Source of the DNA: Geosiphon pyriformis uo1
Lineage: Eukaryota > Fungi > Glomeromycota
Assembly (NCBI GenBank): GCA_016748015.1
Contig: JAAOMT010000094.1
Location: 281,917 to 345,916 of the forward strand
Reading direction: 5' to 3'
DNA: 64,000 nt
In this document: in pieces, positions 1 to 64,000 of the stretch
How positions within the stretch are numbered: the first letter of the stretch is position 1
How the letters are laid out: every line of letters starts with the position of its first letter
Made by a program: the position numbers and the translations under genes
Notes under the pieces: model-generated
What the model was told of the DNA's origin: nothing
Databases searched by the model: none
Seen by the model: the letters and a program-made list of their open reading frames with translations, nothing else

Positions 1-517
1 TATTTTAATTAACATGAAAAAAACAGTTGCCATATTTATTAATCAAAAATAGAAGTTTCTCAGTTGTTAATTAGTAAATTAAGCATTTTAATAACAAAAA
101 AAAGTGAATTTCATAAATACTTGGGCATTTTTTTGTCCACAAATGATCTCTTTAAACTTAGTTTTATCAAAGCTTACTCAAATATTAAGTTTTTTACAAA
201 CATAGTTTTAAGGAAAACTGTTTTGGACAAGCAATTTTTATATTTGGTTTTTGTAGTTCTTTAGCCCATTATTGATTATAAGATGCAATTTAGTTATATT
301 TTACCAAATGTGTGCAAAAAATAGAACAAATATTAAGAAAAAGACTAAAGCTTAAGGCCAATCTACCCAAAAACTTTTTTAATGATGCTATTTCTCATTT
401 TAAATTGTATAGTCTCAAGTTATTTGGGCAGATACAGATTAAAAATTTGATGGCTAGTTTGGTCAACTTTGCCAATTTAGAAGATATTTTTAACAGATTG
501 TTTAAATACAGAACTAT
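1..517 (+). pseudogene. Degenerate non-LTR retrotransposon (LINE) ORF2, end of RT domain (part 1 of 3)
   Basis: Peptides SILITKKSEFHKYLGIFLS (RT YLG motif) and LKLKANLPKNFFNDAISHFKLYSLK (post-RT region of fungal LINEs). The sequence rejoins at 8290 once element A and one CTAT copy are removed. Confidence 0.75.
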
Positions 518-1220
518 TGTTATGGGTTGAAATAACAAGCTAACGGATAGCAAAGGAGAACAAGATTGTAGGGTAATGAAAATAATCAAAGGGAAATTCA
601 ACTTTAAAGAGCGAATTGAATGAGTATGGATTCAATGTATAAGATTAGTCTCATAAAATATCTCAGTCGCTATTCTTTTCAAAGGTAACTGGGGAATTTG
701 AAGGTAGAGGAATAGTCCGTACTGTCAACAATTGATCACCACTGATATAATTCTATGCCTCATGTCGACGCTCTTAGAATTCAATATCAGATATCAACTT
801 GTGCTTTTTAGTCACGTTTATTCAAATAATCTTTAAATGCTATAATTATATATGTTAGGAAAAGGCCAACAAGTAATCTTTTATCCTAAGATGTTTGGAT
901 ACTTGAAGGTAGAGAAAGGGAAATTAGCGATAAGAGAGTGATTAAGATGAAAGTTGTTATTTTTATTTATTTGATTCTTGTCTGAGAGATGATTTTTTAC
1001 AGTTAAGAAACTCATTGCTTATATAGCTATTGAAAGTGGTCAATGACCAGGTTAACAACTAGGTCAATAATCAGGTCAATGATCAAATCAATGATCAGGT
1101 CAACGGTTAAGTCATTGATCAAGTCAATGATCACTATTTAAAAATAGAATGACTAATTATATAACATCAGTGACTAATACATGTGATAATTAATAAAAAT
1201 TATGGGTTTCAACCATAACA
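518..1220 (-). repeat. Element A 3' LTR (703 bp)
   Basis: Direct repeat of 7559-8285; begins TGTTA, ends TAACA; PPT adjoins at 1221. Confidence 0.95.
1038..1133. repeat. U3 tandem array, 8 x 12 bp GGTCAATGATCA (10 copies at 8079-8198)
   Basis: Read directly. Two extra units account exactly for the 24-bp length difference between the two A LTRs. Lies just upstream (minus strand) of TATATAA at ~1019-1025. Confidence 0.9.
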
Positions 1221-1846
1221 TCATCCTCTCCAAAGAGATTGAGCTTCAGCGAAATCAAGCTATTTATAGAGTATTCTAATTGAAGGGTTTTGTTTAACTC
1301 AAAACTAACTAGTTTGTTGAAGTCTTTTGTGGATAGAATATATAGTACTTGAGGTGAAATAAGCTTTGTATTCAAGAGACCAAATCTTTGTATAAGAGTT
1401 TTGGCTCTTCTTGCAATGGTCAAAACTCTTGGAACATCTAAACGTATAATGCTTAAAATTTTCACTTGTATCTCTGAAGTTGTTTTCTTCATAAGCTTTA
1501 TTTCTTCTATAATTTTACCAAGACAACCATAGAGTTCTAGTTGCCTTCCATATGACAAGTTTTTGTGTATGGGCAAGATTTCCTTAATCATTTTTCCAAT
1601 TGTTATGGAAGGTGTAAGTATTGCTGCTGTTATGCTTTTCAGCAAATACTTATCCATTTTGCTACCAATTCTTTCTCTTCTGGTAGTGGTTTTCTTTGAT
1701 CTAATAACAGTATGTGTTCTACTGTTATCAGTTATGGTGGTTTGTTTTCTAATGGTCAGAGTAGCATTTGGATAATTTTTGATCCAGTACTTATAGAGAG
1801 TATAGAAAGCATTTTGAATGTTTTGATCTAGAAAATAATTGTTCAT
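1190..1846 (-). CDS. Element A ORF3, accessory protein of unknown function (218 aa from ATG 1846; frame open from 1942)
   Basis: Stop-free ORF between the pol end and the 3' LTR, in a different frame from pol, reading through the PPT into the LTR. Motifs are shared with ORF3 of B-F. Confidence 0.7.
   Translation of the reverse strand: MNNYFLDQNIQNAFYTLYKYWIKNYPNATLTIRKQTTITDNSRTHTVIRSKKTTTRRERIGSKMDKYLLKSITAAILTPSITIGKMIKEILPIHKNLSYGRQLELYGCLGKIIEEIKLMKKTTSEIQVKILSIIRLDVPRVLTIARRAKTLIQRFGLLNTKLISPQVLYILSTKDFNKLVSFELNKTLQLEYSINSLISLKLNLFGEDDVMVETHNFY
1221..1231 (-). promoter_or_regulatory. Polypurine tract of A
   Basis: GGAGAGGATGA immediately before the 3' LTR on the minus strand. Confidence 0.85.
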
Positions 1847-1887
1847 GTCAATCAAAGATACCTCTGTTTTGGGAATAGTGTATTTAT

Positions 1888-4800
1888 TTATATCTGATTT
1901 TTGTTGATTATTTGGGTTGGTATTATCACAACAGGTAACCAATCAGGTTGTTTGTGATATTTTTTGAGTCATGTGCTATGAACAGGGCGATCATTGAAGA
2001 TTGTTTCATATTGATCTTGTAAGATATAAGAACCATTGTTCAAAACTTTGTTGACTATAAAGGGTTCTTTCCACCAGCTAGAGAATTTATCACCATAGAC
2101 ATTGTCTCTGTCTGAACAGTATTCTAAAATTAAGTGACCAACACTTAAGGAAAGTGTTTTATATGGTTTCTTTTTTTTAAGCTTTTCTTGAAATTGTTTT
2201 ATCTTTTCAAAGGCAATTATCCATGCTTCTACTAATGAGTCAAGAATGGTACCAAGTCTTTTTTGCAAAATGTCTTTGTAATTCCCTATTGTTATTTCTT
2301 CAAAAGGTATTGTCTCAATATCAGTTTCTATTGGTAGGGTTGCCATTCATTCATAGAGTAGATAAAAGGGTTCATAACTTGTAATGTTATGATTCACAGT
2401 TCTATAAGTGAACAAAGCTGAAGGCAGTACTTTGTCCCATAAATTTGTTTTTTTGCTGGTTTTGGCTAGGGTTTCACATAGTGTTCTATTGAAATGTTCC
2501 ACTAGGCCATTTGTTTGGGGGTAATAAGGAAAGGAAAGTTTGTAACATATTCCCATTTTTCTGCAAAGTTCTTCAACAAGTGTACTGAGAAAAGCTCTTC
2601 TTCTGTCAGATAAAAGTTCTTTAGGGCAGCCATGGTAACAAATGATATTTTCATAAATGAATTTGGCTATTGAGACTGCTGTTTGGTCTGGAATGGCTCT
2701 TGCTTTTACCCACTTTGTAAGATAGTCAGTAGTTGTGATAATGTATCTGTTGCTATTAGGAGTTATTGTTAAAGGTCCAACAATATCTATACCAATTCTG
2801 TCAAAGGGTTGACCAATAAAGATTGGATGGATATCTTCTTTGCGATTGGGTTTTCCTTTTCTTTGGCAGATATCACAGGTTTTGATGTATTCAGCAATGT
2901 CTTTTCCCAAGATAGGCCAATAATAATGAGCTAGAGTTTTCTGAATTGTTTTTGTTTTTTTAAAGTGTCCAGCTAATGGATCAGTGTGCATATTGTAGAT
3001 CACAATTTCTTTTTCTTCAAATCTGATGACTTTTTGGGGGTGGTTAGGATTTTTTCTATTTCTTTTATAAAGTTGGTTCTGGTGAATCAAATAGAAATTT
3101 GATTGTTTGCACAAATGTTCTCTTTGTTGTTATGTGTATTTTGGTGGATATTGTTCTTTATCCAAAAATTCCATTAAGACAGAGTAGTTGTCCAAGTCCA
3201 TTATTGTGTTTGTCAAAAAGGAGGGAATTACTAATAATTAAGTTGGTTTGGTTTGAAAGAGTTGTTCTGTTACTAGATGGTAAGTCTGAAGAGAGCATCA
3301 GTATTTTGATGATTAGCTCCTTTGTGATGTTGAATATCATAGTCAAATTCATCTAAGTAGAGTATTCAGTGAGTTATCTATTTGTGTTCTAGCCTCTTTT
3401 TGTTGTACAGCCAAACCAAAGCTTGGTGATCTGTTACCACCAAAAACTTCACACCAAGAAAATACTTGCTCCAGTAACTGGTGGACCATACTACTGCTAA
3501 GCATTCTTGTTCAGTGACTGAATAGTTCTGTTCTGCTGGGGAAAGGGTTCTACTGACATAGGCTATGGCATGTTTTTTGCCATCTTCATCTTTCTGGGAG
3601 AGAACAGCACCAAGTTCAAAGCCAGATGCATTAGTGTAAAGGATAAAGGGTCAATCTAGATCAGGTTGCTTGAGAATGGGTTTTGTAACCAGTTTTTCCT
3701 TTAAAGTTTCAAAGGCTTTTTGCTAATATGTTCCCCAATGGTAATTGACATTTTTTCTGAGTAGCTGATTGAAAGGAGAGGTGATTTTGGAGAAATCTTT
3801 GACAAATTTGTGATAATAAAAGGCCAAACCAAGAAAAGAGCGTAGTTCATGAATGTTCATTGGTTGTTTAATGTTTTGGACTTTTTCAACTTTGGCTGGG
3901 TCAGGAAAGATTCCATCTTTTGTAATAAAATGACCAAGAAACTGGGTGGATTGTCTTCCAAAGAAAGATTTGATTGAGTTGATCTTGAGGCCAGCATTTC
4001 TGAGGAGGTCAAAAACTTTTTGCAAATGTTCCAGATGTTCATTCCAGGTTTTTGAGTATATCATTATGTTATCCAAATAGACTAGAACAAATTTTTTCTT
4101 GACTGATTCAAATACTTTATCCATTAAGCATTGAAAGGTGGAAGGGACATTGGTGAGACCAAAAGGCATGACTGTGAATTCATAGGTGCCATACTTGGTG
4201 ATGAAGGCAGTTTTCTTTCTGCTTTCTGGATCCATCTCTACTTGCCAGAATCCAGCAGTTAAGTCGATAATTGAGAAGAAAGCAGCATTTTTAAATTGGT
4301 CTAACATTGCATCAATCTTGGGAAGTGGGTACATGTCTCTTTCAGTGATGGCATTTAATTGGCAATAGTCAACACAGAAGTGTAGTGTTCCACCTTTCTT
4401 GGATACTACTACAACTGGGAAAGCCCATTCACTCTTGATTTCTTGTATGAATCCAAGTTTTTTCATCCAGTTTATCTCTTTTTTGATAAACTCATCATTG
4501 TGCCAATTGAATTGATAAGGCTTCAAATAGATGGGTCAAGTTTCTCTGGTGGTAATGGTGTGTTGTATCACATAAGTATGTCCAGAGGTATTACCTTCTT
4601 TGAAGATAACTGGACTATTTCTAGCCAGCAAATTTTCAATGTCTATTTTTTTTCTTTTGGGGAGGGTTTTTTTTGTTCTACAACTAGTGATTGGATCTCA
4701 GGTGGTTTATTCTCAAAGGACTTCTGTACTTCTTTCAATTCTTCTTTGGGTATTAAACTGATTGGTTCCCAATCTCTGTAATAGATCAGGCATAATTTGC

Positions 4801-7506
4801 ATTCATTGCTTGGAGAATACAAGGGTTTGTTGCACCAACACCAGACATAAGGACCATGCCACCAAAAACTGTATTTGGCTTTCTTGCCAGGTTTTCTTTC
4901 AAAGGTTCTTCTAAGAATATCATAATAAGGCCAGCAGATTAGCTTGCCATTTACAATGATTCCTTCTTTATCTGCTTTAACATTGTCCAGTGGTTTGCCA
5001 TTGTTGGTGAAGGTGGTATAGGCAAGTTCAGCAGTTTCTTCTTGTTCTTCTTGTTCTTCTTCATCATCACTCTCTTCATCATTTGATTCATCTGATTGTT
5101 CTTCTTCTTGGTTTTGTTTGGATACTGGAGGAGTTGTCCAATGGCGACACTTAACCACAATGGGTTTCTCACCACATCTGATGGTTAATTCACAAAGTTC
5201 ATAATCAAGCAAAGCTTTTGCTTTCTTGAGCCATTTATTGCCAACAATGATGGTGTATTCTTTGGCTTCAGAAACTTTCATGTTAGTTTCAATGCTAATT
5301 TTATTGATGTGGTCAGAAACAGCTTTGGCAATACCCAGTCCTTTCTTTTTGTTACCATGCACATTGGTCATTGGTCTGGTAGAAGGTTCATCAATTTTTC
5401 TACCAATTGCTTCCAAGAAGTGTTTGGCAATAACACTAACAGATAATCTAATGTCCAAAATTAAGTCAATGAAGTATCCAACCATTTAGGCTTTACAAAT
5501 CAGAGGGGTGACATTGCTGTTGTCAGCAAGTCCAGCTTGGCAAGGGCACTTGTTGGTTTTTGGTGTCTTCTTCTTTGGGATCAAGGATTTGCAAAGATCC
5601 TTTCTGAACTGTAGGTGGGTCATTAACTGGCCAAAAGTAATATGTGCTGGGGTTTCTATGAAATCTTTGACAATGGAATAGGGTCCAGATTTTTGTACAA
5701 TTTCTGGGGGTTCCAACTTTGGAGGATTCTTAAAGACTTTAGCCTTTGGTGGCTCATTGTTATTAGCAACAGAAGTTGAGGCTTTGTTGGGGTCTAGAAC
5801 GAAATCAACCTTGGCTTTCTTCTTCTTTCTGGTTGGTTCTGAAGTGTTAATTGCTAGTTCATCCATGTCATGGTTATCATTAGTTAAGTTAAAAGTGTAA
5901 AAAAGGTTTTTTTCTGGTTGGCTTGTACTCTTACCCTTTGGAGGTGCGCCTACCAGTTTAAAGACTAATAAACAGTGGCTTCAACTAGGGGATCCTCTCC
6001 AAAGAAATTAATGTTGGCATGATTGGGTCTTTGATTGGGGACATTGTTGTTGTTGTTGGGTCTGTTGTTTTGGTTGTCATTGTTTCTGGGAGCTAGAAGA
6101 GGCAGTGGAGAATTGTTACAATCTCTTGAATAATGTCCAGTTAATCCACAATGATAGCACACAGGTGGGCCATGATTTTGCTGTTTTTAATAGGAAGGTT
6201 GCTGGGGCTGGTTAAAATGAGGTTTGTATCTAGGTCTTAATGGTTGCTGGTTATCTCTGACTGCTTGTGCCAAAGATTCTAATAACCGGGCAAGATTGGC
6301 TGTGAGTCTATCAATTAATTGTTCATTTGGATCTTGAGTTTGGGCAGCAAAAAAAGCAGCAGCCATTTGAAGGGCAGGAGCCATGACAGGAGCAGGAGCA
6401 AAAACTGGAAGTATAGATCCTAAATGTATTCTTTGGTTGTCTTCAATTCATTGGACAAGTTTAATGGCCATGTTCATTGTAGGGTTGTTTTTTAGGGCCA
6501 AGAGAGGCCAAAGAGCATAAGATAAATTGGTTCTCAATTTTTTTGTGAAGGAATGAATCTTTTGTTCTTCTGTCCAGTTTCTCTCAGAGTCTATACATTT
6601 GATTAGCTTTCTAATAGCTTTGGCATATTCAGTCACTACTTTTCTAGAGCCTTGGATTCTTCTTTTCAATTCCATGCACCATTTGGATATTAATATTGGG
6701 GTTCTGAACTTGGCCTCAAATCGGGTAGTAAAAAAGGTATTTTCTTTTCCAGCATTAATTGGTGTCCATCTAATTATTCTGTGTTGAGCATTGGCATCTG
6801 TTTTTTGTGAGAACCAGATAGCAGAAGAGCCTTGGAGGTAGCCACTAACAATTTGGAACTTGTATTTTTCATCATACTGGTTGGCTGTGGCAGCTCTTTC
6901 AAAATCATCCAACCATTTAATTGGATCTTGTGCATCACCTCTAAATAGTGGTAGTGGAATATTGTTTCTTCTTTCTAGAGCAGTTTGTATACCTTGGAGG
7001 GGGGCCAGAATGTTTGCTTGCATGGAGTCATTAGCCATTGGTTCAGGGGTAACTGTTTGTGTAAACGAGTCTGATTTGCTTGATAAAAGGTCAAAAACAG
7101 GAGCAGTTTGGTAGCTTTCTTTTTCTGTTTCAAAGGGAGTTTCAGTTGCTTGATGGACAGCAATCCAAATGTGGATTTGATGATTCAGATATTCGAAATC
7201 AGAGGGCTGTTGTTCAAAGGTTGCAGAATATAAGAGCTGATTGATACTGTTGTTTCTTTCTTCAAAGTCGTTTTCAAAATAAGCTTGGTCAAAGTAATAG
7301 GTTGTATAAGCTGTATAGGTTTCAGCTGAATGCTCATTTAGGAACCAGTTTCAAAAGTCTTGGAATTGTCTACTGGATTGTTCTTCAAGGGGGAAGCAGA
7401 TCAAGCAGGAGGGCAGAGGATTAAGTTCAATGAAATCTAGGTCGTTTCTATTGTGTACTGCAAAGTGTTCTTCTGAATGCTGTGGCAGATATAAGTAATC
7501 ACTCAT
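1888..7506 (-). pseudogene. Element A gag-pol (capsid, CCHC knuckle, protease, RT, RNase H, integrase), broken mostly by in-frame stops
   Basis: FRGDAQDPIKWLDDFERAA (capsid); CYHCGLTGHYSRDC; LILD protease; FCVDY, MPFGL, YLDN and FLGH (RT); HTDPLAGH...CDICQ, GIDIVGP and PQTNGLVE (integrase). Confidence 0.93.
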
Positions 7507-7534
7507 ACAATGAGAGAATAAGTGAATTTTGACA

Positions 7535-7552
7535 ACCTCACAGGGAGCACCA
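7535..7552 (-). promoter_or_regulatory. PBS of A, TGGTGCTCCCTGTGAGGT
   Basis: 18-nt complement of a tRNA 3' end (ACCTCACAGGGAGCACCA), 6 nt from the 5' LTR; identical to the PBS of E and F. Confidence 0.9.
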
Positions 7553-7558
7553 CTTTTA

Positions 7559-8285
7559 TGTTACAAGTTAGAGTAATAAGCTAACAGATAGCAAGGGAGA
7601 ACAAGATTGTAGGGTGATGGAAATAATCAAAGGGAAATTCAACTTTAAAGAGTGAATTAAATGAGTATGGATTCAATATGCAAGATCAGTCTCATAAAAT
7701 ATCTCAGTCGCTATTCTTTTTAAAAGTAACTGGGGAATCTGAAGGTAGAGGGATAGTCCATACTGTCAACAATTAATTACCACTGATATAATTCTATGTC
7801 TTATGTTGGTGCTCTTAGAATTTAATATCAGGTATCAACTTGTGCTTTTTAGTCATGTTTATTCAAATAATCTTCAAATGCTACAATTATATATGTCAGG
7901 AAAAGGCCAACAAGTAATCTTTTATCCTAAGATGTTTGGATACTTAAAGGTAAGAAAAGAGAAATTAGTGATAAGAGAGTGATTAAGATGAAAGTTGTTA
8001 TTTTTATTTATTTGATTCTTGTTTGAGAGATGATTTTCTACAGCTAAGAGACTCATTGCTTATATAGTTATTGAAAGTGGTCAATGACCAGGTCAACGAC
8101 TAGGTCAATAATCAGGTCAATGATCAAGTCAACAATCAGGTCATTGATTAGATTAATGATCAGGTCAACGGTTAGGTCATTGATCAGGTCAATGATCACT
8201 ATCTAAAAATAGAATGGCTAATTATATGACATCAGTGACTAATACATGTGATAACTAATAAAAATTATGAGTTTCAATCATAACA
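7559..8285 (-). repeat. Element A 5' LTR (727 bp)
   Basis: Direct repeat of 518-1220; adjacent to the PBS; followed by TSD CTAT. Confidence 0.95.
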
Positions 8286-8289
8286 CTAT

Positions 8290-9056
8290 AGATCTATAGA
8301 CTGTTAGTTGGATATTTTAACAACTTCTCAGTTTTTTGATTACACTATTAATCAATTTTATAAACTGTTTCTGGCTAATATAATCAATATATTGGTATTA
8401 TATAGTTTGTCTTTGGTTAATAATATATTTAATGTTTTTTAGACTGGTTGTAATGTTGTTATTACAGATGTTTAGAGTATAGAATACTATTTAAACATAG
8501 TAAATCTACTAAGAAAGTTTGATATTGTTTTTGCAGATTAACTTCTGGACTGTCACAGCATATGTTTTATATAGAATACATTTTACAAATAGATAAAATT
8601 GGATCCTAGAGGTCCTGTTTTTGGTTGGTTTAATTTATTAATTTCATTTATTAAGAATAATTATTTGGCTAGTAATGATGCTTTGGCTCAACATCTTATT
8701 CTTAGTAGTTGTTTGTACAATTTTGGCTTTGTTAATAAGTATCTTATAAAAAATGAGTTTAATACTGTAATTGTTTACACAAATAGATCAGTCAAGGATT
8801 TGAAATCTGTAAATGCTTGTGGTAGTGCTGCTGTTTACTTTTTGGATGTTAATTTGAGTATTAGAGTTTAGATTTATGGCTTGCTTTCTTCAATTCTAGT
8901 GAAACTATAGGCATTGTTTTTGCTTTGAATTATATTTTTGTGTTTAGCTTGGTGGTGCTGTTTATGGATAATTAGGCATTATTAGATATATATGCTTTAA
9001 TAAATAAGTTTGTTAGTTCCAATTTTTACAATAAGTGCTGAGTTGAAAAGAAACAT
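8290..9056 (+). pseudogene. LINE ORF2 continued, including N-terminal half of RNase H (part 2 of 3)
   Basis: LDPRGPVFGWF; VIVYTNRS (decayed VYTDGS); decayed ELxAI and DSQAAL motifs. Interrupted at ACAT by element B. Confidence 0.75.
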
Positions 9057-9241
9057 TATTACAAGTAATTATTTAGGATCTCAAATCAAATAACAAACCT
9101 GTAACTTGGTATTCAATAGTTGAACTGATTGGTAATATCTGAAGGTATTTTGATCTGAAGATTTTGATTGGAGTTTTTTGTATAATAGACAGAGATTCTC
9201 ATGTTATTTTTATCCATAGCTTCTTAGAATTGCATTTCTGT
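9057..9241 (-). repeat. Element B 3' LTR, U5-end fragment
   Basis: Matches 59864-~60048; cut by element C at CTGT. Confidence 0.9.
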
Positions 9242-10210
9242 TGTTACTGGAGGTTTTTGGTCTCTTTTTTTGAATGTTATTAATGTTTGTTTTGCTGTGA
9301 ATTCACGTTCTCAGGAAGTAATTGAACCTTCAATAACTGAATTTATCTTCAAATTATCTCCTATAATTTGAACTGCTGGGCTTATAAGTGGAATAGTCAA
9401 TTCCATACCAGTTACTTTATGTAGTTATGTTGTAATAAACATCAACTCTTTTCCAGGAATTGCTTGTCTTGAAGTTCACTAAAATGTGTAGTTACTTTGC
9501 TATGAAAGTCAACTCTTCTACAGGAATCTTGTCTGTAGTCTACCCTAATAATTGTAATAAAAAAAAAAATAAAAATAAAAAAAATGTAAAAGAAATAGAA
9601 TTTTGTCAAGGGAAACGTTTTCTATTCAGGCCTGGAATCACTAACAGTTTATTGAAATTGGTAGCTAATCAATTTCAAAACATTAGTTGTGTTAAGAGAA
9701 TTTCAAGTGTAATAATTTAAGGATTTGGTTTTCAAATATTTGATTTTTATTTGATTTTGTAAAAGGTAATTTGTTTTAATTAAGATATTTAAAGTAAGAT
9801 GCTATAATAAGATATGGAAAGGATATATTTTCTTGAAAAGAGAAGCTTTTTTTTTATACAACTTGTTGTAATACTAGTCTTTGAACTTGCACTTTTCTCT
9901 TTGCTCTAATTTTGGTGAACTAAAAATACATTTTGATAAATTACAAGTTATTTCTATGAATTATTGATTATTTCGGCCAATTTTCCATTAATTTCGACGA
10001 ATTTTGACTATATTAAATAGTTCAGGGTATTGTGTAATTTGATCATCTTAATTTCTATAGTACAAATCGAGTTATTAATTAAATAATGATATTTGATAAT
10101 TTGGCTAATTAATAAGTGATAATCGAAATGATAATAATATATGCTACTTAATAATAATAATTATAAAGATAATTTCATGCTAATTAATAGCTAAAATTCT
10201 ACTAGTAACA
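9242..10210 (-). repeat. Element C 3' LTR (969 bp)
   Basis: TGTTAC...GTAACA; homologous to the D LTRs; PPT adjoins at 10211-10222. Confidence 0.93.
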
Positions 10211-10898
10211 TAATTTCCTCCTCAATACTGAGTTCTGTCAAAGTCCAAGCACTATTTGTAATATCAAGATAGTGGTCCAAAATAATTGAAGTGATTTGGT
10301 CTGAAAATTGTTGAAATTTCAGTTTTGTAAGCTTTTCAATGTGTTGAATCTTCATTGGATGAAGTATTGGATTTTGTAAGACATTTTTACAAGTGTTGAA
10401 TAAATCATAGAGTCTAAATGCTGCTCTAAGTTTGTAGTAAGTGTTTGTTGGTCCAGCTGCTATCTTAAATTCTTTGTGAATTTGTTTTTGTATGACTTTA
10501 GGAATGATATGTGTTGTTTTAAGTTCCAGTTTTTATTCATAAAATGTTCTTTCAATATAAAAGTATCTATATATAAATGTATATTTATTGTTCTGTTCAT
10601 TAAGGAATAGTAGAAGTTTTTGTTAAATTGTGGCATTTGGTGGAATGTTGATAGGAGCAGATAAAAAGTTTTCTTTTAGTGCTTGCTTTAATAGTTCTGA
10701 TAACTGACTTCCAGAGTAATTTTTTGGTTTTTTTCTATAGGAGTAATAATTCTGAGAATTTTTTACTACTGGGGCTGTGGTTTTTTTCTGACTGTAATTA
10801 ATTTGACTTCTATTAATTGTTATGAATAAGTCAAGAAGTGTTTTTAAGGCTAACATTAATTTTTGAGATATTTGTTGAATATTTCAGAGAATAATCAT
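10191..10898 (-). pseudogene. Element C ORF3 (236 codons, a few internal stops)
   Basis: ATG at 10898; same length and frame as D ORF3; reads through the PPT and stops just inside the LTR. Confidence 0.8.
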
Positions 10899-11047
10899 GA
10901 TAAAAATAACTAACTAATAAAAAGAATAAAGAAAATTATTTTTGAGTATTGGGTTTTTATTTGTTTTTGGGTTTGGTTGTTTCTTGTAATTATTTACTAT
11001 TTTTTTGTTTTTGTATATTTAAAATGATTATTGTAAAATATGTTAAA

Positions 11048-14000
11048 TTAAGTGTTCAAGTTTGGTTGTTGTTCTATTATAATTATTGGTTTTAAATTTT
11101 GGGGAATATTTTCAGAATTAACTAAAGGGGAATGTATACCAATTTGTGGAATTAATGATTCAGGATTGTTTCTGAAATAATAATGTTTCAATCAATTTCT
11201 ATGTACAACTTTTGCTAGTACTTTGTCATCAAGTCTTAATTTGTATGATCTATTGCCTAGAATTTCGTGAATATAAAATGGTCCATCCTATTTGTTTTAA
11301 AATTTTTTACTCCATTGTTTTTCAGTCTTAGTTCTGTGTAAGAGAACTTTATTTCTAACTTTAAATTTGTTGACAGTTGATGGTAATTTGTTGTTATGTC
11401 TTTCTTTTTGCTAAGCTTAGGAGTGTTCAATATAAGTTGCTGCTATACATTTTTTTTCTTTCAGAGTACTAAAAAGAGTGTAGGCCTTTCTTTTGAGTGT
11501 TTCTTGAAAGTTTTATTTATTAATTAGTTGTACTGGATATGTTTTCACTGTGAAATTAATTGGTAATATTGCTGTCCTTCCATAAGTCAGATCAGATGGT
11601 ATGTGTTTTGTAGTATCTTGTTTTAGTATTCTGTATACTAGTAACACTGATGGAATAAAGATATTTTATTCTTGCTCAAAATCAATTGAGACTTTGGCTA
11701 ATAATTTACACAATGTTCTGTTGAAACATTTTACAAATCTATTTGTTTGAAAGTAATAAGATAATGATAGAAGTCTTTTGACATTAAACCATTCACAAAT
11801 TTCTTGTATCAGGTTGTTTACAAAATGTGTTCCTTGATCAGATAAAAGTTCAATTGGGCATCCATGTCTGCAAATAATGTCTTCATAGATGAAATTTGCT
11901 ACTGATTTTGCATCTGCTCTTTGAATGGCTCTAACTTTAGACTATTTGGTGAGATAATATACTGCAACTGCAATATAACAATTTCTTTGGATTGTAATAG
12001 GTAATGGCCTGACTAAATTAATTCCAACTTTGTCAAAAGGTTGTCCAACTTTGATTGGGTTTAAAGGTTCTGTGGGACAAATTTCTCTTCTTTTTTGACA
12101 ACTATCACAGGATTCTACATATTGTCAAATGTTTTTTTGCATGTGAAGCCAAAAGTAATGTTCAAGAGTTCTTTAAATTGTTCTATCTCTTTCCAGATGT
12201 GCTGAAGATGGGTTTGTATGCATGTTATATAGAATTGTTTTTTTTCATGCTCTTGTATTAATCTGAGTAATTGGTTTGGGTTTTTGCGATTTTTATAATA
12301 AATTTTGTTGTGGTGTATAAAATATTGTTTTGATTGGTGTTGTAAACAATGTTTTTTACTTGGAGACCAATTTTTTGACATGATAAGAGTTTCCAAATAA
12401 TTTTTGATGTTATTGTAATTTCTGAAACCCATTGTTGTTTGGTTTTGTTGGTAGGTTGATATGTTGTGGTGGTGTTGCTGCTGGTATTAATCTTGTTTCA
12501 TCCTTGAAAGACTATCAATATTAGTGTGTAGTTTTCTTGGTTTGTAATGTACAATATACTTGTAGTCTGCTAAGAAATCATTCTATTGAGACTGTTTAGC
12601 ACTTTGTTCTGTTTTTTTTTATTGAGCCATTTGAGGCCAATATTGTTAGTTATAATATCAAATTTTTTTCCATTCTTTAAGTATTGTTAAAAATGTTTAA
12701 GAGCCCAAATAACTGCAGCAGCTTCCAATTCAGTTGATTCATATTTGAGTTTTGTTGGTTTGAGTATTCTACTGGTATAAACAATGACTTATTCCTGGTT
12801 ATTTTCATCCAATTGTAATAGAATAGCACCAAATACTATGTGTAAAGCATCAGTGGTTAGTTGGAACTTTTTGTTGAAGTTTGGGTAAGCAAAAACTGGG
12901 GCTGTTGTCAATTTTGTTTTGAGAGTTTCAAAAGCTTTTTGTTGTTTTTCAGTCCATTGATATGGTACATTTTTGTTGATAAGATAATTGAGTGGTTTAG
13001 CAATTTCTGAAAATTTTTTGATGAATTTTCAATAGTAGAAGGCTAATCCTACAAATCCTTATAGCTCTGTGGTATTTTTAAGAGTTTGAAAGTTTTTAAC
13101 AGTATTGATTGTTCCAGAGTTTGGTTTGACTCCATCTTTGCTAACAATGTGTCCAAAAAAGATTAAGCTTGTTTTTTCAAAGTGACACTTTTTAATGTTT
13201 AATTTTAATCCTGCTTTTCATAATCATTGAAAAACTTCTCGCAGATAAATAAGATAAGCTTCAAAGCTTGGTGAGTATACATCAGTGCCATCAAGATAGA
13301 CAACTACTGATTGCCATAAAAGGCCTTTATATACAACATCCATAAGTCACTGAAATGTCGTTGGTGCATTGCAGAGTTTAAAAGGCATAATATTGAATTC
13401 ATAGTTCTCTCCTTGGGTGGTAAATGCTGTTTTAGGTCTATCTTTTGGATCCATTTCGACTTGTTAGTATCCACTTTTCAAGTCTAAAGTTGAAAAAAAC
13501 TTGGCTTTTCCTAGGGCATCTAACATGTCATCAATTCTTGAAAGAGGGTAGACATCTCCAATTGTAACACTATTCAATTGTTTATAATCAACACAGAATC
13601 TGATTTTTTCGTTTTTCTTTTTAACTAAAACTACTGATGAGGCCCATGGACTTCTTAATGGTTGAATCAATCTGTTATTGAGCATTCTTTGGACCTCTTC
13701 TTTAATAAATTGGTGGCTGGCAGGTGGTACTCAATAAGCTTATTGTCATTTTGGTAGAGCATCTCCTGTATGGATCTGGTGTTGGACAATATCAGTTTTT
13801 CTAAGATCATTGTTGTCTTTTGCAAATATATCAGCAAATTCAGCTATCAATTATTTCAATTGTCTTTGTTGTTAGAGTTTTAAGAGGACCATATTGATTT
13901 TAGAGAGTTTTTTTTCTAGAACATGATAGTTTTTAGTAGTCAAAATAATATTTGGATTTGGTAATAGGATATGTCTCACAATTTCGATGAAATTAGAAAC

Positions 14001-17000
14001 AATTTGAGAGGTTTTATCTTGAAAAATGTTGCTATGTATGATCCCAATTTCTAATTTATTTAATAAAACAATGGAATAGTTGTTGGGATTGTAGAAAGTA
14101 ACTCGAAATTTCTTTATTTCTTTTGGGATATAGATATTTGGAATTGAGATTTCATGTTTTAAACAGATTTGTTCATTGAATTCAAAGATTTGTTGAGTAG
14201 TAGTAGGTTTTAAGCAAGTGTAGATTTTGTGATGTTCTCTAAAAGGTGAAATGGTAATTGGTTGTGGAAGTTGAAAAATCTGGTAAGATTTACTTTGTGT
14301 ATTAAGAGCCATATTTACTGGAACTGTGAATTGTTCAGTTGAACCAAAATCTTGAGTTTCTTTTTCACTTTTTCTTAGTTGTTCTCTGTTGTTAACTGAT
14401 TGTAAACTTGAAATGTTGATTAAGAGTAAGTAAATTGCTTGAGCAATTTTCTCTGCATGCTCAATTTTAAATGGTTTTTCAGTTTCATTCTGTAGCATAA
14501 TAGTAATGTTTTCAGTGTATTCTGCATCTATGACTTCTCTTCTAATATTGATTCCTTTGCTTGCCAATGATGATCTGAATGCAATTTGAACTATTGCTCT
14601 AGGTGGAATTTCAAGAGTGATTTTGAGATTGATTTTTGTCAAAAACTTTAATTGAAGAACCAAAGTATCTTTTTCTAGATATTTTAAATCATATCCAGTA
14701 TTAATTTTGTGTGCTTTTTCTGGTCTGATTCTTTGGCCATGGTTGTCAAAATATTTAAGTTATAGGGGTGGTTGATTTTTAAGAAGATAGATATGAATAG
14801 TTGATAGTTCTTTTACCCATTCAGATACTCCAAATTCGATTTCATTTTTATCATTTTCATCTGGCAGGGGAATGCTAAGAGCATAGTATTCTAAACACCA
14901 TTGGTCATCACAAGGCATAACACATTCTTTACATAATTAAATATTCATTTGCTCTAATCATTGAATTTAAGCTTCTTTGGTTGAGTACATATAACTTGTA
15001 ATTTGGTGGTAGGTTTCTACTTTATCTTCATAATCAAATTCAGCTAACTCTATAGTATACTCAATGTATTCAGCTTCTTTTATTTGGTGGACATCTTCTT
15101 GAGTAGCTCTATTGATTAATGCCATTGTTAAGTTAAAAATCATTTTAGCATCATGAGGATAATAGTACAGTTTATTAAGAGCACTATTATATGCTGCATT
15201 GAATGAGGTTCTTCTTCTCACTTTTTCTGAAATTGATAAGACATATTGAGAGATTTGATCACATACTCCTCTTTTTATTGCAACATCAATCCAGTTGTAT
15301 TCTTTTGGTAGCATATCTCCAAATGTAAGACAAGATGTGTTGTCCTATTTTCCATTTTTTTTTGGGGATTCAAATCGTTCTCTATGGCATGCTTTGCAGA
15401 AGTAACAGGTATGAGTTTCATATTTTTTTTTTGGGGAAATACAGGCTTCTATAGATGAAAGCTTCTTCTTGTAGTTTTTGCATTTTAGTGGAATATATAG
15501 TGGTTTTTTTATGGTTCTGGTGTAAAATATCTAACTTTCTTCCATTTTTTTGATTTTTTAAAAATCTCTTGTTTTGTTTCCTCAGCCTAATTAGATGTTG
15601 ATCCAAGAGCCATGTAGGTTTCAGTAAATGGCATTTCTTTCTTCTCCTCAAAATCGAATACTAGGGCTTTTTCTGAACATTTGTTAAAAGTACCACAAGT
15701 AATAGGTACTATGGTGTATTGTTCTTAGTATTGGGATGCATTCATGATTAGAACTTTGACTGGAATAATGATTTTATCAATGGTAAATAAGAAGTTGTCA
15801 ATTTTTCTTATTGGAGTTTTTTTTATGCCATTAGCTGTAACAATTACAGTTTGGACTGGTCTGTCAACAGTTCTTTGAAGCTGTTGCATTAATTGGTAGA
15901 TAATAATACTTCTAGCTAATCTACTGTCTAGAATTAATTGGATGGGTTTTCTTTTTACTATAGCTTTAGTGCATATAGCAGTGATAGCTTTTTGTTCATT
16001 TACTGTTGTATTACTAAGCAAGAATAGTGATTCATTTGTCTCAAATTCGAATAAAAATATATCTGATAGATTGGCATTTTGGGCAATTTGAGCTGGTAGA
16101 ATTGTATTGTTGGAAGAGTTTGATCTTAGTGCTGTAGCTTTACCTTCAGAAAGTGCAGTTTGTTGAAAATCTGATTCTTCTTGCATTGTTAAATAATTGG
16201 GTTGAGTGTAAAACTGAGTGAGTTTTTGTTAAACAGAATTTCGGAAAACTAGTTAATTATTGGAATTAGATCTGTTGTTGTTTGTTAAAAAACGATTTTA
16301 TGATGTAAATTGGTTTTGTTGAACCAATCTTCTGGTTGGTACTTAATATTGTTGAGTAAATTGTATCTGATATTGCTGAATTGGTAAAGATTGCTGATAT
16401 TGTTGCTGAATTGGTTGTGAAGCTAATTGATAGTAACTGTTTTGATTTTGTGGTCTTGGTGGGTAATAAGTTGGTAATAGGGATTGGTAGTAAGATTGTT
16501 GTAATGAAAAGTAACATTGATTACTCCTGTTTTGTTGGTCTCTTTGCAATTTCCTGCAATCTCATTTCCAGTGTCCTGAGATTTCACAATAATAACAATT
16601 TTGAGGTTAGTTGTTAGATGGTAATCCAAAGTTGTTTTAGTTGCATCATTGTGGTGATTGATATTTTTGTGGTTGTTGCTGCTGTTGTTGTTGGTTTGTA
16701 AAATAGTTTTCAATCTTCTTTGTGAGTTGGTCTATCTTTTTTTCAGCTGTTAAGCTGGTTTTTCTAATAGCAAGATTTACAAATTTTGTGTGGTTGGCTT
16801 CTTCTATAGCCATTTCATAATTCTTTGCATGTTGAATAGCAGTGACCAAATCTTTAGGTGAATGGGAATGCACTTTTTTTATGAGTTTGTTTTTTAATCC
16901 AGCAATAAATTGATCCAAAATTTGGGCATCAGAATAGTAGTCATTGGTTTCCAATTGGTGAATTCTTCTGAGAAGTTTGTTGAACTTCTTTAGGTAGGTC

Positions 17001-18028
17001 ATAATTGATTCACTTGGTTTTTGTTTAATATTGTGAAAGCAATTTTGGAGAGTAATAGATATGTTATTGTCAGTGAATTGTTATAAGAAAGCATCTTTAA
17101 ATGCTTGCCAATTTTCAAAGAGTGTATTCAAGTTTTTAAACCATTCTTCTGCTGTTCCTTGGAGAAAGTATAAAATTGCTTTGAGTATTTTTGCTGTATT
17201 CCATCCATTTGCATCTCCTGCTTTCTGGACTTTGTTAAGTCATTCTTGTGGACTAATATCATTATTTTCACCAGTAAATTCTGGAATCTTTGCAATATAA
17301 GCAGTTGTTATTTCTTCTTTGTTTTTAATAGTTTCTTCTTGTTTTGATTCAGTTTCTTCACTTTCTAAGCTTTCTGAATAATTATTTTCATTTTTCTGTA
17401 AGTAATCAAGAAGATTGGTGCTAGTTGATATTGGTTCTTGCTGTTGAGTAGAACTTTTTGGTGAAGTGAAATCTTCTGGTCTTGAAAATTGAATAAGAGG
17501 TGAATTTGGTGTCTGTGATTAAGCAAGTGAAATTGGAAATGGAGTGACTGAAAGTGGAAGTTTGGTGCTGGTTCCTGGTTCTGAAGTTTGCAAGTATTTG
17601 GCAGTTATCTTTGGTGTCTTTGGAGTGTTTGGAGTGGTACTTAAGTGTTGCTTCAGTTTTTGTTTATTTTTGTTATTTGTTTCTGTTTCTAATTCAAAGT
17701 CAATAGAATATTTAGACTGTACTGGGTAATTTTTTTTACAATACTGGATAATGTTAAAATTAAGTTCTTTGAAGTAGGTGGCAAGTGTTTTACTGTCAAG
17801 ATTTTCAGTTTTTAATCATGAATAGTGCACTAAATTATTGTAGAAGTGGCTTCTAACTTCTGAAATGTTGTAATTTCCAAGAAGATAATTGCTGATGCAG
17901 TTTTCAATATACAGATAAAGTGTTCTTTTAACAATTTTAATTCCGTTTGGGATGTTGAATCTCTGCTTGCAATGGGTATAAATTGACTAATAATACTTTA
18001 GAGTTATTGTGTCTGGTGTGATTATCAC
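11048..18028 (-). pseudogene. Element C gag-pol
   Basis: YIAKIPEFTG capsid start, LILDS protease, Cys-rich module, dUTPase, RT (IRFCVDY, LDLKSGY), RNase H and integrase remnants. Confidence 0.92.
14335..14730 (-). pseudogene. dUTPase domain in C pol
   Basis: Motifs I TGYDL, II RSSLASKG, III VIDAEY, IV EKIAQ, V QDFGST. Confidence 0.9.
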
Positions 18029-18053
18029 TTTAAAGTTGTTTTTGTTGTGTTGT

Positions 18054-18071
18054 TTCTGTAGAAGAGCACCA
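18054..18071 (-). promoter_or_regulatory. PBS of C, TGGTGCTCTTCTACAGAA
   Basis: 2 nt from the 5' LTR; same type as the D PBS. Confidence 0.85.
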
Positions 18072-18073
18072 AA

Positions 18074-18288
18074 TGTTACTGGAGGTTTTTGGTCTCTTTT
18101 TTTAAATGTTGTTAATGTTTGTTTTACTGTAAATTCACGTTCTCAGGAAGTAGTTGAACCTCCAATAACTGAATTTATCTTCAAATTATCTTCTATAATT
18201 TGAACTGCTGGACTTATAAGTGAAATAGCCAATTCTGTGCCAGTTACTTTATGTAATTATATTATAGTAAATGTCAACTCTTTCTCAG
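18074..18288 (-). repeat. Element C 5' LTR, U5-end fragment (remainder 28571-29300)
   Basis: Matches 9242 onward; interrupted by E. Confidence 0.92.
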
Positions 18289-19151
18289 TGTTACTCATAG
18301 AATATAGGAAATATAGTATTATTAGTCAGTAGATATTAGCCAATCAGATGTAGATGTAATAAATGTGAAATTCTAAGATTTCTTTCAAAGGAATTGCAAG
18401 ATTCCAAGAATTTCAAGATTCCCTGATGAGAAATCGCAGAATTCCAGAATTCCAGGATTCTTCTCATCAGAAATTGCAGGATTCCAGAAATTCCAGAATT
18501 CCTGGTGCAAGGAATAGAGAAATTGAGGAATCTCAATTATGTATATATAGCAGTAGGATTAAAAGCTAAAAAAACAAACTTCTCAGTTTAGATTTAATCT
18601 AAACAACTCTCTAAATCACAATTATCTAATAAATAACTATTTGTTATCTCAAAAACTACGTCTACTATCAACTATTCATGTTGATAGTAATTGATACTTA
18701 ACCACATGGGAACAATAGCTCTTAATCATGGCTATTAATGGGATACTAAATTTGCAAATTGTTTTGGCTTATTGCTTTATATTTTGTTATTTTCTTTATT
18801 TTCTTTGATTTTGTTATTGTACACTAACCAATTGATTAAAAGTGCTGATTACTGATGTCAAAGATTGCCTGGTAAAAGACTCCTGCAAGTGGGTAGGACA
18901 CATACAGAAGATATGGATTACTTACTAGAGGATTGCCAGCCACCAAGCCAAGAAAAGAATTGACAGACTTGTGAATCTGGGAAGCTACAGATAAAACAAC
19001 TATTGAATCTCTGTCCATTATACAAAGGACTCATTTGGAAAACCTTTAGATACCAATCACTTAAAAATATTATCAACAACACAAGTAGCTTTTGAGCACC
19101 AAGTTATGAATTTGTTATTTGACCTGAGACCCCAAATAATCAACTGTAACA
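18289..19151 (+). repeat. Element E 5' LTR (863 bp)
   Basis: TGTTAC...GTAACA; GAATTCCAG-type array ~18367-18535; TATATATAG ~18543; followed by the PBS. Confidence 0.95.
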
Positions 19152-19153
19152 TT

Positions 19154-19171
19154 TGGTGCTCCCTGTGAGGT
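19154..19171 (+). promoter_or_regulatory. PBS of E, TGGTGCTCCCTGTGAGGT
   Basis: 2 nt after the LTR end. Confidence 0.92.
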
Positions 19172-19213
19172 ATAATCCTACAGAGAACCAGCACCAACAA
19201 ACACTATTCAAAA

Positions 19214-22200
19214 GTGGCAGAATCAAAAAATATAAGAGCAAACCATTTAGGATTTGCAAAATCTTTATTTCAATACTATTGTCAATACTTGAGATTAAAC
19301 CACAATCATATATCCACCAAATCAGCCTTTAATTTCTATGTCAACAAAAAGATTTTCTCTTTGTTAGGAACACCAGTGAATACTGAATCAGCAAGGGAAA
19401 CTTTCTACAGAGAATTAATTCAAAACACCAACTTACTAATAAATCATAATTTCACATTCATTATTACTGAGATCAACAAAGAAATTGAACATCACATCCA
19501 ACAAAGATATCCAATTACATATGCTAATAAAGACAAAGGAAAACTACAAACACCAGCAGTAACTCCTAGAAAGATACAACTACCTACTTGGAAGAAGACA
19601 AGAGTTGAATCACCAACCAATCTATTTTATTACTATACACTCAGAAGCACCATCAACATTTTATTAACAAGCATGTCCACATCAAATGCAACTTCAGTAT
19701 TTGGATGATTCTCATTCTAAAGTAAACAAAAGAAAACAGAATTATTAGGACCATATGGCAAATACTTTGAAGGATTTAAATTACAATCACCAATGCCATC
19801 AGGAATTCGATCACCGCCGCCTCAATCAGACTTTGGAACCACTACCCCATGAGAACTATCTGAAGAAGAAGAGGAAAAAGAGTTGGAAGATCAAGAATTT
19901 ACTTACCAGAACCCGATCACTGAAAACTCGGAAGTCAAAACACCAAATTTTCAAACCCAGCAAAATTTAAAGTTAGAAAACCCAGAAATCAAAACTCCGA
20001 ATATTTAACCACCACCAAATCAGAACAATCAGAACCCCAATCTAATTAATCAACCAGACTTACCTCCTGTTATCGTCATTAACCCACCACTAGTTGAACC
20101 GATTAGCCAGCCACCACAACAACCACACCAGCAGATTTAACAGCCACTAGTATCACTTCAACAACCACCGCAACCCAACTTAGATTCAATGGCATACACA
20201 CCAATAGCCAAACTCGAGAAATTCACTGGCAAAGAGGACAATGCTTAAGCCTGGATCAATGATGTCACCAAAGCAATTACCACCAATAACTGGGATGATG
20301 CCAGAACCATACAAGTCATCCCCTATTTTTTTAAAAACATGGCAGACTCTTGGTATCACAGTCTAGCCCAGAAATCTCAAAACTTTAATGCCTTTAAGTT
20401 AGAATTTTTGAGGTATTTTAGTAATAACAACAGCATCAACCGCTTGGCAAGTACTTTCACCACCATCAAACAAGGAGACACAGAAGCAGTCATCACTTAC
20501 TTGAGATGCTTCCATAGAAATCTGCACCAAATTCAGGCAATCCAAGCTGAATACTTTACAGTACCACAGATCTTGAACCAATTTATCTGAGGATTGTGCA
20601 GTAGTATCCTCCAGCAAGTACGTTCAATACATCCAGTTGATCTCCCAACTGCCGTGACTCATGCCAGAGATTTTGAAACTGCTTAGTTAGAAGCTAACCA
20701 TGCCCAAGCTGTGAATTTAGTAATAAATAGATCATCTGACCTGGATTCCAAGCTAAAACAATTTAGTGACAACATCAATTAGAAACTAAAGGGCTACTTA
20801 GCTAACAATCATGCAATTTATCAGCCATCCCAATGACATAATGATTTAAGAAACATGAATCGTTTCCAGAATCAATCACATCCAGGATCATCCACTAATT
20901 AGTCACGACAGCCAGAAATGTGTGTCTGCTACAACTGTGATAAACAAGGGCATATTAGGACAAACTGCCATACTTATAGCAACTCACGATCAGAAAATCA
21001 TTATTGAAACCCTGATTGCCAGTTTTAGACTCCGAATTACCAATCCAATCAAAAGCAATATCAAAATGCTTACCTGCCTATAATGCAGCAACCAATTTAT
21101 TAGTCAACAATATATCAACCACCAATTTATCAGCTGCAGCCATCAACAATTTATTAATTGCAGCCACAAGTTATTTATTAGCCACAGCCTCAAGTAATTT
21201 ATCAACTCCAACAAGTTCAAATGCCGCACCAAAACTCAGTTACAATAACATCAGAAAATCCAAGATCCAGAATTACCCAAAACTGGAGATCAGCAATAGT
21301 TGTTAATCAACTGATCCCCAGTTCATTAGGCCAACAATCAGAATCTCGTCAGCAGGATTTGGGTATCAGTTCCATCCAAAACCCAAATTCCCAGAACTAT
21401 TTAAGTCTCTTGGTTATCCCAGAAGATGTTACCTCTAACAATCCAGAACTCAATCAACAACCAACAATACTTACCAACAACATCCCACCAGTAATCATCA
21501 CCAATGACAAGTCTTTAACAGCCATCTTTCCATTTGAACTCGAGGAAGTTATGTCAGTTCTCTTATTTAGTAAAGCAGCTCTAGAAGAAAAACCCATTAC
21601 TGTTATGTACACTAATGCGAAAGTTGATGGCCATTCCATCAAGTTAATTCTTGACAGTGATTCAGCAGACAGCATCATCACACAACAACTCATGGATCAA
21701 TTAGGTCACTGAGTTGATCAAGCTGTCAGCACTAGAATCATCACTGCCGATGGCACCACAAAAACGCCTATTGGTGAAATTGATGACTTCCCAATTAAAG
21801 TTAATGGTATCATTACTTCTATCAAAGTCTTGGTGATGGAAGTGACCCAATACCAAGCACTAATGGGCAATGATTAGTTGTCTAAAAACAATGCTATCCT
21901 TGATTGGACCACACAGGAGCTCCAGCTCAGCCAAAATAGCCAACACACGCGAGTATTGGCAACATGTGGCCATTTCAAACCTAACAATGTCATGACATCA
22001 GCACTGCTTATTGATCTCGGGAAAGAAAAACTAAAGCCTACTTAGGAGGTGTACCAAGTATCATGGGCCAATGTCAACCACAATGAACTGCCACCAATAC
22101 TTGCCTGGGACAACAATAACAATAGAAAGGAGGAACAAGGAAAAAAACCTACCTGTGGAACCACTATCAACACTTGGACTGACAACAAAGACCACCATGA

Positions 22201-25200
22201 CCTACCACTAATACTATCATGGAATGACAACCCTAAAAGAAAGCAAAAAGAAGAACTTATCTGGAAAACGGACGACCTAACCTAGACCAACAACAATGAA
22301 AAAGAACCAACACCAAGCTGGGAATGGGAAGAAAACAACAAAGGGAAAGGAAAGGCGAAAGAAGAAAAGCCACTGCCAACAAACCCGTATACTTTCTATC
22401 AATACACAACACCACAACAATACATCTATTGCCAACTCAAACTAGTGTGCATCAATTGTGGCAAAAAATTGTTGTTAATGGGCATATGCTGTGATAATGA
22501 TAAAGAATATCAGATGACAACCAAGCTCTATTGCCACGCATGTCTTATTGAATGTTTTGGAAGACCAAAACGAATGGGAAAATGGAATAATACACCATGT
22601 TTAGTCTGTAAAGAAACTCTTCTTGATGAAAGAATATGGAATGACATTCCTGAGAGAGGAGGAACGTGCAACATTTCCTGTCAATACACGATCCTCATTA
22701 GTGACTAGATTGAAAAAGGGACACCAATAGAAGCCATTTGGAGAAGAACTGTACAGTGATTGGACAGTTGTCCACACGATGATGATGAATTATGGCGAAT
22801 GACAATTGCCAACATTAAAGGTGCATCACTAGAAGAAATCAGAACAATTAAAAACAACCCACTAGAACCTATTGAGCTTGACTGGGATGCAGAGCCAGTT
22901 ATAAATTTTCTGGAACCAGAAGAGTTCCATAAACACTACCAAAACTTGGCACCCACTAGAAAAGAGCAAGAACAATGGCTAGCATAGTTGAATACCAGAC
23001 TGTGTTGCCATTGTTTAATTCTCAGTGACTTTGAATATTGTGACAATTGTGACTTCATTTACAATCTACCACCACGTATGATCTACATGATCCCCAAAGA
23101 TAAAGAACCAATCAGCAGCTGTGCATTGGAGTCAGAATTACTGTTCGATCCCAATTCAAACTCCAACAACAATGACGACGAGAATAACAATTCCAGCTCC
23201 ATTCAAAATAGCAATGACAATAACAACAATATCAACACAGATTCAAACTCCAACTCAAACTATGAACAATATATCGTGCTTTCTGATCTTACCAAGGAAC
23301 AAGAATTGAAATGGTTCAGTGATAATAATGAAGGTATTATGCCAGAATGTGCGCATGATACTGATGCCAGATTTGATTTGAGGTATCCAGGAAAAGATGC
23401 CATCAAATTGGAACCACATTTATGCATCTGCATTGATCTGAAAATAGTGCTGGAAATCCCAACAACAACAATGGTTCAACTAACATCCCAGAGTAGTTTA
23501 GCAAAAAAGAGATTAAAATAAGAGGAGGAATAATTGATGCAGAATATGTAGGAAATATCATTGCCATGCTACAAAATAACTCAGAAAAGGCCTATATAAT
23601 AGAGCCAAACAAAAAGATAGCACAGACAATATTCTTACCTTTGGTTAAGATAGCTCAGTTAGTACTAGTGGGAAACAGGGAAGAGTTAGGAATAACAGCA
23701 AAAGGGATACAGGGATTTGAGTCAACAGATAGAATAGATGTACCAGTTAATATGGCAGAGAAAAAAATTGTTGGCCAAGAAGAAATTATCTCAACCAGTC
23801 AAGCTATTTCCATTCCACCATATAGCCAGTACATGCTAGCAATAGAAAGGAAAAAAAAGGAACAAGAACAGATTTTTGAAGCTGAAGCAAATCTTTGTGA
23901 ATCAGGAAAGATTAGACTAATCAATCTCCACATACCAGCCAAAAGCTATAGCTGCATAAAAATTCCTATCTATAACAATACTGGCAATGTCATCAACATA
24001 CCAGAAGGAACTACTATCAGATATTTAACCACAGAAATAGAAGACCAACCACCAAACCCCATTCCAGACTTTCCACAACTTTGTGAATATGTTGACATCA
24101 CATCATAAACAATCTATGAATGAGATGAATGTTATTTGCTCCAATCAGAACAATTAGAACAAATGAACATGGGAAATCTAGACCCACTACAATGTATGCA
24201 GCTCAAAATGTTATTTAACAATTTTAATGACATCTTTGTCAGCGAAAATGAGTTTGGCCGAACTGATATTATCCAGCATCAGATCAAGACTGGAAATGCA
24301 ATGCTAATCAAACAGCAAGCATACAGAGTACCACCAACCAGCCATGAAATCATTTGTCAAGAGATTAACTGAATGCTTGACAATGGATTACTTCAGCCAT
24401 TAATGAGCCTATGGTTGTCACCAGTAGTACTTGTCCATAAGAAGAATGGAAAAATCCGATTTTGTGTGAACTACAGGAAACTCAATGGTGTAACTCATAG
24501 AGACAGCTATCCAATTCCACAGATACAAAAACTATTCGATGCTTTTGGTGGAAACAAATAGTTTTCAATGTTAGACTTAAATAATGGTTACTGACAAGTA
24601 GCCATGGATCTAACTAACAAAGAAAAAACAGCATTCACCACAAGAAAGAAAAATTTTGAATTTGAAGTCATGTCATTTAGCTTGATGAATGCTTCAGCCA
24701 CATTTCAACAGCTAATAGAAATAGTATATACCAGCTTATTATGGAAATCAGTAGTAGTTTATCTGGACAACACCAATGTGTTTTCAAAAACCTTTGATGA
24801 CCATTTATATCATCTCCAACAAGTGTTCAAAAGACTAAGATGAGCAGGATTAAAATTGAATGCAACAAAATGTTTCTTTGGCAAAACAGAACTCAAGTTC
24901 TTGGAGCATATAGTGAGCAAAGATGGCATTAAGATGGATCCAGATAAGATAGAGATAATAAAGAAATTTCCAGTACCAACCAACATGACCAAGTTAAAAT
25001 CATTCTTGGGATTTGCAAGCTACTATTGCCACTTTATCAAAGATTTTTCTAAGATAGCACAGCCATTCAATCAGCTCCAAACCAAGAATGTAAAATATGA
25101 ATGGACTAAAACCCAGCAAAAAGCTTTTGACATCTTAAAAAAAAGTTTATTTAAGCTCTGGTATTGATCTATCCAGATCATAGCAAATCATTCATTATTA

Positions 25201-27007
25201 TCACTGATGCATCAGGCCAAGCATTGGGAGCAGTATTATCTTAGAGAAGACCAGATAGAAAAGAACATCCAGTTACATATGTCAGCCGAGGTTTAATACC
25301 AGCCAAAAAGAACTATGGAACACCAGAATTAGAACATTTAGCAATTTATTGGGCAGTTATGAAATAAAAAAAATACTTAAGCCAAAAGTTTGAGATATAC
25401 ACAGACCACAAAGGATTGACATCACTTCAAAAACAAGAATTTGGAGACAGAAGACAGTCAAGATGGAAAATGACACTTTCGCCATATACTTATACCATAT
25501 ATTATAAAAAAAGAAAAGACAATGGAAATGCCAATGGTTTGTCATGAATGAGACAAATCTAAGAACATTTTGACCCAAAAATATAATAAAACTAGAACAA
25601 TACCAACAAAAAATAGAACAAAAGATGAACACACAAAAATACCAACAACTTTAACATTATATAAATACTTAACAGTTTAAGGAAAAATTATCTCAACTGA
25701 AACAAAAGAGGATCAAACAACAATCAAAATATTTTATCACTCATCAAAATAGACTTTATCGGAAGAACAGAAAAGATTCAGATCAATTAATCAAAGTAAT
25801 TACAGAACTGAAAAAAGAGACAATACTGTTTAACATGCACTCAGATCCAACTGCAGGACATTTTCATAAAGAAGCAACCATAGAAAGAACCAAAAAGAGA
25901 TACTATTGGCCATCAATGTATCCAAATATCATACAATATGTGCAAAATTGTAATACTTGTCAAAGAAAAGAAGGAACAAGACCTAGCAAACCATTAAGAC
26001 CAATTAAAGTGGGACAACCATTTGACTGCATTGGAATCGACTTAGTTGGATCATTGACAATTACCAGCAGAGACAACAGATATATTGCAGTAGCCATGGA
26101 CTATCTTACTAAATGGCCAGAAGCAAAAGCAATTCAAAAAGCGGATGCAGAATTCATTGCTGAATTTGTTCATTAAGAATTAATCTGCTGACATGGATGT
26201 CCAAAAGAATTATTGTTAGATCAAGGAACTCACTTTGTGAACAGAACACTAGTAGAACTAAGTCAAAGATTTGGAGTTAAGAGACTATTGTTATCACCAT
26301 ACCATCCACAAACCAATGGACTAGTTGAAAGATTCAATAGAATACTGTGTGAAGCAGTTGCCAAGATCAGTCAAAAAAACCAAAATGAATGGGATTTGTT
26401 TATACCATCAATACTATTTACTTATCAGACAATGAAGCAAGACACTACACAAACAACACCATTTGAATTAGTATACAGTAGAACAGCAACACTACCAGTT
26501 GAGATAGAAGTCAACACTTATCTAACAGAACCAATAATTGTAAACAATTTTCAGGAAATATTACTAAAAAAAACATCTGATTTGATGAAAACTCTAAAAA
26601 ACAAGCAATGAAGAGCAGCTGATAACATTAAAAAGGCACAAGAGAAACAAAAAAAGAGGCACGATAACCAACTACTAGACAAACCAGTTGAATTCAAGAT
26701 TGGAGACAAAGTACTTTTATATCATACTAAAGCGGAAAAACAATGGAATGGGAAATTTAACCCCAAATGGGACAGACCATTTCACATAGAAGAAATTCTA
26801 GGAAATAGAGCTTACAAATTAAGACTGGACAACAAAATTTTAGCCAAAGCAGCACATGGTAATCAACTGAAACCATATTACCAGATAGCATCAGCATTTA
26901 CCAATAACATTCCACAACTGAAAGTACAAAGAATACTAATCCAACCAGATAAGATTCTACAAGACCTAGAACCAATTATTATCATTAACAATAACACGTC
27001 CAATTGA
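19214..27007 (+). pseudogene. Element E gag-pol, originally a single ORF of roughly 2600 codons
   Basis: ORF pieces at 19214, 20339, 21221, 22049, 22445, 22760 and 22988 share one frame. Contains MAYTPIAKLEKFTG, CYNCDKQGHIRTNC, LILDSDS, dUTPase, YLDN, HSDPTAGH..CNTC and PYHPQTNGLVERFN. Confidence 0.93.
23340..23730 (+). pseudogene. dUTPase domain in E pol
   Basis: AHDTDARFDL, SQSSLAKK, GGIIDAEYVG, KKIAQ and AKGIQGFEST are motifs I-V; 1-nt frameshift near 23515. Confidence 0.92.
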
Positions 27008-27031
27008 TCGACAAAAAGAATATATAAGAAC

Positions 27032-27690
27032 ATGGTTGATGTGACAGAAAAAATCAGAAAAATGGAAATTATGAACAATATTCATTCACTAGCCCAACAA
27101 ATTTTTTAATTAATTCAACACCAGAAAATGAAAATTACAATCAATCAACAAACCATTCATTACAAAAATATGGCAAAGAGACCACAACACAAAGCACAGA
27201 AAAACTTAAAAATGTTGTTGACAAGATCATGACCAAGATAAAATTGGCCATAAAAGAACAACAAATAGTCGGATTACACTAAGAACTTATCAAAGAAACT
27301 TGGACTTGGTAGACACAACAATTTCTGAAAAACTATTGTTATTTTCACTTGGGACAACACATAAATATCCAGAATTTATACACTGACAAAACAAAATGGT
27401 TATTTAACACAATAATACTGAGACAACTGGAACAATTTGTGGGAAAGAACAATCTAAACACACAAGCTTGAGCCATTTACCAGCTATATATGAGATTTCA
27501 AAACCAACCAGAAATCTTACTTAACACAGCAATGGATACAGTTACGAGTAATCAATTAGGAAAAATAATCAATGCCCAATTTAAAGAACTACAAACTAAA
27601 ATAACACAAGTAATACTTGAAAAAAAAGTTCAAGAAATAATTCAAGAAGGGGAATTAAAGGAATTAAATTTTGATGAAACTCAATATTAA
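27032..27690 (+). pseudogene. Element E ORF3 (stops and one frameshift)
   Basis: MKITINQQTIHY, YCYFHLGQ, FVGKNNL...AIYQLYMRF and QLGKIINAQFKEL, between the pol end and the PPT. Confidence 0.78.
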
Positions 27691-27703
27691 AAGGAGAGAA
27701 TAA

Positions 27704-28566
27704 TGTTACTTATAGAATATAAGAAATATAGTATTATTAGTCAATAGATATTAGTCAATTAGATGTAGATGTAGTAAATATGAAATTCCAGGATTTCTCT
27801 TAGAGAAATTGCAGAATTCCAGGAATTTCAGAATTCTCCAACAAAAAATCGCAGAATTCCAGAATTCCAGGATTCCTCTTATCAGGAATCGCAAAATTCC
27901 AGGAATTCCAGGATTCCTGGCACAAAGAATAGAAGAATTGAGAAATCTCAATTATATATATATAGCAGTAGGATTAGAAGCTGAAAAGACAGATCTCTCA
28001 GTTTAGATTTAATCTAAGCAACTCTTCAAATCACAATCATCTAATAAATAACTATTTGTTATCTCAAAAACCATGTCTACTATTAACTATTTATGTTGAT
28101 AGTAATTGATACTTAACCACATGAGAACAATAGCTCTTAATCACGGCTATTGATGGGATACTAAATTTGCAAATCACCTTGGCTTATTGCTTTATATTTC
28201 ATTATTTTCTTTATTTTCTTTGATTTTGTTATTGTGCACTAACCGATTGATTAAAAGCACTGATTACTAACGTCAAAAATTGCCTGGTAAAAAACTCCTG
28301 TGAGTGGATAGGACACATACAGAAAATACGGATTACTTACCAGAGGATTGCCGGCCACCAAGCTGAGAAAAAAATTGACAGACTTGCGAGTTTGGGAAGC
28401 TATAAATAAAACAATTATTGAATCTCTGTTCATTATACAAAGGACTCATTTGGAAAACCTTCAGATACCAACTACTTAAAAATATTATCAACAACACAAG
28501 TAGCTTTTGAGCACCAAGTTACAAGTTTGTTATTTGACCTGAGACCCCAAATAATCAACTATAACA
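27704..28566 (+). repeat. Element E 3' LTR (863 bp)
   Basis: Direct repeat of 18289-19151; preceded by PPT AAAAGGAGAGAATAA. Confidence 0.95.
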
Positions 28567-28570
28567 CCAG

Positions 28571-29300
28571 AAATTGTTCATCATTACTTTGCTGTGAAAG
28601 TCAATTCTTCTGCAGGAATCTTGTCTGTAGGCTACCCTAACAATTATAATAAGAAAAAAAAATAAAAATAAAAAAAATGTAAAAGAAATAGAATTTTGTT
28701 AAGAGAAACGTTTTCTATCCAGGCCTAGAATTACTAACAGTTTATTGAAATTGGTAGCTAATCAATTTCAAAACGTTAGTTGTGTTGAGGGAATTTCAAG
28801 TATAATAATTTAAGGATTTGGTTTTCGAATATTTAATTTTTATTTGATTTTGTAAAAGATAATTTGTTTCAATTAAGATATCTAAAGTAAGATACTATAA
28901 TAAGATATAGAAAGGATATATTTTCTTGAAGAGAGAAGCTCTTCTTTTATACAACTTGTTATAATACTAGTCTTTGAACTTGCACTTTTCTCTTTGCTCC
29001 AATTTTGGTAAACTAAAGATACATTTTGGTGAACTACAAGTTATTTCTACAAATTATTAATTATTTCGGCCAATTTTCCATTAATTTCGGCGAATTTTGA
29101 CTATATTAAATAGTTTAGAGTATTGTGTAATTTGATCATTTTAATTTCTATAATACAAATTGGGTTATTGATTGAGTAATAATATTTGATAATTTGGTTA
29201 ATTAATAAATGATAATCGAAATGATAATATATGCTACTTAATAATAATAATTATAAAAATAATTTCATGCTAATTAATAGCTAAGATTCCACTAGTAACA
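28571..29300 (-). repeat. Element C 5' LTR, remainder
   Basis: Matches ~9457-10210 with a small deletion; ends GTAACA followed by TSD CTGT. Confidence 0.92.
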
Positions 29301-29304
29301 CTGT

Positions 29305-30070
29305 TAATTTTTTTCTCAGCTTAGTGGCTGGCAATTCTCTAGTAAGCAATTCATAATTTTTATGTATTTTACCCACTCACAGGGGTCTTTTACCAGGCAA
29401 TCTTTGATATTAATAACTCAGTACTTAATCCTTAGAAGTTTAGTAAACCATCAACAAGATATAACAAAAATAAAAGAAGATAAATAAAGACAATTAAGCC
29501 AAGGCAATACAAGTTAGTATTCTGTCAATAGCTGTAATTAAGAGCTATTGTTCCTGTATAGTTTAAGTATCAATTCTTATCAACATTTAGAGTTGATAGT
29601 GAGCAGTTAAATTTGAGATGTTGAATAAATATATTTATTTGATATTTGGAATGATATGGTTTCTAATTAAAAAACAATAACTAATAAATTTCTGTCTGAA
29701 GATTCTCCTTTTTTGTCTTTAATGTTATTGCTATATATACATATTTTCTAGTTTTACAGAATTGCTTTGGATTGTCTGTTTTTGCTAGTTATTGCTTTGT
29801 TTTCTTATATTATAACTAATTATCCTATGTTATAACATGTTATCTGATATTATTACACATTATTTTGTGTTATCCTGTATTATAACACGTTATTCTATGT
29901 TATAACATGTTATTCTGTGTTATCCTGCATTATAATATGTTATTCTATATTATAATATATTATCCAATATTATTGTGTATTATTCTGTGTCCCTTCACAT
30001 TTCATCATGTTTTTTTTTCAGGTCATGTTTTTCATTCTTTTTTTGATAAGCTTTCTTTTTTCAAGTAATA
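29305..30070 (-). repeat. Element B 3' LTR, remainder, with 10-bp array ~29820-29990
   Basis: Matches ~60049-60805; PPT adjoins at 30071-30087. Confidence 0.9.
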
Positions 30071-30085
30071 TTATTTCCTCCTTTT

Positions 30086-30890
30086 TTAATATTGAGCTTC
30101 TGCAAAATTAGTTATGTTTGTTAATAGAACTTTGTTCATGTAATGTTTGATGGTTATGTTAATTATGGCTTTTTGTAGATCTTTAAACTGTTAATTGATC
30201 ATTCGTTCTATGTTGTTGACTGTTACTTTTTTCAAAAATTCATTCAATAGTACATTTGAACAATGTCAGAAAGTAACATATAATCAACATGCTACTTTGT
30301 AGTATAGTGTCAGATTGCTTCTTCCTATGAATTCTTCTACTTGTTACATTGCTTCTTTGTTAAAGGTTTTCTGGTTGTAGTTTCTGTATGGGTTTTTTAA
30401 GTCTAGTTGTTTTTCAATTTTGTAAAACCAATATGTTAGAAGAAATCTTTTTTTCCATTCCTGGACATTTTCTGGTGTCTACTCCCCTGTTTTAGGAAGT
30501 TTGGTTTTATGAGCTAAAGATTCTTTAATTTTTTCTAGCTCGAAGGCCAAATATGTTGTATATAATTGTTTTTGTCTTCTATCTAATTTTTCTACTCCTT
30601 TTTCTTTCTCTTCTTCTTTTTCTCCACATTTTACCCAAGAAGTATATTTAATTTCTTTTTGTAAAATTTCTTTTTCAGGCAGAATGTAGGGATGAAAATG
30701 GTTAGTTCTAGTTGAACTTTTATCATCTTTCTCTTCTCTTTATCTCTATATCTTATTTTTTTTTATCAATTATAATCTCTATTTGAAATATAAATTTTTG
30801 AATTTTATTAAATAATTGTTTAGATAATTTTAAAATTTTGTCTAAAAGATCTATGTTTAAAATTTCTATTGTTTTCTTCTTTGTGGTTTC
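30086..30890 (-). pseudogene. Element B ORF3 (F-type), boundaries approximate
   Basis: NIDLLDKILKLSKQLF..IEIIIDKK and YWFYKIEKQLDLKNPY closely match F ORF3. Confidence 0.75.
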
Positions 30891-30934
30891 AAGGCTTATA
30901 TGTATGTAATATCTAAATTTCAGCACATGTGTAA

Positions 30935-32867
30935 CTATTTTTTGATAATTATGATTGGTTCTATATCTCATAGTATATCTTTTGGTCTGATTAATGGAAT
31001 TTGTGCTCCTAGTTATGGTATTACTAATGTTAATCTTTGTGTTGTTTGATAAATTTTTAAATAATTTTATGTGCTGTCTTTTTTAGGATTCTGTTTTCTA
31101 ATTGTAACTTATAAAATCTGTTTTCTAAAATTTTGTGTATGTGAAATGATCTGTCCCATTTTGGATCAAATTTTCTATTCCACTGTTTTTCCACTTTGGT
31201 ACAATGTAACAGTACTTTGTCTCCAATCCTAAATTCAACTGGTTTATCTGGTAGTTGGTTATTGTGTCTTTTTTTTTGTTTTTCTTGTAACTTTTGGATG
31301 TTATCAGCTGCTCTTTACCATTTGTTTTCTAGCATTTCTATTAAGTCATATGTTTTTTTTAACAATGTTTTTTGGAAATTGTCTTCTGTTATTGGTTTTA
31401 CTGGATATGTATTGACCTTTATCTCAACTAATAATGTTGCTGTTTTATTATATACTAATTCAAATAGTGTTGCTTATGTAGTATCTTGCTTCATTGTCTG
31501 ATAAGTAAATAATACTAATGGTATGAATAAATCTCATTTATTCTGGTTTTCTTGGCTGATTTTGGCTATTGCTTTACACAATATTCTATTATATTTTTTG
31601 ACTAATTCATTGGTTTATGGATGATATGGTAATGATAATGGTTTTTTCTTCCAAATCTTTGATTCAGTTCTGTTAATGTTCTATTCATAAAATGAGTTTC
31701 TTGGTCAAATAATAATTCTTTTGAACATCTGTGTTGACAAATCAGATTTTAATGGACAAATTTGGCAATGAATTTTGCATCTGCTCTTTAAATTGCTTTT
31801 GCTTCTGGCCATTTAATGAGATAATCCATGGCTACTGTGATATATCTGTTCTCTCTGCTAGTTATTGTTAATAGTCCGACTAAGTCAATTCCAATATACT
31901 CAAATGGTTGTTCTACTTTGATTAATCTTAATGGCTTGCTGGGTCTTGTTCCTCCTCTTTTCTAATAAGCATCACAATTTTGAATGTATTAGATGATGTC
32001 TAGATACATAGATGGCCAATAGTATCTATTTTTGGTTCTTTCTATGATTGCTTCTTTGTGAAAATATCTTGCTGTTGGATTGGAGTACATGTTGAATAAT
32101 ATTGTTTCTTTCTCTGGTTCTGTGATTACTCTAGTTGGTTGATCTGAATTCTTTCTGTTTTTCTGATAAAGTATATTTTGGTAAGTAATAAAATATTTGA
32201 ACTGTTGTTTGATATAGTTTTGTTTTTTTTGAGATAATTTCTCCTTGAACTATTGAATATTTATAAAATATTGAAGTTGTTAATATTTTTGTGTATTTAT
32301 CTTTTGTTATATTTTTGGGTTGAAGTATTCTTAGATTTGTTTCATTTATAATAAACTGTTGGCATTTCTGTTTTTTTTTTCTTTTTTTGTAGTGTATGGT
32401 ATATTTAAATAGTGAAAGTTCTATTTTTCATTAAGCATAGTGATTATCTCCAAATTTTTACTTCTAAATTGAAGTCAATTCTTTATGATCAGTGTATATG
32501 TCGAATTTTTGGCTTAAGTATTTTTTCTATTTTATAACTGCTCAATAAATAGCTAAGTGTTCTAATGCTAGTGTTCCATAGTTCTTTTCTGCTGGATTTA
32601 AACTTTGGCTGGCATATGCTATTGAATGTTCTCTTTTATTTGATTCTTTCTGCAATAATACTGCTCCCAATACTTGACCTGATGCATTAGTAGTAATAAT
32701 GAATAACTTACTGTGATCTAAGTAAATCAGTACTGGAGCTTTGAATAAGCTTTCTTCTTAATATGTCAAAAGCTTCTTGCTGGTTTTTTGTCCATTTATA
32801 CTTGGTGTTCTTTGCTTAAAGCTGGTATAATGATTGAGCCAGTTTAGCAAAGTCTTTAATAAAGTGG
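30935..32867 (-). pseudogene. Element B pol 3' part (RNase H, integrase)
   Basis: Colinear with E 25030-27000 (TNASGQVLGAVL, SNPTARYFHKEA, GIDLVG). Confidence 0.88.
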
Positions 32868-33838
32868 TGTTACCAAAGGTTTTTGGTCTCTTTTCTTGAA
32901 TGTTGTTAATGTTGATCTGCTATAAATTCATGTTTTTAGGAAGTAGTTGAATCTCCAATAACTGTATTTATCTTCAAATTATCTTCTATAATTTAAACTG
33001 CTGGGCTTATAAGTAGAATGGCCAATTCTATGCCAGTTGCTTTGTATAATTATGTTGTAGTAAACGTCAACTCTTTTCCAAGAATTGCTTGTTTAGAAGC
33101 TTACTAAAAATGTATAGTTACTTTGCTGTGAAAGTCAACTTTTCTACAGAAATCTTGTTTGTAGGCTACCCTAATAATTGTAATAAGAAAAGAAAAGAAA
33201 AATAAAAAAAATGTAAAAAAAATAGAATTTTATCAAGAAAAACGTTTTCTGTTCAGGCCTGGAGTCACTAACAGATTATTGAAATTGGTAGTTAATCAAT
33301 TTCAAAACGTTAGTTGTGTTGAGGGAATTTTAAGTACAATAATCAAAGAATTTGGTTTTTGAATATTTAATTTTTATTTAAATGTATAAAAAATGATTTG
33401 TTCTAATTAAGATATCTGAAGTGAGATACTATGTTAAGATTCTATGAGAAAATACATTTTCTTGAAGAAAAAAGCTTTTCTTTTATACAACTTGTTGTAG
33501 TACTAGTCTTTAAACTTGCACTTTTCTCTTTGCTACAATTTGGGTAAACTAAAGATACATTTCGGTCAATTACAAGTTATTTCACTGAACTATTAATTAT
33601 TTCAGCCAATTTTCATTAATTTTGGCGAATTTTGATTATGTTAAATGGTTTAGGGTATTGTGTAATTTAATCATCTTAATTTCTAAAGTACAAATCGGAT
33701 TATTGATTGAGTAATAATATTTGATAATTTGATTAAATAATAAGTGATAATCAAAATAATAATAATGTATGCTAATTAATAATAGGAATTATAAAGATAA
33801 TTTCATGCTGATTAATAGCTAAAATTCTATTGGTAATA
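32868..33838 (-). repeat. Element D 3' LTR (971 bp)
   Basis: Direct repeat of 51901-52871; PPT 33839-33850. Confidence 0.93.
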
Positions 33839-34526
33839 TAATTTTCTCCTCAAGACTGAGCTTCATTGAAGTCTAAGCACTATCTGTAATATTAAAATGG
33901 TGGTCCAAGATAATTGAAATGATCTGGTCTGAAAACTGTTAAAATTTCAGTTCTGTGAGCTTTCCAATATATTGAATCTTCATTGGATGGAGTATTGAAT
34001 TTTGTAGGACATTTTTACAAGTATTGAATAAATTATAGAGTTTAAATGCTGCTTTAAGTTTATAGCAAGTGTTTGTTGGTCCAGCTGCTGTCTTGAATTC
34101 ATTGTGAATTTGTTTTTGTATAGCCTTAGAAGTGATATTGGTTGCTTCAAGTTCCAGTTTTTGTTCATAAAGTGTTTTTCCAATATGAAAATATCTATAT
34201 ATATAAGTATATTTATTGTTCTGTTCATTAAAAAATAATAGAAGTTTTTGTTAAATTGTGGCATTTGATGAAATGTTAATAGGAGCAATTAAAAGATTTT
34301 CTTTCAGTGCTTGCTTTAAAAGTTCTGGTAACTTATTTTCAGAATAACTTCTTGTTTTTCTTTTATAGAGGTGATAGTTCTGAGAATTATTAACTACTAA
34401 AGCTGTGATTTCTTTTTGAATGTAATTAATTTGACTTTTATTAATCGTTATTGATAAGTCAAGAAGTGTTTTCAAAGCTAACATTAATTTTTGGGATATT
34501 TGTTGGATATTTCGGGGAATAATCAT
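33819..34526 (-). pseudogene. Element D ORF3 (236 codons, three internal stops)
   Basis: MIIPRNIQQISQKLM..LSITINKSQINY..YRYFHIGK..KAAFKLYNLF..YIGKLTELKF, all in one frame. Confidence 0.82.
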
Positions 34527-34681
34527 AATAAAATGACTAACTAATAAAGAAAAAAATAAAGAAAATTATTTTTGAGTATAAGGTTTTATTTGTTTTTGGG
34601 TTTGAATGTTTCTTGTAATTATTTACTATTTTTGTTTTATGTTTTTGTGTATTTTTAAAGAGGTTATTATAAAATGTTAAA

Positions 34682-36311
34682 TTAAGTGTTCAAGTTTGGT
34701 TGTTGTTCTATTATAATTATTGGTTCTAAATTTTGGGGAATATCTTTAGGATTAACTAAAGGGAAATATATACCAATTTGTGGAATTAATGATTCAGGAT
34801 TGTTTCTGAAATAATAATGTTTCAATTGATCTCCATGTGCAACTTTTGCTAATACCTTGTCATTAAGTCTTAACTTATATGATCTATTGCCTAGAATTTT
34901 GTGAATATAAAATGGTCCATCCCATTTGTTTTCAAATTTTTCACTCCATTGTTTTTCAGCCTTAGTTCTATATAAGAAAACTTTATTTCCAACTTTAAAT
35001 TTGTTGGCAACTAATAGTAATTTGTTGTCATGTCTTTCTTTTTGCTAAGCTTGGGAGTATTCAATATAAGTTGCTACTATCCGTCTTTTTCCTTCCAGTG
35101 TACTAAGAAGAGTGTAGACCCTTCTTTGGAGTGTTTTTTGAAAGTTTTTTTCATTAATTAGTTACACTGGATATGTTTCTACTGTAAAATTAATTGGTAA
35201 TATTGCTGTCTTTCCATAAGTAAAATCAAATGGTGTGTGTTTTGTAGTATCTTGTTTTAGTGTTTTGTATGCTAGTAACACTAATGAAATAAAAATATCT
35301 CATTCCTGTTCAAAATCTGTTGAGACTTTGGCTAAAGATTCACATAATATTCTGTTGAAATATTCTACAAGTCTATTTGTTTAAGGGTAATAGAATGATA
35401 ATAAAGGTCTTTTGACATTGAATTGTTTACAAATTTTTTGTATCAAATTGTTCACAAAATGTGTTTTTTAATCAGATAAAAGTTCAATTGGACATCTATA
35501 TTTACAAATAATGTCTTCATAGATGAAATTTGCTATTGATTTTGCATCTGCTTTTTGGATGGCTCTAGCTTCAGGCCATTTGGTAAAATAATCTACTGCA
35601 ACTGCAATATAACAATTTCCTTGGGTTGTGATTAGTAATGGTCTGACTAAATCAATTCCAACTCTGTCAAAAGATTGTTCAACTTTGATTGGATTTAAAG
35701 GTTCTGTGGGATGAGTTCCTTCTCTTCTTTAACAACTATCACAAGATTCTATATATTGTCTAATGTTTTTTTGCATGTGAGGCCAAAAATAATGTTCAAA
35801 GGTTCTTTGAATTGTTTTATTTCTTTCCAAGTGTGCTAAAAATGAATCTGTGTGCATATTATATAAGATTGTTTCTTTTTTATTTTCTTGTACTAATCTG
35901 AGTGGGTGGTTTAGGTTTCTGCAATTTTTGTAATAAATTTTGTTGTGATGTATAAAATATTGTTTGAATTGGTATTGTAATCAATGTTTTTTACTTGGAG
36001 ACCAATTTTCTGGCATGGTAAGAGTCTCTAAGTAGTTTTTAAGATTGTTGTAATTTCTGGAATCTATTGTTGTTTTGTTGTTTTTGTTGATAATAATAAG
36101 TTGTAGTGGAATTGTTGGTGGTGTTAATCTTGTTTTATTCTTGAAAGGCTATTAACATTGGTGTGTAGTTTTTCTGGTTTGTGATGTACAATATATTTAT
36201 AGTTTGCTAGAAAATCATTCCATCAAGACTGTTTGGCACTTTGTTCAGTTTTCTTTTTATTGAGCCATTTAAGGCCAATATTGTTAGTTATGATGTCAAA
36301 TTCTTTTTCAT
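34682..36311 (-). pseudogene. Element D pol 3' part (end of RNase H, integrase)
   Basis: Colinear with C 11048-12673. Confidence 0.88.
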
Positions 36312-37383
36312 TGTTACCTGAGTAGAAAAACCAATCCAAAGTTATGAAGAAACATGACCAAAACGTGACATAACACAGAATAATGCGCAATAATATTGGA
36401 TAATGCGTTATAACATAGGATAATGTGTTATAATGCAGGATAACACAGAATAGTGCGCAATAATGTAGGATAACGTGTTATAATGCAGAATAACACAGAA
36501 TAACATATAATAACATCAGATAATGTGTTATAACATAGGATAACTAGTGATAAAGTAGAAAAATGAAGCAATAACAGAAACAACAAAGCAATAGCTAGTG
36601 ATAGCGAGACAATTGAAAGCAATCCTGTAAAACCAAAAAAATGTATAAAAGCAAGTAGTTGTAGAAGTGAGAAAAAACAAACAGATAGATACGAATCTCT
36701 AGACCAGAATTAAAATATCTATACTCTTTCATCTTTTATTATCTTCCCTATTTCATCTTCTGAAATAAACCAATTATTAAAAAAATCAGAATCACGAATT
36801 CATGTTCTCGAACTTTGTGGAATTTACATGAATTAACTCTTGTCTTGTATCTCCGTTTTAAAACAGATGCTCTTAGCATAACCACCTTGAACCTATTAAC
36901 AATTTGGACCAATTGCTCTTGATCATGGTAATTGACAATACTAATTTATCTTTTTTTTCTTTTTTTTTCTTTTTTTTTCTTTTTCCGTCTTATTTTTGTG
37001 AAGTAGCAACATAGTAAAATCGACTGTCTAGGAATAGACTTTGTGATAGTCTGGTAAAAGAGAGAAGCTCCTCTTAAGTTTTGGATATTAACATTATCTT
37101 GTTAGCTTACCAGAAGGGCGAAAAGACAATGTCAGACTCTAATGACTGCGTTTATTAGCTTGGAGAAGAAAGCTCACATTTACAAAAAATGTTGCAATTG
37201 ATGAAAGACAAACTCTGTGTCTTATAACCAAAGAACTCAATGGGTAAAATTCACATTCAGGAATAGATCTTTAGAGACTGATAATCAAGACTAAGCCAAA
37301 AGAATTATGCAGAAGATGTATCATCAATAATTGAGAGCCCCAAACGTTATTATTTCCCATACCCACCAAGTTTACCTGTAATA
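36312..37383 (+). repeat. Element F 5' LTR (1072 bp), with 17 x 10-bp array at 36370-36539
   Basis: Direct repeat of 45419-46451; TATAAAAG ~36644; followed by the PBS. Confidence 0.94.
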
Positions 37384-37385
37384 TT

Positions 37386-37403
37386 TGGTGCTCCCTGTGA
37401 GGT
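37386..37403 (+). promoter_or_regulatory. PBS of F, TGGTGCTCCCTGTGAGGT
   Basis: 2 nt after the LTR end; identical to A and E. Confidence 0.92.
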
Positions 37404-37445
37404 TATAAATCCACAAAGACAGAGCACCTCCAAAAATACATAAAA

Positions 37446-40400
37446 GTGGTGACTATTGGAACAATAGGAAAGAACCACTCCTCATATGGAAAAGCACTAT
37501 TTCAATACTTTCAAAAAGACCTAGAAATACCAGCAGAAACCACTTATACAGAAAGTGATTTTTGTAACTATATTAGTGCAAAAATTGACTGCTTGTTAGA
37601 CCACGCAACTGATACAGGAAGACTTGGAGAACAAATCCATCAAAGCTTACTAGGGTATTCAACAACCATGACTACCTGAGCAATTGCTAAAACTCTGTGC
37701 ATATTTGATATAGACATTAAATATTACGTGGCACAATAATTCCCTTAAGTACAACAACCAGTGAAATTCGATCTTGAGGAATATGAAAACAAATCCAACA
37801 ACCCCATAACTGCCCAAGCCAAGTCCACAGTCAACAAGAAACCAAGGGTCCTCTCCCCAATAACTCCATCATACCATCAGACACCCCAAAGTAGAATTGT
37901 ATTCAACCCACCTCTGGAAACCCAGTCAGAAACACCATGAACTCCTGGAAATCCACACCCTTGAAATCAACACAGTTAGACCAAATCACTAGGAGAATAC
38001 AGATCACTGTTTGGAAATCTTACCCCAGTAGCCAGTCAAATAGAAAAAAACCCATCGACTTGGGAACAGCCACCAGCACAAAACCTAGCAGAATTAGCAT
38101 CTCCCCTGATGGAAGAAACAGCTATCTTACAACCTATTGGTTCAAGTGACAAAGAAAAGCAACTAGCATTAGCATCCGGAGAACACTCAAATATGCAGAC
38201 ACCAATCCCTTTAAACATAACCAGTAACACCCCACCCATTAACCGGATCATGACTTACTGGGATATCGCTAAATTGGAAAAATTCTCTGGTGAAGAAGAT
38301 AATGCATATTCTTGGATTGCGGATGCCAAGAAAGCAATTACTGCTAATGGTTAGAACAACAACCACACAATTCAGGCACTGCTGTTCTTTTTGACCAAAA
38401 CCACCAATTCGTAGTACCAGAGCCTGGCAGAGAAGCCTACCTCCTTTACCAAGTTTAAATTCGCATTTCTGCAATACTTCTGTGACCCCAATACATTAAT
38501 TTGATTGCAGAATCAATTCAGCATAATTAAACAAAAAGATCATGAAACAGTAACTACTTATTTTGAATGATTCAATCAAATCCTGCATTAAATATTAGCT
38601 ATCAAAAGGGACTACTACACCACGGCATAAGTTCTTAATCAATTCATTAAAGGATTGTAGAGTAGTATTCTAAGATCCATAAAACCCCACCATTTGACCA
38701 GTTTACAAGATGCTGTCGCTCTTGCTCGTGATTTTGAGTCTGCAAAACAAGAAGCAAATCATACCCAAACTGTTAATTTAGCTATTAATGAAATCTCTGA
38801 CATCGATACAAAGATAACCCAATTGAGTGAGAAACTAATTCAGAAAATTGAGGGATTTTTAGCCAGAACTACAGGAACTTACCAACCACCCCAATGGAGA
38901 GAAAATAACAACAACAGCAGATACCCACAGCAACAGAACCATCAGCAACAGCAACAACCTTGGAGATCCAATCTTCGCAACTGTTACTACTGCCAGAAAC
39001 TTGGACACTTTGCCCGTGACTGCAGAAGGAAGATTATGGACCAAAATCAAGGAAACCCATATCAGCAACCCAGATATCAGCAAAACATGGTACCCCAATA
39101 TTCCATACCTCAGAATCAACCACCCCTATATACACAACAAGTCCCATACACTCAACCACCACCCCAGAATTATTATCAACCACCACCAATGACACAAACA
39201 ATCCCTTACTATCAAACTTCCCCTTACAGCCCATCTAGACCTTGAGCTATACTATAATCAGAGATGGAGGAATTCCAACAACAATCAGGTGCAAACCAAC
39301 AGTGAATTGTCTTGACCAATTCCTTGTGGTCCTGCCCAATTTCAACTAACACCAACTGGATACCCAAATCAAGCTTCCTATTTCAGTCTTATGGAAAACC
39401 AGAGTTTTGATAAATCTACACCTGTGGAAAAGGGGAATATAGAACAAATCTCTCAATCTTCCAAGCAAACAAAAAGCAATATTTCATCAGCCACCATTAT
39501 TGAAGACACCACCCTAGCTGCCATATTTCCTTTTGACATTGATAATTTGAACATCCATAGCCTTTTTAGTGGAGCAGCCATCAATCAGAATAAACCAATA
39601 ATGGCCTTATACACTAATGCCAGAGTCGGAGGAATAGACATTAAATTAATCCTGGATAGCGAATCAGCCAGTAGCATAATCACAAAGCAGCTCATGGACC
39701 AACTAGGTCACTGAGTAGACCATGCTGCTACCACCCAGATTATTACAGTAGATGGAAACACAAAAACCCCAATAAGAGAAATTGACAACTTCCCTTTCGA
39801 GATTAATAGAATCCAAATTCTTACCAAAGTACTCATCATAGAAGCTACTCAATATCAAGCTCTAGTAGGAAATGACTGGTTGTCAAAAGCCAATGCTACT
39901 CTTGACTGGAACACCCAAGAACTTCAACTCATGTTCAACAGACAGCATGCCTGAGTTTCAGCTACGTGTAGACATTTTAAAACCCAATGTACCGAGGAAT
40001 CCTTTATTGAATTCAAAGACACATCAATGCTACCAACCATTGAGACCTATCAAGTTTCATGGGCAGATGATTATCAAACTGAACTACCCTCACCACCAAC
40101 CTGGGAAGAAAAAAGAAAAAGCAGAGCCAAAGAAGAACCCCAATTATCATCACTAGGATACGTAACCTTGGACCAAAGAAACTTATTTTACCAACCCCCA
40201 AGACTAATATGTGTTGATTATGGAAAAAAACTATCCACTATGGGCGCATGTATTAGGAACAACAAAGAATGGCCCACCACTACCAAATACTATTGCAGAC
40301 TTTGTTTACTGGAAAGATTTGGACAACCAAAACGACAAGGCAAGTGGGACAACACGCCGTGCCTTGCATGTGGCAAAATCTTGCCAGATAAAAGACTCTG

Positions 40401-43400
40401 GAATAATATGCCTGGCAGAGGAAGAACATGTGACGAGGCTTGTCAATACACCATATTAATCAACAATTGGATATGAAAGGGAACTCCCATTGAGGATGCT
40501 TGGAAATGAGCACTCAACAGGCTGGACGGTTATCCACACAATGACCATGAAATCTGAAGAATAGCAAGCACCAAGGCTGAAGGTGCCATGCCCGAAGAAA
40601 TACAAGAAATCAAGGACAACTCTTGAATGCCCGAATATAATAGACCCAACTACTCCAAGGATGATTTTTTTAGAATCAATATTAGGAATTGGTCCCAACT
40701 CACGAAGAACAGAAACAAAGGTTGGCTTATTTGAATACCAAACTGTGCGATCACTGTTTGATCCTCTGTCACTTCCAGTACTGCAACAAATGTGATCTCA
40801 TATTCAATCTGTCTCCAAGAATACTGTTTCCAATCACTGAACTACTTGAGCCCAAAGAAGAGATATTGATCACCGAGAACATGTCATTTCAAGATCCAAC
40901 TGAGGATACTAAAACAGAACAGTATCTCGCGTATTCTGACCTATTCAAAGAACTAGAGCTAAAATAGTACAGTGACAATGAGGAAAGAATCTGCCCCAAA
41001 AGAGTACATAACACCGATGTCAGTTTTGATCTATAATACTCCGAACAATCACCCATCATTATAGCCCCACATTTTTTTGTAAAAATAAATCTTAAGATAG
41101 CATTAGAAATTCCTGTTAGTACAATAATACAAGTTGCCTTTCAATCTAGTTTAACCAAAAAAAGAATCAACATAAAAGAAGGAATTATCAATGCCAGTTA
41201 CACGGAAAACATCATCATAATGCTACAGAACAATTTGAACAGACTCTACAAAATAGAATCACAAGAAAAGATTGCCCAAGCTATCTTCCTACCCCTAATC
41301 AAAATACCCCAATTAATCCTGGTAACAACCCAAAAAAAGTTAGGCCTCACTGCCCAAGGAATCAACAGATTTGGATCAAGTGGAAAAGGAAACGTACCAG
41401 TTAATTTCACAGAAGAAGACAGTGACCAGGTAGAATTTATCAACACCGACACTGTCATCTCTATTCCTCCATACTGACAATACATTTTCAAGGTGAATTA
41501 AAAGATCCAAGATCAAGCCCTGTTATTTGAAGCCAGTCCTAAAATCTGTTCCCTAGCTAATATTGCTAATCTATATCTACTGGCCAAAGCCTATAAACAC
41601 TTCAAAATCTCCATCCACAACCTAACAGAAGATGTCATTGAAATCTCCGAAGAGACTCTCATCAGTTCCATATCTGCAGATATTCAGAATCCTGAAAAAC
41701 CCTAGTCCATTCCAGATTTCACACAATTATTCTTATTCTGTGACATTACCTCACAAGTATAGAATTTGCCAAAAGAAAGTTACTTGTTCACACCAGAAGA
41801 AATCAATAAATTGAATTTAGGAAATTTAAGTACCCTGCAACAAATGCAACTCAAAGTTTTTCTGAATCAGTATGCTGATGTCTTTGCTAGCAAAAATGAG
41901 TTCGGACACACTGACATTATGAAGCATCAGATTGATACAGGAGATGTTCGACTGATTAAGCAATAAGCTTACTGCATACTCCCATCTGGCGATAATTTAA
42001 TTATGCAAGAAGTGCAACAGATGCTTGATAATAGCCTAATCAAAGAATTGTTAAGCCCTTAATCCTTACCAGTAGTCTTGGTTACCAAGAAAAATGGAAA
42101 AGTGCAATTCTGCATAGATTATTGAAAACTAAATAGTGTCACACGAGGAGATAGTTATCCCACTCTCTTCATCTAAGAAATTCTGGACAATTTAGGAAAA
42201 AAGAAATGGTTTTTGTCATTAGATTTAGCAAGTGGTTACTGGCAAGTTGAAATGGACTCCAAAGACAAAAAAAAAACAGCATTTACCACTCGAAATGGAA
42301 ACTTCGAGTTTAATGTAATGTTTTTTGGACTTTGTAATGCTCCTGCCACATTTCAATGCCTGATAGATGTAGTATACAAAGAAATTCTTTGGAAATCAGT
42401 AGTAGTCTACCTAGATGACACAAATGTGTTCTCCAAAACATTTAAAGACCATTTGCTCCACCTGCAACAAGTCTTCAAACACCTTTGTAGTGCCGGATTG
42501 AAACTCAATCCTAAGAAGTGCTTCTTTGGAAAAACCAAGTTAAAATTCCTAGAACATGTAATCGGCAAGGATGGAGTTAAACCCGATCCAGATAAAGTAC
42601 AAAAAGTCAAGAATTTTTCAGCCCCAATCAACCTCAGAGAATTACGAGGATTTCTAGGATTTGCAGAATATTATTGTCAATTTGTTAAAGGTTTCTCGAA
42701 CATTGCAAAACCACTTCATCAATTGTTGTCCAAATACGTATCATACTTGTGAAAAGAAGATCAACAGAAAGCATTTGACTATCTCAAGCAGCAATTGATC
42801 ACATCTCCAATTCTGATTTACCCAGATTTCACTAAATGGTTCATTGTCGCTATGGACACCTCAAAAAATGCTCTAGAAGCAGTCTTATCACAGATAGAAC
42901 CAGACAATAGAGAACATCCAGTTGCCTATGCTAGTCGCAGCACTAGCCCAGCAGAAAAGAATTACAGCACAACAGATCTGGAATGTCTCGCCATTTATTG
43001 GGCTGTACAGACTTGGAAACATTATCTCAGTCAACCATTTGACCTATATACCGACCACAAAAGACTTATTTGGTTACTTAACAATCCACAATTAGAAGGA
43101 AAATATGCAAGATGGAGTACTTATCTACAACAATTTCCACTCAAAGTCCATTACAAGGAAGGATCCAAGAACACCAATGCCAACAGTTTGTCGAGGATGC
43201 CACAAATCTAATTCCAGACCCATGGACACACTCACTTATCAACAACTACATCAGTACTTATTGACACTACACTTCAAGAAGATATTATCTTAACAGAAAC
43301 AGAGTACCATATGAAAACAAGCCCAAAATTATTTTATTCAAGACAACCAACTATATTAATAAGAATGCTGAAACCACCCCAACCCACAATGACTAATCAA

Positions 43401-44589
43401 GAACAGTAAAAGAGAAACTATACTATATAGCATGCACTCAGATCTGACTGCAGAACACTTTAACAAAGATGCTACCCTCGAAAGAACACTAAATTTATAC
43501 TATTGGCCAATGATGTACAAAGACATTTTCAAATACATGCTTAATTGTGACACATGTCAGCAAAGAGGAGGAGCAAGATCAACAAAACCATTTCGACCCA
43601 TTCCAGTTGGAAATCCATTTGATAGAATTGGGATTGATTTGGTTGGACCTCTTTCAATGACATCCCAAAGAAATCACTATATTGCTGTAGTCGCAGACTA
43701 TCTTACAAAATGGCCAGAAGCCAGAGCAATCCAAGTGGCTGATGCCAAAACAGTCATCGAATTTGTGCATCAAGACCTAATTTGCTGACATAGATGTCCA
43801 AAAAAATTATTATCTGATCAGGGAACACACTTCATTAATAATACGCTGACTGAACTAAGCCAATGGTTTGGAATAAAGAGATTCTTATCATTATCATACC
43901 ATTCACAAATGAACAGACTGGTAAAATGATTTAACAAAACACTGTGCAAAGCACTAGCAAAAATAAGTCATGAAAACAGACATGAATAAAACTTATTCAT
44001 ACCTTCTGTACTCTTTGCATACCGAACATTGAAACAAAATACAACTCAGTTCACACCATTTGAACTAGTTTATAGAAAAAAAGCTACATTACTGATTGAA
44101 CGAATGATATCATCATATTCAACAAAAACAATTAATGAAGAGAATTTTGAGGCTACTTTACACCAAAGAACGTACCAGTTAATAGAAATGTTAGAAAACA
44201 ATCGAAGAACAGCAGCTGACAATATTAGTCATGCTCAAGAACGACAAAAAGAAAGACATAATAAACACTTATCAGAACAACCAATGGAATTCAAGATTGG
44301 AGACCAAGTACTATTACATCATACAAAAGCTGAGAAACAGTGGAGTGAAAAGTTTGACCCAAAGTAGAATGGTCTATTCCACATACACAAAGCGTTAGGA
44401 AATAGAGCTTACAAATTACGATTGAAAGACAGGATTTTAAAGAAAGTAGCGCATAGAAATCAGTTAAAAATTTATCATGTAAAACAAGAATCATTGTTAT
44501 CAGTACCTCAACTAGGAACACAAATTTCATTAATCAGACCAGAAGATATACCATGAGATCTGGAACCAATCATCATCATCGAAACGTAG
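37446..44589 (+). pseudogene. Element F gag-pol
   Basis: IAKLEKFSGEED, CYYCQKLGHFARDC, LILDSES, Cys module, dUTPase, intact YLDD, RNase H (DTS, ECLAI, YTDH), integrase GIDLVGP. Confidence 0.93.
40991..41385 (+). pseudogene. dUTPase domain in F pol
   Basis: HNTDVSFDL, QSSL, GIINASY, EKIAQ, QGINRFGSSG. Confidence 0.88.
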
Positions 44590-44629
44590 ACAACAGACAG
44601 CAAATTAAATTAGGGAATTCAAATATATA

Positions 44630-45404
44630 TAGCATCTGAAAAGCAGCAAGAAACGATAGAAATTTCAACATAGACCTTTCAGATCAAATTTTAAAATTAT
44701 CTAAACAATTATTTGAAACAATTGAAAAATCGACATCTCAAATAGAAATAACAATTAATAAAAAAGAGATACAGTACAAAGATAAAAACAGGAGAGGGGA
44801 GGATGAGAGTTCAATTAGAACTAAACATTTCCTCCTCTACCCACCACCCAAAAGGCAATGTTGGAGAAAAAATTGCCTTTGGGCAGGAGATGAAAAAAAA
44901 GGAGGCAAAGAACAAGAAAAAGGTTACAAAAGAAGATACTTGGTTCCTGAGCTCGAAAAAATAAAAAAAGCTTTAGCTTGTGGGACCAAACTTCCCGAAA
45001 CAGGGAAGTGGACACCTGACAATGCCCAGGAATGGAAAGAAAAACTTCCTTTAGCTTATTGGTTCTACAAAATTGGAGAACAGCTTGACTTGAAAACACC
45101 ATATGAAAACCTCAACCAGAAAATGTTTAACAAAGAAGCAATACAACAAGTAGAAAAATTCATAGGGAAAAATAACCTGACCCTATATTACAAAGCAGCA
45201 TACTGACTATACACCGCCTTTTAACATTGCCCAAACATACTACTGAATGGATCTATGAAAACCATAATGGTTAACAACATAGGATGAATAACCAATCAAC
45301 AGTTCAAAAACCTACAAAAGGCAATACTTGAGGCAACAATCAAACATTACACAAACAAAGCCATAATAACAGATACATACAGTTTTGCAGGAGCTCAATT
45401 TTAA
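44630..45404 (+). pseudogene. Element F ORF3, start approximate
   Basis: QILKLSKQLF..IEITINKKEIQY, YWFYKIGE, FIGKNNLTLYYKAAY*LYTAF, NIG*ITNQQFKNL. Confidence 0.78.
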
Positions 45405-45418
45405 AAAGAGAGAGATAA

Positions 45419-46451
45419 TGTTATCTGAGTAGAAAAACTGATCCAAAGTTATAAAAAAATGTGACCAAAACATGACATAACACAAAATAGCATGCAATAA
45501 TATTGGATAATGCGTTATAACATAGAATAATATGTTATAATGCAGGATAACACAGAATAACATGTAATAACATCAGATAACGTGTTATAACATAGGATAA
45601 CTAGCAATAACATAGAAAAACGAAGCAATAACAGAAACAACAAAGCAATAACTAGTAATAGTAAGACAATTGAAAGCAATCCTGTAAAACCAAAAAAATG
45701 TATAAAAGCAAGTAGTTGTAGAAGTGAGAAAAGACAGACAGATAGATATAAACCTCTAGACCAGAATTAAAATATCCATACCTCTTCATTCTTTATTATC
45801 TTCCCTATTTCATCTCCTGAAATAAACCAATTATTAAAGAAATCAAAATCACGAATTCATGTTCTCGAACTTTGTGGAATTTATGTGAATTAACTCTTGT
45901 TTTGTACCTCTGTTTTAGAACAGATGCTCTTAGCATAACCATCTCAAACCTATTAACAATTTGGACCAATTGCTCTTGATCATGGTGATTGATGATACTA
46001 ATTTATCTTTTCTCTCTTTACTTTTCTTTTCTTTTTCTTTTTTTTTCTTTTTCTGTCTTATTTTTATGGAGCAGCAACATAGTAAAATTGACTGTCTGGG
46101 AATAGACTTTGTAATAGCCTGGTAAAAGAGAGAAGCTCCCCTTAAGTTTTGGATATTAACATTATCTTGTTAGCTTACCAGAAGGGCAAAAAGACAACCC
46201 TAGACCCTAACAACTGCACTCGTTAGCTCAGAGAAGAAAGCTCACATTTACAAAAAATGTTGCAATCAACAAAAGACAAACTCTATGCCTTATAACTAAA
46301 AAACTCAACGGGTAAAATTCACATTCAGGAATAGATCTTCAGAGACTGATAATCAAGACTAAGCCAACAGAATTATGCAGAAGACACATTATCAATAATT
46401 GAGAGCACCAAACATTACCATTTCCCATACCCACTAAGTTTACTTGTAACA
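45419..46451 (+). repeat. Element F 3' LTR (1033 bp), with 12 x 10-bp array at 45477-45596
   Basis: Direct repeat of 36312-37383. Confidence 0.94.
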
Positions 46452-46455
46452 CTAT

Positions 46456-49400
46456 TCCTCAAGTATTATTGAAAGTGTTTAAAAGTCCAAATGACTGCAA
46501 CAGCTTCTAATTTAGTTGATTCATATTTGAGTTCTGTTGGCTTTAGTGTTCTATTGGTATAGACAATGACTTGCTTCTGGCTATTTTCATCTAGTTGTAA
46601 CAGAATGGCACCAAAAGCTATATGTAAAGCATCAGTGGCTAGTTGAAACTATTTGTTGAAGTCTGGATAAACAAGAACTGGGGCTGTTGTTAATTTTGTT
46701 TTGAGAGTTTCAAATGCTTTCTGTTATTCTTCAGTCTATTTGTATGGCACGTTTTTGTTAGTAAGATAATTGAGTGGTTTGGCAATTTTTGAGAATTTTT
46801 TGATGAATTTTTGATAGTAAGAAACTAATCCCACAAATTCTCATAGTTCTGTGGTATTTTTGGGAGTTTGAAAGTTTTTGACAGCACTGATTGTTCCAGA
46901 GTTTGGTTTGATTCTATCTTTGCTAACAATGTGTTCAAGAAAGATTAAACTTGTTTTTCCAAAGTGACATTTCTCAATATTCAATTTTAATTCTGTTTTT
47001 CATAATCATTGAAAAACTTCTTACAGGTAGATAAGATAAGCCTCAAAGCTTGGGGAGTACACATCAGTATTATCAAAATAGACAACTACTGATTGCCACA
47101 AAAGTCTTTCATATACAACATTCATAAGTTATTGGAATGTTGCTGGTGCATTGCAGAGTCCAAAAAGCATAACATTGAACTCATAATTTCCTCCTTGGGT
47201 GGTAAATGCTGTTTTGGGTCGATCTTTTGTGTCTATTTCGACTTGCTAGTATCCACTTTCTAAGTCTAAAGTTGAGAAGAACTTGGCTTTTCCTAGAGCA
47301 TCTAATATATCATCAATTTTTGGAAAAGGGTAGACATTTCCAATTGTCATGCTGTTGAGCTGACAATAATCTACACAGAATCTGATTTTTCCATTTTTCT
47401 TTTTAATAAGAACTACTGGTGAGGCTTATGAACTTTTTGATAGTTGAATTAATCTGTTATTGAGCATTCTTTGAACTTTTTCTCTGATAAATTAGTGGTT
47501 GGCAGATAACACTCAATAAGCTTGTTGACATTTTGGTAGAGCATCTTCTGTGTGGATCTGATGTTGAATAATTTTTGTTTTTCCAAGATTATTGTTGTCT
47601 TTTGCAAATATATCTGCAAATTCAGCTATTAGCTGTTTTAATTGTCTTTGTTGTTGGGGTTTTAAGAGACTCATGTTGATTTGAGAGAGTTTTTCTTCTA
47701 AAAGATGGTAGTTTTCAGTAGTAGGAATAATGTTTGGATTTAGAAGTAATATATATCTTACAATTTCGATAAAATTAGAGACCATTTGGGGGTTTTCATC
47801 TTGAAAAATGTTACTGTATATGATTTCAATCTCTAATTTGTTCAATAAGACAATAGGATAATTATTGGGGTTGTAAAATATGACTCAAAATTTTTTCATT
47901 CCTTTGAGAATATAAACATTTGGAATTGAAATTTCATGCTTTAAACAAATTTGTTTATTGGCTTCAAAAATTTGTTGGGTAGTGGTGGGTTTTGAGCAAG
48001 TGTAAATTTCTTGATGTTCTCCAAAAAGTGAAATAGTGATTGGTTGGAGAAGTTGAAGAATCTGGTAAGATTCATTCTGTGCATTGAGAGCTATATTTAC
48101 TGAAACTGTAAATCGTCTAATTAAACCAAAACCTTGCATTCCTCTTTTATTTTTTCTCAATTGTTCTTTGTTATCAACTGATTGTAAACCCAAAATGTTG
48201 ATTAAAAATAAGTAAATTGCTTGGGCAATTTTCTCTGCATGCTCAATCTTGAATGGTTTTTCAGTTTTATTCTGTAACATGATAGTGATGTCTCCAATGT
48301 ATCTTGCATCTATAACTTCTTCTCTAATGTTGATTCTTTTGCTTGCCAATAATGATCTGAATGCAATTTGAACCATTGCTTCAGGTAGAATTTCAAGAGC
48401 AATTTTGAGATTGATTTTTGTTAAGGACTTTGGTTGAAGAACCAAAGTATCTTTTCCTGAATATTTTAGATCATATCTAGCATTAATTTTGTGTGCTTTT
48501 TTTGGTCTGATTTCTTGGCCATGGTTGTCGAAATATTTAAGTTGTAAGGTTGGTTGATTTTCAAGAAAATAGATGAAGGTGGTTGGTAATTCTTCTATCA
48601 GTTCAGATACTCCAAATTCAATTTCATTTTTATCATTCTTATCTGGCAGAAGAATGCTAAAAACATAGTATTCTAAACACCATTGGTTATCACAAGACAT
48701 AACATATTCTTTACATAATTAAATGTTCATTTGCTCTAATTGTTGAATTTGAGCTTCTTTGGTAGGGTATATATGACTTGCAATTTGGTGGTAGATTTCT
48801 ACTTTATCTTTATAATCAAATTCAGCTAATTCCATAGTATACTCAATATATTCAGCTTCTTTCATTTGGTGGACATTTTCTTGGGTGGCTCCATTGATTA
48901 ATGTTATTGCTAATTCAAAAATCATTTCAGTATCATGAGGATAGTAATACAGTTTGTTAAGAGCACTGTTGTATGCTGTATTGAATGAGATTCTTCTTTT
49001 GACTTTTTCCGAAATTGATAAAACATATTGGCAGGTTTGGTCACATATTTTTCCTCTTATTGCAATATCAATCCAGTTGCATTCTTCAGATAGCATATTT
49101 TCACATGTAAGGCAAAATGTGTTATCCCATTTTCTACTTCTTTTTGGAGATCCAAATCGTTCTCTATGGCATGCTTTACAGAAGTAGTAGGTGTGAGGTT
49201 TATATTCTTTTTCTGGGGAAATACAGGCTCCCATAAATGAAAGTTTCTTTTTGCAATCTTTGTATTTTAGTGAGATGTATAGTGGTTTTTTTTATGATTC
49301 TGATGTGAAATACCAAACCTTCTTCCATCCTCTTGGTTTTTTAAAAATTTTTTGTTCTGTGTCCTCAGTCCAATTGAATGTTGATCCAAGAGCCATGTAG

Positions 49401-51855
49401 GTTTTAGTAAATGGTATTTTTTTCTTCTTTTCAAATTCGAATACTAGGGCTTTTTCTGATCATTTGTTGAAAGTACCACAAGTAGCAGGTACTATGATAT
49501 ATTATCCTTGATATGAGATTTTTAGTTCTTGAGTTTCCCAGTCTAGGTTTGTATTGGCCTTAAAAAACCAATCATTTCCAACAAGAGCTTTGGTATTGTG
49601 GTGTATCTATAACTAGAACTTTGACTAGAATGGTAATTCCATTAATGGTGAATGAAATGTTGTCAATTTTTCTTACTGGTGTCTTTTTCATATTATTTGC
49701 TGTAACAATTATTGTTTGGGCTGGTCTGTCAACATTTTGATTGAGTTGTTGCATTAATTGGTAGGTAATAATACTTTCAGCAAATTCACTGTCTAGAATT
49801 AATCAGATGGACTTTTTTTCTATTGTAGCTTCAGTGTACATAGCAGTAATAGCTTTTTGCTCATTGACTGCTGTATTGTTAAGCAAGAATGGTGATTTAT
49901 TTGCTTCAAATTTGAATGGGAATATATCTGAAAAATTGGCATTTTGGGCAATTTGAGCTGATGGAATTGTATTGTTGGAAGAGTTTAATCTTGGTGCTGC
50001 AGTTTTACTTTCAGAAAGTGCAGTTTGTTGAAAATCCGATTTTTCAGACATTATGAAATAATTGAGTTAAGTGTGATAGTGATTGGATCTTTGCTGACCA
50101 GAATTTCAGGGAACCAACTGGTTATTTGGGTTGATTCTGTTGTTGTTATTCTGAAATTGATTTTGAGATGTGAATTGTTTATGTTGAACCAATCTTTGGA
50201 CTGGTACTTGATATTGTTGTGTAGGTGGCTGATACTGTTGAATTGGTGGAGGTTGTTGATATTGTTGCTGTGAAGCAGATTGATAGTAATTGGTTTGCTG
50301 TTGGAGTCTTAAAGAATAGTAAGCTGGTAGTGGAGACTGATAATAAGATTGCTGTATTGAAAAGTAATATTAATTACTCCTGTTCTGTTGGTCTCTTTCT
50401 AGCTTTCTGCAATCTTGTTTTCAGTGTTTTGAGATTCCACAATAATGACAATTTTGAAGTTGGTTGTTAGATGGTGGTCCAAAATTGTTTTGGTTGTATC
50501 ATTGTAGTGGTTAATATCTTTAGAGTTGTTGCTGCTATTATTGTTGGTTTGTAAAGTAATTTTCAACCTTTTTTATAAATTGGTCAATTTTTTTTTCAGC
50601 TGCTAAGCTGGTTTCTTTAATAGCAAGATTTACAAGTTTGGTATGATTTGCTTCTTCCATTGCTATTTCATAGTTCTTTGCATGTCTAATGGCTGTTGCT
50701 AAGTTTTTCTAGAACATGTGAGCGAACTTTTTTGATCAATTTGTTCTTTAATCCGGGCATTGGAATAGTATTCATTGGTTTTTAATTGCTGAATTTGTTA
50801 AAGAAGTTTGTTAAATCTCCCAAGATAGGTCATAACAGTTTTCAATGTTTTTTGTTTGATATTGTGAAAGTAATTGCAGAGAGTAATAAAGATGTTATTG
50901 TTAGTGAATTGTTGTAAGAAAGCATCTTTGAATACTTATCAGTCTTTATATAGTTCTTCTAAATTTTCAAACCATTCTCTTGCAGTTTCTTGGAGAAAGT
51001 ATAGAATTGCTTTGAACATTCTTGCTGCATTCTATCTATTTGCATCTCCTGCTTTTTGAATTTTGTCAAGCCATTTTTGTAGACTGGTATCATTGTCTTG
51101 ACCAGTAAATTCTGGAATCTTTGCAATATAAGTAGTTGCCATTTTTTTTTTGTTTTTTATGGTTTCTTCTGGTTTTGATTCAGTTTCCTCACTTTTCAAG
51201 TTCTCTAAAAGATTACTTTTATTTTCTTGTAAATAATCAATAATATTGGTGCTGATTGATATTGGTTCTTGCTGTTAAATAGAATTTCTAGGTAACTGAA
51301 AATCTTCTGGTCTGAAGAAACAATTAAGTAATGAATTTGGTGTTTGTGGTTAAGCAAGTAAAATTGGAAATGATGTAATAAAAAGTGGTAATTTGACACT
51401 GGTTTTTTGTTCAGGTGTTTGTAAGTATTTGGCAGTTGTCTTTGGTAGTATTGGAGTGTTTGGAGTGGTTTTTGAGTATTGTTTCATTTTTTATTTGCCT
51501 TTGCTGTTTGTTTCAGTTTCTGATTCAAAGTTAATAGAGTATTTAAACTGTACTAGGTATGTTTCTTCACAATACTTGATAATGTTAAAATTAAGTTCTT
51601 AGAAGTGGCAAGTGTTTTACTGTTAAGATCTTTAGTTCTCAACTGTAAATAGTGCACTAAATTATTGTAAAGGTTGCTTCTAACTTCTAAAATGTTGTAA
51701 TCTTCAAGAAAGTAATTATTAATGCAATTTTCAATATACTGGTAAAGTGTCCTTTTAACAATTTCAATTCCGTCTGGAATGTTGAACCTCTGCTTGCAAT
51801 GAATGTAAATTGACTGATAATACTCTAGAGTTGTTATGTCTAGTGTGATCACTAC
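46456..51855 (-). pseudogene. Element D gag-pol 5' part (gag, PR, Cys module, dUTPase at ~48117-48510, RT, start of RNase H)
   Basis: Colinear with C 12674-18028; ARYDL, FRSLLA, VIDARYIG, EKIAQ, RGMQGFG. Confidence 0.92.
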
Positions 51856-51880
51856 TTTAAATATGTTGCTGCTGTATTAT

Positions 51881-51898
51881 TTCTGTGGGAGAGCACCA
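51881..51898 (-). promoter_or_regulatory. PBS of D, TGGTGCTCTCCCACAGAA
   Basis: 2 nt from the 5' LTR at 51901. Confidence 0.88.
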
Positions 51899-51900
51899 AA

Positions 51901-52871
51901 TGTTACCAAAGGTTTTTGGTCTCTTTTTTTGAATGTTGTAAATGTTGATCTGCTGTAAATTCACGTTTTTAAGAAGTAGTTGAACCTCCAATAACTGTAT
52001 TTATCTTTAAATTATCTTCTATAATTTGAACTGCTGGACTTATAAGTAAAATGGCCAATTCTATGCCAGTTGCTTTGTATAGTTACATTGTAGTAAACAT
52101 CAACTCTTTCCCAAGAATTGCTTGTCTGGAAGCTCACTAAAAATGTATAGCTACTTTGCTGTGAAAGTCAACTTTTCTACAGGAATCTTGTCTGTAGGCT
52201 ACTTTAATGATTGTAATAAGAAAAAAATAAAAAAATAAAAAAAATGTAAAAAAAATAGAATTGTGTTAAGAGAAACGTTTCTTATTTAGACCTGGAGTCA
52301 CTAACAAATTACTGAAATTGATAGCTAATCAATTTCAAAATGTTAGTTGTGTTAAGGAAATTTCAAGTACAATAATCAAAAGATTTGGTTTTCAAATATT
52401 TAATTTTTATTTGAATATATAAAAGATAATTTGTTTTAATTAAAATATTTAAAGTGAGATACTATGTTAAGATACTATGAGAAGATATATTTTCTTAAAA
52501 AGAGAAGCTCTTTTTTTATACAATTTGTTGTAGTACTAGTTTTTGAACTTGCACTTTTTTTTTTGCTACAATTTGGGTGAACTAAAGATATATTTTGGCA
52601 AACTACAAGTTATTTTACTGAACTATTGATTATTTCGGCCAATTTTTATTAATTTCGGCGAATTTTGACTATGTTAAATAGTTTAGGGTATTGTGTAATT
52701 TAATCATTTTAATTTCTAAAATACAAATCGGATTATTGATTGAGTAATGATATTTGATAATTTGATTAAATAATAAGTGATAATCAAAATAATAATAATG
52801 TATGCTAATTAATAATAGGAATTATAAGGGTAATTTCATGCTAATTAATAGCTAAAATTCTCCTAATAACA
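51901..52871 (-). repeat. Element D 5' LTR (971 bp)
   Basis: TGTTAC...ATAACA; direct repeat of 32868-33838. Confidence 0.94.
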
Positions 52872-52875
52872 GTAA

Positions 52876-55800
52876 CAATAGTACCTGGCAAATTCCAAGA
52901 ATGCTCATAGTTCAGTTAAATTGGTTGGTATTGAAAAGTTTTTGACTATTTCAATCTTGTTTGGATTTGTTTTAATGCCATCTTTGTTTATGACATGTCC
53001 CAAAAACTTGAGTTTAGTTTTTTCAAAAAAACACTTGGTTGTATTTAGCTTTAATATAGCTTTTCTTAGTCTTTCAAACACTTATTGGAGATAATATAAA
53101 TGATTATTGAATGTCTTGGAAAATATATTTGTGTTATCTAAGTACACAACTACTGATTTCCATAGTAGTTTAGTGTAAACAATTTCCATTAGTCATTGGA
53201 AAGTGACTGGTACATTCATTAAGCCAAATGGCATTACTTCAAATTTGAAATTTTCTTCTTTAGTTATGAATGTGGTTTTCTCTTTGTCATCTAAATTCAT
53301 GGCTACTTGCCAATAACCACTATCTAAATTCAGTGTTGAGAACTATTTCTTTCTTTCAAAAACATTGAATAATTCTTGGATTTTTAGAGTTGAGTAGTTA
53401 TTTCTTTTTGTTACTCTATTAAGTTTTTAGTAGTCTATGCAAAAGCAAATCTTTCTATTCTTCTTATAGACTAGTACTACTGATGATAATCATAGACTCA
53501 TTGATGGTTGAATTAATCTGTTGTTTAGTATCCGATTGATTTCCTGTTAGATGATTTCATGGCTGGCTGGTAGTACTCTGTATGCTTATTGTTTTATTGG
53601 CATCATATCTCCAGTTTTGATCTGATGCTAAATGATATCAGTATGGCCAAATTTATTTTTACTGGCAAAGATGTTATTAAAGTTGTTGAGTAACATCTTA
53701 AGCTGCATATGTTGAAGTAAGTTTAAGTTTTCCATGTTTATTTGTTTCAATTATTCTGGTTGGAGCAAATAATATTTGTTCTATCTGTAAATTGTTTGTG
53801 ATGTAATATCCACATATTTGCAAAGCTGTAAAAAATCTAAAATAGGATTTGGTGGCTGTTTTTCAATTTCAGTGCTTAAATATCTAATGGTGGTTCTTTT
53901 TGGTATTTCTATGATGTTTTTTGTTGCATTGTAAATGGAAATTTTGATATGGTTCTTGTTTTTGGCTGGTATATAGAAATTGGTAAGTCCAATTTCTCCT
54001 AATTTGCAAATGGTTGGTTCCGCTTCAAAAATTTGTGCCTAATTTTTCATTTTTCTTTCTATGATTAACATATACTGGTTATATGGCAGAATAGAAATTG
54101 ATTGGCAGGTAAAAATAATTTTTTCTTTGTCAATAATCTCTTCCTCTGCCATATTGACTAGTATATCTATTCTACTTATAGATCCAAATTCACTTATCCC
54201 TCTTGCTGTTATTCTTAATTTTTCTCTGTTTTCTACTGAAACTAACTGGGCTATTTTTATTAGAGACAGAAATATTGTCTGTGCTATCTTTTCCAGTACT
54301 ATTTTGAGATCAATGTAGGTGTGTGAATGTAGTTCCAATTTGATGGCTTTTTTTTCTGAGTATCTTAGATCAAATCCTGTATTGATATTATGTGCACATT
54401 CTGGCATGATATCCTCATTATTGTTGCTTAACTATTTTAGTTCTTGCTTCTTAGAAAGGTCAAAAAGCATGATATATTGTTCTAGGTTTGAATTATTGTA
54501 ATTATTATTGTCAATTTGAATGGAGCTAGAACTATTGTTATCATTATTGTTATTTTTGAAGTTTAAATCAGGATTAAACATTGATTTCAATTTTGATGTG
54601 CAGCTGCTGATTGGTTTTTTTTTTTCTAGGATCATGTAGATTATGTGTATTAATGGATTGTAAATAAGATCACACTCATTACAATATTAAAAGTTACAAG
54701 AAATCAAATAGTGGTCACATAATTGGATATTTATTTTTTCCAACCATTACTCTTGTTCCTCTTGAATGGATGCTAAATTCTGGTAATGTTCATGAAATTC
54801 TTCTGGGCCTGTTTCAATATCTAGAAAGGCATCAGGATTGGAAATAAAAACAACTTCAACTGGTTTAGATGGATTGTTTTTTATTTCTAAGATCTTATTA
54901 AGCGAAGTGTTTTCTATCTTGGTGTTGGCCATTTTCCAAATCTTGTCTTTATTGTGTAGATAACTGTCCAAGGGAGAGATTGCTTGATGCCAGACTGCAG
55001 TTATTGGGATTTTACAATTCATCCAGTCATTAATGAGAATTGTGTATTAATATGATGCATCACAGGTTTCTTTTTGACCAGAAATGTCATTTCATATTCC
55101 TTCATTGAGCAATTGTTCACCACAAGCAAGACATAGTTCATTGTCCTACTTGCCTTGGCATTTTAAATAGCCATAGTGTTTATGATAGCATGATTTGCAA
55201 TAGTAATAGGTTCGTGTTCAGTAGTCTTTATCAGATACAATTCAAGCTTCCATAAAGAACAACTTTTTTTTGCAATCCTTGTACTTAAGTGGAATATAAA
55301 GTGGCTCTGGTCAGGTGTTAATCAAATAGAAACTTCTCCAGCCACTGGTAATTTTGTTGGTAGTATCTTCTTGTGGCTCATCATCTTCTTTTTTTTTTCT
55401 TTTGTTATCTCAATACAGTATTGGCAGTAATTCATTGTGGTTAGTGTCAGCCCATGAAACTTGGTAGGCTTTCCAGATAGGTTTCTTTTTTTCTTTTTCA
55501 AATTCAATTAGTGATGCAGTTGTAGTGGTTTTGAAGTGTCCACAGGTAGCTGGTACTCTAGTATGTTGCTCATTTTGCCTAAGCTGTAGCTCTTGAGTGT
55601 TCTAGTTAAGCACAACATTGGTTTTAGACAGTCAGTCATTACCAACAAAAGCTTGGTACTGGATGGCTTCTATGACTAAAACCTTGATTGGTATAATGAT
55701 ACTATCAACCTTGATGAGAAAATTGTTGATTTCACCAATTGGAGTTTTGGTAGCTCGATCAGCAGTAATAATTCTGGTGCTGACAGCATGATCAACTCGG

Positions 55801-56454
55801 TGACCTAATTGGTTCATAAGTTATTATGTAATAATACTGCCTGCTAAATCACTGTTTAGGATCAGCTTGATGGTCTGCCCATTGATTTTGGTGTCAGTGT
55901 ACATAGCAGTAATGGGTTTCATATCAAGAGTGGCTCCACTAAAGAGAGAGGTTTTGGTTGGTCTCTTAATTTTGAAAAAAAAAATGGCTGCTAACAATTT
56001 GTCATTGGTGACAGTGGCTAGAGATATGTTGTTGTTAATTGTTTGCTTCAGGAAGGTTTTTAGGTTGTTGGTTGAGATGTTTTCTGGGGTAACCAGGAGA
56101 CTCAAATAGTTCTGGGAACTTGGATTTTGGTTGTACCTGTTTCTCAAATTTCTGAAACGTGATTCCAAAGCATGGTTGAATGAATTGAAGATCAGTTGAT
56201 AAACAACCATTGCTGATCTCCAGTTTTGCTAAACAATTCTCAGTCTTTGGTTTCTGGGTGATGTTTGAATTGGATTTTGTGACAGAATTTGAATTTGTTG
56301 GGGTTGATATATCACTTGCAACTGTGATTAGTAAATAATTGGTGCTAGGTTTTAATAAATTAGAGTTTGGTAGATTAGTTGCTGGACTACTTGAGTGTAA
56401 TGTGGTTGATAGTGATCTTGATTTGGGTAGTGGTTTGGAGTTTGAAATCTGCAA
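52876..56454 (-). pseudogene. Element B pol middle (linker, protease, Cys module, internally deleted dUTPase ~54170-54407, RT)
   Basis: Colinear with E 21016-25030; AHNINTGFDL, EKIAQ, ARGISEFGS. Confidence 0.9.
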
Positions 56455-57292
56455 TGTTACTTATAGAAATATAGGGAATATATATTAGCATAGTTATTAG
56501 CCAATCAGAAATAGATGTAGTAAATATGGAATTCCAAGATTCTTCTCAGGAATTGCAGGATTCCAGGAATTACAAGATTCTTCTCAGGAATTGCAAGATT
56601 TCAGGAATTATAGGATTCTCATGAGGAATTGCAGAATTTCAGAATTCCATTGTGAAGAATTGAGGAATTGAGAAATCTTAATTATGTATATATAGCAGTA
56701 GTATTAGAAGCTGAAAAAACAGACCTTTCAGTTTAGATTTTATTTAGACAATCTTCCAAAACACAATAAATAACTATTTGTTATCTCAAACCCAATTTTA
56801 CTATCAACATGGAGTGTTGATAGTAATTGATACTTAAACACACTGGAACAATAGCTCTTGATCATGGCTATTAATGGGATAATAACTTGCAAAACCACCT
56901 TGGTTTATTCATTATTTTCTTTTGTTTCTTTTTTTTTTTATTTTTATTTTTATTTTATTGTTGTGCACTAATTGGTTGAATAAAGCGCTAGATTACTGAT
57001 GTCAAGGATTGCCTGGTAAAAGACCCCTGCAAGAGGGTAAGACATATACAGAAGATATGGAATACTTACCAGAGGATTGCCGGTCATTATGCCAAGAAAA
57101 GAATTGACAGAATTGTAATTCTGGGAAGCTATGGATAAAACAACTATTGAATCTCTGTTCATTATACAAAGAACTCAAACCAAAACCTTCAGATACAAAA
57201 CCTTCAGATTAAAAACATCAGCGCAAATAATTTTTAGCACCAAGTTACAGATTTGTTATTTGATTTGAGACTCCAAGTAATCACCTGTAACA
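56455..57292 (+). mobile_element. G: solo LTR of the E family (838 bp), inserted in B gag
   Basis: Homologous to the E LTRs end to end; TGTTAC...GTAACA; flanks GCAA/GTGA, consistent with a decayed GCGA TSD; no PBS or PPT. Confidence 0.92.
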
Positions 57293-57296
57293 GTGA

Positions 57297-58570
57297 TCAG
57301 GATTTTGATATTAATTCTCTGACTAGAGTTAATTGCAATATGTTCTGCAGTTAGCTCTAAGATAATTTTGTTTACCACAATTGTGACAAATATGTATTTC
57401 TTGCTACCATGGCTAATTGAATGATAATGATGAAGAACATAATTGATTTTGAAAGCAATTCATGTTTTCTGAATTATTGCATCATTGTAAAGGCTGATAA
57501 ATTGCTTAATTGTCAGCTAAATAGTTTTCTAGTTTTTGATTAATTGAATTACTAAATTTTTTTAATTTGGAATCCAATTCAGATGATCTATTCATCACTA
57601 GATTTACAGTTTGGGCATAGTTGACTTTAAGTTCAGCTGCTTCAAAATCTCTAGCTTGGGTAACTGCTGTTTAAAAATTGGCTGAATGTAATGGATGTAC
57701 TTATTGCAGGATGCTGCTGTATAATCCACAAATAAATTGATTCAAAATTTGGGCTATGGTAAAATAATTGGTGTTGATGGCTTGGATTTGGCACAAGTTT
57801 CTGTAAAAACGTCCTAAGTAAGTAGTGACTGCTTCAATTTTTTCTTGTTTGATAATGGTGAAGGTATTGGTCAAGCAATTAATACTATTATTGTTACTAA
57901 AATATCTCAAGAATTCAACTTTAAACACGTTAAAATCTTGAAGTTTATTGGCTAAGCTTTGATACCATGAGTCAGTGGTATTCTGGAGAAAGTATGGGAT
58001 GACTTAAAGTGCTTTGGCATCATTCTATCTGTTGGCTGTGATGGCTTTTTCTATATTGTTTAGCCATACTTGTGCATTATCTTCTTCACCAGTAAATTTT
58101 TCAATGTTGGTAATTGGTACATATGCTATTTGTTGTGATGGTTGTTAAAGTGGTTGTTGCAGTTATTGTTAAGGTGGTACTTGTGGCTGTTGAATTGGTT
58201 CAGTAATCAGTCTAATTAATAACTGATTAATTACAATTACTGGAGATAAGTGTTGCTGATTAATAATATTAGAGTTTGGATTGTTCTGATTTTCTGGAGT
58301 TTGAATATTTGGGGTTTTAACTTCCAGGTTTTCTACAATTGGGTTTTGATAATTAAATTCCTAATTGTTATCTTTCTCTTTTTTTGATTCTGTTACTTCC
58401 TAAGGATTCATGATTCCAAAATCTGGTAAAAATAGCAGTAATCGAAATTCTGATGGCATTGGTGATCACAACTTAAATTCTTCAAAATATTTGCCATAGG
58501 TTTCTAATAGGTCGTTTCTTGATTGTTTACTTTGAAATAGTATTTGTGCCAATGATGTCTTTGTATGCAC
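57297..58570 (-). pseudogene. Element B gag (capsid to CCHC knuckle)
   Basis: FKVEFLRYFSNNNSIN..AQILNQFICGL matches E 20339-20590; ICHNCGKQ knuckle. Confidence 0.88.
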
Positions 58571-59339
58571 TATTACGGGAGTGTTTTTTTAGTATATTTT
58601 AATTGTTGATCTCCTATTTTAATTGCAATCAGTTTCTTGTGAGTTCTTCGATTTTATGTGTTGGATATTAATGATAATATACTGAAGGTTTTCTTTTGAT
58701 GTTGTGATATAAGTTTTCTTTTTAATTCTAGTTGTTTTTGTATGTTATCTACTTCTTCTCAGAGACTAATCTGAAATCTACCCACTGTCTGAGGTCTTTT
58801 CTGAGACTATCCTTGCAATTGTCTAATGTGTTTCTCTAATCTAGAAACACGGAATATTAATGGCCTTTTTGTGATTTTCCTAAGTATATAATAAAGCTTT
58901 TTCAATTTAATTAGTAACCACCTGAATAATCTTGATCAGGGATTATTTTTCCAAAGGGTTCAAAGATGGAATAATAGTTTCATTCACTAAAAAGGGTATG
59001 TGAATTCTATTGTTAATCTTGTAATTGCAATGTTCATTCAATTTATTATTTTTATTAATTCTTTTTAAATAAGATTTTATTTAGATATTTGTTGCTCCTA
59101 GTTGAAGCTTGTTTTTTTTCATCATTAAAAACTATTTTATATATATATAATTATTGTTTTACAAAATAATGTCTTGTAATACTCTATTTCCATTATTTCT
59201 AAATAATGTTTGCTGCTATTGTAAAATAGTGCTTGCTGTTATTTATAAATCATTTTTTTTTATAAATTGTTGCTGTGCTATTTTATGATTGGCTAATTTA
59301 TATTATTTATAATTCTTATTAAATTTTTGAATTGTAACA
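58571..59339. mobile_element. H: probable solo LTR of another family (769 bp), inserted in B gag
   Basis: Interrupts B gag relative to E; ends TATTAC (decayed TGTTAC) and GTAACA; flanks GCAC/ATAC; no partner LTR in the window. Confidence 0.7.
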
Positions 59340-59343
59340 ATAC

Positions 59344-59799
59344 CTGTTAATGAAATGTTGATGATGCTTCCAGATGTGTAGTAATATGATTAATAAGTTG
59401 GTAATTTAACTCTTGTTTTCTTTTAAGTAGGTGTTGTATTTTCTGGAATATTACTGCTGGTGTCTGTGGTTTTCCTTTATCTTTGATTATGTAAGTGATG
59501 GGATATTTTTGTTGAGTGTGATGTTCAATTTCTCTATTAATTTTAGTGAAGATTGCTATGAAATTATGATTTGCTGGTAGATTGATGTTTTGAATTAGTT
59601 TGTTGTAAAAATTTCTTCTTGCTGAGTCAGTTTCTACTGGTACTTCTAACAAATATAAGATTTTTTCATTAACATAGAAGTTAAAGACAGATTCTGCTGA
59701 TAAGTGATTGTGGGTTAATTCCAAGTGTTAACAATAATATTGAAATAAGGATTTGGCAAATCCTAAATGGTTTGTTCTTATTCTTTCTGATTCTACCAC
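59344..59799 (-). pseudogene. Element B gag N-terminal extension
   Basis: NHLGFAKSLFQYYC..FNFYVNEKI matches E 19214-19670; in-frame GTG at 59799. Confidence 0.88.
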
Positions 59800-59843
59800 T
59801 TTTGGGATGGTTGTTTGTTGGTGCTAATTTTCTGTAAAATTAT

Positions 59844-59861
59844 ATCTTATAGGAAGCACCA
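59844..59861 (-). promoter_or_regulatory. PBS of B, decayed (TGGTGCTTCCTATAAGAT)
   Basis: Differs from the A/E/F PBS by four transitions; 2 nt from the LTR. Confidence 0.85.
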
Positions 59862-59863
59862 AA

Positions 59864-60805
59864 TGTTACAAGTAATTATTTGGGGTTTCAAATCAAATAA
59901 AAAATCTATAACTTGGTGCTCAATAGTTGAACTAATTGGTAATGTCTGAAGGTGTTTTGATCTAAAAGTTTTGATTGGAGTTCTTTGTATAATGAATAGA
60001 GATTTCCATGTTATTTTTATCCATAGCTTCCCAGAATCACAATTCTGTCAATTTTTTTTTTAGCTTGGTGACCAGCAATTCTCTGGTAAGCAATCCGTAA
60101 TTTTTACATATTCTACTTATTTGCAGGAGTCTTTTACCAGGCAATTCTTGATGTTAATAACTCAGCACTTAATTTTTAGAAGTTTAGTAAATCACCAACA
60201 AGATATAACAAAAATAAAAGAAAATAAATAAAAACAATTAAGCCAAAACAATGCAAATTAGTATTCCATCAATAACTATAATCAAAAGCTATTGTTCTTG
60301 CATGGTTTAAGTATCAATTTCTATTAACATTTAGAGTTAATAGTGAGCAGTTAGATTTAAGATGCTGAATAAGTATATTTATTTGATATTTAAAATGATA
60401 TGGTTTCTAACTAAAGAACAGTAACTAATGAATTTCTGTCTGGAGATTTCTCTTTTCTGTTTCTAATACTACTGCTATATATACATATTTTCTAGTTTTA
60501 TAAGATTGCTTTGAATTGTCTGTTCTTGTTAGCTATTATTTTGTTTTTTTTATATTATAACTAATTATCCTATATTATAACATGTTATCTAATATTATTA
60601 CACGTTATTCTGTGTTATTCTATATTATAACATGTTATCTTATGTTATAATGTGTTATTTTGTGTTATCCTGTATTATAATACATTATCCTATATTATAA
60701 CACATTATCCAACATTATTGCATATTATTCTGTGTCTTTTCATGTTTTGTCACATTTTTTCTTCAGGTCATCTTTCTTTGATAGACTTTTTTTCTTCAAG
60801 TAACA
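59864..60805 (-). repeat. Element B 5' LTR (942 bp), with 10-bp array ~60565-60735
   Basis: TGTTAC...GTAACA followed by TSD ACAT. Confidence 0.93.
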
Positions 60806-60809
60806 ACAT

Positions 60810-61800
60810 ATTTATTTAATTATTGCATTTAAGAATTTGTCAGTTGATTAGAACAAAGTTAAGAGTTATTCTGAAGTTGTTGACAATGAGCATGCTGATT
60901 TTTTTGTCAATGCTTTTATTATGTCTGAGTTTGTATTATTTGTTGAAATGCTATATTGTTTTTTTGCCATTAAAGATAAATTTGTTTCTAAAAACATTTG
61001 TCACTTTATAAGACATCTTTTTGAAACTATTAGTTTTGTTAGTTGAAAATCCAAGTACACAGATAATGTTATAAATATAAATCTTTATAAACTGTTTAAT
61101 ATGTATTAGACTTTTAACATTTGGAATCCTGATAGTAAAATTTGTTTTGGCTTTATCAGCTCTGCTTCTACCATGCTTTGATCTTATTTTATGAAGGTTT
61201 TATACTATTGACTATTTGTAACCAAAAGAAAAAAATTGTATAAGTCAAACTATTTTAGTGTATTATGTATCTAATATAGCTTGGTTAAAGATTCTAATCA
61301 TATATTTTTGTGCATTCAAGACATTTGCACTAGAAAAAATTTAATCTTAACCACCATTAAGACTTGGACTAATTTGCTAAATACTTATACTGCTAACTAT
61401 ATGGTGGTTTGATTCTTGTAAAAAGCAAAGTCTTCTGGTTATTTATATATAACATTAGCTAAAAATTTTGTAATAAAAGAATAGATAGTTAACATAGTAA
61501 GTTTGTTGAGTGCTGGGTCTAATAAAAGTTTGTTGGTTATTAATTTGATTTGGAATTTTGTCAAAGATTATAGATCTGCCATATAATTACCAACCATCAA
61601 ATTATGAGAAATATGGCCTTCTGCTACATAATAATTTAGTGACTTTAGTCATTTTTGGTTTAGCTTTATTATAGTCTTTTAAGATAATTTATGACTTTAG
61701 TATTAGATTGAGTATTCATGTTTGTTTTAGTTTGTATCTTAGTCTAATCAATGTACATTTCAGTTTTTTGCAAGATTTTTTTATAGTGGATAGTTTAGGT
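60810..61800 (+). pseudogene. LINE ORF2 continued: RNase H C-terminal half and C-terminal Cys/His region (part 3 of 3); end approximate
   Basis: NKVKSYSEVVDNEHADF is a decayed KVKGHSGxxGNExAD; KRKKLY..VLCI..DSNHIFLC is a decayed CCHC. Continues 9056 once the TSD is removed. Confidence 0.72.
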
Positions 61801-62512
61801 ATATAATGCTATCTTGATTGATCCAAATAACTGGTTATATATAAAAAAAGCATAAGTCATACTTAATATAAGATTTTATTTGATTGTATAATTTTAGATA
61901 GTAGTTGGGCTACACTCATTAAAATATTAATAAAAAAATTAATTAATTATATATTATAAAATATAGGTTAAACTTTTTTTTTCTTTTATTTTAAATTTTT
62001 TAAAAAAAAAAAAATTTGCAAAAAAGTTTTTTTCTTTTTAATATAAATCTAAAAAACTTTTTTCTTTTTTATATTTTAAATTCCCAAAAAAGAGTAAATA
62101 TTTTTGAGAAAAGTTTTATATTTTACTATTTAGTTAAATCTTTTTTGTTTAATTATAAAGCTATTAATACTAATAACAGTTTAATTATAAAAAAAGTCAA
62201 AAAAAAATCTGGTGCTGGCTCAATAATTACCAATTTATTTACCAAAAAAAATACAAAGATAGAATTTTAAAGAAAACTGCTGTTATAATCAATTTGAGTA
62301 CTTTTAAAAATATATTTTTAACTAATAAAGTAATTGGATTTAATATTAGAAATATGGGACATGCTGCAACAAAACCAGACAAAGTGAACATTCTATTATG
62401 TGACATAAATGAGAGGCTGATTTTATGATATGGCTGTAAAATTGACCAGTATGACTGATGACGTTTTGAAAAGTAATAATGGTTCTCATTCATAACTTAT
62501 GAACTTGTTAAT

Positions 62513-62532
62513 NNNNNNNNNNNNNNNNNNNN
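62513..62532. other. Assembly gap (20 N)
   Basis: Run of n. Confidence 1.
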
Positions 62533-63666
62533 AAGTTCATGGTGTTCAATGAACGCTTATAATTTGAAATTGGTATAAAACCAGCACCATTTCACCCACG
62601 TTTTCGTTAAAAAACAAATTGAAATCTTCTGCGAGTTACTGCTGCTGATCACGCTTATCGCTGGTACTTCGCTCTACCATAAAACTCACAAGCAAGTCCG
62701 AACTATAACTCAAACGCTTTTTCAAGCGATAAAATCAAGGACAATTAAATCAAAATACCAGCTGCTCATTGAGCGGAAATATTTCTCAAGTTTGTGGGAA
62801 AGTCTTAACAAGTTGCTTGATAAAACGTCTGAGCTGGACTCAGTCTTATTTAACAAAGTGGTTATAAAATTCCACAAATCGCGCGAAAGAAAAAGCATTA
62901 TTGCTTTTATTCTAAAAGGCCTTCACCAACAAAAATTCTCGAGAAAAACAAGGGGGAATGAAGTTGAATATATTAATATTATTACCAATTATATGTAGCA
63001 TAGATTTTACTAGAGCGACCAAAGTATAGTAATGGCTTTGGGTCCGAGTATTTCCTCCCATGCAAAATTACTATACATACTTTGTATAAGAGAGTAATAA
63101 AGAGAATAGATTGTTATTGTAACTATTTTTTGCAATTCAAATTCAGTTATCCATTATCATACGACTCGTTACAATACACACGTAAAAAACAATTGCTACA
63201 CTTCCAAAAAAGAATTGCATTACGTAGTAGGAGCAGAATACAATACAACAATTAAACCATTTGTTAATTGTTCCATAACGTGATATGCAAAAATGTGTAT
63301 AAAAGAGATTTCCCTTTGTTTTCATTATCCTTTGTCTGACAAAAGCATGGAGGGTTCCCAATCTGCTTTGCCAAGTGTGCTGGATCCAGGTAACTATAGT
63401 TAATTCGGCGCTTCAATACGGAGAAATATCACATGATTGTGTAAGTAAAACATATAAACAGGGCTGAATTGGGTGGATGCAGATCGCGACTATTCCTTTT
63501 TATCTATCTTTCACTAACTTACGAAAAACATCTAGACATGGACGTCAATTCAAGGGGCAATTAAAAATCTAATTCTTGTCATTTTGATTATTTAATTTGG
63601 TCTAATTCTTTTTTGGTTGCCTCATCAGCACAATTATAATATTTTCTTTGGACATATTGATTTAAG

Positions 63667-63865
63667 TTCAATCAACATCCAGGGGATGCAAAAGTAATGG
63701 AGAAAATGTTCTTTGTTTGGAAATACGGTAAAGACTATCCCAGCGCAACCTTTGAACAATGTGATGCTGCATACAACGAATACAAAGACTTCTACGCTAA
63801 ATACCATCAAGACAACCCTGGCGCGACCACAAACTGCTATGAGGAATACCTCAAGACAAAGCAAG
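63667..63865 (+). CDS. Possible host coding exon of an unknown spliced gene
   Basis: Open frame FNQHPGDAKVMEKMFFVWKYGKDYPSATFEQCDAAYNEYKDFYAKYHQDNPGATTNCYEEYLKTKQ, bounded by TAAG| and AAG|GTAAGC. A nearby intron-like stretch 63441-63535 reads GTAAGT...CACTAAC...TAG. CpG is retained. Confidence 0.3.
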
Positions 63866-64000
63866 GTAAGCAATGAATACACGTTTATTGGAGGATAGAG
63901 GAGCAACGGGGAGAAGAGTTTGAATACTGTTACTGGTTTTGTGCTATATTGCAAGAGAGGCAGTTGGGCGTTATTAGTTGGGGCAGAGCTGAATCATAGC

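Follow-up and report, generated by a model that had tools for sequence, protein, structure and literature searches.

A soluble, unnamed ORF3 family between integrase and the 3' LTR of Ty3/Gypsy elements of Geosiphon pyriformis, tentatively read as a regulator of its own LTR

Extra open reading frames (ORFs) between pol and the 3' LTR are already known. The sense ORFs in this position described as aORF-3S (PMC7264820) resemble the frames analysed here (ORF3) in slot, in strand, in their presence in most copies of a family and in the lack of matches outside the elements, but as described there they are env-like, some with membrane segments, and come from plants and insects, whereas ORF3 is fungal and predicted to be soluble. 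Grande GENE23, the nuclear regulatory example given in the same source, is antisense, whereas ORF3 is sense. An additional ORF of unknown function ('add. ORF') has also been described in fungal Gypsy elements, some families of which carry dUTPase (PMC2864245); those elements contain a chromodomain, which was not matched here, and the likeness noted is one of description. VANC of the VANDAL elements, as characterized in PMC5735166, is element-encoded and fast-evolving, and is found in a methylating host together with lineage-specific tandem arrays in non-coding DNA, as is the case here. VANDAL elements are Mutator-like plant DNA transposons, whereas the host here is an LTR element, and binding and demethylation, demonstrated for VANC (PMC5735166), are hypothetical for ORF3. 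No Pfam row for the VANC domains DUF1985 and DUF287 was obtained for ORF3. Foamy viruses encode Tas, an accessory protein that binds the LTR promoter of the element encoding it (PMC4929722, PMC8670036), a role that can be proposed for ORF3 by analogy. Tas comes from an animal retrovirus with env, and no sequence or fold match to ORF3 was seen. Its gene is placed near the 3' LTR. In searches of the open-access literature we found no paper describing the ORF3 family, which is a real, unnamed accessory family in a slot where extra ORFs are known.

The window, that is, the whole stretch of DNA that was analysed, is 64 kb long. Based on self-comparison and LTR ends, it contains six decayed Ty3/Gypsy elements in a nested arrangement, plus a solo LTR, with four of the six elements and the solo LTR lying within other elements:

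518..8285, minus strand: element A, with LTRs at 518-1220 and 7559-8285 and gag-PR-RT-RH-IN, without dUTPase; it stands alone
9059..60803, minus strand: element B, interrupted by C (in its 3' LTR), D (in pol) and the solo LTR; a mosaic
9242..29300, minus strand: element C, with E inserted in its 5' LTR
18289..28566, plus strand: element E, inside the 5' LTR of C
32868..52871, minus strand: element D, with F inserted in its pol
36312..46449, plus strand: element F, inside pol of D
14310-14756, 23309-23754, 40968-41408, 48092-48538 and 54150-54431: dUTPase, between protease and RT, in five of the six elements, A being the one without it

The host elements show paired LTRs with TG..CA ends, a PPT and the order PR-RT-RH-IN that define Ty3/Gypsy, and the Pfam domains detected in them were RT, RNase H, integrase, SH3-like tail, zinc knuckle and dUTPase. 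The integrase tails carry the SH3-like domain, and no chromodomain was matched in the four tails scanned. Paired LTRs differ by 8-11%, almost purely by transitions. The two LTRs of a pair disagree at 89 of 140 CpG sites, compared with 20-25% of other C sites, and the CpG observed/expected ratio is 0.19. These results indicate dead copies that decayed in a methylated state. A cysteine-rich stretch without a Pfam match precedes the dUTPase, and in A this stretch is present while the dUTPase is absent. Primer-binding sites starting TGGTGCT were noted in E, F and B (19152-19170, 37382-37400 and 59845-59863, respectively). An assembly gap of 20 N at 62513-62532 lies outside the six elements, and ORFs were also seen at 62579-62998 and 63634-63993.

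In all six elements of the window, a frame on the same strand as the element was detected between the integrase tail and the PPT or 3' LTR:

1190..1846, minus strand: ORF3 of A, open, 218 aa, with its final 10 codons within the 3' LTR
10191..10898, minus strand: ORF3 of C (C/D type), 235 codons with three in-frame stops, reading through the PPT into the LTR
27032..27690, plus strand: ORF3 of E, with four stops and one frameshift near 27200-27215, stopping before the PPT
30086..~30860, minus strand: ORF3 of B (B/F type), start codon lost, a frameshift between 30783 and 30730 and at least five stops
33819..34526, minus strand: ORF3 of D (C/D type), 235 codons with three in-frame stops, reading into the LTR
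44670..45404, plus strand: ORF3 of F (B/F type), 244 codons, start codon lost, three in-frame stops

A preliminary description of this DNA had placed six conserved ORFs in the env position. Its coordinates and strands hold, each frame following the integrase tail and lying at the PPT or 3' LTR, and all block sequences quoted in it are present in the DNA. The frame itself was recovered in six of six elements, but only that of A is open, since B to F all carry stops or frameshifts. The 218 aa of the A frame exceed the longest stop-free run of 169 codons (mean 62) in 5000 shuffles. In B, E and F the frame terminates immediately ahead of the PPT, whereas in A, C and D it reads on through the PPT and enters the LTR. 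Intact versions exist in protein records: 20 full-length 218-aa records of A type among the 120 relatives listed, C/D-type records of 235-239 aa and F-type records of 244 aa, while the B and E types are represented among the records found by fragments only. A splice-acceptor-like pyrimidine tract with AG was observed directly before the C/D-type ORF3 start (34527-34570 and 10899-10940, minus strand), and no such tract with AG was observed close to the ORF3 start of a soil-metagenome element, L001.

A short DNA motif accompanies the gene:

1238..1247 in A (minus strand), and at the same place in B to F: DNA motif with the core ARCTCART, conserved 17-28 nt ahead of the 3' LTR

The motif was found in all seven elements compared, i.e. 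the six of the window and L001 (about 3092-3101 there). It is read in two different frames, indicating a cis element and not protein homology, and it may be part of a plus-strand priming or termination signal.

Beyond this DNA motif, the proteins of five elements are alike. Among the ORF3s of B, C, D, E and F, all ten pairs were significant (z 6.9-117, with 0 of 500 shuffles reaching the score), and identity between lineages was 18-30%, compared with 44-62% for integrase. By these comparisons, the ORF3s of B to F are one family. Three protein searches gave 121, 37 and 258 matches, so that ORF3 is kept in many copies and is not a one-off capture; the named relatives among the matches listed (120 of the 121, all 37, and 120 of the 258) were without exception Geosiphon pyriformis hypothetical proteins (120/120, 37/37 and 120/120). 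The slot was verified at the DNA level for the window elements and L001. A profile search of 1.84 billion representatives returned 108 relatives at E<=0.001, among which P0353, a long repetitive protein, looks spurious. The ten profile matches that were looked up comprised eight Geosiphon proteins and two metagenome proteins (P0312 and P0314), and the profile matches contributed two further subfamilies, G and H. B-type ORF3 records were also found outside element B.

In a metagenome scan, at least two stretches were confirmed among 592 candidates. One of them, L001, carries RT, RNase H, integrase, an open 230-aa homologue, the motif, the PPT and the LTR start in this order, indicating that the ORF3 slot, between integrase and PPT, is conserved beyond this window. 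The Atlas cluster nearest P0314 is all-eukaryote and mostly Mucoromycota (0.94, 176 of 256 features). This cluster is a lead that the family may be wider; no ORF3 relative was found in three scans of viral contigs. At 398-811 of the metagenome stretch L002, a 137-aa open frame lies just upstream of the ORF3 homologue, without a Pfam match and unrelated to the six ORF3 types, and some elements may therefore carry two extra genes. Many gene models (P0007-P0360) join ORF3 to integrase tails, to LTR sequence or to other elements, which marks hundreds of 'hypothetical proteins' as transposon debris.

To assess selection, we used a frame-wise test with a null model that preserves mutation context. 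In the core of B versus F, conservative residues were kept in the ORF3 frame only (P=0.001; the other five frames, P>=0.24), with P=0.058 for identity and P=0.042 for the whole frame. As controls, integrase gave P=0.001 and the LTR nothing below 0.06. Between C and D no sign of selection was detected (P 0.11-0.45), which fits decay after insertion. The Nei-Gojobori dN/dS, which the preliminary description had named as a check, was 0.44 for both pairs; wrong frames gave 0.41-0.83, so the ratio is uninformative and was rejected. ORF3 DNA is no longer alignable between lineages, though the proteins are still alike, and this likeness is the stronger argument for selection. Pair homology, the selection test, the L001 homologue and hydropathy together support, for B to F, the earlier view of ORF3 as an old, selected, soluble accessory protein.

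The position of A within this family is less clear. The preliminary description had treated all six proteins as one family shared even with A, the element without dUTPase. A does lack dUTPase, but none of its five window pairs with B to F was significant (z -1.3 to 1.6), and no tblastn match linked its ORF3 to theirs. Profile-profile comparison, which that description had itself named as a refuting test, was non-significant for A: hhalign against the family gave probabilities of 0.2-1.2 and E of 0.03-0.27, and block-shuffled decoys scored higher. The superfamily HMM reached at most 0.6 bits on the 20 full-length A copies, compared with up to 8.1 for shuffles, the A profile was not significant on any of nine targets, and there was no A-type stretch among the 108 family profile matches. 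These negative results favour an unrelated gene captured into the same slot, with the common blocks arising by chance in A+T-rich helical proteins, a reading that concerns membership, not mechanism, and that we hold to be the lesser, though substantial, possibility. Against it stand an alignment, an ordered-block test and predicted structure. With BLOSUM62 and the cis-motif tail removed, A aligned nearly end to end with P0314 at P<=0.03 in seven of nine copies, while six other targets in the same test were not significant, except for one copy. Scored as ordered blocks against a profile built without it, A reached z 4.5 when the blocks were picked by eye and 2.7 when a rule fixed them, compared with 7.9-17.4 for left-out true members, and 0 of 150 shuffles reached its median. 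The same A-free profile found blocks 1 and 4 of the preliminary description unforced. The models of A and the family have in common the order helix, strand, strand, linker and run of helices, with blocks 2 and 3 at near-equal positions, at a pLDDT of only 40 for the A model. The ELNL likeness between the tails of A and P0314 was rejected as protein homology, as it is the common DNA motif. Judged on block order and predicted structure, the ORF3 of A is probably a remote relative of the B-F family.

No Pfam family was above cut-off for any ORF3, the best PHROGs match had E 0.0012 (unknown function; 0 of 7 convincing), the best match among PDB sequences was importin-5 at E 0.023, and Foldseek gave no match at E<=0.001 in PDB and viral structures. 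None of these searches pointed to a known Env or characterized domain. By hydropathy, 35 of 39 proteins had no 19-residue window above 1.6 and none exceeded 1.8; in the same 39 proteins, the Kyte-Doolittle 19-mer maxima of 0.39-1.79 (N-terminal, at most 1.36) indicated no signal peptide or membrane anchor, in agreement with the earlier statement that ORF3 is not Env-like. Each ORF3 protein has 0-4 Cys. Together, these features predict a soluble protein that is not Env. An Env-like or movement protein, to which the env slot and strand would correspond, is highly improbable given the absence of a signal or membrane stretch, the 0-4 Cys and the absence of a Pfam family above cut-off.

In the family model (P0314, 15 rows), residues 81-150 form a helical core predicted with confidence (pLDDT 85-93), and the N-terminal helix-hairpin is weak. 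In the VIA fold search, the best Z values were 5.6 and 5.3, and 5.4 for the poor A model, with none at 8 and the N-terminal part barely covered, and we do not claim a new fold from these values. Helix-turn-helix matches were within the common range (sigma F 1l0o_C, Z 4.5, rmsd 2.4, 57 aligned; ParB, Z 4.1-4.3). Conserved columns are hydrophobic or capping, without a catalytic-looking set, from which we infer a binding protein. The invariant residues in alignment A4 are N and L only, with no basic one. A basic patch lies directly after the N-terminal hairpin, and the metagenome homologues are acidic overall (pI 5.4-5.9). The pattern R/K/H-x2-5-PY, which corresponds to the PY-NLS consensus as given in PMC2408616, was found in six of eight subfamilies (C/D, 32/78 records; F, 4/9; B, 2/3; G, 4/4; H, 1/1; metagenome, 3/3). 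It is missing from A (0/20) and E (0/7); A has a plain basic cluster at that place instead.

Directly after ORF3 and before a TATA-like box, four of the six elements (A, E, B and F) carry strong, lineage-specific tandem arrays in U3:

1038..1133, minus strand: in A, upstream of a TATA-like box, eight copies of a 12-nt unit (ten at 8079-8198)
27784..27916, plus strand: in E, units of 8/40 nt, with further arrays at 18401-18502 and, in the solo LTR, at 56528-56646
29798..29990, minus strand: in B, F-like, units of 10/20/50 nt, with a further array at 60551-60728
45496..45652, plus strand: in F, units of 10/20/50 nt, with a further array at 36370-36553

The arrays of C and D are weak (TRF scores 52-54). 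U3 arrays were not spared decay (0.052 vs 0.086, 0.185 vs 0.095 and 0.081 vs 0.096). Tandem repeats in U3 commonly serve as enhancers to which host factors respond.

We then compared B with the two lineages that it resembles. Tiles from its gag-pol and downstream LTR resemble E (68-82%), while those from the integrase tail, from ORF3 and from the initial 300 nt of the LTR resemble F (74-80%). B groups with E in RT (68%) and IN (75%), but with F in ORF3 (61%), and trees show the same. Switches between F-like and E-like sequence lie near 31100-31000, in the integrase tail, and at the TATA box: before the TATA box, 16 informative sites are F-like versus 3 E-like, and after it 10 are E-like versus 4, with a mixed short alignment further past it (7 versus 11). 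The F-like block, which reaches from within the integrase tail as far as the TATA box, shows no break at the ARCTCART motif between ORF3 and U3. The position of these switches indicates that the ORF3 and U3 array of B moved as one block. By this site pattern, B is a mosaic that exchanged ORF3 together with its U3 repeat array, a finding that is new here; the co-exchange is one event, and physical linkage alone suffices to explain it.

Of the mechanisms considered, we tentatively favour a nuclear regulator of the element's own LTR, similar to VANC or Tas but a member of neither. The ORF3 protein would enter the nucleus, would probably bind the tandem repeats in the U3 of its own element and, once bound, may increase transcription or oppose silencing by methylation. 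Its import into the nucleus, its binding to DNA, its target and the sign of its effect are all inferred, and the basis for a transactivator, namely the basic patch, the PY-NLS-like motif and the co-exchange with the U3 array, is indirect. The fast divergence of ORF3 while U3 arrays differ by lineage and the heavy CpG decay also speak for it. Against a regulator stand the absence of the PY motif in A and E, the weak C/D arrays, the lack of an invariant basic residue, the acidity of the metagenome homologues, helix-turn-helix matches at noise level, the decay of the U3 arrays, the enhancer role common for such arrays and the lack of a selection signal in C versus D. A more specific proposal, that ORF3 of Glomeromycota Gypsy elements, including A, would be an activator or anti-silencer with sequence specificity and a helical fold not yet described, co-evolving with the U3 array it binds and exchanged together with it as a cassette, and that this would explain the LTR burst in a strongly methylating genome, is doubtful.

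The basic patch is also consistent with an RNA-binding helper that shields, exports or chaperones element RNA or blunts small-RNA silencing. Rhizophagus makes small RNAs from young transposable elements, according to 10.1101/2021.03.30.436303, and the Atlas gives, at 0.90-0.93, one cluster of closterovirus coat proteins and one of RegA translation repressors. Those Atlas rows, however, share 123-156 of 256 features, fewer than the 170 typical of true kin, and no viral fold matched at E<=0.001. We consider such a helper unlikely, and found nothing specific in favour of the RNA-acting silencing suppressor raised in the preliminary description.

Slightly more unlikely is a chromatin tether or an integrase or Gag partner that steers integration or nuclear entry in place of a chromodomain. 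The SH3-like integrase tails without a chromodomain in the four scanned, and the nesting of most elements and the solo LTR, would suit a tether, and integration can be modulated by accessory proteins of transposable elements, as described in PMC13547354. Nesting, however, is expected in an LTR-rich genome, and in B an F-like ORF3 occurs beside gag and an integrase core of E type, while B-type ORF3 records exist elsewhere, which suggests that a tight fit of ORF3 to its own integrase is seemingly unnecessary.

A self-limiting factor for copy-number control or exclusion of rival families, for which Ty1 p22 provides an analogy, would agree with the presence of ORF3 in all lineages and its fast evolution. 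Similarity to Gag was limited to one weak Pfam row (1 of 15 members, E 0.0073), and the families grew to more than 100 recorded copies, making this reading improbable.

Returning to the nuclear regulator, the intact A copy and the lineage-own U3 arrays make a test of matched versus mismatched binding directly feasible. For annotation, hundreds of ORF3 'hypothetical proteins' should be masked as transposon-borne. Striking LTR expansions have been described in Geosiphonaceae and Ambisporaceae, as reported in PMC11952901, and they occurred although the DNA analysed here shows strong CpG decay. The conserved third gene is a candidate for how these elements multiplied.

Follow-up and report, generated by a model that had tools for sequence, protein, structure and literature searches.

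The 64,000-nucleotide window analyzed here, from Geosiphon pyriformis uo1 (GCA_016748015.1 JAAOMT010000094.1:281917-345916), contains a nest of long Ty3/gypsy elements. It raises the question whether these elements form a distinct lineage with several additional domains, as a preliminary description of this DNA had claimed, and how they would make their proteins. The elements are quite probably decayed copies of a three-frame lineage of Ty3/gypsy LTR retrotransposons, with integrase likely a free protein. The separate integrase ORF is the most distinctive trait of this lineage. Also new are a Cys-rich region (Cys module), a Gag extension that lacks Met and probably starts at a GUG, an elongator-type primer site, and 4-bp target-site duplications (TSDs) that are probably centered on CG.

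Organization of the nested elements

Positions are counted from the first nucleotide of the window.

518..8285, minus strand: element A, with a split integrase, the same primer site as E, a 4-bp TSD and its own ORF3
9057..60805, minus strand: element B, the outermost member of the nest, with the same architecture as E
9242..29300, minus strand: element C, located in the 3' LTR of B; E lies in the 5' LTR of C
32868..52871, minus strand: element D, located in the reverse transcriptase (RT) of B and carrying F inside
18289..28566, plus strand: element E, with LTRs of 863 bp that are 89% identical to each other
36312..46451, plus strand: element F, located in the RNase H of D

B is split by C, D and two solo LTRs. 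Five of the nested elements (B-F) have a common architecture; A, the sixth, lacks the Cys module and dUTPase and has a small Cys knuckle in their place. Pfam recognizes Retrotrans_gag, aspartyl protease, dUTPase, RVT_1, RT_RNaseH, Integrase_H2C2, rve, and SH3_Tf2-1 in E. A weak match to Spuma_A9PTase, below the cut-off (E value 0.007), is located before the RT of E. With the modules of E as tblastn queries, B, C, D, and F show the same succession as E, from the capsid (CA) and protease through the Cys module, dUTPase, post-dUTPase domain, RT and RNase H to integrase and ORF3, which bears out the module order read earlier for the five elements.

The two LTRs of the elements differ by 537 transitions versus 13 transversions. 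In E, ORF1 contains 29 in-frame stops and integrase another 5, and the reading frame shifts near 23510, 25150, and 27170. It had been called the cleanest copy; it is the sole uninterrupted one of the five, but with 34 in-frame stops and these frameshifts it is not clean.

Integrase is encoded in a separate frame

24190..25562, plus strand: RT and RNase H; ORF1 ends at the TAA at 25560-25562, and E has the frameshift near 25150
25563..25624, plus strand: spacer between the ORF1 stop and the integrase start, 62 nt, A/C-rich and ATG-free
25625..27007, plus strand: ORF2, a stand-alone integrase; it has an ATG of its own, a YPYY-like N-terminus, HHCC, a DDE core and GPF/SH3

The canonical Ty3/gypsy layout, in which integrase forms the C-terminal part of the Pol polyprotein, is not found here. 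In all six elements of the window (A-F), ORF1 stops 4-5 codons past the RNase H end motif. The six spacers that follow are 10-71 nt long, contain no ATG and 0-10% G, and fall in three different frames. The integrase start codon behind them is ATG in four elements and ATA in two. In B and C, integrase and RNase H share a reading frame, and ORF3 of E is in frame with integrase behind one TGA, which could be a decayed CGA. Thus, where the preliminary description had integrase followed by a separate ORF3, the separation of ORF3 holds, but integrase as an ORF of its own had been overlooked.

Of the 105 database sequences used for the tree, 30 have their end at most 30 residues from the RNase H end motif (29 identified by rule, P0341 by eye). 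The motif is present in 41 of 67 cluster members, and all 41 end 1-3 residues past it; among them are Rhizophagus irregularis models with lengths of 1577 and 1528 residues. A fused integrase occurs in three sequences inside the clade described below: P0299 (R. clarus), P0355 (Calcarisporiella) and P0384 (a metagenome ORF).

Pfam finds no Chromo domain in E, and a short tail after SH3 closes the integrase in E, F, D, and A, in agreement with the absence of a chromodomain noted before. The YPYY motif, scored by eye in the window elements, is present at 4/4 positions in A and D and at 3/4 in E, B, F, and C, where the proline is missing. The GPY/F motif is GPF in D, with one-letter variants in E, F, and A. 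The integrase is likely of the YPYY type, preferring CG-centered targets as Ginger1 transposases do.

Gag and its N-terminal extension

19214..20188, plus strand: N-terminal Gag extension, a conserved domain to about 19560 and then a low-complexity linker, with a candidate GUG start
20189..20800, plus strand: capsid domain, starting at an in-frame ATG
20927..20968, plus strand: CCHC zinc knuckle
21030..21560, plus strand: Q/P/Y-rich linker
21596..21904, plus strand: aspartic protease (Pfam)

The CCHC knuckle is present in E, F, C, and D and damaged in B. In 11 intact relatives, with the capsid boundary set by a fixed rule, the 1,468 residues upstream of the capsid contain no Met, versus 24 expected. 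The extension probably starts at a GUG; the sequence at this candidate start is AAAGTGG in E, B, and F and AAAGT(G/A) in C and D. One relative has a 1,321-residue frame that starts with V in some records and with M in others, and a 1,140-residue form from the capsid Met. ATG depletion in the leader is clear when compared with the rest of each element, but in E and F it does not stand out from shuffled sequence (fractions 0.14 and 0.08; B not included). The excess of third-position transversions in the extension has p = 0.015 between E and B, and is not significant between E and F (p = 0.36). Common descent of the two kinds of Gag extension was rejected after comparison. We moderately favor translation of ORF1 from two starts by leaky scanning, where the weak GUG would give a long Gag and the capsid AUG a short one.

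The Cys module and dUTPase

22397..23101, plus strand: Cys module, with 9 + 5 conserved cysteines around a helical bundle
23333..23730, plus strand: dUTPase (Pfam), with the frameshift near 23510 in E
23731..24105, plus strand: post-dUTPase domain, conserved in B-F and P0136

The Cys module has 14 alignment columns with 70-97% Cys. The usual replacement is Tyr, the change that G-to-A decay predicts. Third-position transversions are in excess between families (p = 0.009, 5e-6, and 0.002), the C-D comparison not being significant (p = 0.34). The Cys module, ORF3, the Gag extension and the post-dUTPase domain are under coding constraint. From the cysteine spacing, the module very probably binds about three zinc ions. 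It had been named a triple Zn module, of which the 14 conserved cysteines stand, zinc binding itself being read only from their spacing. There is an even chance that it serves as a nucleic-acid- or protein-binding accessory within the particle.

No Pfam match was found for the Cys module, and no fold match in PDB Foldseek, VIA wide or BFVD, which does not prove a new fold. Against GATA, LIM, RING, and PHD folds, the best Foldseek hit is weak (GATA3, E value 0.4), and the best VIA hit (Z 6.6, rmsd 2.1 over 53 residues) covers the helical part only. Kinship with the small W-x-GP-CWC knuckle or with the Cys/His tails of relatives was rejected (hhalign probability under 1%).

At least 402 proteins like the Cys module were retrieved. 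The best 150 matches include a protease sequence in 75 and a dUTPase in 36. Of 10 matches looked up, one (P0136) is from outside Geosiphon; this protein, from an ENA contig, has an intact frame of 1064 residues in the order protease-Cys-dUTPase-RT. The modules therefore co-occur in copies beyond the window. A word-indexed search with the Cys region of P0136 returned P0136 itself as the sole match. Locus scans of viral and metagenome contigs found no relative with a Cys module, the seven loci returned being dUTPase matches. One of these is an unrelated Gypsy element with a dUTPase between RNase H and integrase.

All five dUTPase motifs, including the Asp of motif 3 and the C-terminal Gly-rich arm, are present in the intact proteins P0136, P0122, P0296, P0310, P0311, and P0322, which by these motifs places the domain in the trimeric dUTPases. 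In view of this conservation and by comparison with retroviral dUTPases, the protease would, with high probability, release an active dUTPase that prevents uracil from being incorporated into the cDNA. With P0136 as the only query, the best structures are 1f7d/1dut (64.6 bits; next 49.7), which we take to be those of feline immunodeficiency virus dUTPase. A lentiviral origin was rejected, as a five-sequence profile prefers 3p48/3f4f (83.6) over 1f7d (78.1). A second dUTPase fold in the post-dUTPase domain was also rejected (hhalign probability 1.4%, with D in the wrong frame in the alignment).

ORF3

27032..27690, plus strand: ORF3, about 210-245 residues, predicted helical, basic; frameshift near 27170 in E

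The third-position transversion excess of ORF3 between families has p = 0.04, 0.008, and 0.005 (C-D comparison not significant, p = 0.09). In seven sequences, no membrane segment is present (best 19-residue hydropathy 0.3-1.4) and no furin-type site (R-x-K/R-R), with 0-4 cysteines, and there is no Pfam match to Env; the earlier assignment of ORF3 as a non-Env protein is confirmed. Its structure model is of low confidence (pLDDT 57.7) and has no fold match, which does not prove a new fold. A search of the ESM Atlas with ORF3 P0003 gave no usable match. The ORF3 of A looks like that of B-F by eye, but common descent of the two was rejected (probability 0.07%). At least 184 ORF3-like proteins were retrieved. 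Tentatively, ORF3 might be a soluble, trans-acting, nucleic-acid-binding regulator, for example a restart helper or an anti-silencing factor.

Termini, target sites and primer site

18285..18288, plus strand: TCAG, the left copy of the 4-bp TSD; the right copy is CCAG, located at 28567-28570
18289..19151, plus strand: 5' LTR of E, TGTTAC...GTAACA
19154..19170, plus strand: primer-binding site of E, complementary at every position to the 17 nt at the 3' end of tRNA-Met(CAT)
27689..27700, plus strand: polypurine tract of E
27704..28566, plus strand: 3' LTR of E

TG...CA-ended LTRs, a primer-binding site and a polypurine tract, marks of the Metaviridae, are thus present. The TGTTAC-type ends are there as described, but they are not distinctive, since the ordinary Gypsy pattern TGTNR covers them (PMC2836005, available part). 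The 17-nt complementarity in E upholds the tRNA primer site; the match is to elongator-type tRNA-Met(CAT) genes in viral contigs, and may not be the tRNA of the host. A primer tRNA was looked for in C/D, with no match.

All eight insertions (six elements and two solo LTRs) fit a 4-bp TSD, as had been stated, and none fits 3, 5 or 6 bp. The two copies are exact in three and differ by transitions only in the other five. The target of E, CCAG, is single in the other LTR of C, and both LTRs of D have CCAA. The TSD center is pyrimidine-purine in 8/8 insertions (chance about 8e-6). The target codons of D are Arg-Arg in 64 and Arg-Lys in 44 of 109 fetched RTs that match the motif, and for solo LTR 1 one side has CA where the opposite side has TG. 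These Arg-Arg codons and the CA/TG pair suggest that the center is probably CG. Allowing for transitions, four of the eight targets are compatible with CCGG/CCGT, and the remaining ones fit other N-CG-N words.

Placement of the RT

Among solved structures, the RT matches that of Ty3 best (350 bits; next 239, foamy virus 149, MLV-type 83 or less). In a FastTree tree of 111 sequences, all 30 that end near the RNase H motif lie in one region with the window elements, the basal support of the wider group being 0.455. An IQ-TREE analysis of 86 sequences (25 of the 111 dropped; short search, no bootstrap, midpoint root, no named reference elements) gives a 47-member clade (SH-aLRT 99) that contains all 42 sequences without a fused integrase, and a six-member subclade of B-F and P0136 (SH-aLRT 99). 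Five chromodomain-bearing matches are outside the 47-member clade, in a tree without any named chromovirus. A distinct, non-chromoviral lineage, with modules that co-occur outside the window, is sustained; E lacks Chromo, and 0/8 insertions fit a 5-bp TSD.

Expression of integrase and ORF3, and alternative explanations

We infer all expression steps from sequence. Three frames would be translated: Gag-protease-Cys module-dUTPase-RT-RNase H, then integrase, then ORF3. Integrase would likely be made free from its own start codon and join the particle without being part of Pol, and the route by which the lineage produces and delivers its enzymes is likely one undescribed for Ty3/gypsy elements. 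Integrase and ORF3 could, with not quite an even chance, come from ribosomes that terminate, continue scanning through the short AUG-free spacer and initiate again; the spacers are weaker support for this than overlaps would be, because stop and start never overlap here. Sub-genomic or spliced RNAs are an alternative source of both proteins that we take seriously without favoring it. A more doubtful proposal is that spliced or internally initiated sub-genomic RNAs make integrase and ORF3, or that splicing removes the RNase H stop and restores a Pol-integrase fusion. The ORF3s of LTR elements typically come from spliced messages (PMC5408684, available part), a short leader would also suit AUG-free spacers, and P0299 and P0355, automated gene models in which the RNase H end is either left out or overrun and RNase H is joined to integrase, may reflect real splicing. 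However, D's spacer has no AG and the six spacers share no acceptor position, although an acceptor could lie farther upstream, and the R. irregularis models P0408, P0413, P0417, and P0418 are unspliced and end two residues past the motif. In the different families the start Met of integrase holds its position, which argues against a fusion, as a fusion would not need it. That the separate frame and the extra modules are artefacts of C-to-T decay and chance frames in an ordinary Gypsy element is extremely improbable. Transitions dominate the LTR differences and so stops arise easily from CAA, CAG, CGA, and TGG, as the 34 stops of E illustrate; but the stop position is the same in four window families and in undamaged relatives from other sources, while spacer length and frame vary freely, the modules show the third-position excess, and P0136 is unbroken. 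The ORF1 ends of intact relatives have largely refuted this reading already.

It is unlikely, though worth weighing, that the elements belong to a catalogued group (Ylt1/SN_1006, or the YPYY group with Gypsy-1-I_RO, where RO presumably stands for Rhizopus oryzae) whose Repbase or GyDB entries already give this layout. Fungal clades outside the chromoviruses have been described (PMC2864245, available part), Gypsy-1-I_RO is among the YPYY-type integrases (PMC2836005, available part), the commonest element of R. oryzae clustered with nothing else (PMC3248453), and most Geosiphon repeats have already been classed from known sequences (PMC11952901). Against this, a search of full-text papers found none that describes a separate integrase ORF or such a Cys module. 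The earlier view that the combination is undescribed agrees with that search, but the order protease-dUTPase-RT, additional ORFs and non-chromoviral fungal clades are in print (PMC2864245, available part). It is highly improbable that the lineage is an infectious agent resembling retroviruses, in which ORF3 would serve as envelope or movement protein and the dUTPase would be related to that of lentiviruses: the P0136-only dUTPase query points that way, but the five-sequence profile, the hydropathy, Cys count and absent furin-type site of ORF3, and the RT scores point the other way. The label complex-retrovirus-like is consequently an analogy only. We also consider improbable the broadest reading, a Mucoromycota-wide Gypsy lineage with a three-cistron genome resembling that of plant pararetroviruses, ORF3 as restart helper, a new three-zinc Pol fold, and a CG-targeting YPYY integrase linking Gypsy and Ginger1.

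Comparison with known systems

Yeast Ty3 and other Metaviridae share the TG...CA LTRs, tRNA primer site, polypurine tract and protease-RT-RNase H-integrase order. In comparison, Gag and Pol are in one frame here, integrase has its own ORF, a third, non-Env ORF and a 4-bp TSD are present, and the primer site matches elongator-type rather than initiator tRNA-Met. The Ylt1/SN_1006 clades are likewise fungal, long and without a chromodomain. Ylt1 has one ORF that includes integrase, and by this description is set apart from the elements here. Chromoviruses typically make a 5-bp TSD, whereas none of the eight insertions here fits one and E has no Chromo match. Ylt1 is 9,453 bp long (PMC5014426), and 5-bp examples are given in PMC2864245 (available part) and PMC5014426.

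PosPlaTy3-5 (Postia), with dUTPase between protease and RT, Phanerochaete elements and Tmt1 (Tuber) also carry dUTPase within Pol; the available part of that source (PMC2864245) treats such elements as chromodomain-containing and does not mention a Cys module, separate integrase or comparable ORF3. In Juno, Vesta, and TelKA of bdelloid rotifers, dUTPase also lies between protease and RT, and the ORF3s are not Env, but these are GDSL, DEDDy, coiled-coil or membrane proteins (PMC5408684, available part). The ORF3 here has no Pfam match. Ginger1 and the YPYY Gypsy integrases (Athila/Tat, Cer1, Gypsy-1-I_RO, DGLT-A) share the stand-alone integrase-type gene, HHCC, DDE, TGTNR ends and 4-bp TSD, and apparently also the YPYY-like N-terminus and GPY/F; Ginger1 targets are CCGG or CCGT (PMC2836005, available part). 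A CG center would fit the targets of the elements here. Different from Ginger1, the integrase here is within an LTR element with RT, without 40-270-bp terminal inverted repeats or an OTU/Ulp1 tail.

Victoriviruses use stop-restart for a downstream gene, caulimoviruses use TAV-aided reinitiation, foamy viruses translate Pol separately with integrase kept inside it, and MLV makes glyco-Gag from a CUG. By analogy, they may serve as models for a second cistron, a helper protein, unfused-enzyme packaging and an N-extended Gag, none being Ty3/gypsy.

LTR retrotransposons bring integrase into the particle fused to Gag-Pol. A separately made integrase would therefore require another way to translate and package it, a route that is testable in intact Rhizophagus copies. 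The Cys module may represent a zinc-binding domain of a new kind. An exchange between Gypsy and Ginger1 has been proposed and left open for want of a linking lineage (PMC2836005, available part); a stand-alone integrase with Ginger1-like motifs and target choice would offer a concrete route for it. LTR elements make up 41% of the G. pyriformis genome (PMC11952901). All but one of the checked ORF3-like and Cys-module-like proteins are Geosiphon 'hypothetical proteins', and recognizing these modules therefore cleans the gene set of the host.

Separate integrase reading frame

The six LTR elements of the window (A–F) are organized in three reading frames: ORF1 (Gag, protease, RT and RNase H, with a Cys module and a dUTPase between protease and RT in B–F only), ORF2 (integrase) and ORF3. 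The preliminary description placed the integrase ahead of a separate ORF3; ORF3 is indeed separate, and the integrase is also an ORF of its own, a point absent from that description. The ORF1 of each of the six elements terminates 4–5 codons past the end motif of RNase H. The spacers between ORF1 and the integrase (62 nt in E, 30 in B, 10 in F, 54 in C, 56 in D and 71 in A) have no ATG and 0–10% G, span three different frames, and show no stop/start overlap at the junction. The integrase begins with ATG in E, F, C and A, and with ATA in B and D.

The same endpoint is found in a set of undamaged proteins with 41–53% identity to the RT–RNase H of F, identified among the best 120 of 2,217 matches in a search for long relatives. 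The tree set contains 105 database rows, 16 Cordylochernes models with repeated RT having been excluded. Thirty rows (including P0341, reassigned by eye) end no more than 30 residues from the RNase H motif. Another 54 continue into integrase; a tail lacking integrase is present in 12, and 9 are truncated. Among 67 further cluster members, all 41 bearing the motif end 1–3 residues past it.

With FastTree, all 30 early-ending rows and the window elements are located in one group of 48 rows, with weak basal support (0.455). IQ-TREE was run on 86 rows, free of named reference elements, after 25 near-duplicates and truncated or repeated-RT models were dropped. The group, with an SH-aLRT of 99, comprises 42 rows without a fused integrase, 3 fused and 2 truncated. 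Elements B–F and P0136, an intact non-Geosiphon relative, form a subclade (SH-aLRT 99). Named clade members are from Rhizophagus clarus, R. irregularis and Calcarisporiella thermophila. Element A belongs to the same split-integrase clade.

Several observations count against the proposed reading. Three clade members, two of them gene models and the third a metagenome ORF, have a fused integrase; at the junction in B and C the integrase is in frame with RNase H; and ORF3 of E is in frame, set off by one TGA.

Accessory modules

The modules of E (18289–28566, plus strand), the only uninterrupted copy among B–F, are found in the same sequence in B, C, D and F, in agreement with the common order described earlier. 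Gag, protease, dUTPase, RT, RNase H and integrase are supported by Pfam in E, and no Pfam match to a chromodomain is found there, also as described.

A Cys-module profile built from the five window copies finds 402 proteins among 1.84 billion searched (E value ≤ 0.001). The modules do co-occur in other copies: of the best 150 matches, 75 match the protease and 36 the N-terminal half of the dUTPase. P0136 is an uninterrupted 1064-aa frame from an ENA contig, with 31–43% identity to the window copies, and carries linker, protease, Cys module, dUTPase, post-dUTPase domain and RT in this single frame. Nine of ten matches examined are Geosiphon pyriformis gene models, and the single protein outside Geosiphon among these ten counts against the proposed reading. 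P0192, a Geosiphon gene model, is a chimera of an apparent LINE-type ORF and the Gag–protease–Cys region of this lineage; such chimeric models inflate the host gene count.

Third codon positions are favoured by transversions between families, significantly so in 3 of 4 family pairs for both the Cys module and ORF3, in 2 of 2 pairs for the post-dUTPase domain and in 1 of 2 for the Gag extension. The accessory modules are genuinely coding.

The Cys module has 14 columns with 70–97% Cys, nine ahead of a helical region and five behind. Their number and spacing point to three putative zinc sites. The AlphaFold2 model (mean pLDDT 74.6) has a confident helical bundle at residues 81–150 (pLDDT 87–96), and no significant fold match to it was found in the PDB or BFVD.

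ORF3 is basic and predicted to be helical, and it has no membrane segment, consistent with its earlier description as non-Env. Its profile has 184 matches; the 120 listed are all Geosiphon pyriformis gene models, with up to 85% identity to F. Together with the Cys-module matches, they make this Glomeromycotina fungus the most likely host. The ORF3s of C/D and of E/B/F are homologous (hhalign 96.7%). No relationship is detectable between the ORF3 of A and that of B–F. The former is uninterrupted (218 aa), with many near-identical Geosiphon gene models.

The protease–RT interval acts as a cargo slot. Its content varies among relatives: some have only an acidic linker, others a small Cys knuckle, a NUDIX domain or a dUTPase. 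The small knuckle is also present in A (E value 5e-19), where it has the form W-x-GP-CWC and lies in this interval. The dUTPase of P0296, P0310, P0311 and P0322 is closely similar, and these proteins lack the Cys module; the combination of Cys module, dUTPase and post-dUTPase domain is confined to the B–F/P0136 subclade. Two members of the clade, P0306 and P0317, carry in ORF1 a NUDIX domain (PF00293), a second type of nucleotide-sanitising enzyme besides dUTPase.

Seven relatives (P0301, P0323, P0326–P0329 and P0331) have Cys/His-rich or acidic tails of 166–396 residues past RNase H; no link to the Cys module was detected for the Cys/His cluster in six of them. In an unrelated Gypsy fragment on a metagenome contig (L006:886–2276), a dUTPase follows RNase H and precedes the integrase.

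Gag extension

The conserved Gag extension opens at AAAGTG (E, B, F and C) or AAAGTA (D), roughly 40–60 nt into the internal region, and the frames upstream differ among copies. In 11 intact relatives, which are non-independent samples, no Met is found in the 1,468 residues that lie upstream of the capsid motif by over 70 residues, with 24 expected; other rare residues are less depleted there. Each of the 11 has a Met inside the last 70 residues. The records of one family include both a 1,321-aa form (V or M start) and a 1,140-aa form (capsid Met start). Leaky scanning giving two forms of Gag would be the simplest reading. The Gag extension of A is of a different, His/Cys-rich kind, common to P0301, P0304, P0323 and P0327.

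Nesting and decay of the elements

The window consists of LTR elements nested in one another, with E located within C and F within D.

518–8285, minus strand: element A, apart from the B nest
9057–60805, minus strand: element B, interrupted by C (in the 3′ LTR), D (in RT) and two solo LTRs (in gag)
56455–57292, plus strand: solo LTR 1, in the gag of B, of E's family, with a 4-bp TSD
58571–59339: solo LTR 2, in the gag of B, 769 bp, with a 4-bp TSD

No match to solo LTR 2 is found among the other LTRs of the window. The RT identity is 81% for C–D, 69% for E–B and 60% for E–F.

Damage to the copies is almost entirely by transitions, 537 versus 13 transversions in the six LTR pairs (for example, 18289–19151 versus 27704–28566). 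These pairs differ at 80% of CpG sites and at 24–30% of the remaining cytosine contexts. The elements are young judged by transversions, yet C-to-T hypermutated, in a pattern that looks RIP-like or methylation-driven. According to bioRxiv 2021.03.30.436303, neither Gigaspora nor Mucoromycotina showed RIP signatures that could be detected. LTR-age estimates in this genome would come out inflated. LTR elements make up 41.2% of the G. pyriformis genome (PMC11952901).

The flanks beyond the nest (1–517, 8286–9056 and 60806–61900) are AT-rich and CpG-poor and resemble further decayed sequence. The DNA after an assembly gap (62513–62532) retains CpGs.

Primer and target sites

In A, E and F the primer site is exactly complementary to the 17 nt at the 3′ end of tRNA-Met(CAT), in 3 of 3 viral-contig matches. 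One such tRNA was examined; with G1-C72 and TTCG in its T-loop, it is of the elongator type, and the host tRNA may differ from it. C and D have TGGTGCTC in common with A, E and F, and a different primer sequence beyond it.

18057–18071, minus strand: primer site of C
51882–51898, minus strand: primer site of D

The 4-bp TSDs noted earlier are borne out: all eight insertions are compatible with 4 bp and none with 3, 5 or 6 bp. The TSD centre is pyrimidine-purine in all eight (chance about 8e-6). The target of D lies in codons that encode Arg-Arg in the majority of the RTs retrieved. At solo LTR 1, one flank reads CA and the opposite one TG. Each of these observations implies a CG centre before decay.

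Ginger1 DNA transposons, with an integrase-type gene, have 4-bp CCGG or CCGT duplications and TGTNR ends, and some Gypsy integrases share with them the YPYY motif (ahead of the HHCC finger) and GPY/F (PMC2836005). In comparison, the integrase N-termini in the window, judged by eye, match all four positions of YPYY in A and D and three of the four in E, B, F and C. Kinship with Ginger1 may be treated as a lead.

Proposed mechanism and relation to known elements

The observations comprise reading frames, constraint, TSDs and the tree only, and the remaining steps are proposals. One RNA, primed by a Met tRNA, would be translated from ORF1 into short and long Gag-Pol, from which the protease would release RT–RNase H, dUTPase and the Cys module. 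The dUTPase would limit uracil in the cDNA. The integrase would be made apart, most likely, if tentatively, by restart past the ORF1 stop; a sub-genomic RNA is an almost equally likely source. Made by restart or otherwise, the integrase would have to reach the particle through binding to RNA or Gag-Pol. ORF3 would be a trans-acting product whose target is most likely nucleic acid.

A dUTPase between protease and RT is described for PosPlaTy3-5 in PMC2864245, which also covers the Ylt1 and SN_1006 clades and the occurrence of additional ORFs. The dUTPase, the extra ORF and the absence of a chromodomain are each already known singly. None of the 'separate ORF' cases in the accessible text of PMC2582038, PMC5911963 and PMC13468544 is a Gypsy integrase. 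Further background is found in PMC3248453, PMC6839031, PMC2774666, PMC5408684 and PMC5014426. The split integrase and the Cys module are undescribed in the open-access article and preprint text searched. The elements are real and represent a Ty3/gypsy variant that is probably undescribed, and their three-frame layout, Cys module and Ginger1-like integrase behaviour are grounds for bench work.

What the first reader, a model, noticed from the sequence alone, without database searches (positions are those of the whole stretch)
22445..23060. Unrecognised ~200-aa triple Cys-cluster domain between protease and dUTPase
Seen in E: CINCGKKL..YCHAC, then GKWNNTPCLVC..GGTCNISCQY, a helical stretch with a conserved (Y/C)PHD, then LCCHCLILS..YCDNC. 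The same Cys spacing and the ERFGxPKRxGKWDNTPC core recur in C (~14880-15490), F (~40205-40800), D (~48660-49265) and B (~54660-55290) although neighbouring linkers diverge. Known: the PR-RT interval of Ty3/Gypsy normally has no such domain. Inference: up to three Zn sites forming a folded accessory domain (chromatin or nucleic-acid reader, or host-defence antagonist) released by PR.
Basis: partly seen in the sequence, partly recalled or inferred. Interest (0 to 1): 0.75.

Follow-up and report, generated by a model that had tools for sequence, protein, structure and literature searches.

The report
Unnamed triple zinc-finger retrotransposon domain
Decayed jumping genes in a fungal genome carry a conserved 215-amino-acid domain with twelve cysteines, named in no database searched, between their protease and their dUTPase; it is predicted to bind three zinc ions and likely acts as an adaptor for a host protein, a modest new part of a known kind of element.

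Summary
Five of six protease-bearing Ty3/Gypsy elements in the window carry the same ~215-aa domain, in frame between protease and dUTPase; the sixth lacks both domain and dUTPase. Twelve cysteines form three C4 clusters. Each is 82-99% Cys across 356 stored relatives, the rest almost all Tyr, the product of this genome's G-to-A decay. Synonymous sites are saturated between families while the protein is kept, and its tree follows pol: one gain, then vertical descent. Named relatives are all Geosiphon pyriformis gene models; one stop-free relative (P0240) comes from an unnamed assembly. Pfam, PHROGs, PDB and fold searches name nothing; finger 1 models like a generic treble clef. Function is untested. 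I favour a protein-binding adaptor (about 0.4) over a nucleic-acid tether for dUTPase (0.3). The scan noted smaller Cys/His modules at this position in another genome; none matched by sequence. No capture source was found. New variant of a known kind; moderate interest.

The parts
22439..23074 (+). Whole Cys-rich domain, copy E (about 212 aa, 3 in-frame stops)
22448..22543 (+). Finger 1, C-x2-C-x24-C-x2-C; modelled like treble-clef zinc fingers in relative P0240
22598..22681 (+). Finger 2, C-x2-C-x19-C-x3-C; last two Cys at the start of a predicted helix
22682..22858 (+). Predicted four-helix block with the (Y/C)PHD motif; best-modelled part (pLDDT 84-93 in P0240)
23003..23050 (+). Finger 3, C-x2-C-x8-C-x2-C; conserved but poorly modelled
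21602..21970 (+). Aspartic protease of element E (decayed)
   Evidence: Pfam gag-asp_proteas E 1.6e-08
22046..22066 (+). E-x-Y-hydrophobic motif after the protease; possible cleavage site (inferred, motif defined post hoc)
23264..23284 (+). Same motif before the dUTPase, after an Asn-rich linker; possible cleavage site (inferred)
23300..23720 (+). dUTPase of element E, frameshifted near 23500
   Evidence: Pfam dUTPase E 4.1e-10
24433..24903 (+). Reverse transcriptase core of element E
   Evidence: Pfam RVT_1 E 2.7e-23
25799..26878 (+). Integrase of element E (H2C2, rve, SH3_Tf2-1; no chromodomain hit)
18289..19151 (+). 5' LTR of element E
27704..28566 (+). 3' LTR of element E, 89% identical to the 5' LTR; all 94 differences are transitions
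14862..15497 (-). Domain copy C (8 of 12 ligands still Cys)
40198..40817 (+). Domain copy F (11 of 12 Cys; frameshift near 40640)
48644..49279 (-). Domain copy D (9 of 12 Cys)
54648..55298 (-). Domain copy B (9 of 12 Cys)

Best explanation
This is a conserved twelve-cysteine accessory domain inside the Pol polyprotein of a dUTPase-bearing fungal Ty3/Gypsy lineage, predicted to fold as two treble-clef zinc fingers plus a helical block and a third small finger, and likely working as a protein-binding adaptor that recruits a host factor for the element. Shown: position, conservation, selection, vertical descent with pol, death of all five window copies. Predicted: the fold of residues 1-145. Inferred: three Zn sites; one gain before the families split; release from Pol by the element's protease at flanking motifs; binding of a host protein during particle assembly or reverse transcription, as the G-patch does from the PR-RT junction of betaretroviruses. 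That the domain is real and was selected: about 0.9. That it works as a protein adaptor: about 0.4.
For: Reality: 12 ligand columns 0.82-0.99 Cys, remainder nearly all Tyr, in 433 aligned pieces of 356 proteins (only well-aligned positions counted, 130-238 pieces per column); LTR differences 94 of 94 and 51 of 51 are C/T or G/A, which explains Cys-to-Tyr; all 12 Cys present in stop-free P0240 at 43% identity to its nearest named relative. Selection: pS 0.68-0.80 against pN 0.28-0.45 in 9 of 9 between-family pairs; protease pN 0.14-0.33. Descent: domain, dUTPase, protease and RT trees all separate B,E,F from C,D,P0240 (support 100, 83, 60, 95). Context: of 355 stored proteins with the domain, 152 also have the protease (upstream in 152) and 130 the dUTPase (downstream in 129). 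Fold: pLDDT 70.7, pTM 0.53; residues 1-43 align to LIM, FYVE, Rim2, GATA and ribosomal zinc fingers, Z 3.0-4.5, rmsd 1.3-3.3 A over 30-43 residues. Adaptor rather than nucleic-acid binder: the undamaged P0240 domain is net acidic, about -15 (segments +1, -1, -3, -7, -5); a shared motif lies on both sides of the domain in E, B and F. Precedent: M-PMV G-patch recruits host DHX15 (PMC11459146, abstract and section headings) and is cut off RT in vitro (PMC12817477, passages).
Against: No binding partner, zinc binding, expression or cleavage was tested. Net charge does not exclude a local DNA/RNA-binding patch, and KKL after the first knuckle and the PKRxxKW stretch are basic and kept. Treble clefs serve protein, DNA, RNA and lipid binding alike; the fold matches are tied and below the tool's noise level. 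The E-family model was poor (pLDDT 53.5, pTM 0.30) and finger 3 is below pLDDT 55 in both models. The flanking motif was defined after seeing the sequences and is absent before the dUTPase in C, D and P0240. Nei-Gojobori ratios are biased low by transition-only decay (C-D pair: domain 0.41, protease 0.62), so only the saturation contrast counts. Nearly all sequences come from one genome.
Confidence: 0.42

Rival explanations
1. Nucleic-acid-binding module that stays fused to the dUTPase and holds it on the reverse-transcription complex (works like betaretroviral NC-dUTPase), or binds the element's own DNA like a GATA-type finger pair.
For: Domain and dUTPase are present together in 5 of 5 elements and absent together in element A (one gain, so not independent cases). 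Their trees agree. Best Foldseek rows are GATA3-DNA complexes (E 0.22-0.39, not significant). Conserved basic residues in and after finger 1. NC-dUTPase resists proteolysis and binds nucleic acid (PMC1802613, abstract and Introduction). Unchecked notes from another genome report small Cys/His modules beside dUTPase.
Against: Intact domain is net acidic; no CCHC knuckle; a long, variable, low-complexity linker and, in E, B and F, a boundary motif separate it from the dUTPase; GATA spacing is not met.
Confidence: 0.3
2. Counter-defence protein: a special case of the adaptor model in which the target is the host's silencing or C-to-T mutating machinery.
For: The host process is strong: all LTR differences are transitions, in CA, CT, CC and CG contexts; CpG observed/expected 0.19-0.20. 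Zinc-binding viral antagonists of deaminases exist (Vif; PMC4531489 passages on Vif-APOBEC; its zinc site is recalled).
Against: All five window copies are heavily mutated, and domain-bearing E is no less decayed than domain-less A (LTR differences 94/863 vs 51/688; ages unknown). No similarity to any known antagonist. The domain is under purifying selection, with no test for adaptive change.
Confidence: 0.1
3. Chromatin reader that steers integration, in place of a chromodomain.
For: No chromodomain hit behind E's integrase; a few weak PHD-like rows (AtVAL2 PHD-like Z 3.4; Pfam zf-HC5HC2H E 1 in 1 of 19 members).
Against: It lies about 900 codons upstream of integrase and would be cut from it; no C4HC3 cross-brace spacing; weak rows are at chance level.
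Confidence: 0.08
4. No specific function: a spacer, or cysteines created by CpG decay (CGY to TGY).
For: CpG decay does create Cys here: mixed R/C/H columns exist.
Against: The 12 ligand columns hold no Arg/His mixture, are shared by families with saturated synonymous sites, and are intact in stop-free P0240.
Confidence: 0.04

Closest known systems
dUTPase-bearing fungal Ty3/Gypsy elements, PosPlaTy3-5 of Postia placenta (PMC2864245, passages)
   Same: dUTPase between protease and RT in a fungal Gypsy pol.
   Different: No Cys-rich domain before the dUTPase is mentioned in the passages seen; that survey concerns chromodomain-bearing elements, while E shows no chromodomain hit and has an extra ORF after integrase.
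Bdelloid rotifer Juno elements (PMC5408684, passages)
   Same: dUTPase in the PR-RT interval with an extra zinc module beside it; ORF3 after pol; no chromodomain.
   Different: Juno has one Zn knuckle after the dUTPase; here a 215-aa, three-C4 domain with a helical core lies before it. Homology not tested.
Betaretroviral NC-dUTPase fusion (PMC1802613, abstract and Introduction)
   Same: Zinc-binding module directly N-terminal to a dUTPase in a retroelement polyprotein.
   Different: NC is the element's own Zn-knuckle nucleocapsid joined by a frameshift; here gag keeps its own knuckle (zf-CCHC E 0.14) and the module is all-Cys, acidic and unrelated.
Betaretroviral G-patch at the PR-RT junction (PMC11459146 abstract and headings; PMC12817477 passages)
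   Same: Accessory module in the same stretch of Pol that recruits a host protein; model for the best explanation.
   Different: Short Gly-rich motif, no zinc; a functional analogy only.
Treble-clef zinc fingers: LIM, FYVE, GATA, eL24/TRASH, MYM (zf-FCS)
   Same: Finger 1 superposes on these at Z 3.0-4.5; finger 2 has the C-x2-C-x19-C-x3-C spacing recalled for TRASH/zf-FCS.
   Different: No sequence match to any of these Pfam families; inter-finger spacing and the fused helical block fit none. The class name and consensus spacings are recalled.

Membership tests
Ty3/Gypsy LTR retrotransposon (host element E) | Paired LTRs | tested here: met
   18289-19151 and 27704-28566, 89% identical
Ty3/Gypsy LTR retrotransposon (host element E) | Order gag, protease, RT, integrase last | tested here: met
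   Pfam hits in that order; RNase H seen in translation only
dUTPase-bearing fungal Gypsy (PosPlaTy3-5 architecture) | dUTPase between protease and RT | tested here: met
Chromovirus | Chromodomain at the integrase C-terminus | tested here: not met
   No Chromo hit at E<=0.1 in 25799-27000 or 27061-27690 of E; decayed copy, other elements not scanned
Chromovirus or other named Gypsy clade | RT phylogeny with reference elements | not tested
   No reference RT set was fetched
LIM domain | Two fingers two residues apart, His as third ligand (recalled) | tested here: not met
   Fingers 18-20 residues apart, all-Cys; no Pfam LIM hit
LIM / FYVE / GATA / eL24 treble-clef fold class | Knuckle, hairpin, helix with two ligands at the helix start | tested here: inconclusive
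   Model residues 1-43 match many such chains, Z 3.0-4.5, tied and under the noise level; consistent, not decisive
GATA zinc finger | C-x2-C-x17/18-C-x2-C (recalled) | tested here: not met
   Spacings are x24, x19 (C-x3-C) and x8; no Pfam GATA hit
TRASH / zf-FCS (MYM) finger | C-x2-C-x19-22-C-x3-C spacing (recalled) | tested here: met
   Finger 2
TRASH / zf-FCS (MYM) finger | F-C-S motif and profile match | tested here: not met
   T/M/I/V-C-D/N here; no such family listed at E<=10 for 19 members
PHD / RING finger | Cross-brace C4HC3 or C3HC4 ligand pattern (recalled) | tested here: not met
   No His ligand in pattern; best Pfam rows E 1 and 1.5 in 1 of 19 members each
NC-dUTPase fusion | CCHC knuckles, basic nucleocapsid | tested here: not met
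   All-Cys clusters; net charge about -15 in P0240
NC-dUTPase fusion | Fusion resists the element's protease and binds nucleic acid | not testable with these tools
   Needs biochemistry
Any zinc-finger family | Zn bound by the four Cys of each cluster | not testable with these tools

The most novel reading that the evidence does not exclude
A fungal LTR retrotransposon gained, together with dUTPase, its own counter-defence protein: a three-zinc adaptor released from Pol that disables the host's cytosine-methylating or deaminating machinery, a Vif-like or anti-silencing factor that helped this lineage overrun the Geosiphon genome.
Probability: 0.1. Interest if true: 0.78.

Novelty: new variant of a known kind. 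Interest (0 to 1): 0.4.

Why it matters
Fixed gains of new domains in LTR retrotransposon pol genes are uncommon, and each points to a pressure the element faced. This one was kept across families with saturated synonymous sites, in a genome reported as 41.2% LTR sequence (PMC11952901, passages). A stop-free copy (P0240) makes it testable. Practically, at least 236 Geosiphon 'hypothetical proteins' seen here carry pieces of this domain and look like gene models drawn over dead elements, so a profile of it would help clean that annotation. Without a function it is a new part, not a new mechanism.

Tried and rejected
Catalogue searches, all without a credible hit: Pfam on E and copies and on alignments of 18, 22 and 19 members (best E 0.0042, SF3A3, 22 residues, 2 members, below cut-off); PHROGs (best E 0.0095, unnamed); PDB by sequence. 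The BK-channel rows (best E 0.0043) are sums of short, non-collinear, singly insignificant pieces: rejected. Foldseek against PDB and viral models: 0 matches at E<=0.001. VIA-align: helical block nearest to the BsaWI N-terminus (Z 4.3, rmsd 3.0, 60 aligned; Z 5.4, rmsd 5.0, 66 aligned), under the noise level; fingers 2 and 3 were barely tested, so no claim of a new fold is made. A recalled likeness of the third helix region to Skp1 found no support in Pfam or PDB searches. Relatives outside Geosiphon: locus scans found none in JGI metagenomes (0 of 152 and 0 of 158 pattern matches) or IMG/VR (0 of 96); a word search with the P0240 domain returned only itself among 93 candidates. These are weak blanks. 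Element A's short Cys motif is not related (hhalign probability 0.2%). No whole genome is held, so no genome-wide count. No RNA holder listed; not evidence on expression. The ESM Atlas gave no answer and no complex prediction was obtained, so both questions stay open. A protease-based scan for sister elements was not done. Literature: searches showed no description of this domain; Repbase, GyDB, subscription journals and the supplements of PMC2864245 and PMC11952901 were not seen and could hold one.

Full report
Setting. The window is a cluster of decayed Ty3/Gypsy elements. An NCBI protein named Geosiphon pyriformis G9A89_007739 is 100% identical to window 23027-23518 over 164 residues, so the window is very probably from that fungus. 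No whole genome is held. Element E runs from a 5' LTR at 18289-19151 to a 3' LTR at 27704-28566 and encodes gag, protease, the domain, dUTPase, RT, RNase H, integrase and a further unnamed ORF. It is dead: 7 stops in 653 codons of the protease-domain frame and a frameshift in the dUTPase.

Observation. A profile finds five copies, B to F, each between protease and dUTPase. The sixth protease-bearing element, A, has neither domain nor dUTPase. The 8-ligand pattern of the first two clusters occurs 5 times against 0.03 expected in shuffles (pattern written from these copies).

Are the cysteines real ligand positions? The genome decays by C-to-T/G-to-A change: 94 of 94 differences between E's LTRs and 51 of 51 between A's are transitions. 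That turns Cys into Tyr and CpG-bearing Arg into Cys or His. In 433 aligned pieces from 356 stored proteins, counting only well-aligned positions (130-238 pieces per column), the 12 ligand columns are 0.82-0.99 Cys with Tyr as nearly the whole remainder. Other Cys-bearing columns are mixtures, and a 13th frequent Cys is Thr in P0240. P0240, a stop-free 1064-aa protease-domain-dUTPase-RT fragment from an unnamed ENA record, keeps all 12 at 43% identity to its nearest named relative. Invariant Lys, Asn, Ile and Tyr within a family say little, since this decay cannot change most of their codons; their presence across families does count.

Selection and history. In 9 of 9 between-family pairs of window copies, synonymous differences are at or near saturation (pS 0.68-0.80) while nonsynonymous ones are 0.28-0.45; the protease gives 0.14-0.33 (F contributed only its first 146 codons). 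The ratio itself is biased by transition-only decay, so I rely on the saturation contrast. Trees of domain, dUTPase, protease and RT from 6-7 sequences all separate B, E, F from C, D, P0240 (support 100, 83, 60, 95); only the order within B, E, F differs, with weak support in the domain and dUTPase trees. Inference: one gain before these families split, then descent with pol.

Distribution. All 107 hits and the 120 listed of 275 are named G. pyriformis. A full profile search of 1.84 billion representatives gave 422 hits, 150 listed. Of its 130 new ids I looked up 10, chosen mostly as the most divergent: 9 G. pyriformis and P0240. The other 120 and the 272 unlisted hits are of unknown source, so distant or non-element relatives are not excluded. 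Scans of metagenome and viral contigs found none. Of 355 stored proteins with the domain, 152 also carry the protease, always upstream, and 130 the dUTPase, downstream in 129; precomputed Pfam labels on the named hits are all retroelement families.

Structure. The E-family model was poor (pLDDT 53.5). The P0240 model is fair (70.7, pTM 0.53): residues 1-40 at 61-81, 51-80 at 77-80, 81-140 at 84-93, and 151-216 at 63 or below. The second Cys pair of fingers 1 and 2 sits at the start of a helix, as in treble-clef fingers (class recalled). Residues 1-43 align to ribosomal eL24-type chains, Rim2, FYVE, LIM and GATA fingers at Z 3.0-4.5, all tied. Nothing covers the whole domain; Foldseek has no match at E<=0.001 in PDB or viral models. 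Metal geometry could not be inspected.

How it most likely works. Being in Pol, it is made with the enzymes and would be packaged. An E-x-Y-hydrophobic motif, defined after inspection, gave 15 hits in six polyproteins; by my reading 12 lie at domain boundaries: after the protease in E, B, D, F and P0240, before the dUTPase in E, B and F, and after the dUTPase or before RT in E, B, C and D. If these are cleavage sites, the domain is freed from both neighbours in at least the B/E/F clade. The undamaged domain is net acidic, about -15 (decayed copies drift basic through Glu-to-Lys change). Both points lean away from a nucleocapsid-like tether and toward a protein-binding adaptor, for which the betaretroviral G-patch is a precedent in the same part of Pol (PMC11459146, abstract, part of the introduction and headings; PMC12817477, passages). 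I give the adaptor about 0.4, the nucleic-acid or dUTPase-tether model 0.3 (PMC1802613, abstract and Introduction), a specific counter-defence role 0.1, chromatin reading 0.08 and no function 0.04. None of these was tested.

Comparison with what is known. dUTPase between protease and RT is described for fungal, rotifer and planarian elements (PMC2864245, PMC5408684, PMC6431247; passages), and rotifer Juno adds a Zn knuckle after it. A survey of 59 fungal genomes screened for eight standard domains only and has no passage on Glomeromycota (PMC3248453, passages). The AMF transposon survey notes the LTR expansion in Geosiphon but, in the passages seen, no such domain (PMC11952901). Six literature searches showed no description; supplements, Repbase and GyDB were not seen. 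Seven earlier notes of this scan describe smaller Cys/His modules between protease and dUTPase in another genome (unchecked); look-ups by sequence and place found no look-alike of this one.

Verdict. Real, selected and unnamed in everything searched; narrow known range; function open. A new variant of dUTPase-bearing fungal Gypsy elements.

Noticed in passing
window 4700-4950 (-), element A: Element A lacks the domain and dUTPase but has a different short Cys motif (WWHGP, then C-x-C and C-x2-C) between protease and RT; no Pfam hit, unrelated to the domain by hhalign.
   Followed up: partly
window 1190-1942 (-) and about 27061-27690 (+): Elements A and E each carry an extra 210-250 codon ORF between integrase and 3' LTR; no Pfam hit. 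A's is stop-free. The two were not compared.
   Followed up: partly
LTR pairs 533-1220/7574-8285 and 18289-19151/27704-28566: Every LTR difference is a C/T or G/A transition, spread over CA, CT, CC and CG contexts, not CpG alone; suggests a RIP-like or all-context methylation-driven mutator in this fungus.
   Followed up: partly
window 19154-19170 (+): Primer-binding site starting TGG two bases after E's 5' LTR; its likeness to a tRNA-Met 3' end is recalled, not tested.
   Followed up: no
window 22070-22400 (+): E's linker between protease and domain is lengthened by imperfect repeats of an L-P-x-I-L-x-W-x-x-N-x-K unit; F, B, D and P0240 have shorter linkers.
   Followed up: no
window 23750-24100 (+) and P0240 residues 745-880: A conserved stretch of about 130 aa between dUTPase and RT has no Pfam label; it may be a degenerate second dUTPase-like fold (a guess).
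   Followed up: no
window 19250-20300 (+): About 350 codons upstream of the capsid-like region of E's gag have no Pfam hit.
   Followed up: no
P0002-P0228: Many G. pyriformis 'hypothetical proteins' lack internal blocks of the domain or switch frame, as if introns were predicted across stops in dead elements.
   Followed up: partly

What the first reader, a model, noticed from the sequence alone, without database searches (positions are those of the whole stretch)
29305..32867. Element B is a recombinant: E-type R/U5-gag-pol joined to F-type ORF3 and U3
Seen: B gag, PR, RT and IN are colinear with and close to E, and its U5 end matches E. But its ORF3 matches F (LKLSKQLF, YWFYKI.QLDLK.PY), and its U3 carries F's 10-bp array instead of E's GAATTCCAG array. 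Both B LTRs have the hybrid form, so the chimera replicated before inserting. Breakpoints are near the pol end (~31000) and near the TATA box. Inference: ORF3 and U3 travel as one cassette, like retroviral env-U3 swaps. That fits ORF3 acting on its cognate U3 array, although physical linkage alone could explain it.
Basis: partly seen in the sequence, partly recalled or inferred. Interest (0 to 1): 0.72.

Follow-up and report, generated by a model that had tools for sequence, protein, structure and literature searches.

The report
Old recombinant gypsy retrotransposon family
A decayed jumping gene in what is likely a fungal genome has a front part that matches one retrotransposon family and a tail (last gene plus promoter repeats) that matches another, likely because the copying enzyme switched templates long ago, which is a known and fairly ordinary way for such elements to shuffle parts.

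Summary
The mosaic is real. Element B (9057-60805, minus strand, interrupted by nested insertions) groups with E in RT and integrase and with F across the integrase tail, ORF3 and U3 (MaxChi 266, shuffles at most 23). Corrections: the left crossover lies inside integrase (about 31070-31165), not at the pol end; the right one is at the 5' edge of the TATA-like motif (about 29740). E and F sit inside B and differ from it by many transversions, so the parents were their ancestors. B belongs to a small multi-copy family, and a 550-bp piece between protease and dUTPase matches neither E nor F closely. Host is likely Geosiphon pyriformis (named protein hits). Best mechanism: template switching during reverse transcription of co-packaged RNAs. 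ORF3 and U3 form the 3' end of the RNA, so linkage alone moves them together; nothing here supports ORF3 binding its own U3 array. ORF3 is a conserved, helical, non-membrane protein of about 230 residues with no family or fold match. Such recombinant families are known from yeast, Podospora and grasses. Side finding: integrase is a separate ORF in all seven elements examined.

The parts
59864..60805 (-). B 5' LTR, hybrid: F-type U3 (60805-60495), E-type from the TATA-like motif through U5
60551..60728 (-). 10-bp unit tandem array in the 5' U3 (F type)
59846..59863 (-). Primer-binding site, same type as in E and F
57293..59800 (-). 5' part of decayed gag, E-like; holds an unrelated insertion of about 800 bp (58540-59345)
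52872..56451 (-). End of gag, protease, Cys-rich linker, dUTPase (about 155 bp deleted near 54291), RT and start of RNase H; E-like except the linker
   Evidence: (domains called on E, F and A)
54830..55380 (-). Linker segment equidistant from E and F; likely a third-lineage tract
   Evidence: B-E transversions 107 of 521 inside, 205 of 2842 outside; E-F unchanged (114 of 521, 549 of 2842)
32331..32867 (-). RNase H C-terminal part ending in a stop codon that all seven elements share
30935..32300 (-). Integrase as a separate decayed ORF; E-type down to about 31140, F-type tail below
31070..31165 (-). Crossover 1 interval, in the integrase C-terminal domain
   Evidence: MaxChi 31128; E-like contig ends at 31138 and depth fall at 31125-31176; B-E blastn match ends 31069
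30086..30854 (-). ORF3, F-lineage, B subtype; decayed (stops, frame break near 30728)
30071..30085 (-). Polypurine tract
29301..30070 (-). B 3' LTR, U3/R part (split by element C)
29798..29990 (-). 10-bp unit tandem array in the 3' U3 (F type)
29732..29745 (-). Crossover 2 at the 5' edge of the TATA-like motif; the motif itself is E-type
9057..9241 (-). Remainder of the B 3' LTR (U5), with 4-bp target-site duplication at 9053-9056 and 60806-60809
18289..28566 (+). Element E, comparator; nested in the LTR of C, which is nested in B
36312..46451 (+). Element F, comparator; nested in D, which is nested in B

Best explanation
Element B is a decayed Ty3/gypsy-type LTR retrotransposon that is E-like from the TATA-like motif through most of integrase and F-like from the integrase tail through ORF3 and U3, and it likely belongs to a small family founded when reverse transcriptase switched templates between co-packaged RNAs of ancestral E and F lineages. 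Inferred steps: minus-strand synthesis began on the E-lineage RNA, crossed to the F-lineage RNA at the short sequence that E and F share at the TATA-like motif, copied U3, polypurine tract, ORF3 and the integrase tail, and crossed back in the integrase C-terminal domain. The product had two identical hybrid LTRs, kept compatible LTR ends and primer site, and went on to make tens of copies, of which B is one. ORF3 and U3 moved together because they are adjacent at the 3' end of the RNA; no functional coupling is needed. ORF3 is most likely a soluble accessory protein of the element (conserved position and sequence); its target is not shown.
For: Switch of nearest relative, chi 266 vs at most 23. 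Trees: B+E 100/100 in integrase and RT, B+F rejected (p-AU 5e-13 and 4e-8); in ORF3 proteins B-type+F-type 100/99-100/100, B-type+E-type rejected (p-AU 5e-5 and 0.024). Transversions give a usable clock because LTR pairs differ by 527 transitions and 12 transversions in 5,369 sites: B-E integrase 0.027, RT 0.052; B-F U3 0.05, ORF3 0.07-0.11; B-F integrase 0.187 and R/U5 0.374; E-F ORF3 0.37. One event in B's lineage explains these values; making E or F the recombinant needs two. Crossover 1 lies in the 200-column window of highest E-F identity among the 17 pol windows of this segment (0.74); crossover 2 at the only E-F local match found in the U3/TATA half of the LTR (3 of 6 LTR pairs show it, weakly). 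Family: 4 of 224 ORF3-bearing proteins are B-type and form a clade with B (100/99); 3 of the 8 contigs listed bridge crossover 1 at 84-87% identity to B with single-copy-like depth. The pattern matches the scheme in PMC6894440 Fig. 2.
Against: The sequence cannot tell RNA-level switching from a DNA-level conversion tract followed by retrotransposition. The TATA-like motif is E-type, which does not fit the simplest first-strand-transfer model if transcription starts downstream of it; two copy-choice switches are then needed, and the start site is unknown. The six-row nucleotide ORF3 tree did not reject B+E (p-AU 0.133). The 54830-55380 tract shows a more complex history than two parents. No B-type ORF3 gene model carries integrase, and the bridging contigs reach only 60-80 nt into the E-like side, so E-like pol in other B copies is only partly shown. 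The contig run may be the window's own source and is not independent; its depths are not copy numbers.
Confidence: 0.74

Rival explanations
1. The hybrid arose at DNA level: a 1.4-kb tract of an F-lineage copy replaced the matching part of an integrated E-lineage copy (gene conversion or ectopic recombination, or a nested insertion resolved by deletion), and one later round of reverse transcription copied the new U3 into both LTRs.
For: Gives the same mosaic, including an E-type TATA-like motif; the region is densely nested; PMC4079200 names nested insertion plus illegitimate recombination as an alternative route (passage).
Against: E and F lineages are far apart (integrase transversion distance 0.19; U3 and ORF3 barely alignable), which suits short-homology template switching better than homologous recombination (general knowledge, not tested).
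Confidence: 0.14
2. ORF3 is a family-specific trans-acting regulator that binds its own U3 tandem array, so only recombinants that keep ORF3 and U3 together survive.
For: E-type and F/B-type ORF3s go with different arrays. Many ORF3s are basic (pI 8.5-9.7 in 7 of 10 homologues), helical and lack a membrane segment. B and E share 83% over 47 nt at the polypurine tract, so a crossover between ORF3 and U3 had homology to use, yet 4 of 4 gene models spanning both are E/E.
Against: Physical linkage predicts the same pattern; all cross-family exchange is rare here (36 of 36 models with integrase and ORF3 are concordant), so 4 concordant ORF3-U3 pairs say little. Three of 10 homologues are acidic (pI 5.4-6.0). 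One event is one data point.
Confidence: 0.12
3. B is the vertical lineage and E or F is the recombinant (E took a foreign ORF3-U3, or F took B's).
For: Only three lineages are compared; the root inside the F+B ORF3 clade is unresolved; nucleotide AU test inconclusive.
Against: B-F distance is 0.05 in U3 but 0.37 in R/U5 and 0.19 in pol, so B and F share the tail more recently than the rest; B-E ORF3 distance (0.39) is about 14 times the integrase distance, against ratios of 1.5 (C-D) and 1.9 (E-F). Either alternative needs a second swap.
Confidence: 0.07
4. B is an assembly chimera of E-like and F-like repeats.
For: Highly repetitive region; no raw long reads were available.
Against: Both LTRs, 30 kb apart, have the same junction and 0 transversions in 758 sites; 4-bp target-site duplication; distinct contigs bridge crossover 1; B-type ORF3 is its own clade.
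Confidence: 0.01

Closest known systems
Reverse-transcription-related recombinants of LTR retrotransposons (Ty1, ONSEN/COPIA78; review PMC6894440, parts 1-2 of 7 and passages read)
   Same: U3 from one parent, R/U5 and the 5' coding region from the other, plus an internal copy-choice switch; both LTRs hybrid.
   Different: Those cases are within a family; here the parents are distant lineages (pol about 65% identical today), which the review calls rare. The LTR junction here is at the TATA-like motif, possibly upstream of R.
Recombinant centromeric retrotransposon subfamilies of grasses, e.g. CR5-Zm, CR5-Sb-R1 (PMC4079200, passages read)
   Same: Between-subfamily recombinants that then proliferated; parents may be extinct or younger than the recombinant copies.
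   Different: Plant chromoviruses; no third ORF travels with the swapped LTR part in the passages read.
crapaud of Podospora and Ty1/Ty2 LTR hybrids of yeast (PMC10787394, passages read)
   Same: Fungal LTR elements whose subfamilies differ or recombine in U3.
   Different: Ascomycete elements; exchange described is within the LTR, with no accessory ORF.
Additional ORFs between pol and the 3' LTR in plant LTR retrotransposons (PMC7264820, passages read)
   Same: Family-wide extra ORF of unknown function in that position; accessory or regulatory role proposed.
   Different: ORF3 here is sense-oriented but lacks the transmembrane segment of env-like ORFs, has no Pfam match, and follows a separately encoded integrase.

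Membership tests
Ty3/gypsy LTR retrotransposon (Metaviridae) | Direct LTRs with TG..CA ends, target-site duplication, primer-binding site and polypurine tract | tested here: met
   (ends decayed by transitions; 4-bp duplication)
Ty3/gypsy LTR retrotransposon (Metaviridae) | Domain order gag-protease-RT-RNase H-integrase | tested here: met
   Pfam RVT_1, Integrase_H2C2, rve, zf-CCHC, dUTPase on E, F and A; B colinear. Protease and RNase H read from motifs; protease Pfam hit below cut-off.
Ty3/gypsy LTR retrotransposon (Metaviridae) | Integrase translated as part of the pol polyprotein (canonical layout, recalled) | tested here: not met
   Stop after RNase H in 7 of 7 elements; integrase ATG in 5 of 7; different frame in 3 of 7. 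Variant layout.
Ty3/gypsy LTR retrotransposon (Metaviridae) | RT phylogeny against reference clades | not tested
   No reference set fetched.
Reverse-transcription-related interelement recombinant | Significant switch of nearest relative along the element with discordant trees | tested here: met
   one nucleotide AU test inconclusive
Reverse-transcription-related interelement recombinant | Both LTRs carry the same mosaic | tested here: met
Reverse-transcription-related interelement recombinant | LTR junction at the U3/R boundary or within R | tested here: inconclusive
   Junction at the 5' edge of the TATA-like motif; transcription start unknown.
Reverse-transcription-related interelement recombinant | Origin in a heterozygous particle rather than on the chromosome | not testable with these tools
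   Inferred from crossover placement only.
env or env-like third ORF | Signal or transmembrane segment | tested here: not met
   Highest 19-residue hydropathy 0.27-1.29 in 10 homologues; all-helical soluble models.
Element-encoded LTR trans-activator (foamy virus Tas/Bel1-like logic, recalled) | Recognisable DNA-binding fold | tested here: inconclusive
   No fold match above background; models of moderate confidence.
Element-encoded LTR trans-activator (foamy virus Tas/Bel1-like logic, recalled) | Selective binding or activation of the cognate U3 | not testable with these tools
   Needs bench work.
Element-encoded LTR trans-activator (foamy virus Tas/Bel1-like logic, recalled) | ORF3 and U3 types do not reassort genome-wide beyond what linkage predicts | tested here: inconclusive
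   No genome held; 4 of 4 informative gene models concordant, too few.

The most novel reading that the evidence does not exclude
ORF3 is a previously undescribed family of retrotransposon-encoded trans-regulators, each type recognising its own U3 tandem array; the ORF3-U3 module is swapped as a self-contained promoter-plus-activator unit between distant gypsy lineages of Glomeromycotina, and B is a natural swap experiment that amplified.
Probability: 0.12. Interest if true: 0.7.

Novelty: new member of a known kind. Interest (0 to 1): 0.3.

Why it matters
As it stands it is a clean example of a successful recombinant between distant LTR-retrotransposon lineages, likely in a Glomeromycotina fungus whose genome is 41.2% LTR sequence (PMC11952901 passage). 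It shows that integrase tail, ORF3 and U3 of one lineage work with the gag-pol and R/U5 of another, and it warns that RT-only classification misplaces such families. The transition-only decay makes the history unusually easy to read. If ORF3 proved to bind its own U3 array, it would be a new class of element-encoded regulator in fungi, and the E, F and B trio would be the ready-made test set.

Tried and rejected
No genome is held, so genome-wide trees were replaced by gene models and contigs of one run. No RNA holder was listed; expression and start sites are untested. Runs X2 and X3 gave 7 and 0 laid contigs. ORF3: no Pfam family at cut-off for 3 window types; Atlas gave no usable hit for P0004 and for P0177 only an unnamed, mostly Mucoromycota cluster at 0.94 with recognition below the tool's threshold; Foldseek PDB and viral libraries had no match at E 0.001; VIA-align best Z 4.9 and 5.5, background. 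ORF3 of element A showed no BLASTP similarity to the F type. A locus search with the ORF3 alignment had no conserved seed; the single-protein search gave 1 locus. Rejected: E and F as literal parents (nested inside B); env-like ORF3; assembly chimera. Two translations were in the wrong frame and were not used. Literature searches (listings only, except the five papers opened) showed no description of this recombinant family or of this ORF3; the Geosiphon genome paper (recalled) was not read, and it or its supplements may bear on this. No complex prediction was run.

Full report
Setting. The window is a nest of decayed LTR retrotransposons. B spans 9057-60805 on the minus strand with a 4-bp target-site duplication. 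C sits in B's 3' LTR and E sits in C's LTR; D sits in B's RNase H and F sits in D; a solo E-type LTR (56453-57292) sits in B's gag. E and F therefore inserted after B and cannot be its literal parents. All 37, 2 and 108 proteins returned by three ORF3 searches are named Geosiphon pyriformis gene models, as are 8 of 10 further ones looked up, so the host is likely this Glomeromycotina fungus. No genome was held.

Observation. B was compared with E and F piece by piece. Identity B-E / B-F / E-F is 74.8 / 63.5 / 64.7% in RT and 81.0 / 66.2 / 67.4% in the integrase core, but 51.1 / 75.1 / 51.4% in C-terminal ORF3; U3 is 77-80% identical between B and F, R/U5 72-73% between B and E and 53.5% between B and F. 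In 29301-32867, 90 of 415 informative sites side with E inside 31128-29740 and 495 of 684 outside (chi 266; maximum 23 in 100 shuffles). The F-type array motif occurs 13-18 times in each of the 4 B and F U3s and never in the 3 E-type U3s. Both B LTRs switch at the same place.

Trees. B and E are sisters in integrase and RT (100/100), and B+F is rejected (p-AU 4.6e-13 and 3.8e-8). In ORF3 protein trees B-type and F-type group together (100/99 with 32 rows; 100/100 with 22 rows), and B-type+E-type is rejected (p-AU 5.5e-5; 0.024 when two more distant types are included). Against this, the six-row nucleotide ORF3 tree (B+F 94/99) did not reject B+E (p-AU 0.133), with long outgroup branches.

Direction and age. 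LTR pairs differ by 527 transitions and 12 transversions in 5,369 sites, so post-insertion decay is almost free of transversions and transversion distance measures lineage divergence before insertion (inference). B-E: 0.027 in integrase, 0.052 in RT, 0.13 in R/U5, 0.39 in ORF3. B-F: 0.187, 0.198, 0.374, but 0.074-0.11 in ORF3 and 0.05 in U3. ORF3 runs 1.5 times (C-D) to 1.9 times (E-F) faster than integrase. One exchange in B's lineage fits all values; naming E or F the recombinant needs two. B's LTRs show 0 transversions in 758 sites, so B inserted as an already hybrid DNA. Hybrid LTRs alone do not show earlier replication, since the recombinogenic cycle itself makes both LTRs alike (PMC6894440).

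B is a family. Four of 224 ORF3-bearing proteins score best against B and form a clade with it (100/99); one more (P0018) is intermediate. In contigs of run X1, summed depth at 80% likeness is mostly 4,000-12,000 over ORF3 (range 2,545-25,517) and 33,000-399,000 over pol, while listed single contigs have depth 46-99; this suggests tens of B-type copies, with the tool's caveat that depth is no copy number and X1 may be the window's own source. Of the 8 contigs listed (of about 2,450 laid), three run from 31039-31069 to 31186-31209 at 84-87% identity to B, across the crossover. No B-type gene model carries integrase, so E-type pol in other copies is shown only for the 60-80 nt these contigs reach. 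Cross-family exchange is otherwise rare: of 224 proteins, 36 carry both integrase and ORF3 parts and all 36 are concordant (27 F/F, two of them near ties; 7 E-lineage/E; 2 C-D/C-D). These are ab initio models of decayed copies and many hold only the integrase C-terminus.

Crossovers. The first lies at about 31070-31165: MaxChi 31128, E-like contigs leave B at 31138 and depth falls from 79,634 to 7,879 between 31164-31176 and 31125-31137. This is inside the integrase ORF (stop near 30935), in the C-terminal part on which gene models carry PF24626 (SH3-like, name recalled), and in the window of highest E-F identity among the 17 pol windows of this segment (0.74). The second is at the 5' edge of the TATA-like motif, 29735-29745: B is F-like up to a 7-nt block shared by E and F and E-like from there, the motif included; C and D have the F form of the motif. 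This block is also the only weak E-F local match in the U3 half of the LTR (3 of 6 pairs). In addition, 54830-55380, a Cys-rich linker between protease and dUTPase, is as far from E as from F (B-E transversions 107 of 521 inside, 205 of 2,842 outside, Fisher p 3e-18; window maximum 105 against at most 79 in 1,000 shuffles; E-F unchanged, p 0.19): likely a third donor, though faster local evolution in B is not excluded.

Mechanism. Shown: the mosaic, its limits, discordant trees, other B-type copies. Inferred: two RNAs were co-packaged; minus-strand DNA primed on the E-lineage RNA moved to the F-lineage RNA at the TATA block, copied U3, polypurine tract, ORF3 and the integrase tail, and returned in the integrase C-terminus. 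This is close to the scheme of PMC6894440 Fig. 2. If transcription starts downstream of the motif, the first switch was copy-choice inside U3 and not the strong-stop transfer; the start site is unknown. E and F share primer site type and LTR termini, so the hybrid could integrate. A DNA-level conversion tract followed by retrotransposition gives the same sequence and is the main rival.

ORF3. It is about 210-245 residues in intact models, follows integrase and ends at or runs through the polypurine tract. Homologues fall into at least E, F, B, C/D and further types. An unnamed metagenome locus, L001, has the same layout with an intact 230-residue ORF3 about 25% identical to the window types, so the gene is old and kept in place. 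It has no Pfam match at cut-off, no hydrophobic segment, and models as a helical protein (mean pLDDT 59.7 and 68.9) with no fold match above background. Seven of 10 homologues are basic, three acidic. I read it as a soluble accessory protein.

Comparison and verdict. Amplified recombinants between LTR-retrotransposon lineages are described in grasses (PMC4079200, passages), Podospora and yeast (PMC10787394, passages), and reviewed in PMC6894440 (parts 1-2 of 7 and passages), which calls exchange between very distant elements rare. Extra ORFs before the 3' LTR are reviewed in PMC7264820 (passages). Six searches listed nothing on this family. B is a new member of a known kind; interest 0.3. The separate integrase ORF is the more unusual feature of the lineage and was already noted twice in this scan.

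Noticed in passing
window 32331-32333 (B) and the matching sites in A, C, D, E, F; L001 772-774: All seven elements have a stop codon right after RNase H, a spacer of variable length, and integrase beginning at its own ATG (5 of 7; ATA in B and D), in a different frame in 3 of 7. Integrase is a separate ORF. In these copies the start does not overlap the stop.
   Followed up: partly
all LTR pairs in the window: Decay is almost purely transitions (527 vs 12 transversions); C/T differences in all contexts (CpG 0.63, CpC 0.32, CpA 0.24, CpT 0.24, treating C as ancestral). Suggests heavy cytosine deamination beyond CpG; LTR dating is noisy (E, nested in C, is more diverged than C).
   Followed up: partly
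window 54830-55380: Cys-rich linker between protease and dUTPase in all families; in B it is equidistant from E and F.
   Followed up: partly
window 59915-59925 (B), 19092-19103 (E): U5 of B and E holds a stretch complementary to the primer-binding site about 55 nt downstream, which could pair with it; F has a variant.
   Followed up: no
R/U5 of B, E and F LTRs (e.g. window 29337-29395): Two short blocks conserved across the otherwise dissimilar E and F R/U5 are complementary to each other (CTGGTAA ... TTACCAG), suggesting a conserved RNA stem or splice-type signal.
   Followed up: no
window 58540-59345: Insertion of about 800 bp in B gag with no match elsewhere in the window.
   Followed up: no
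window near 54291: B lacks about 155 bp of the dUTPase domain present in E and F.
   Followed up: no
window 533-8285 (element A): Best-preserved element; its third ORF (1190-1942) is open and runs into the LTR but shows no BLASTP similarity to F-type ORF3; U3 has a 12-bp array.
   Followed up: partly
L001 1-3713: Near-intact relative from an unnamed metagenome contig: RT-RNase H, separate integrase, pyrimidine-rich spacer, intact ORF3, LTR with AT-rich repeats; integrase groups weakly with C/D (80/86).
   Followed up: partly
gene model P0018 (not in window): ORF3 with a B-like N-terminal part and F-like remainder; possibly another recombinant or an intermediate subtype.
   Followed up: no
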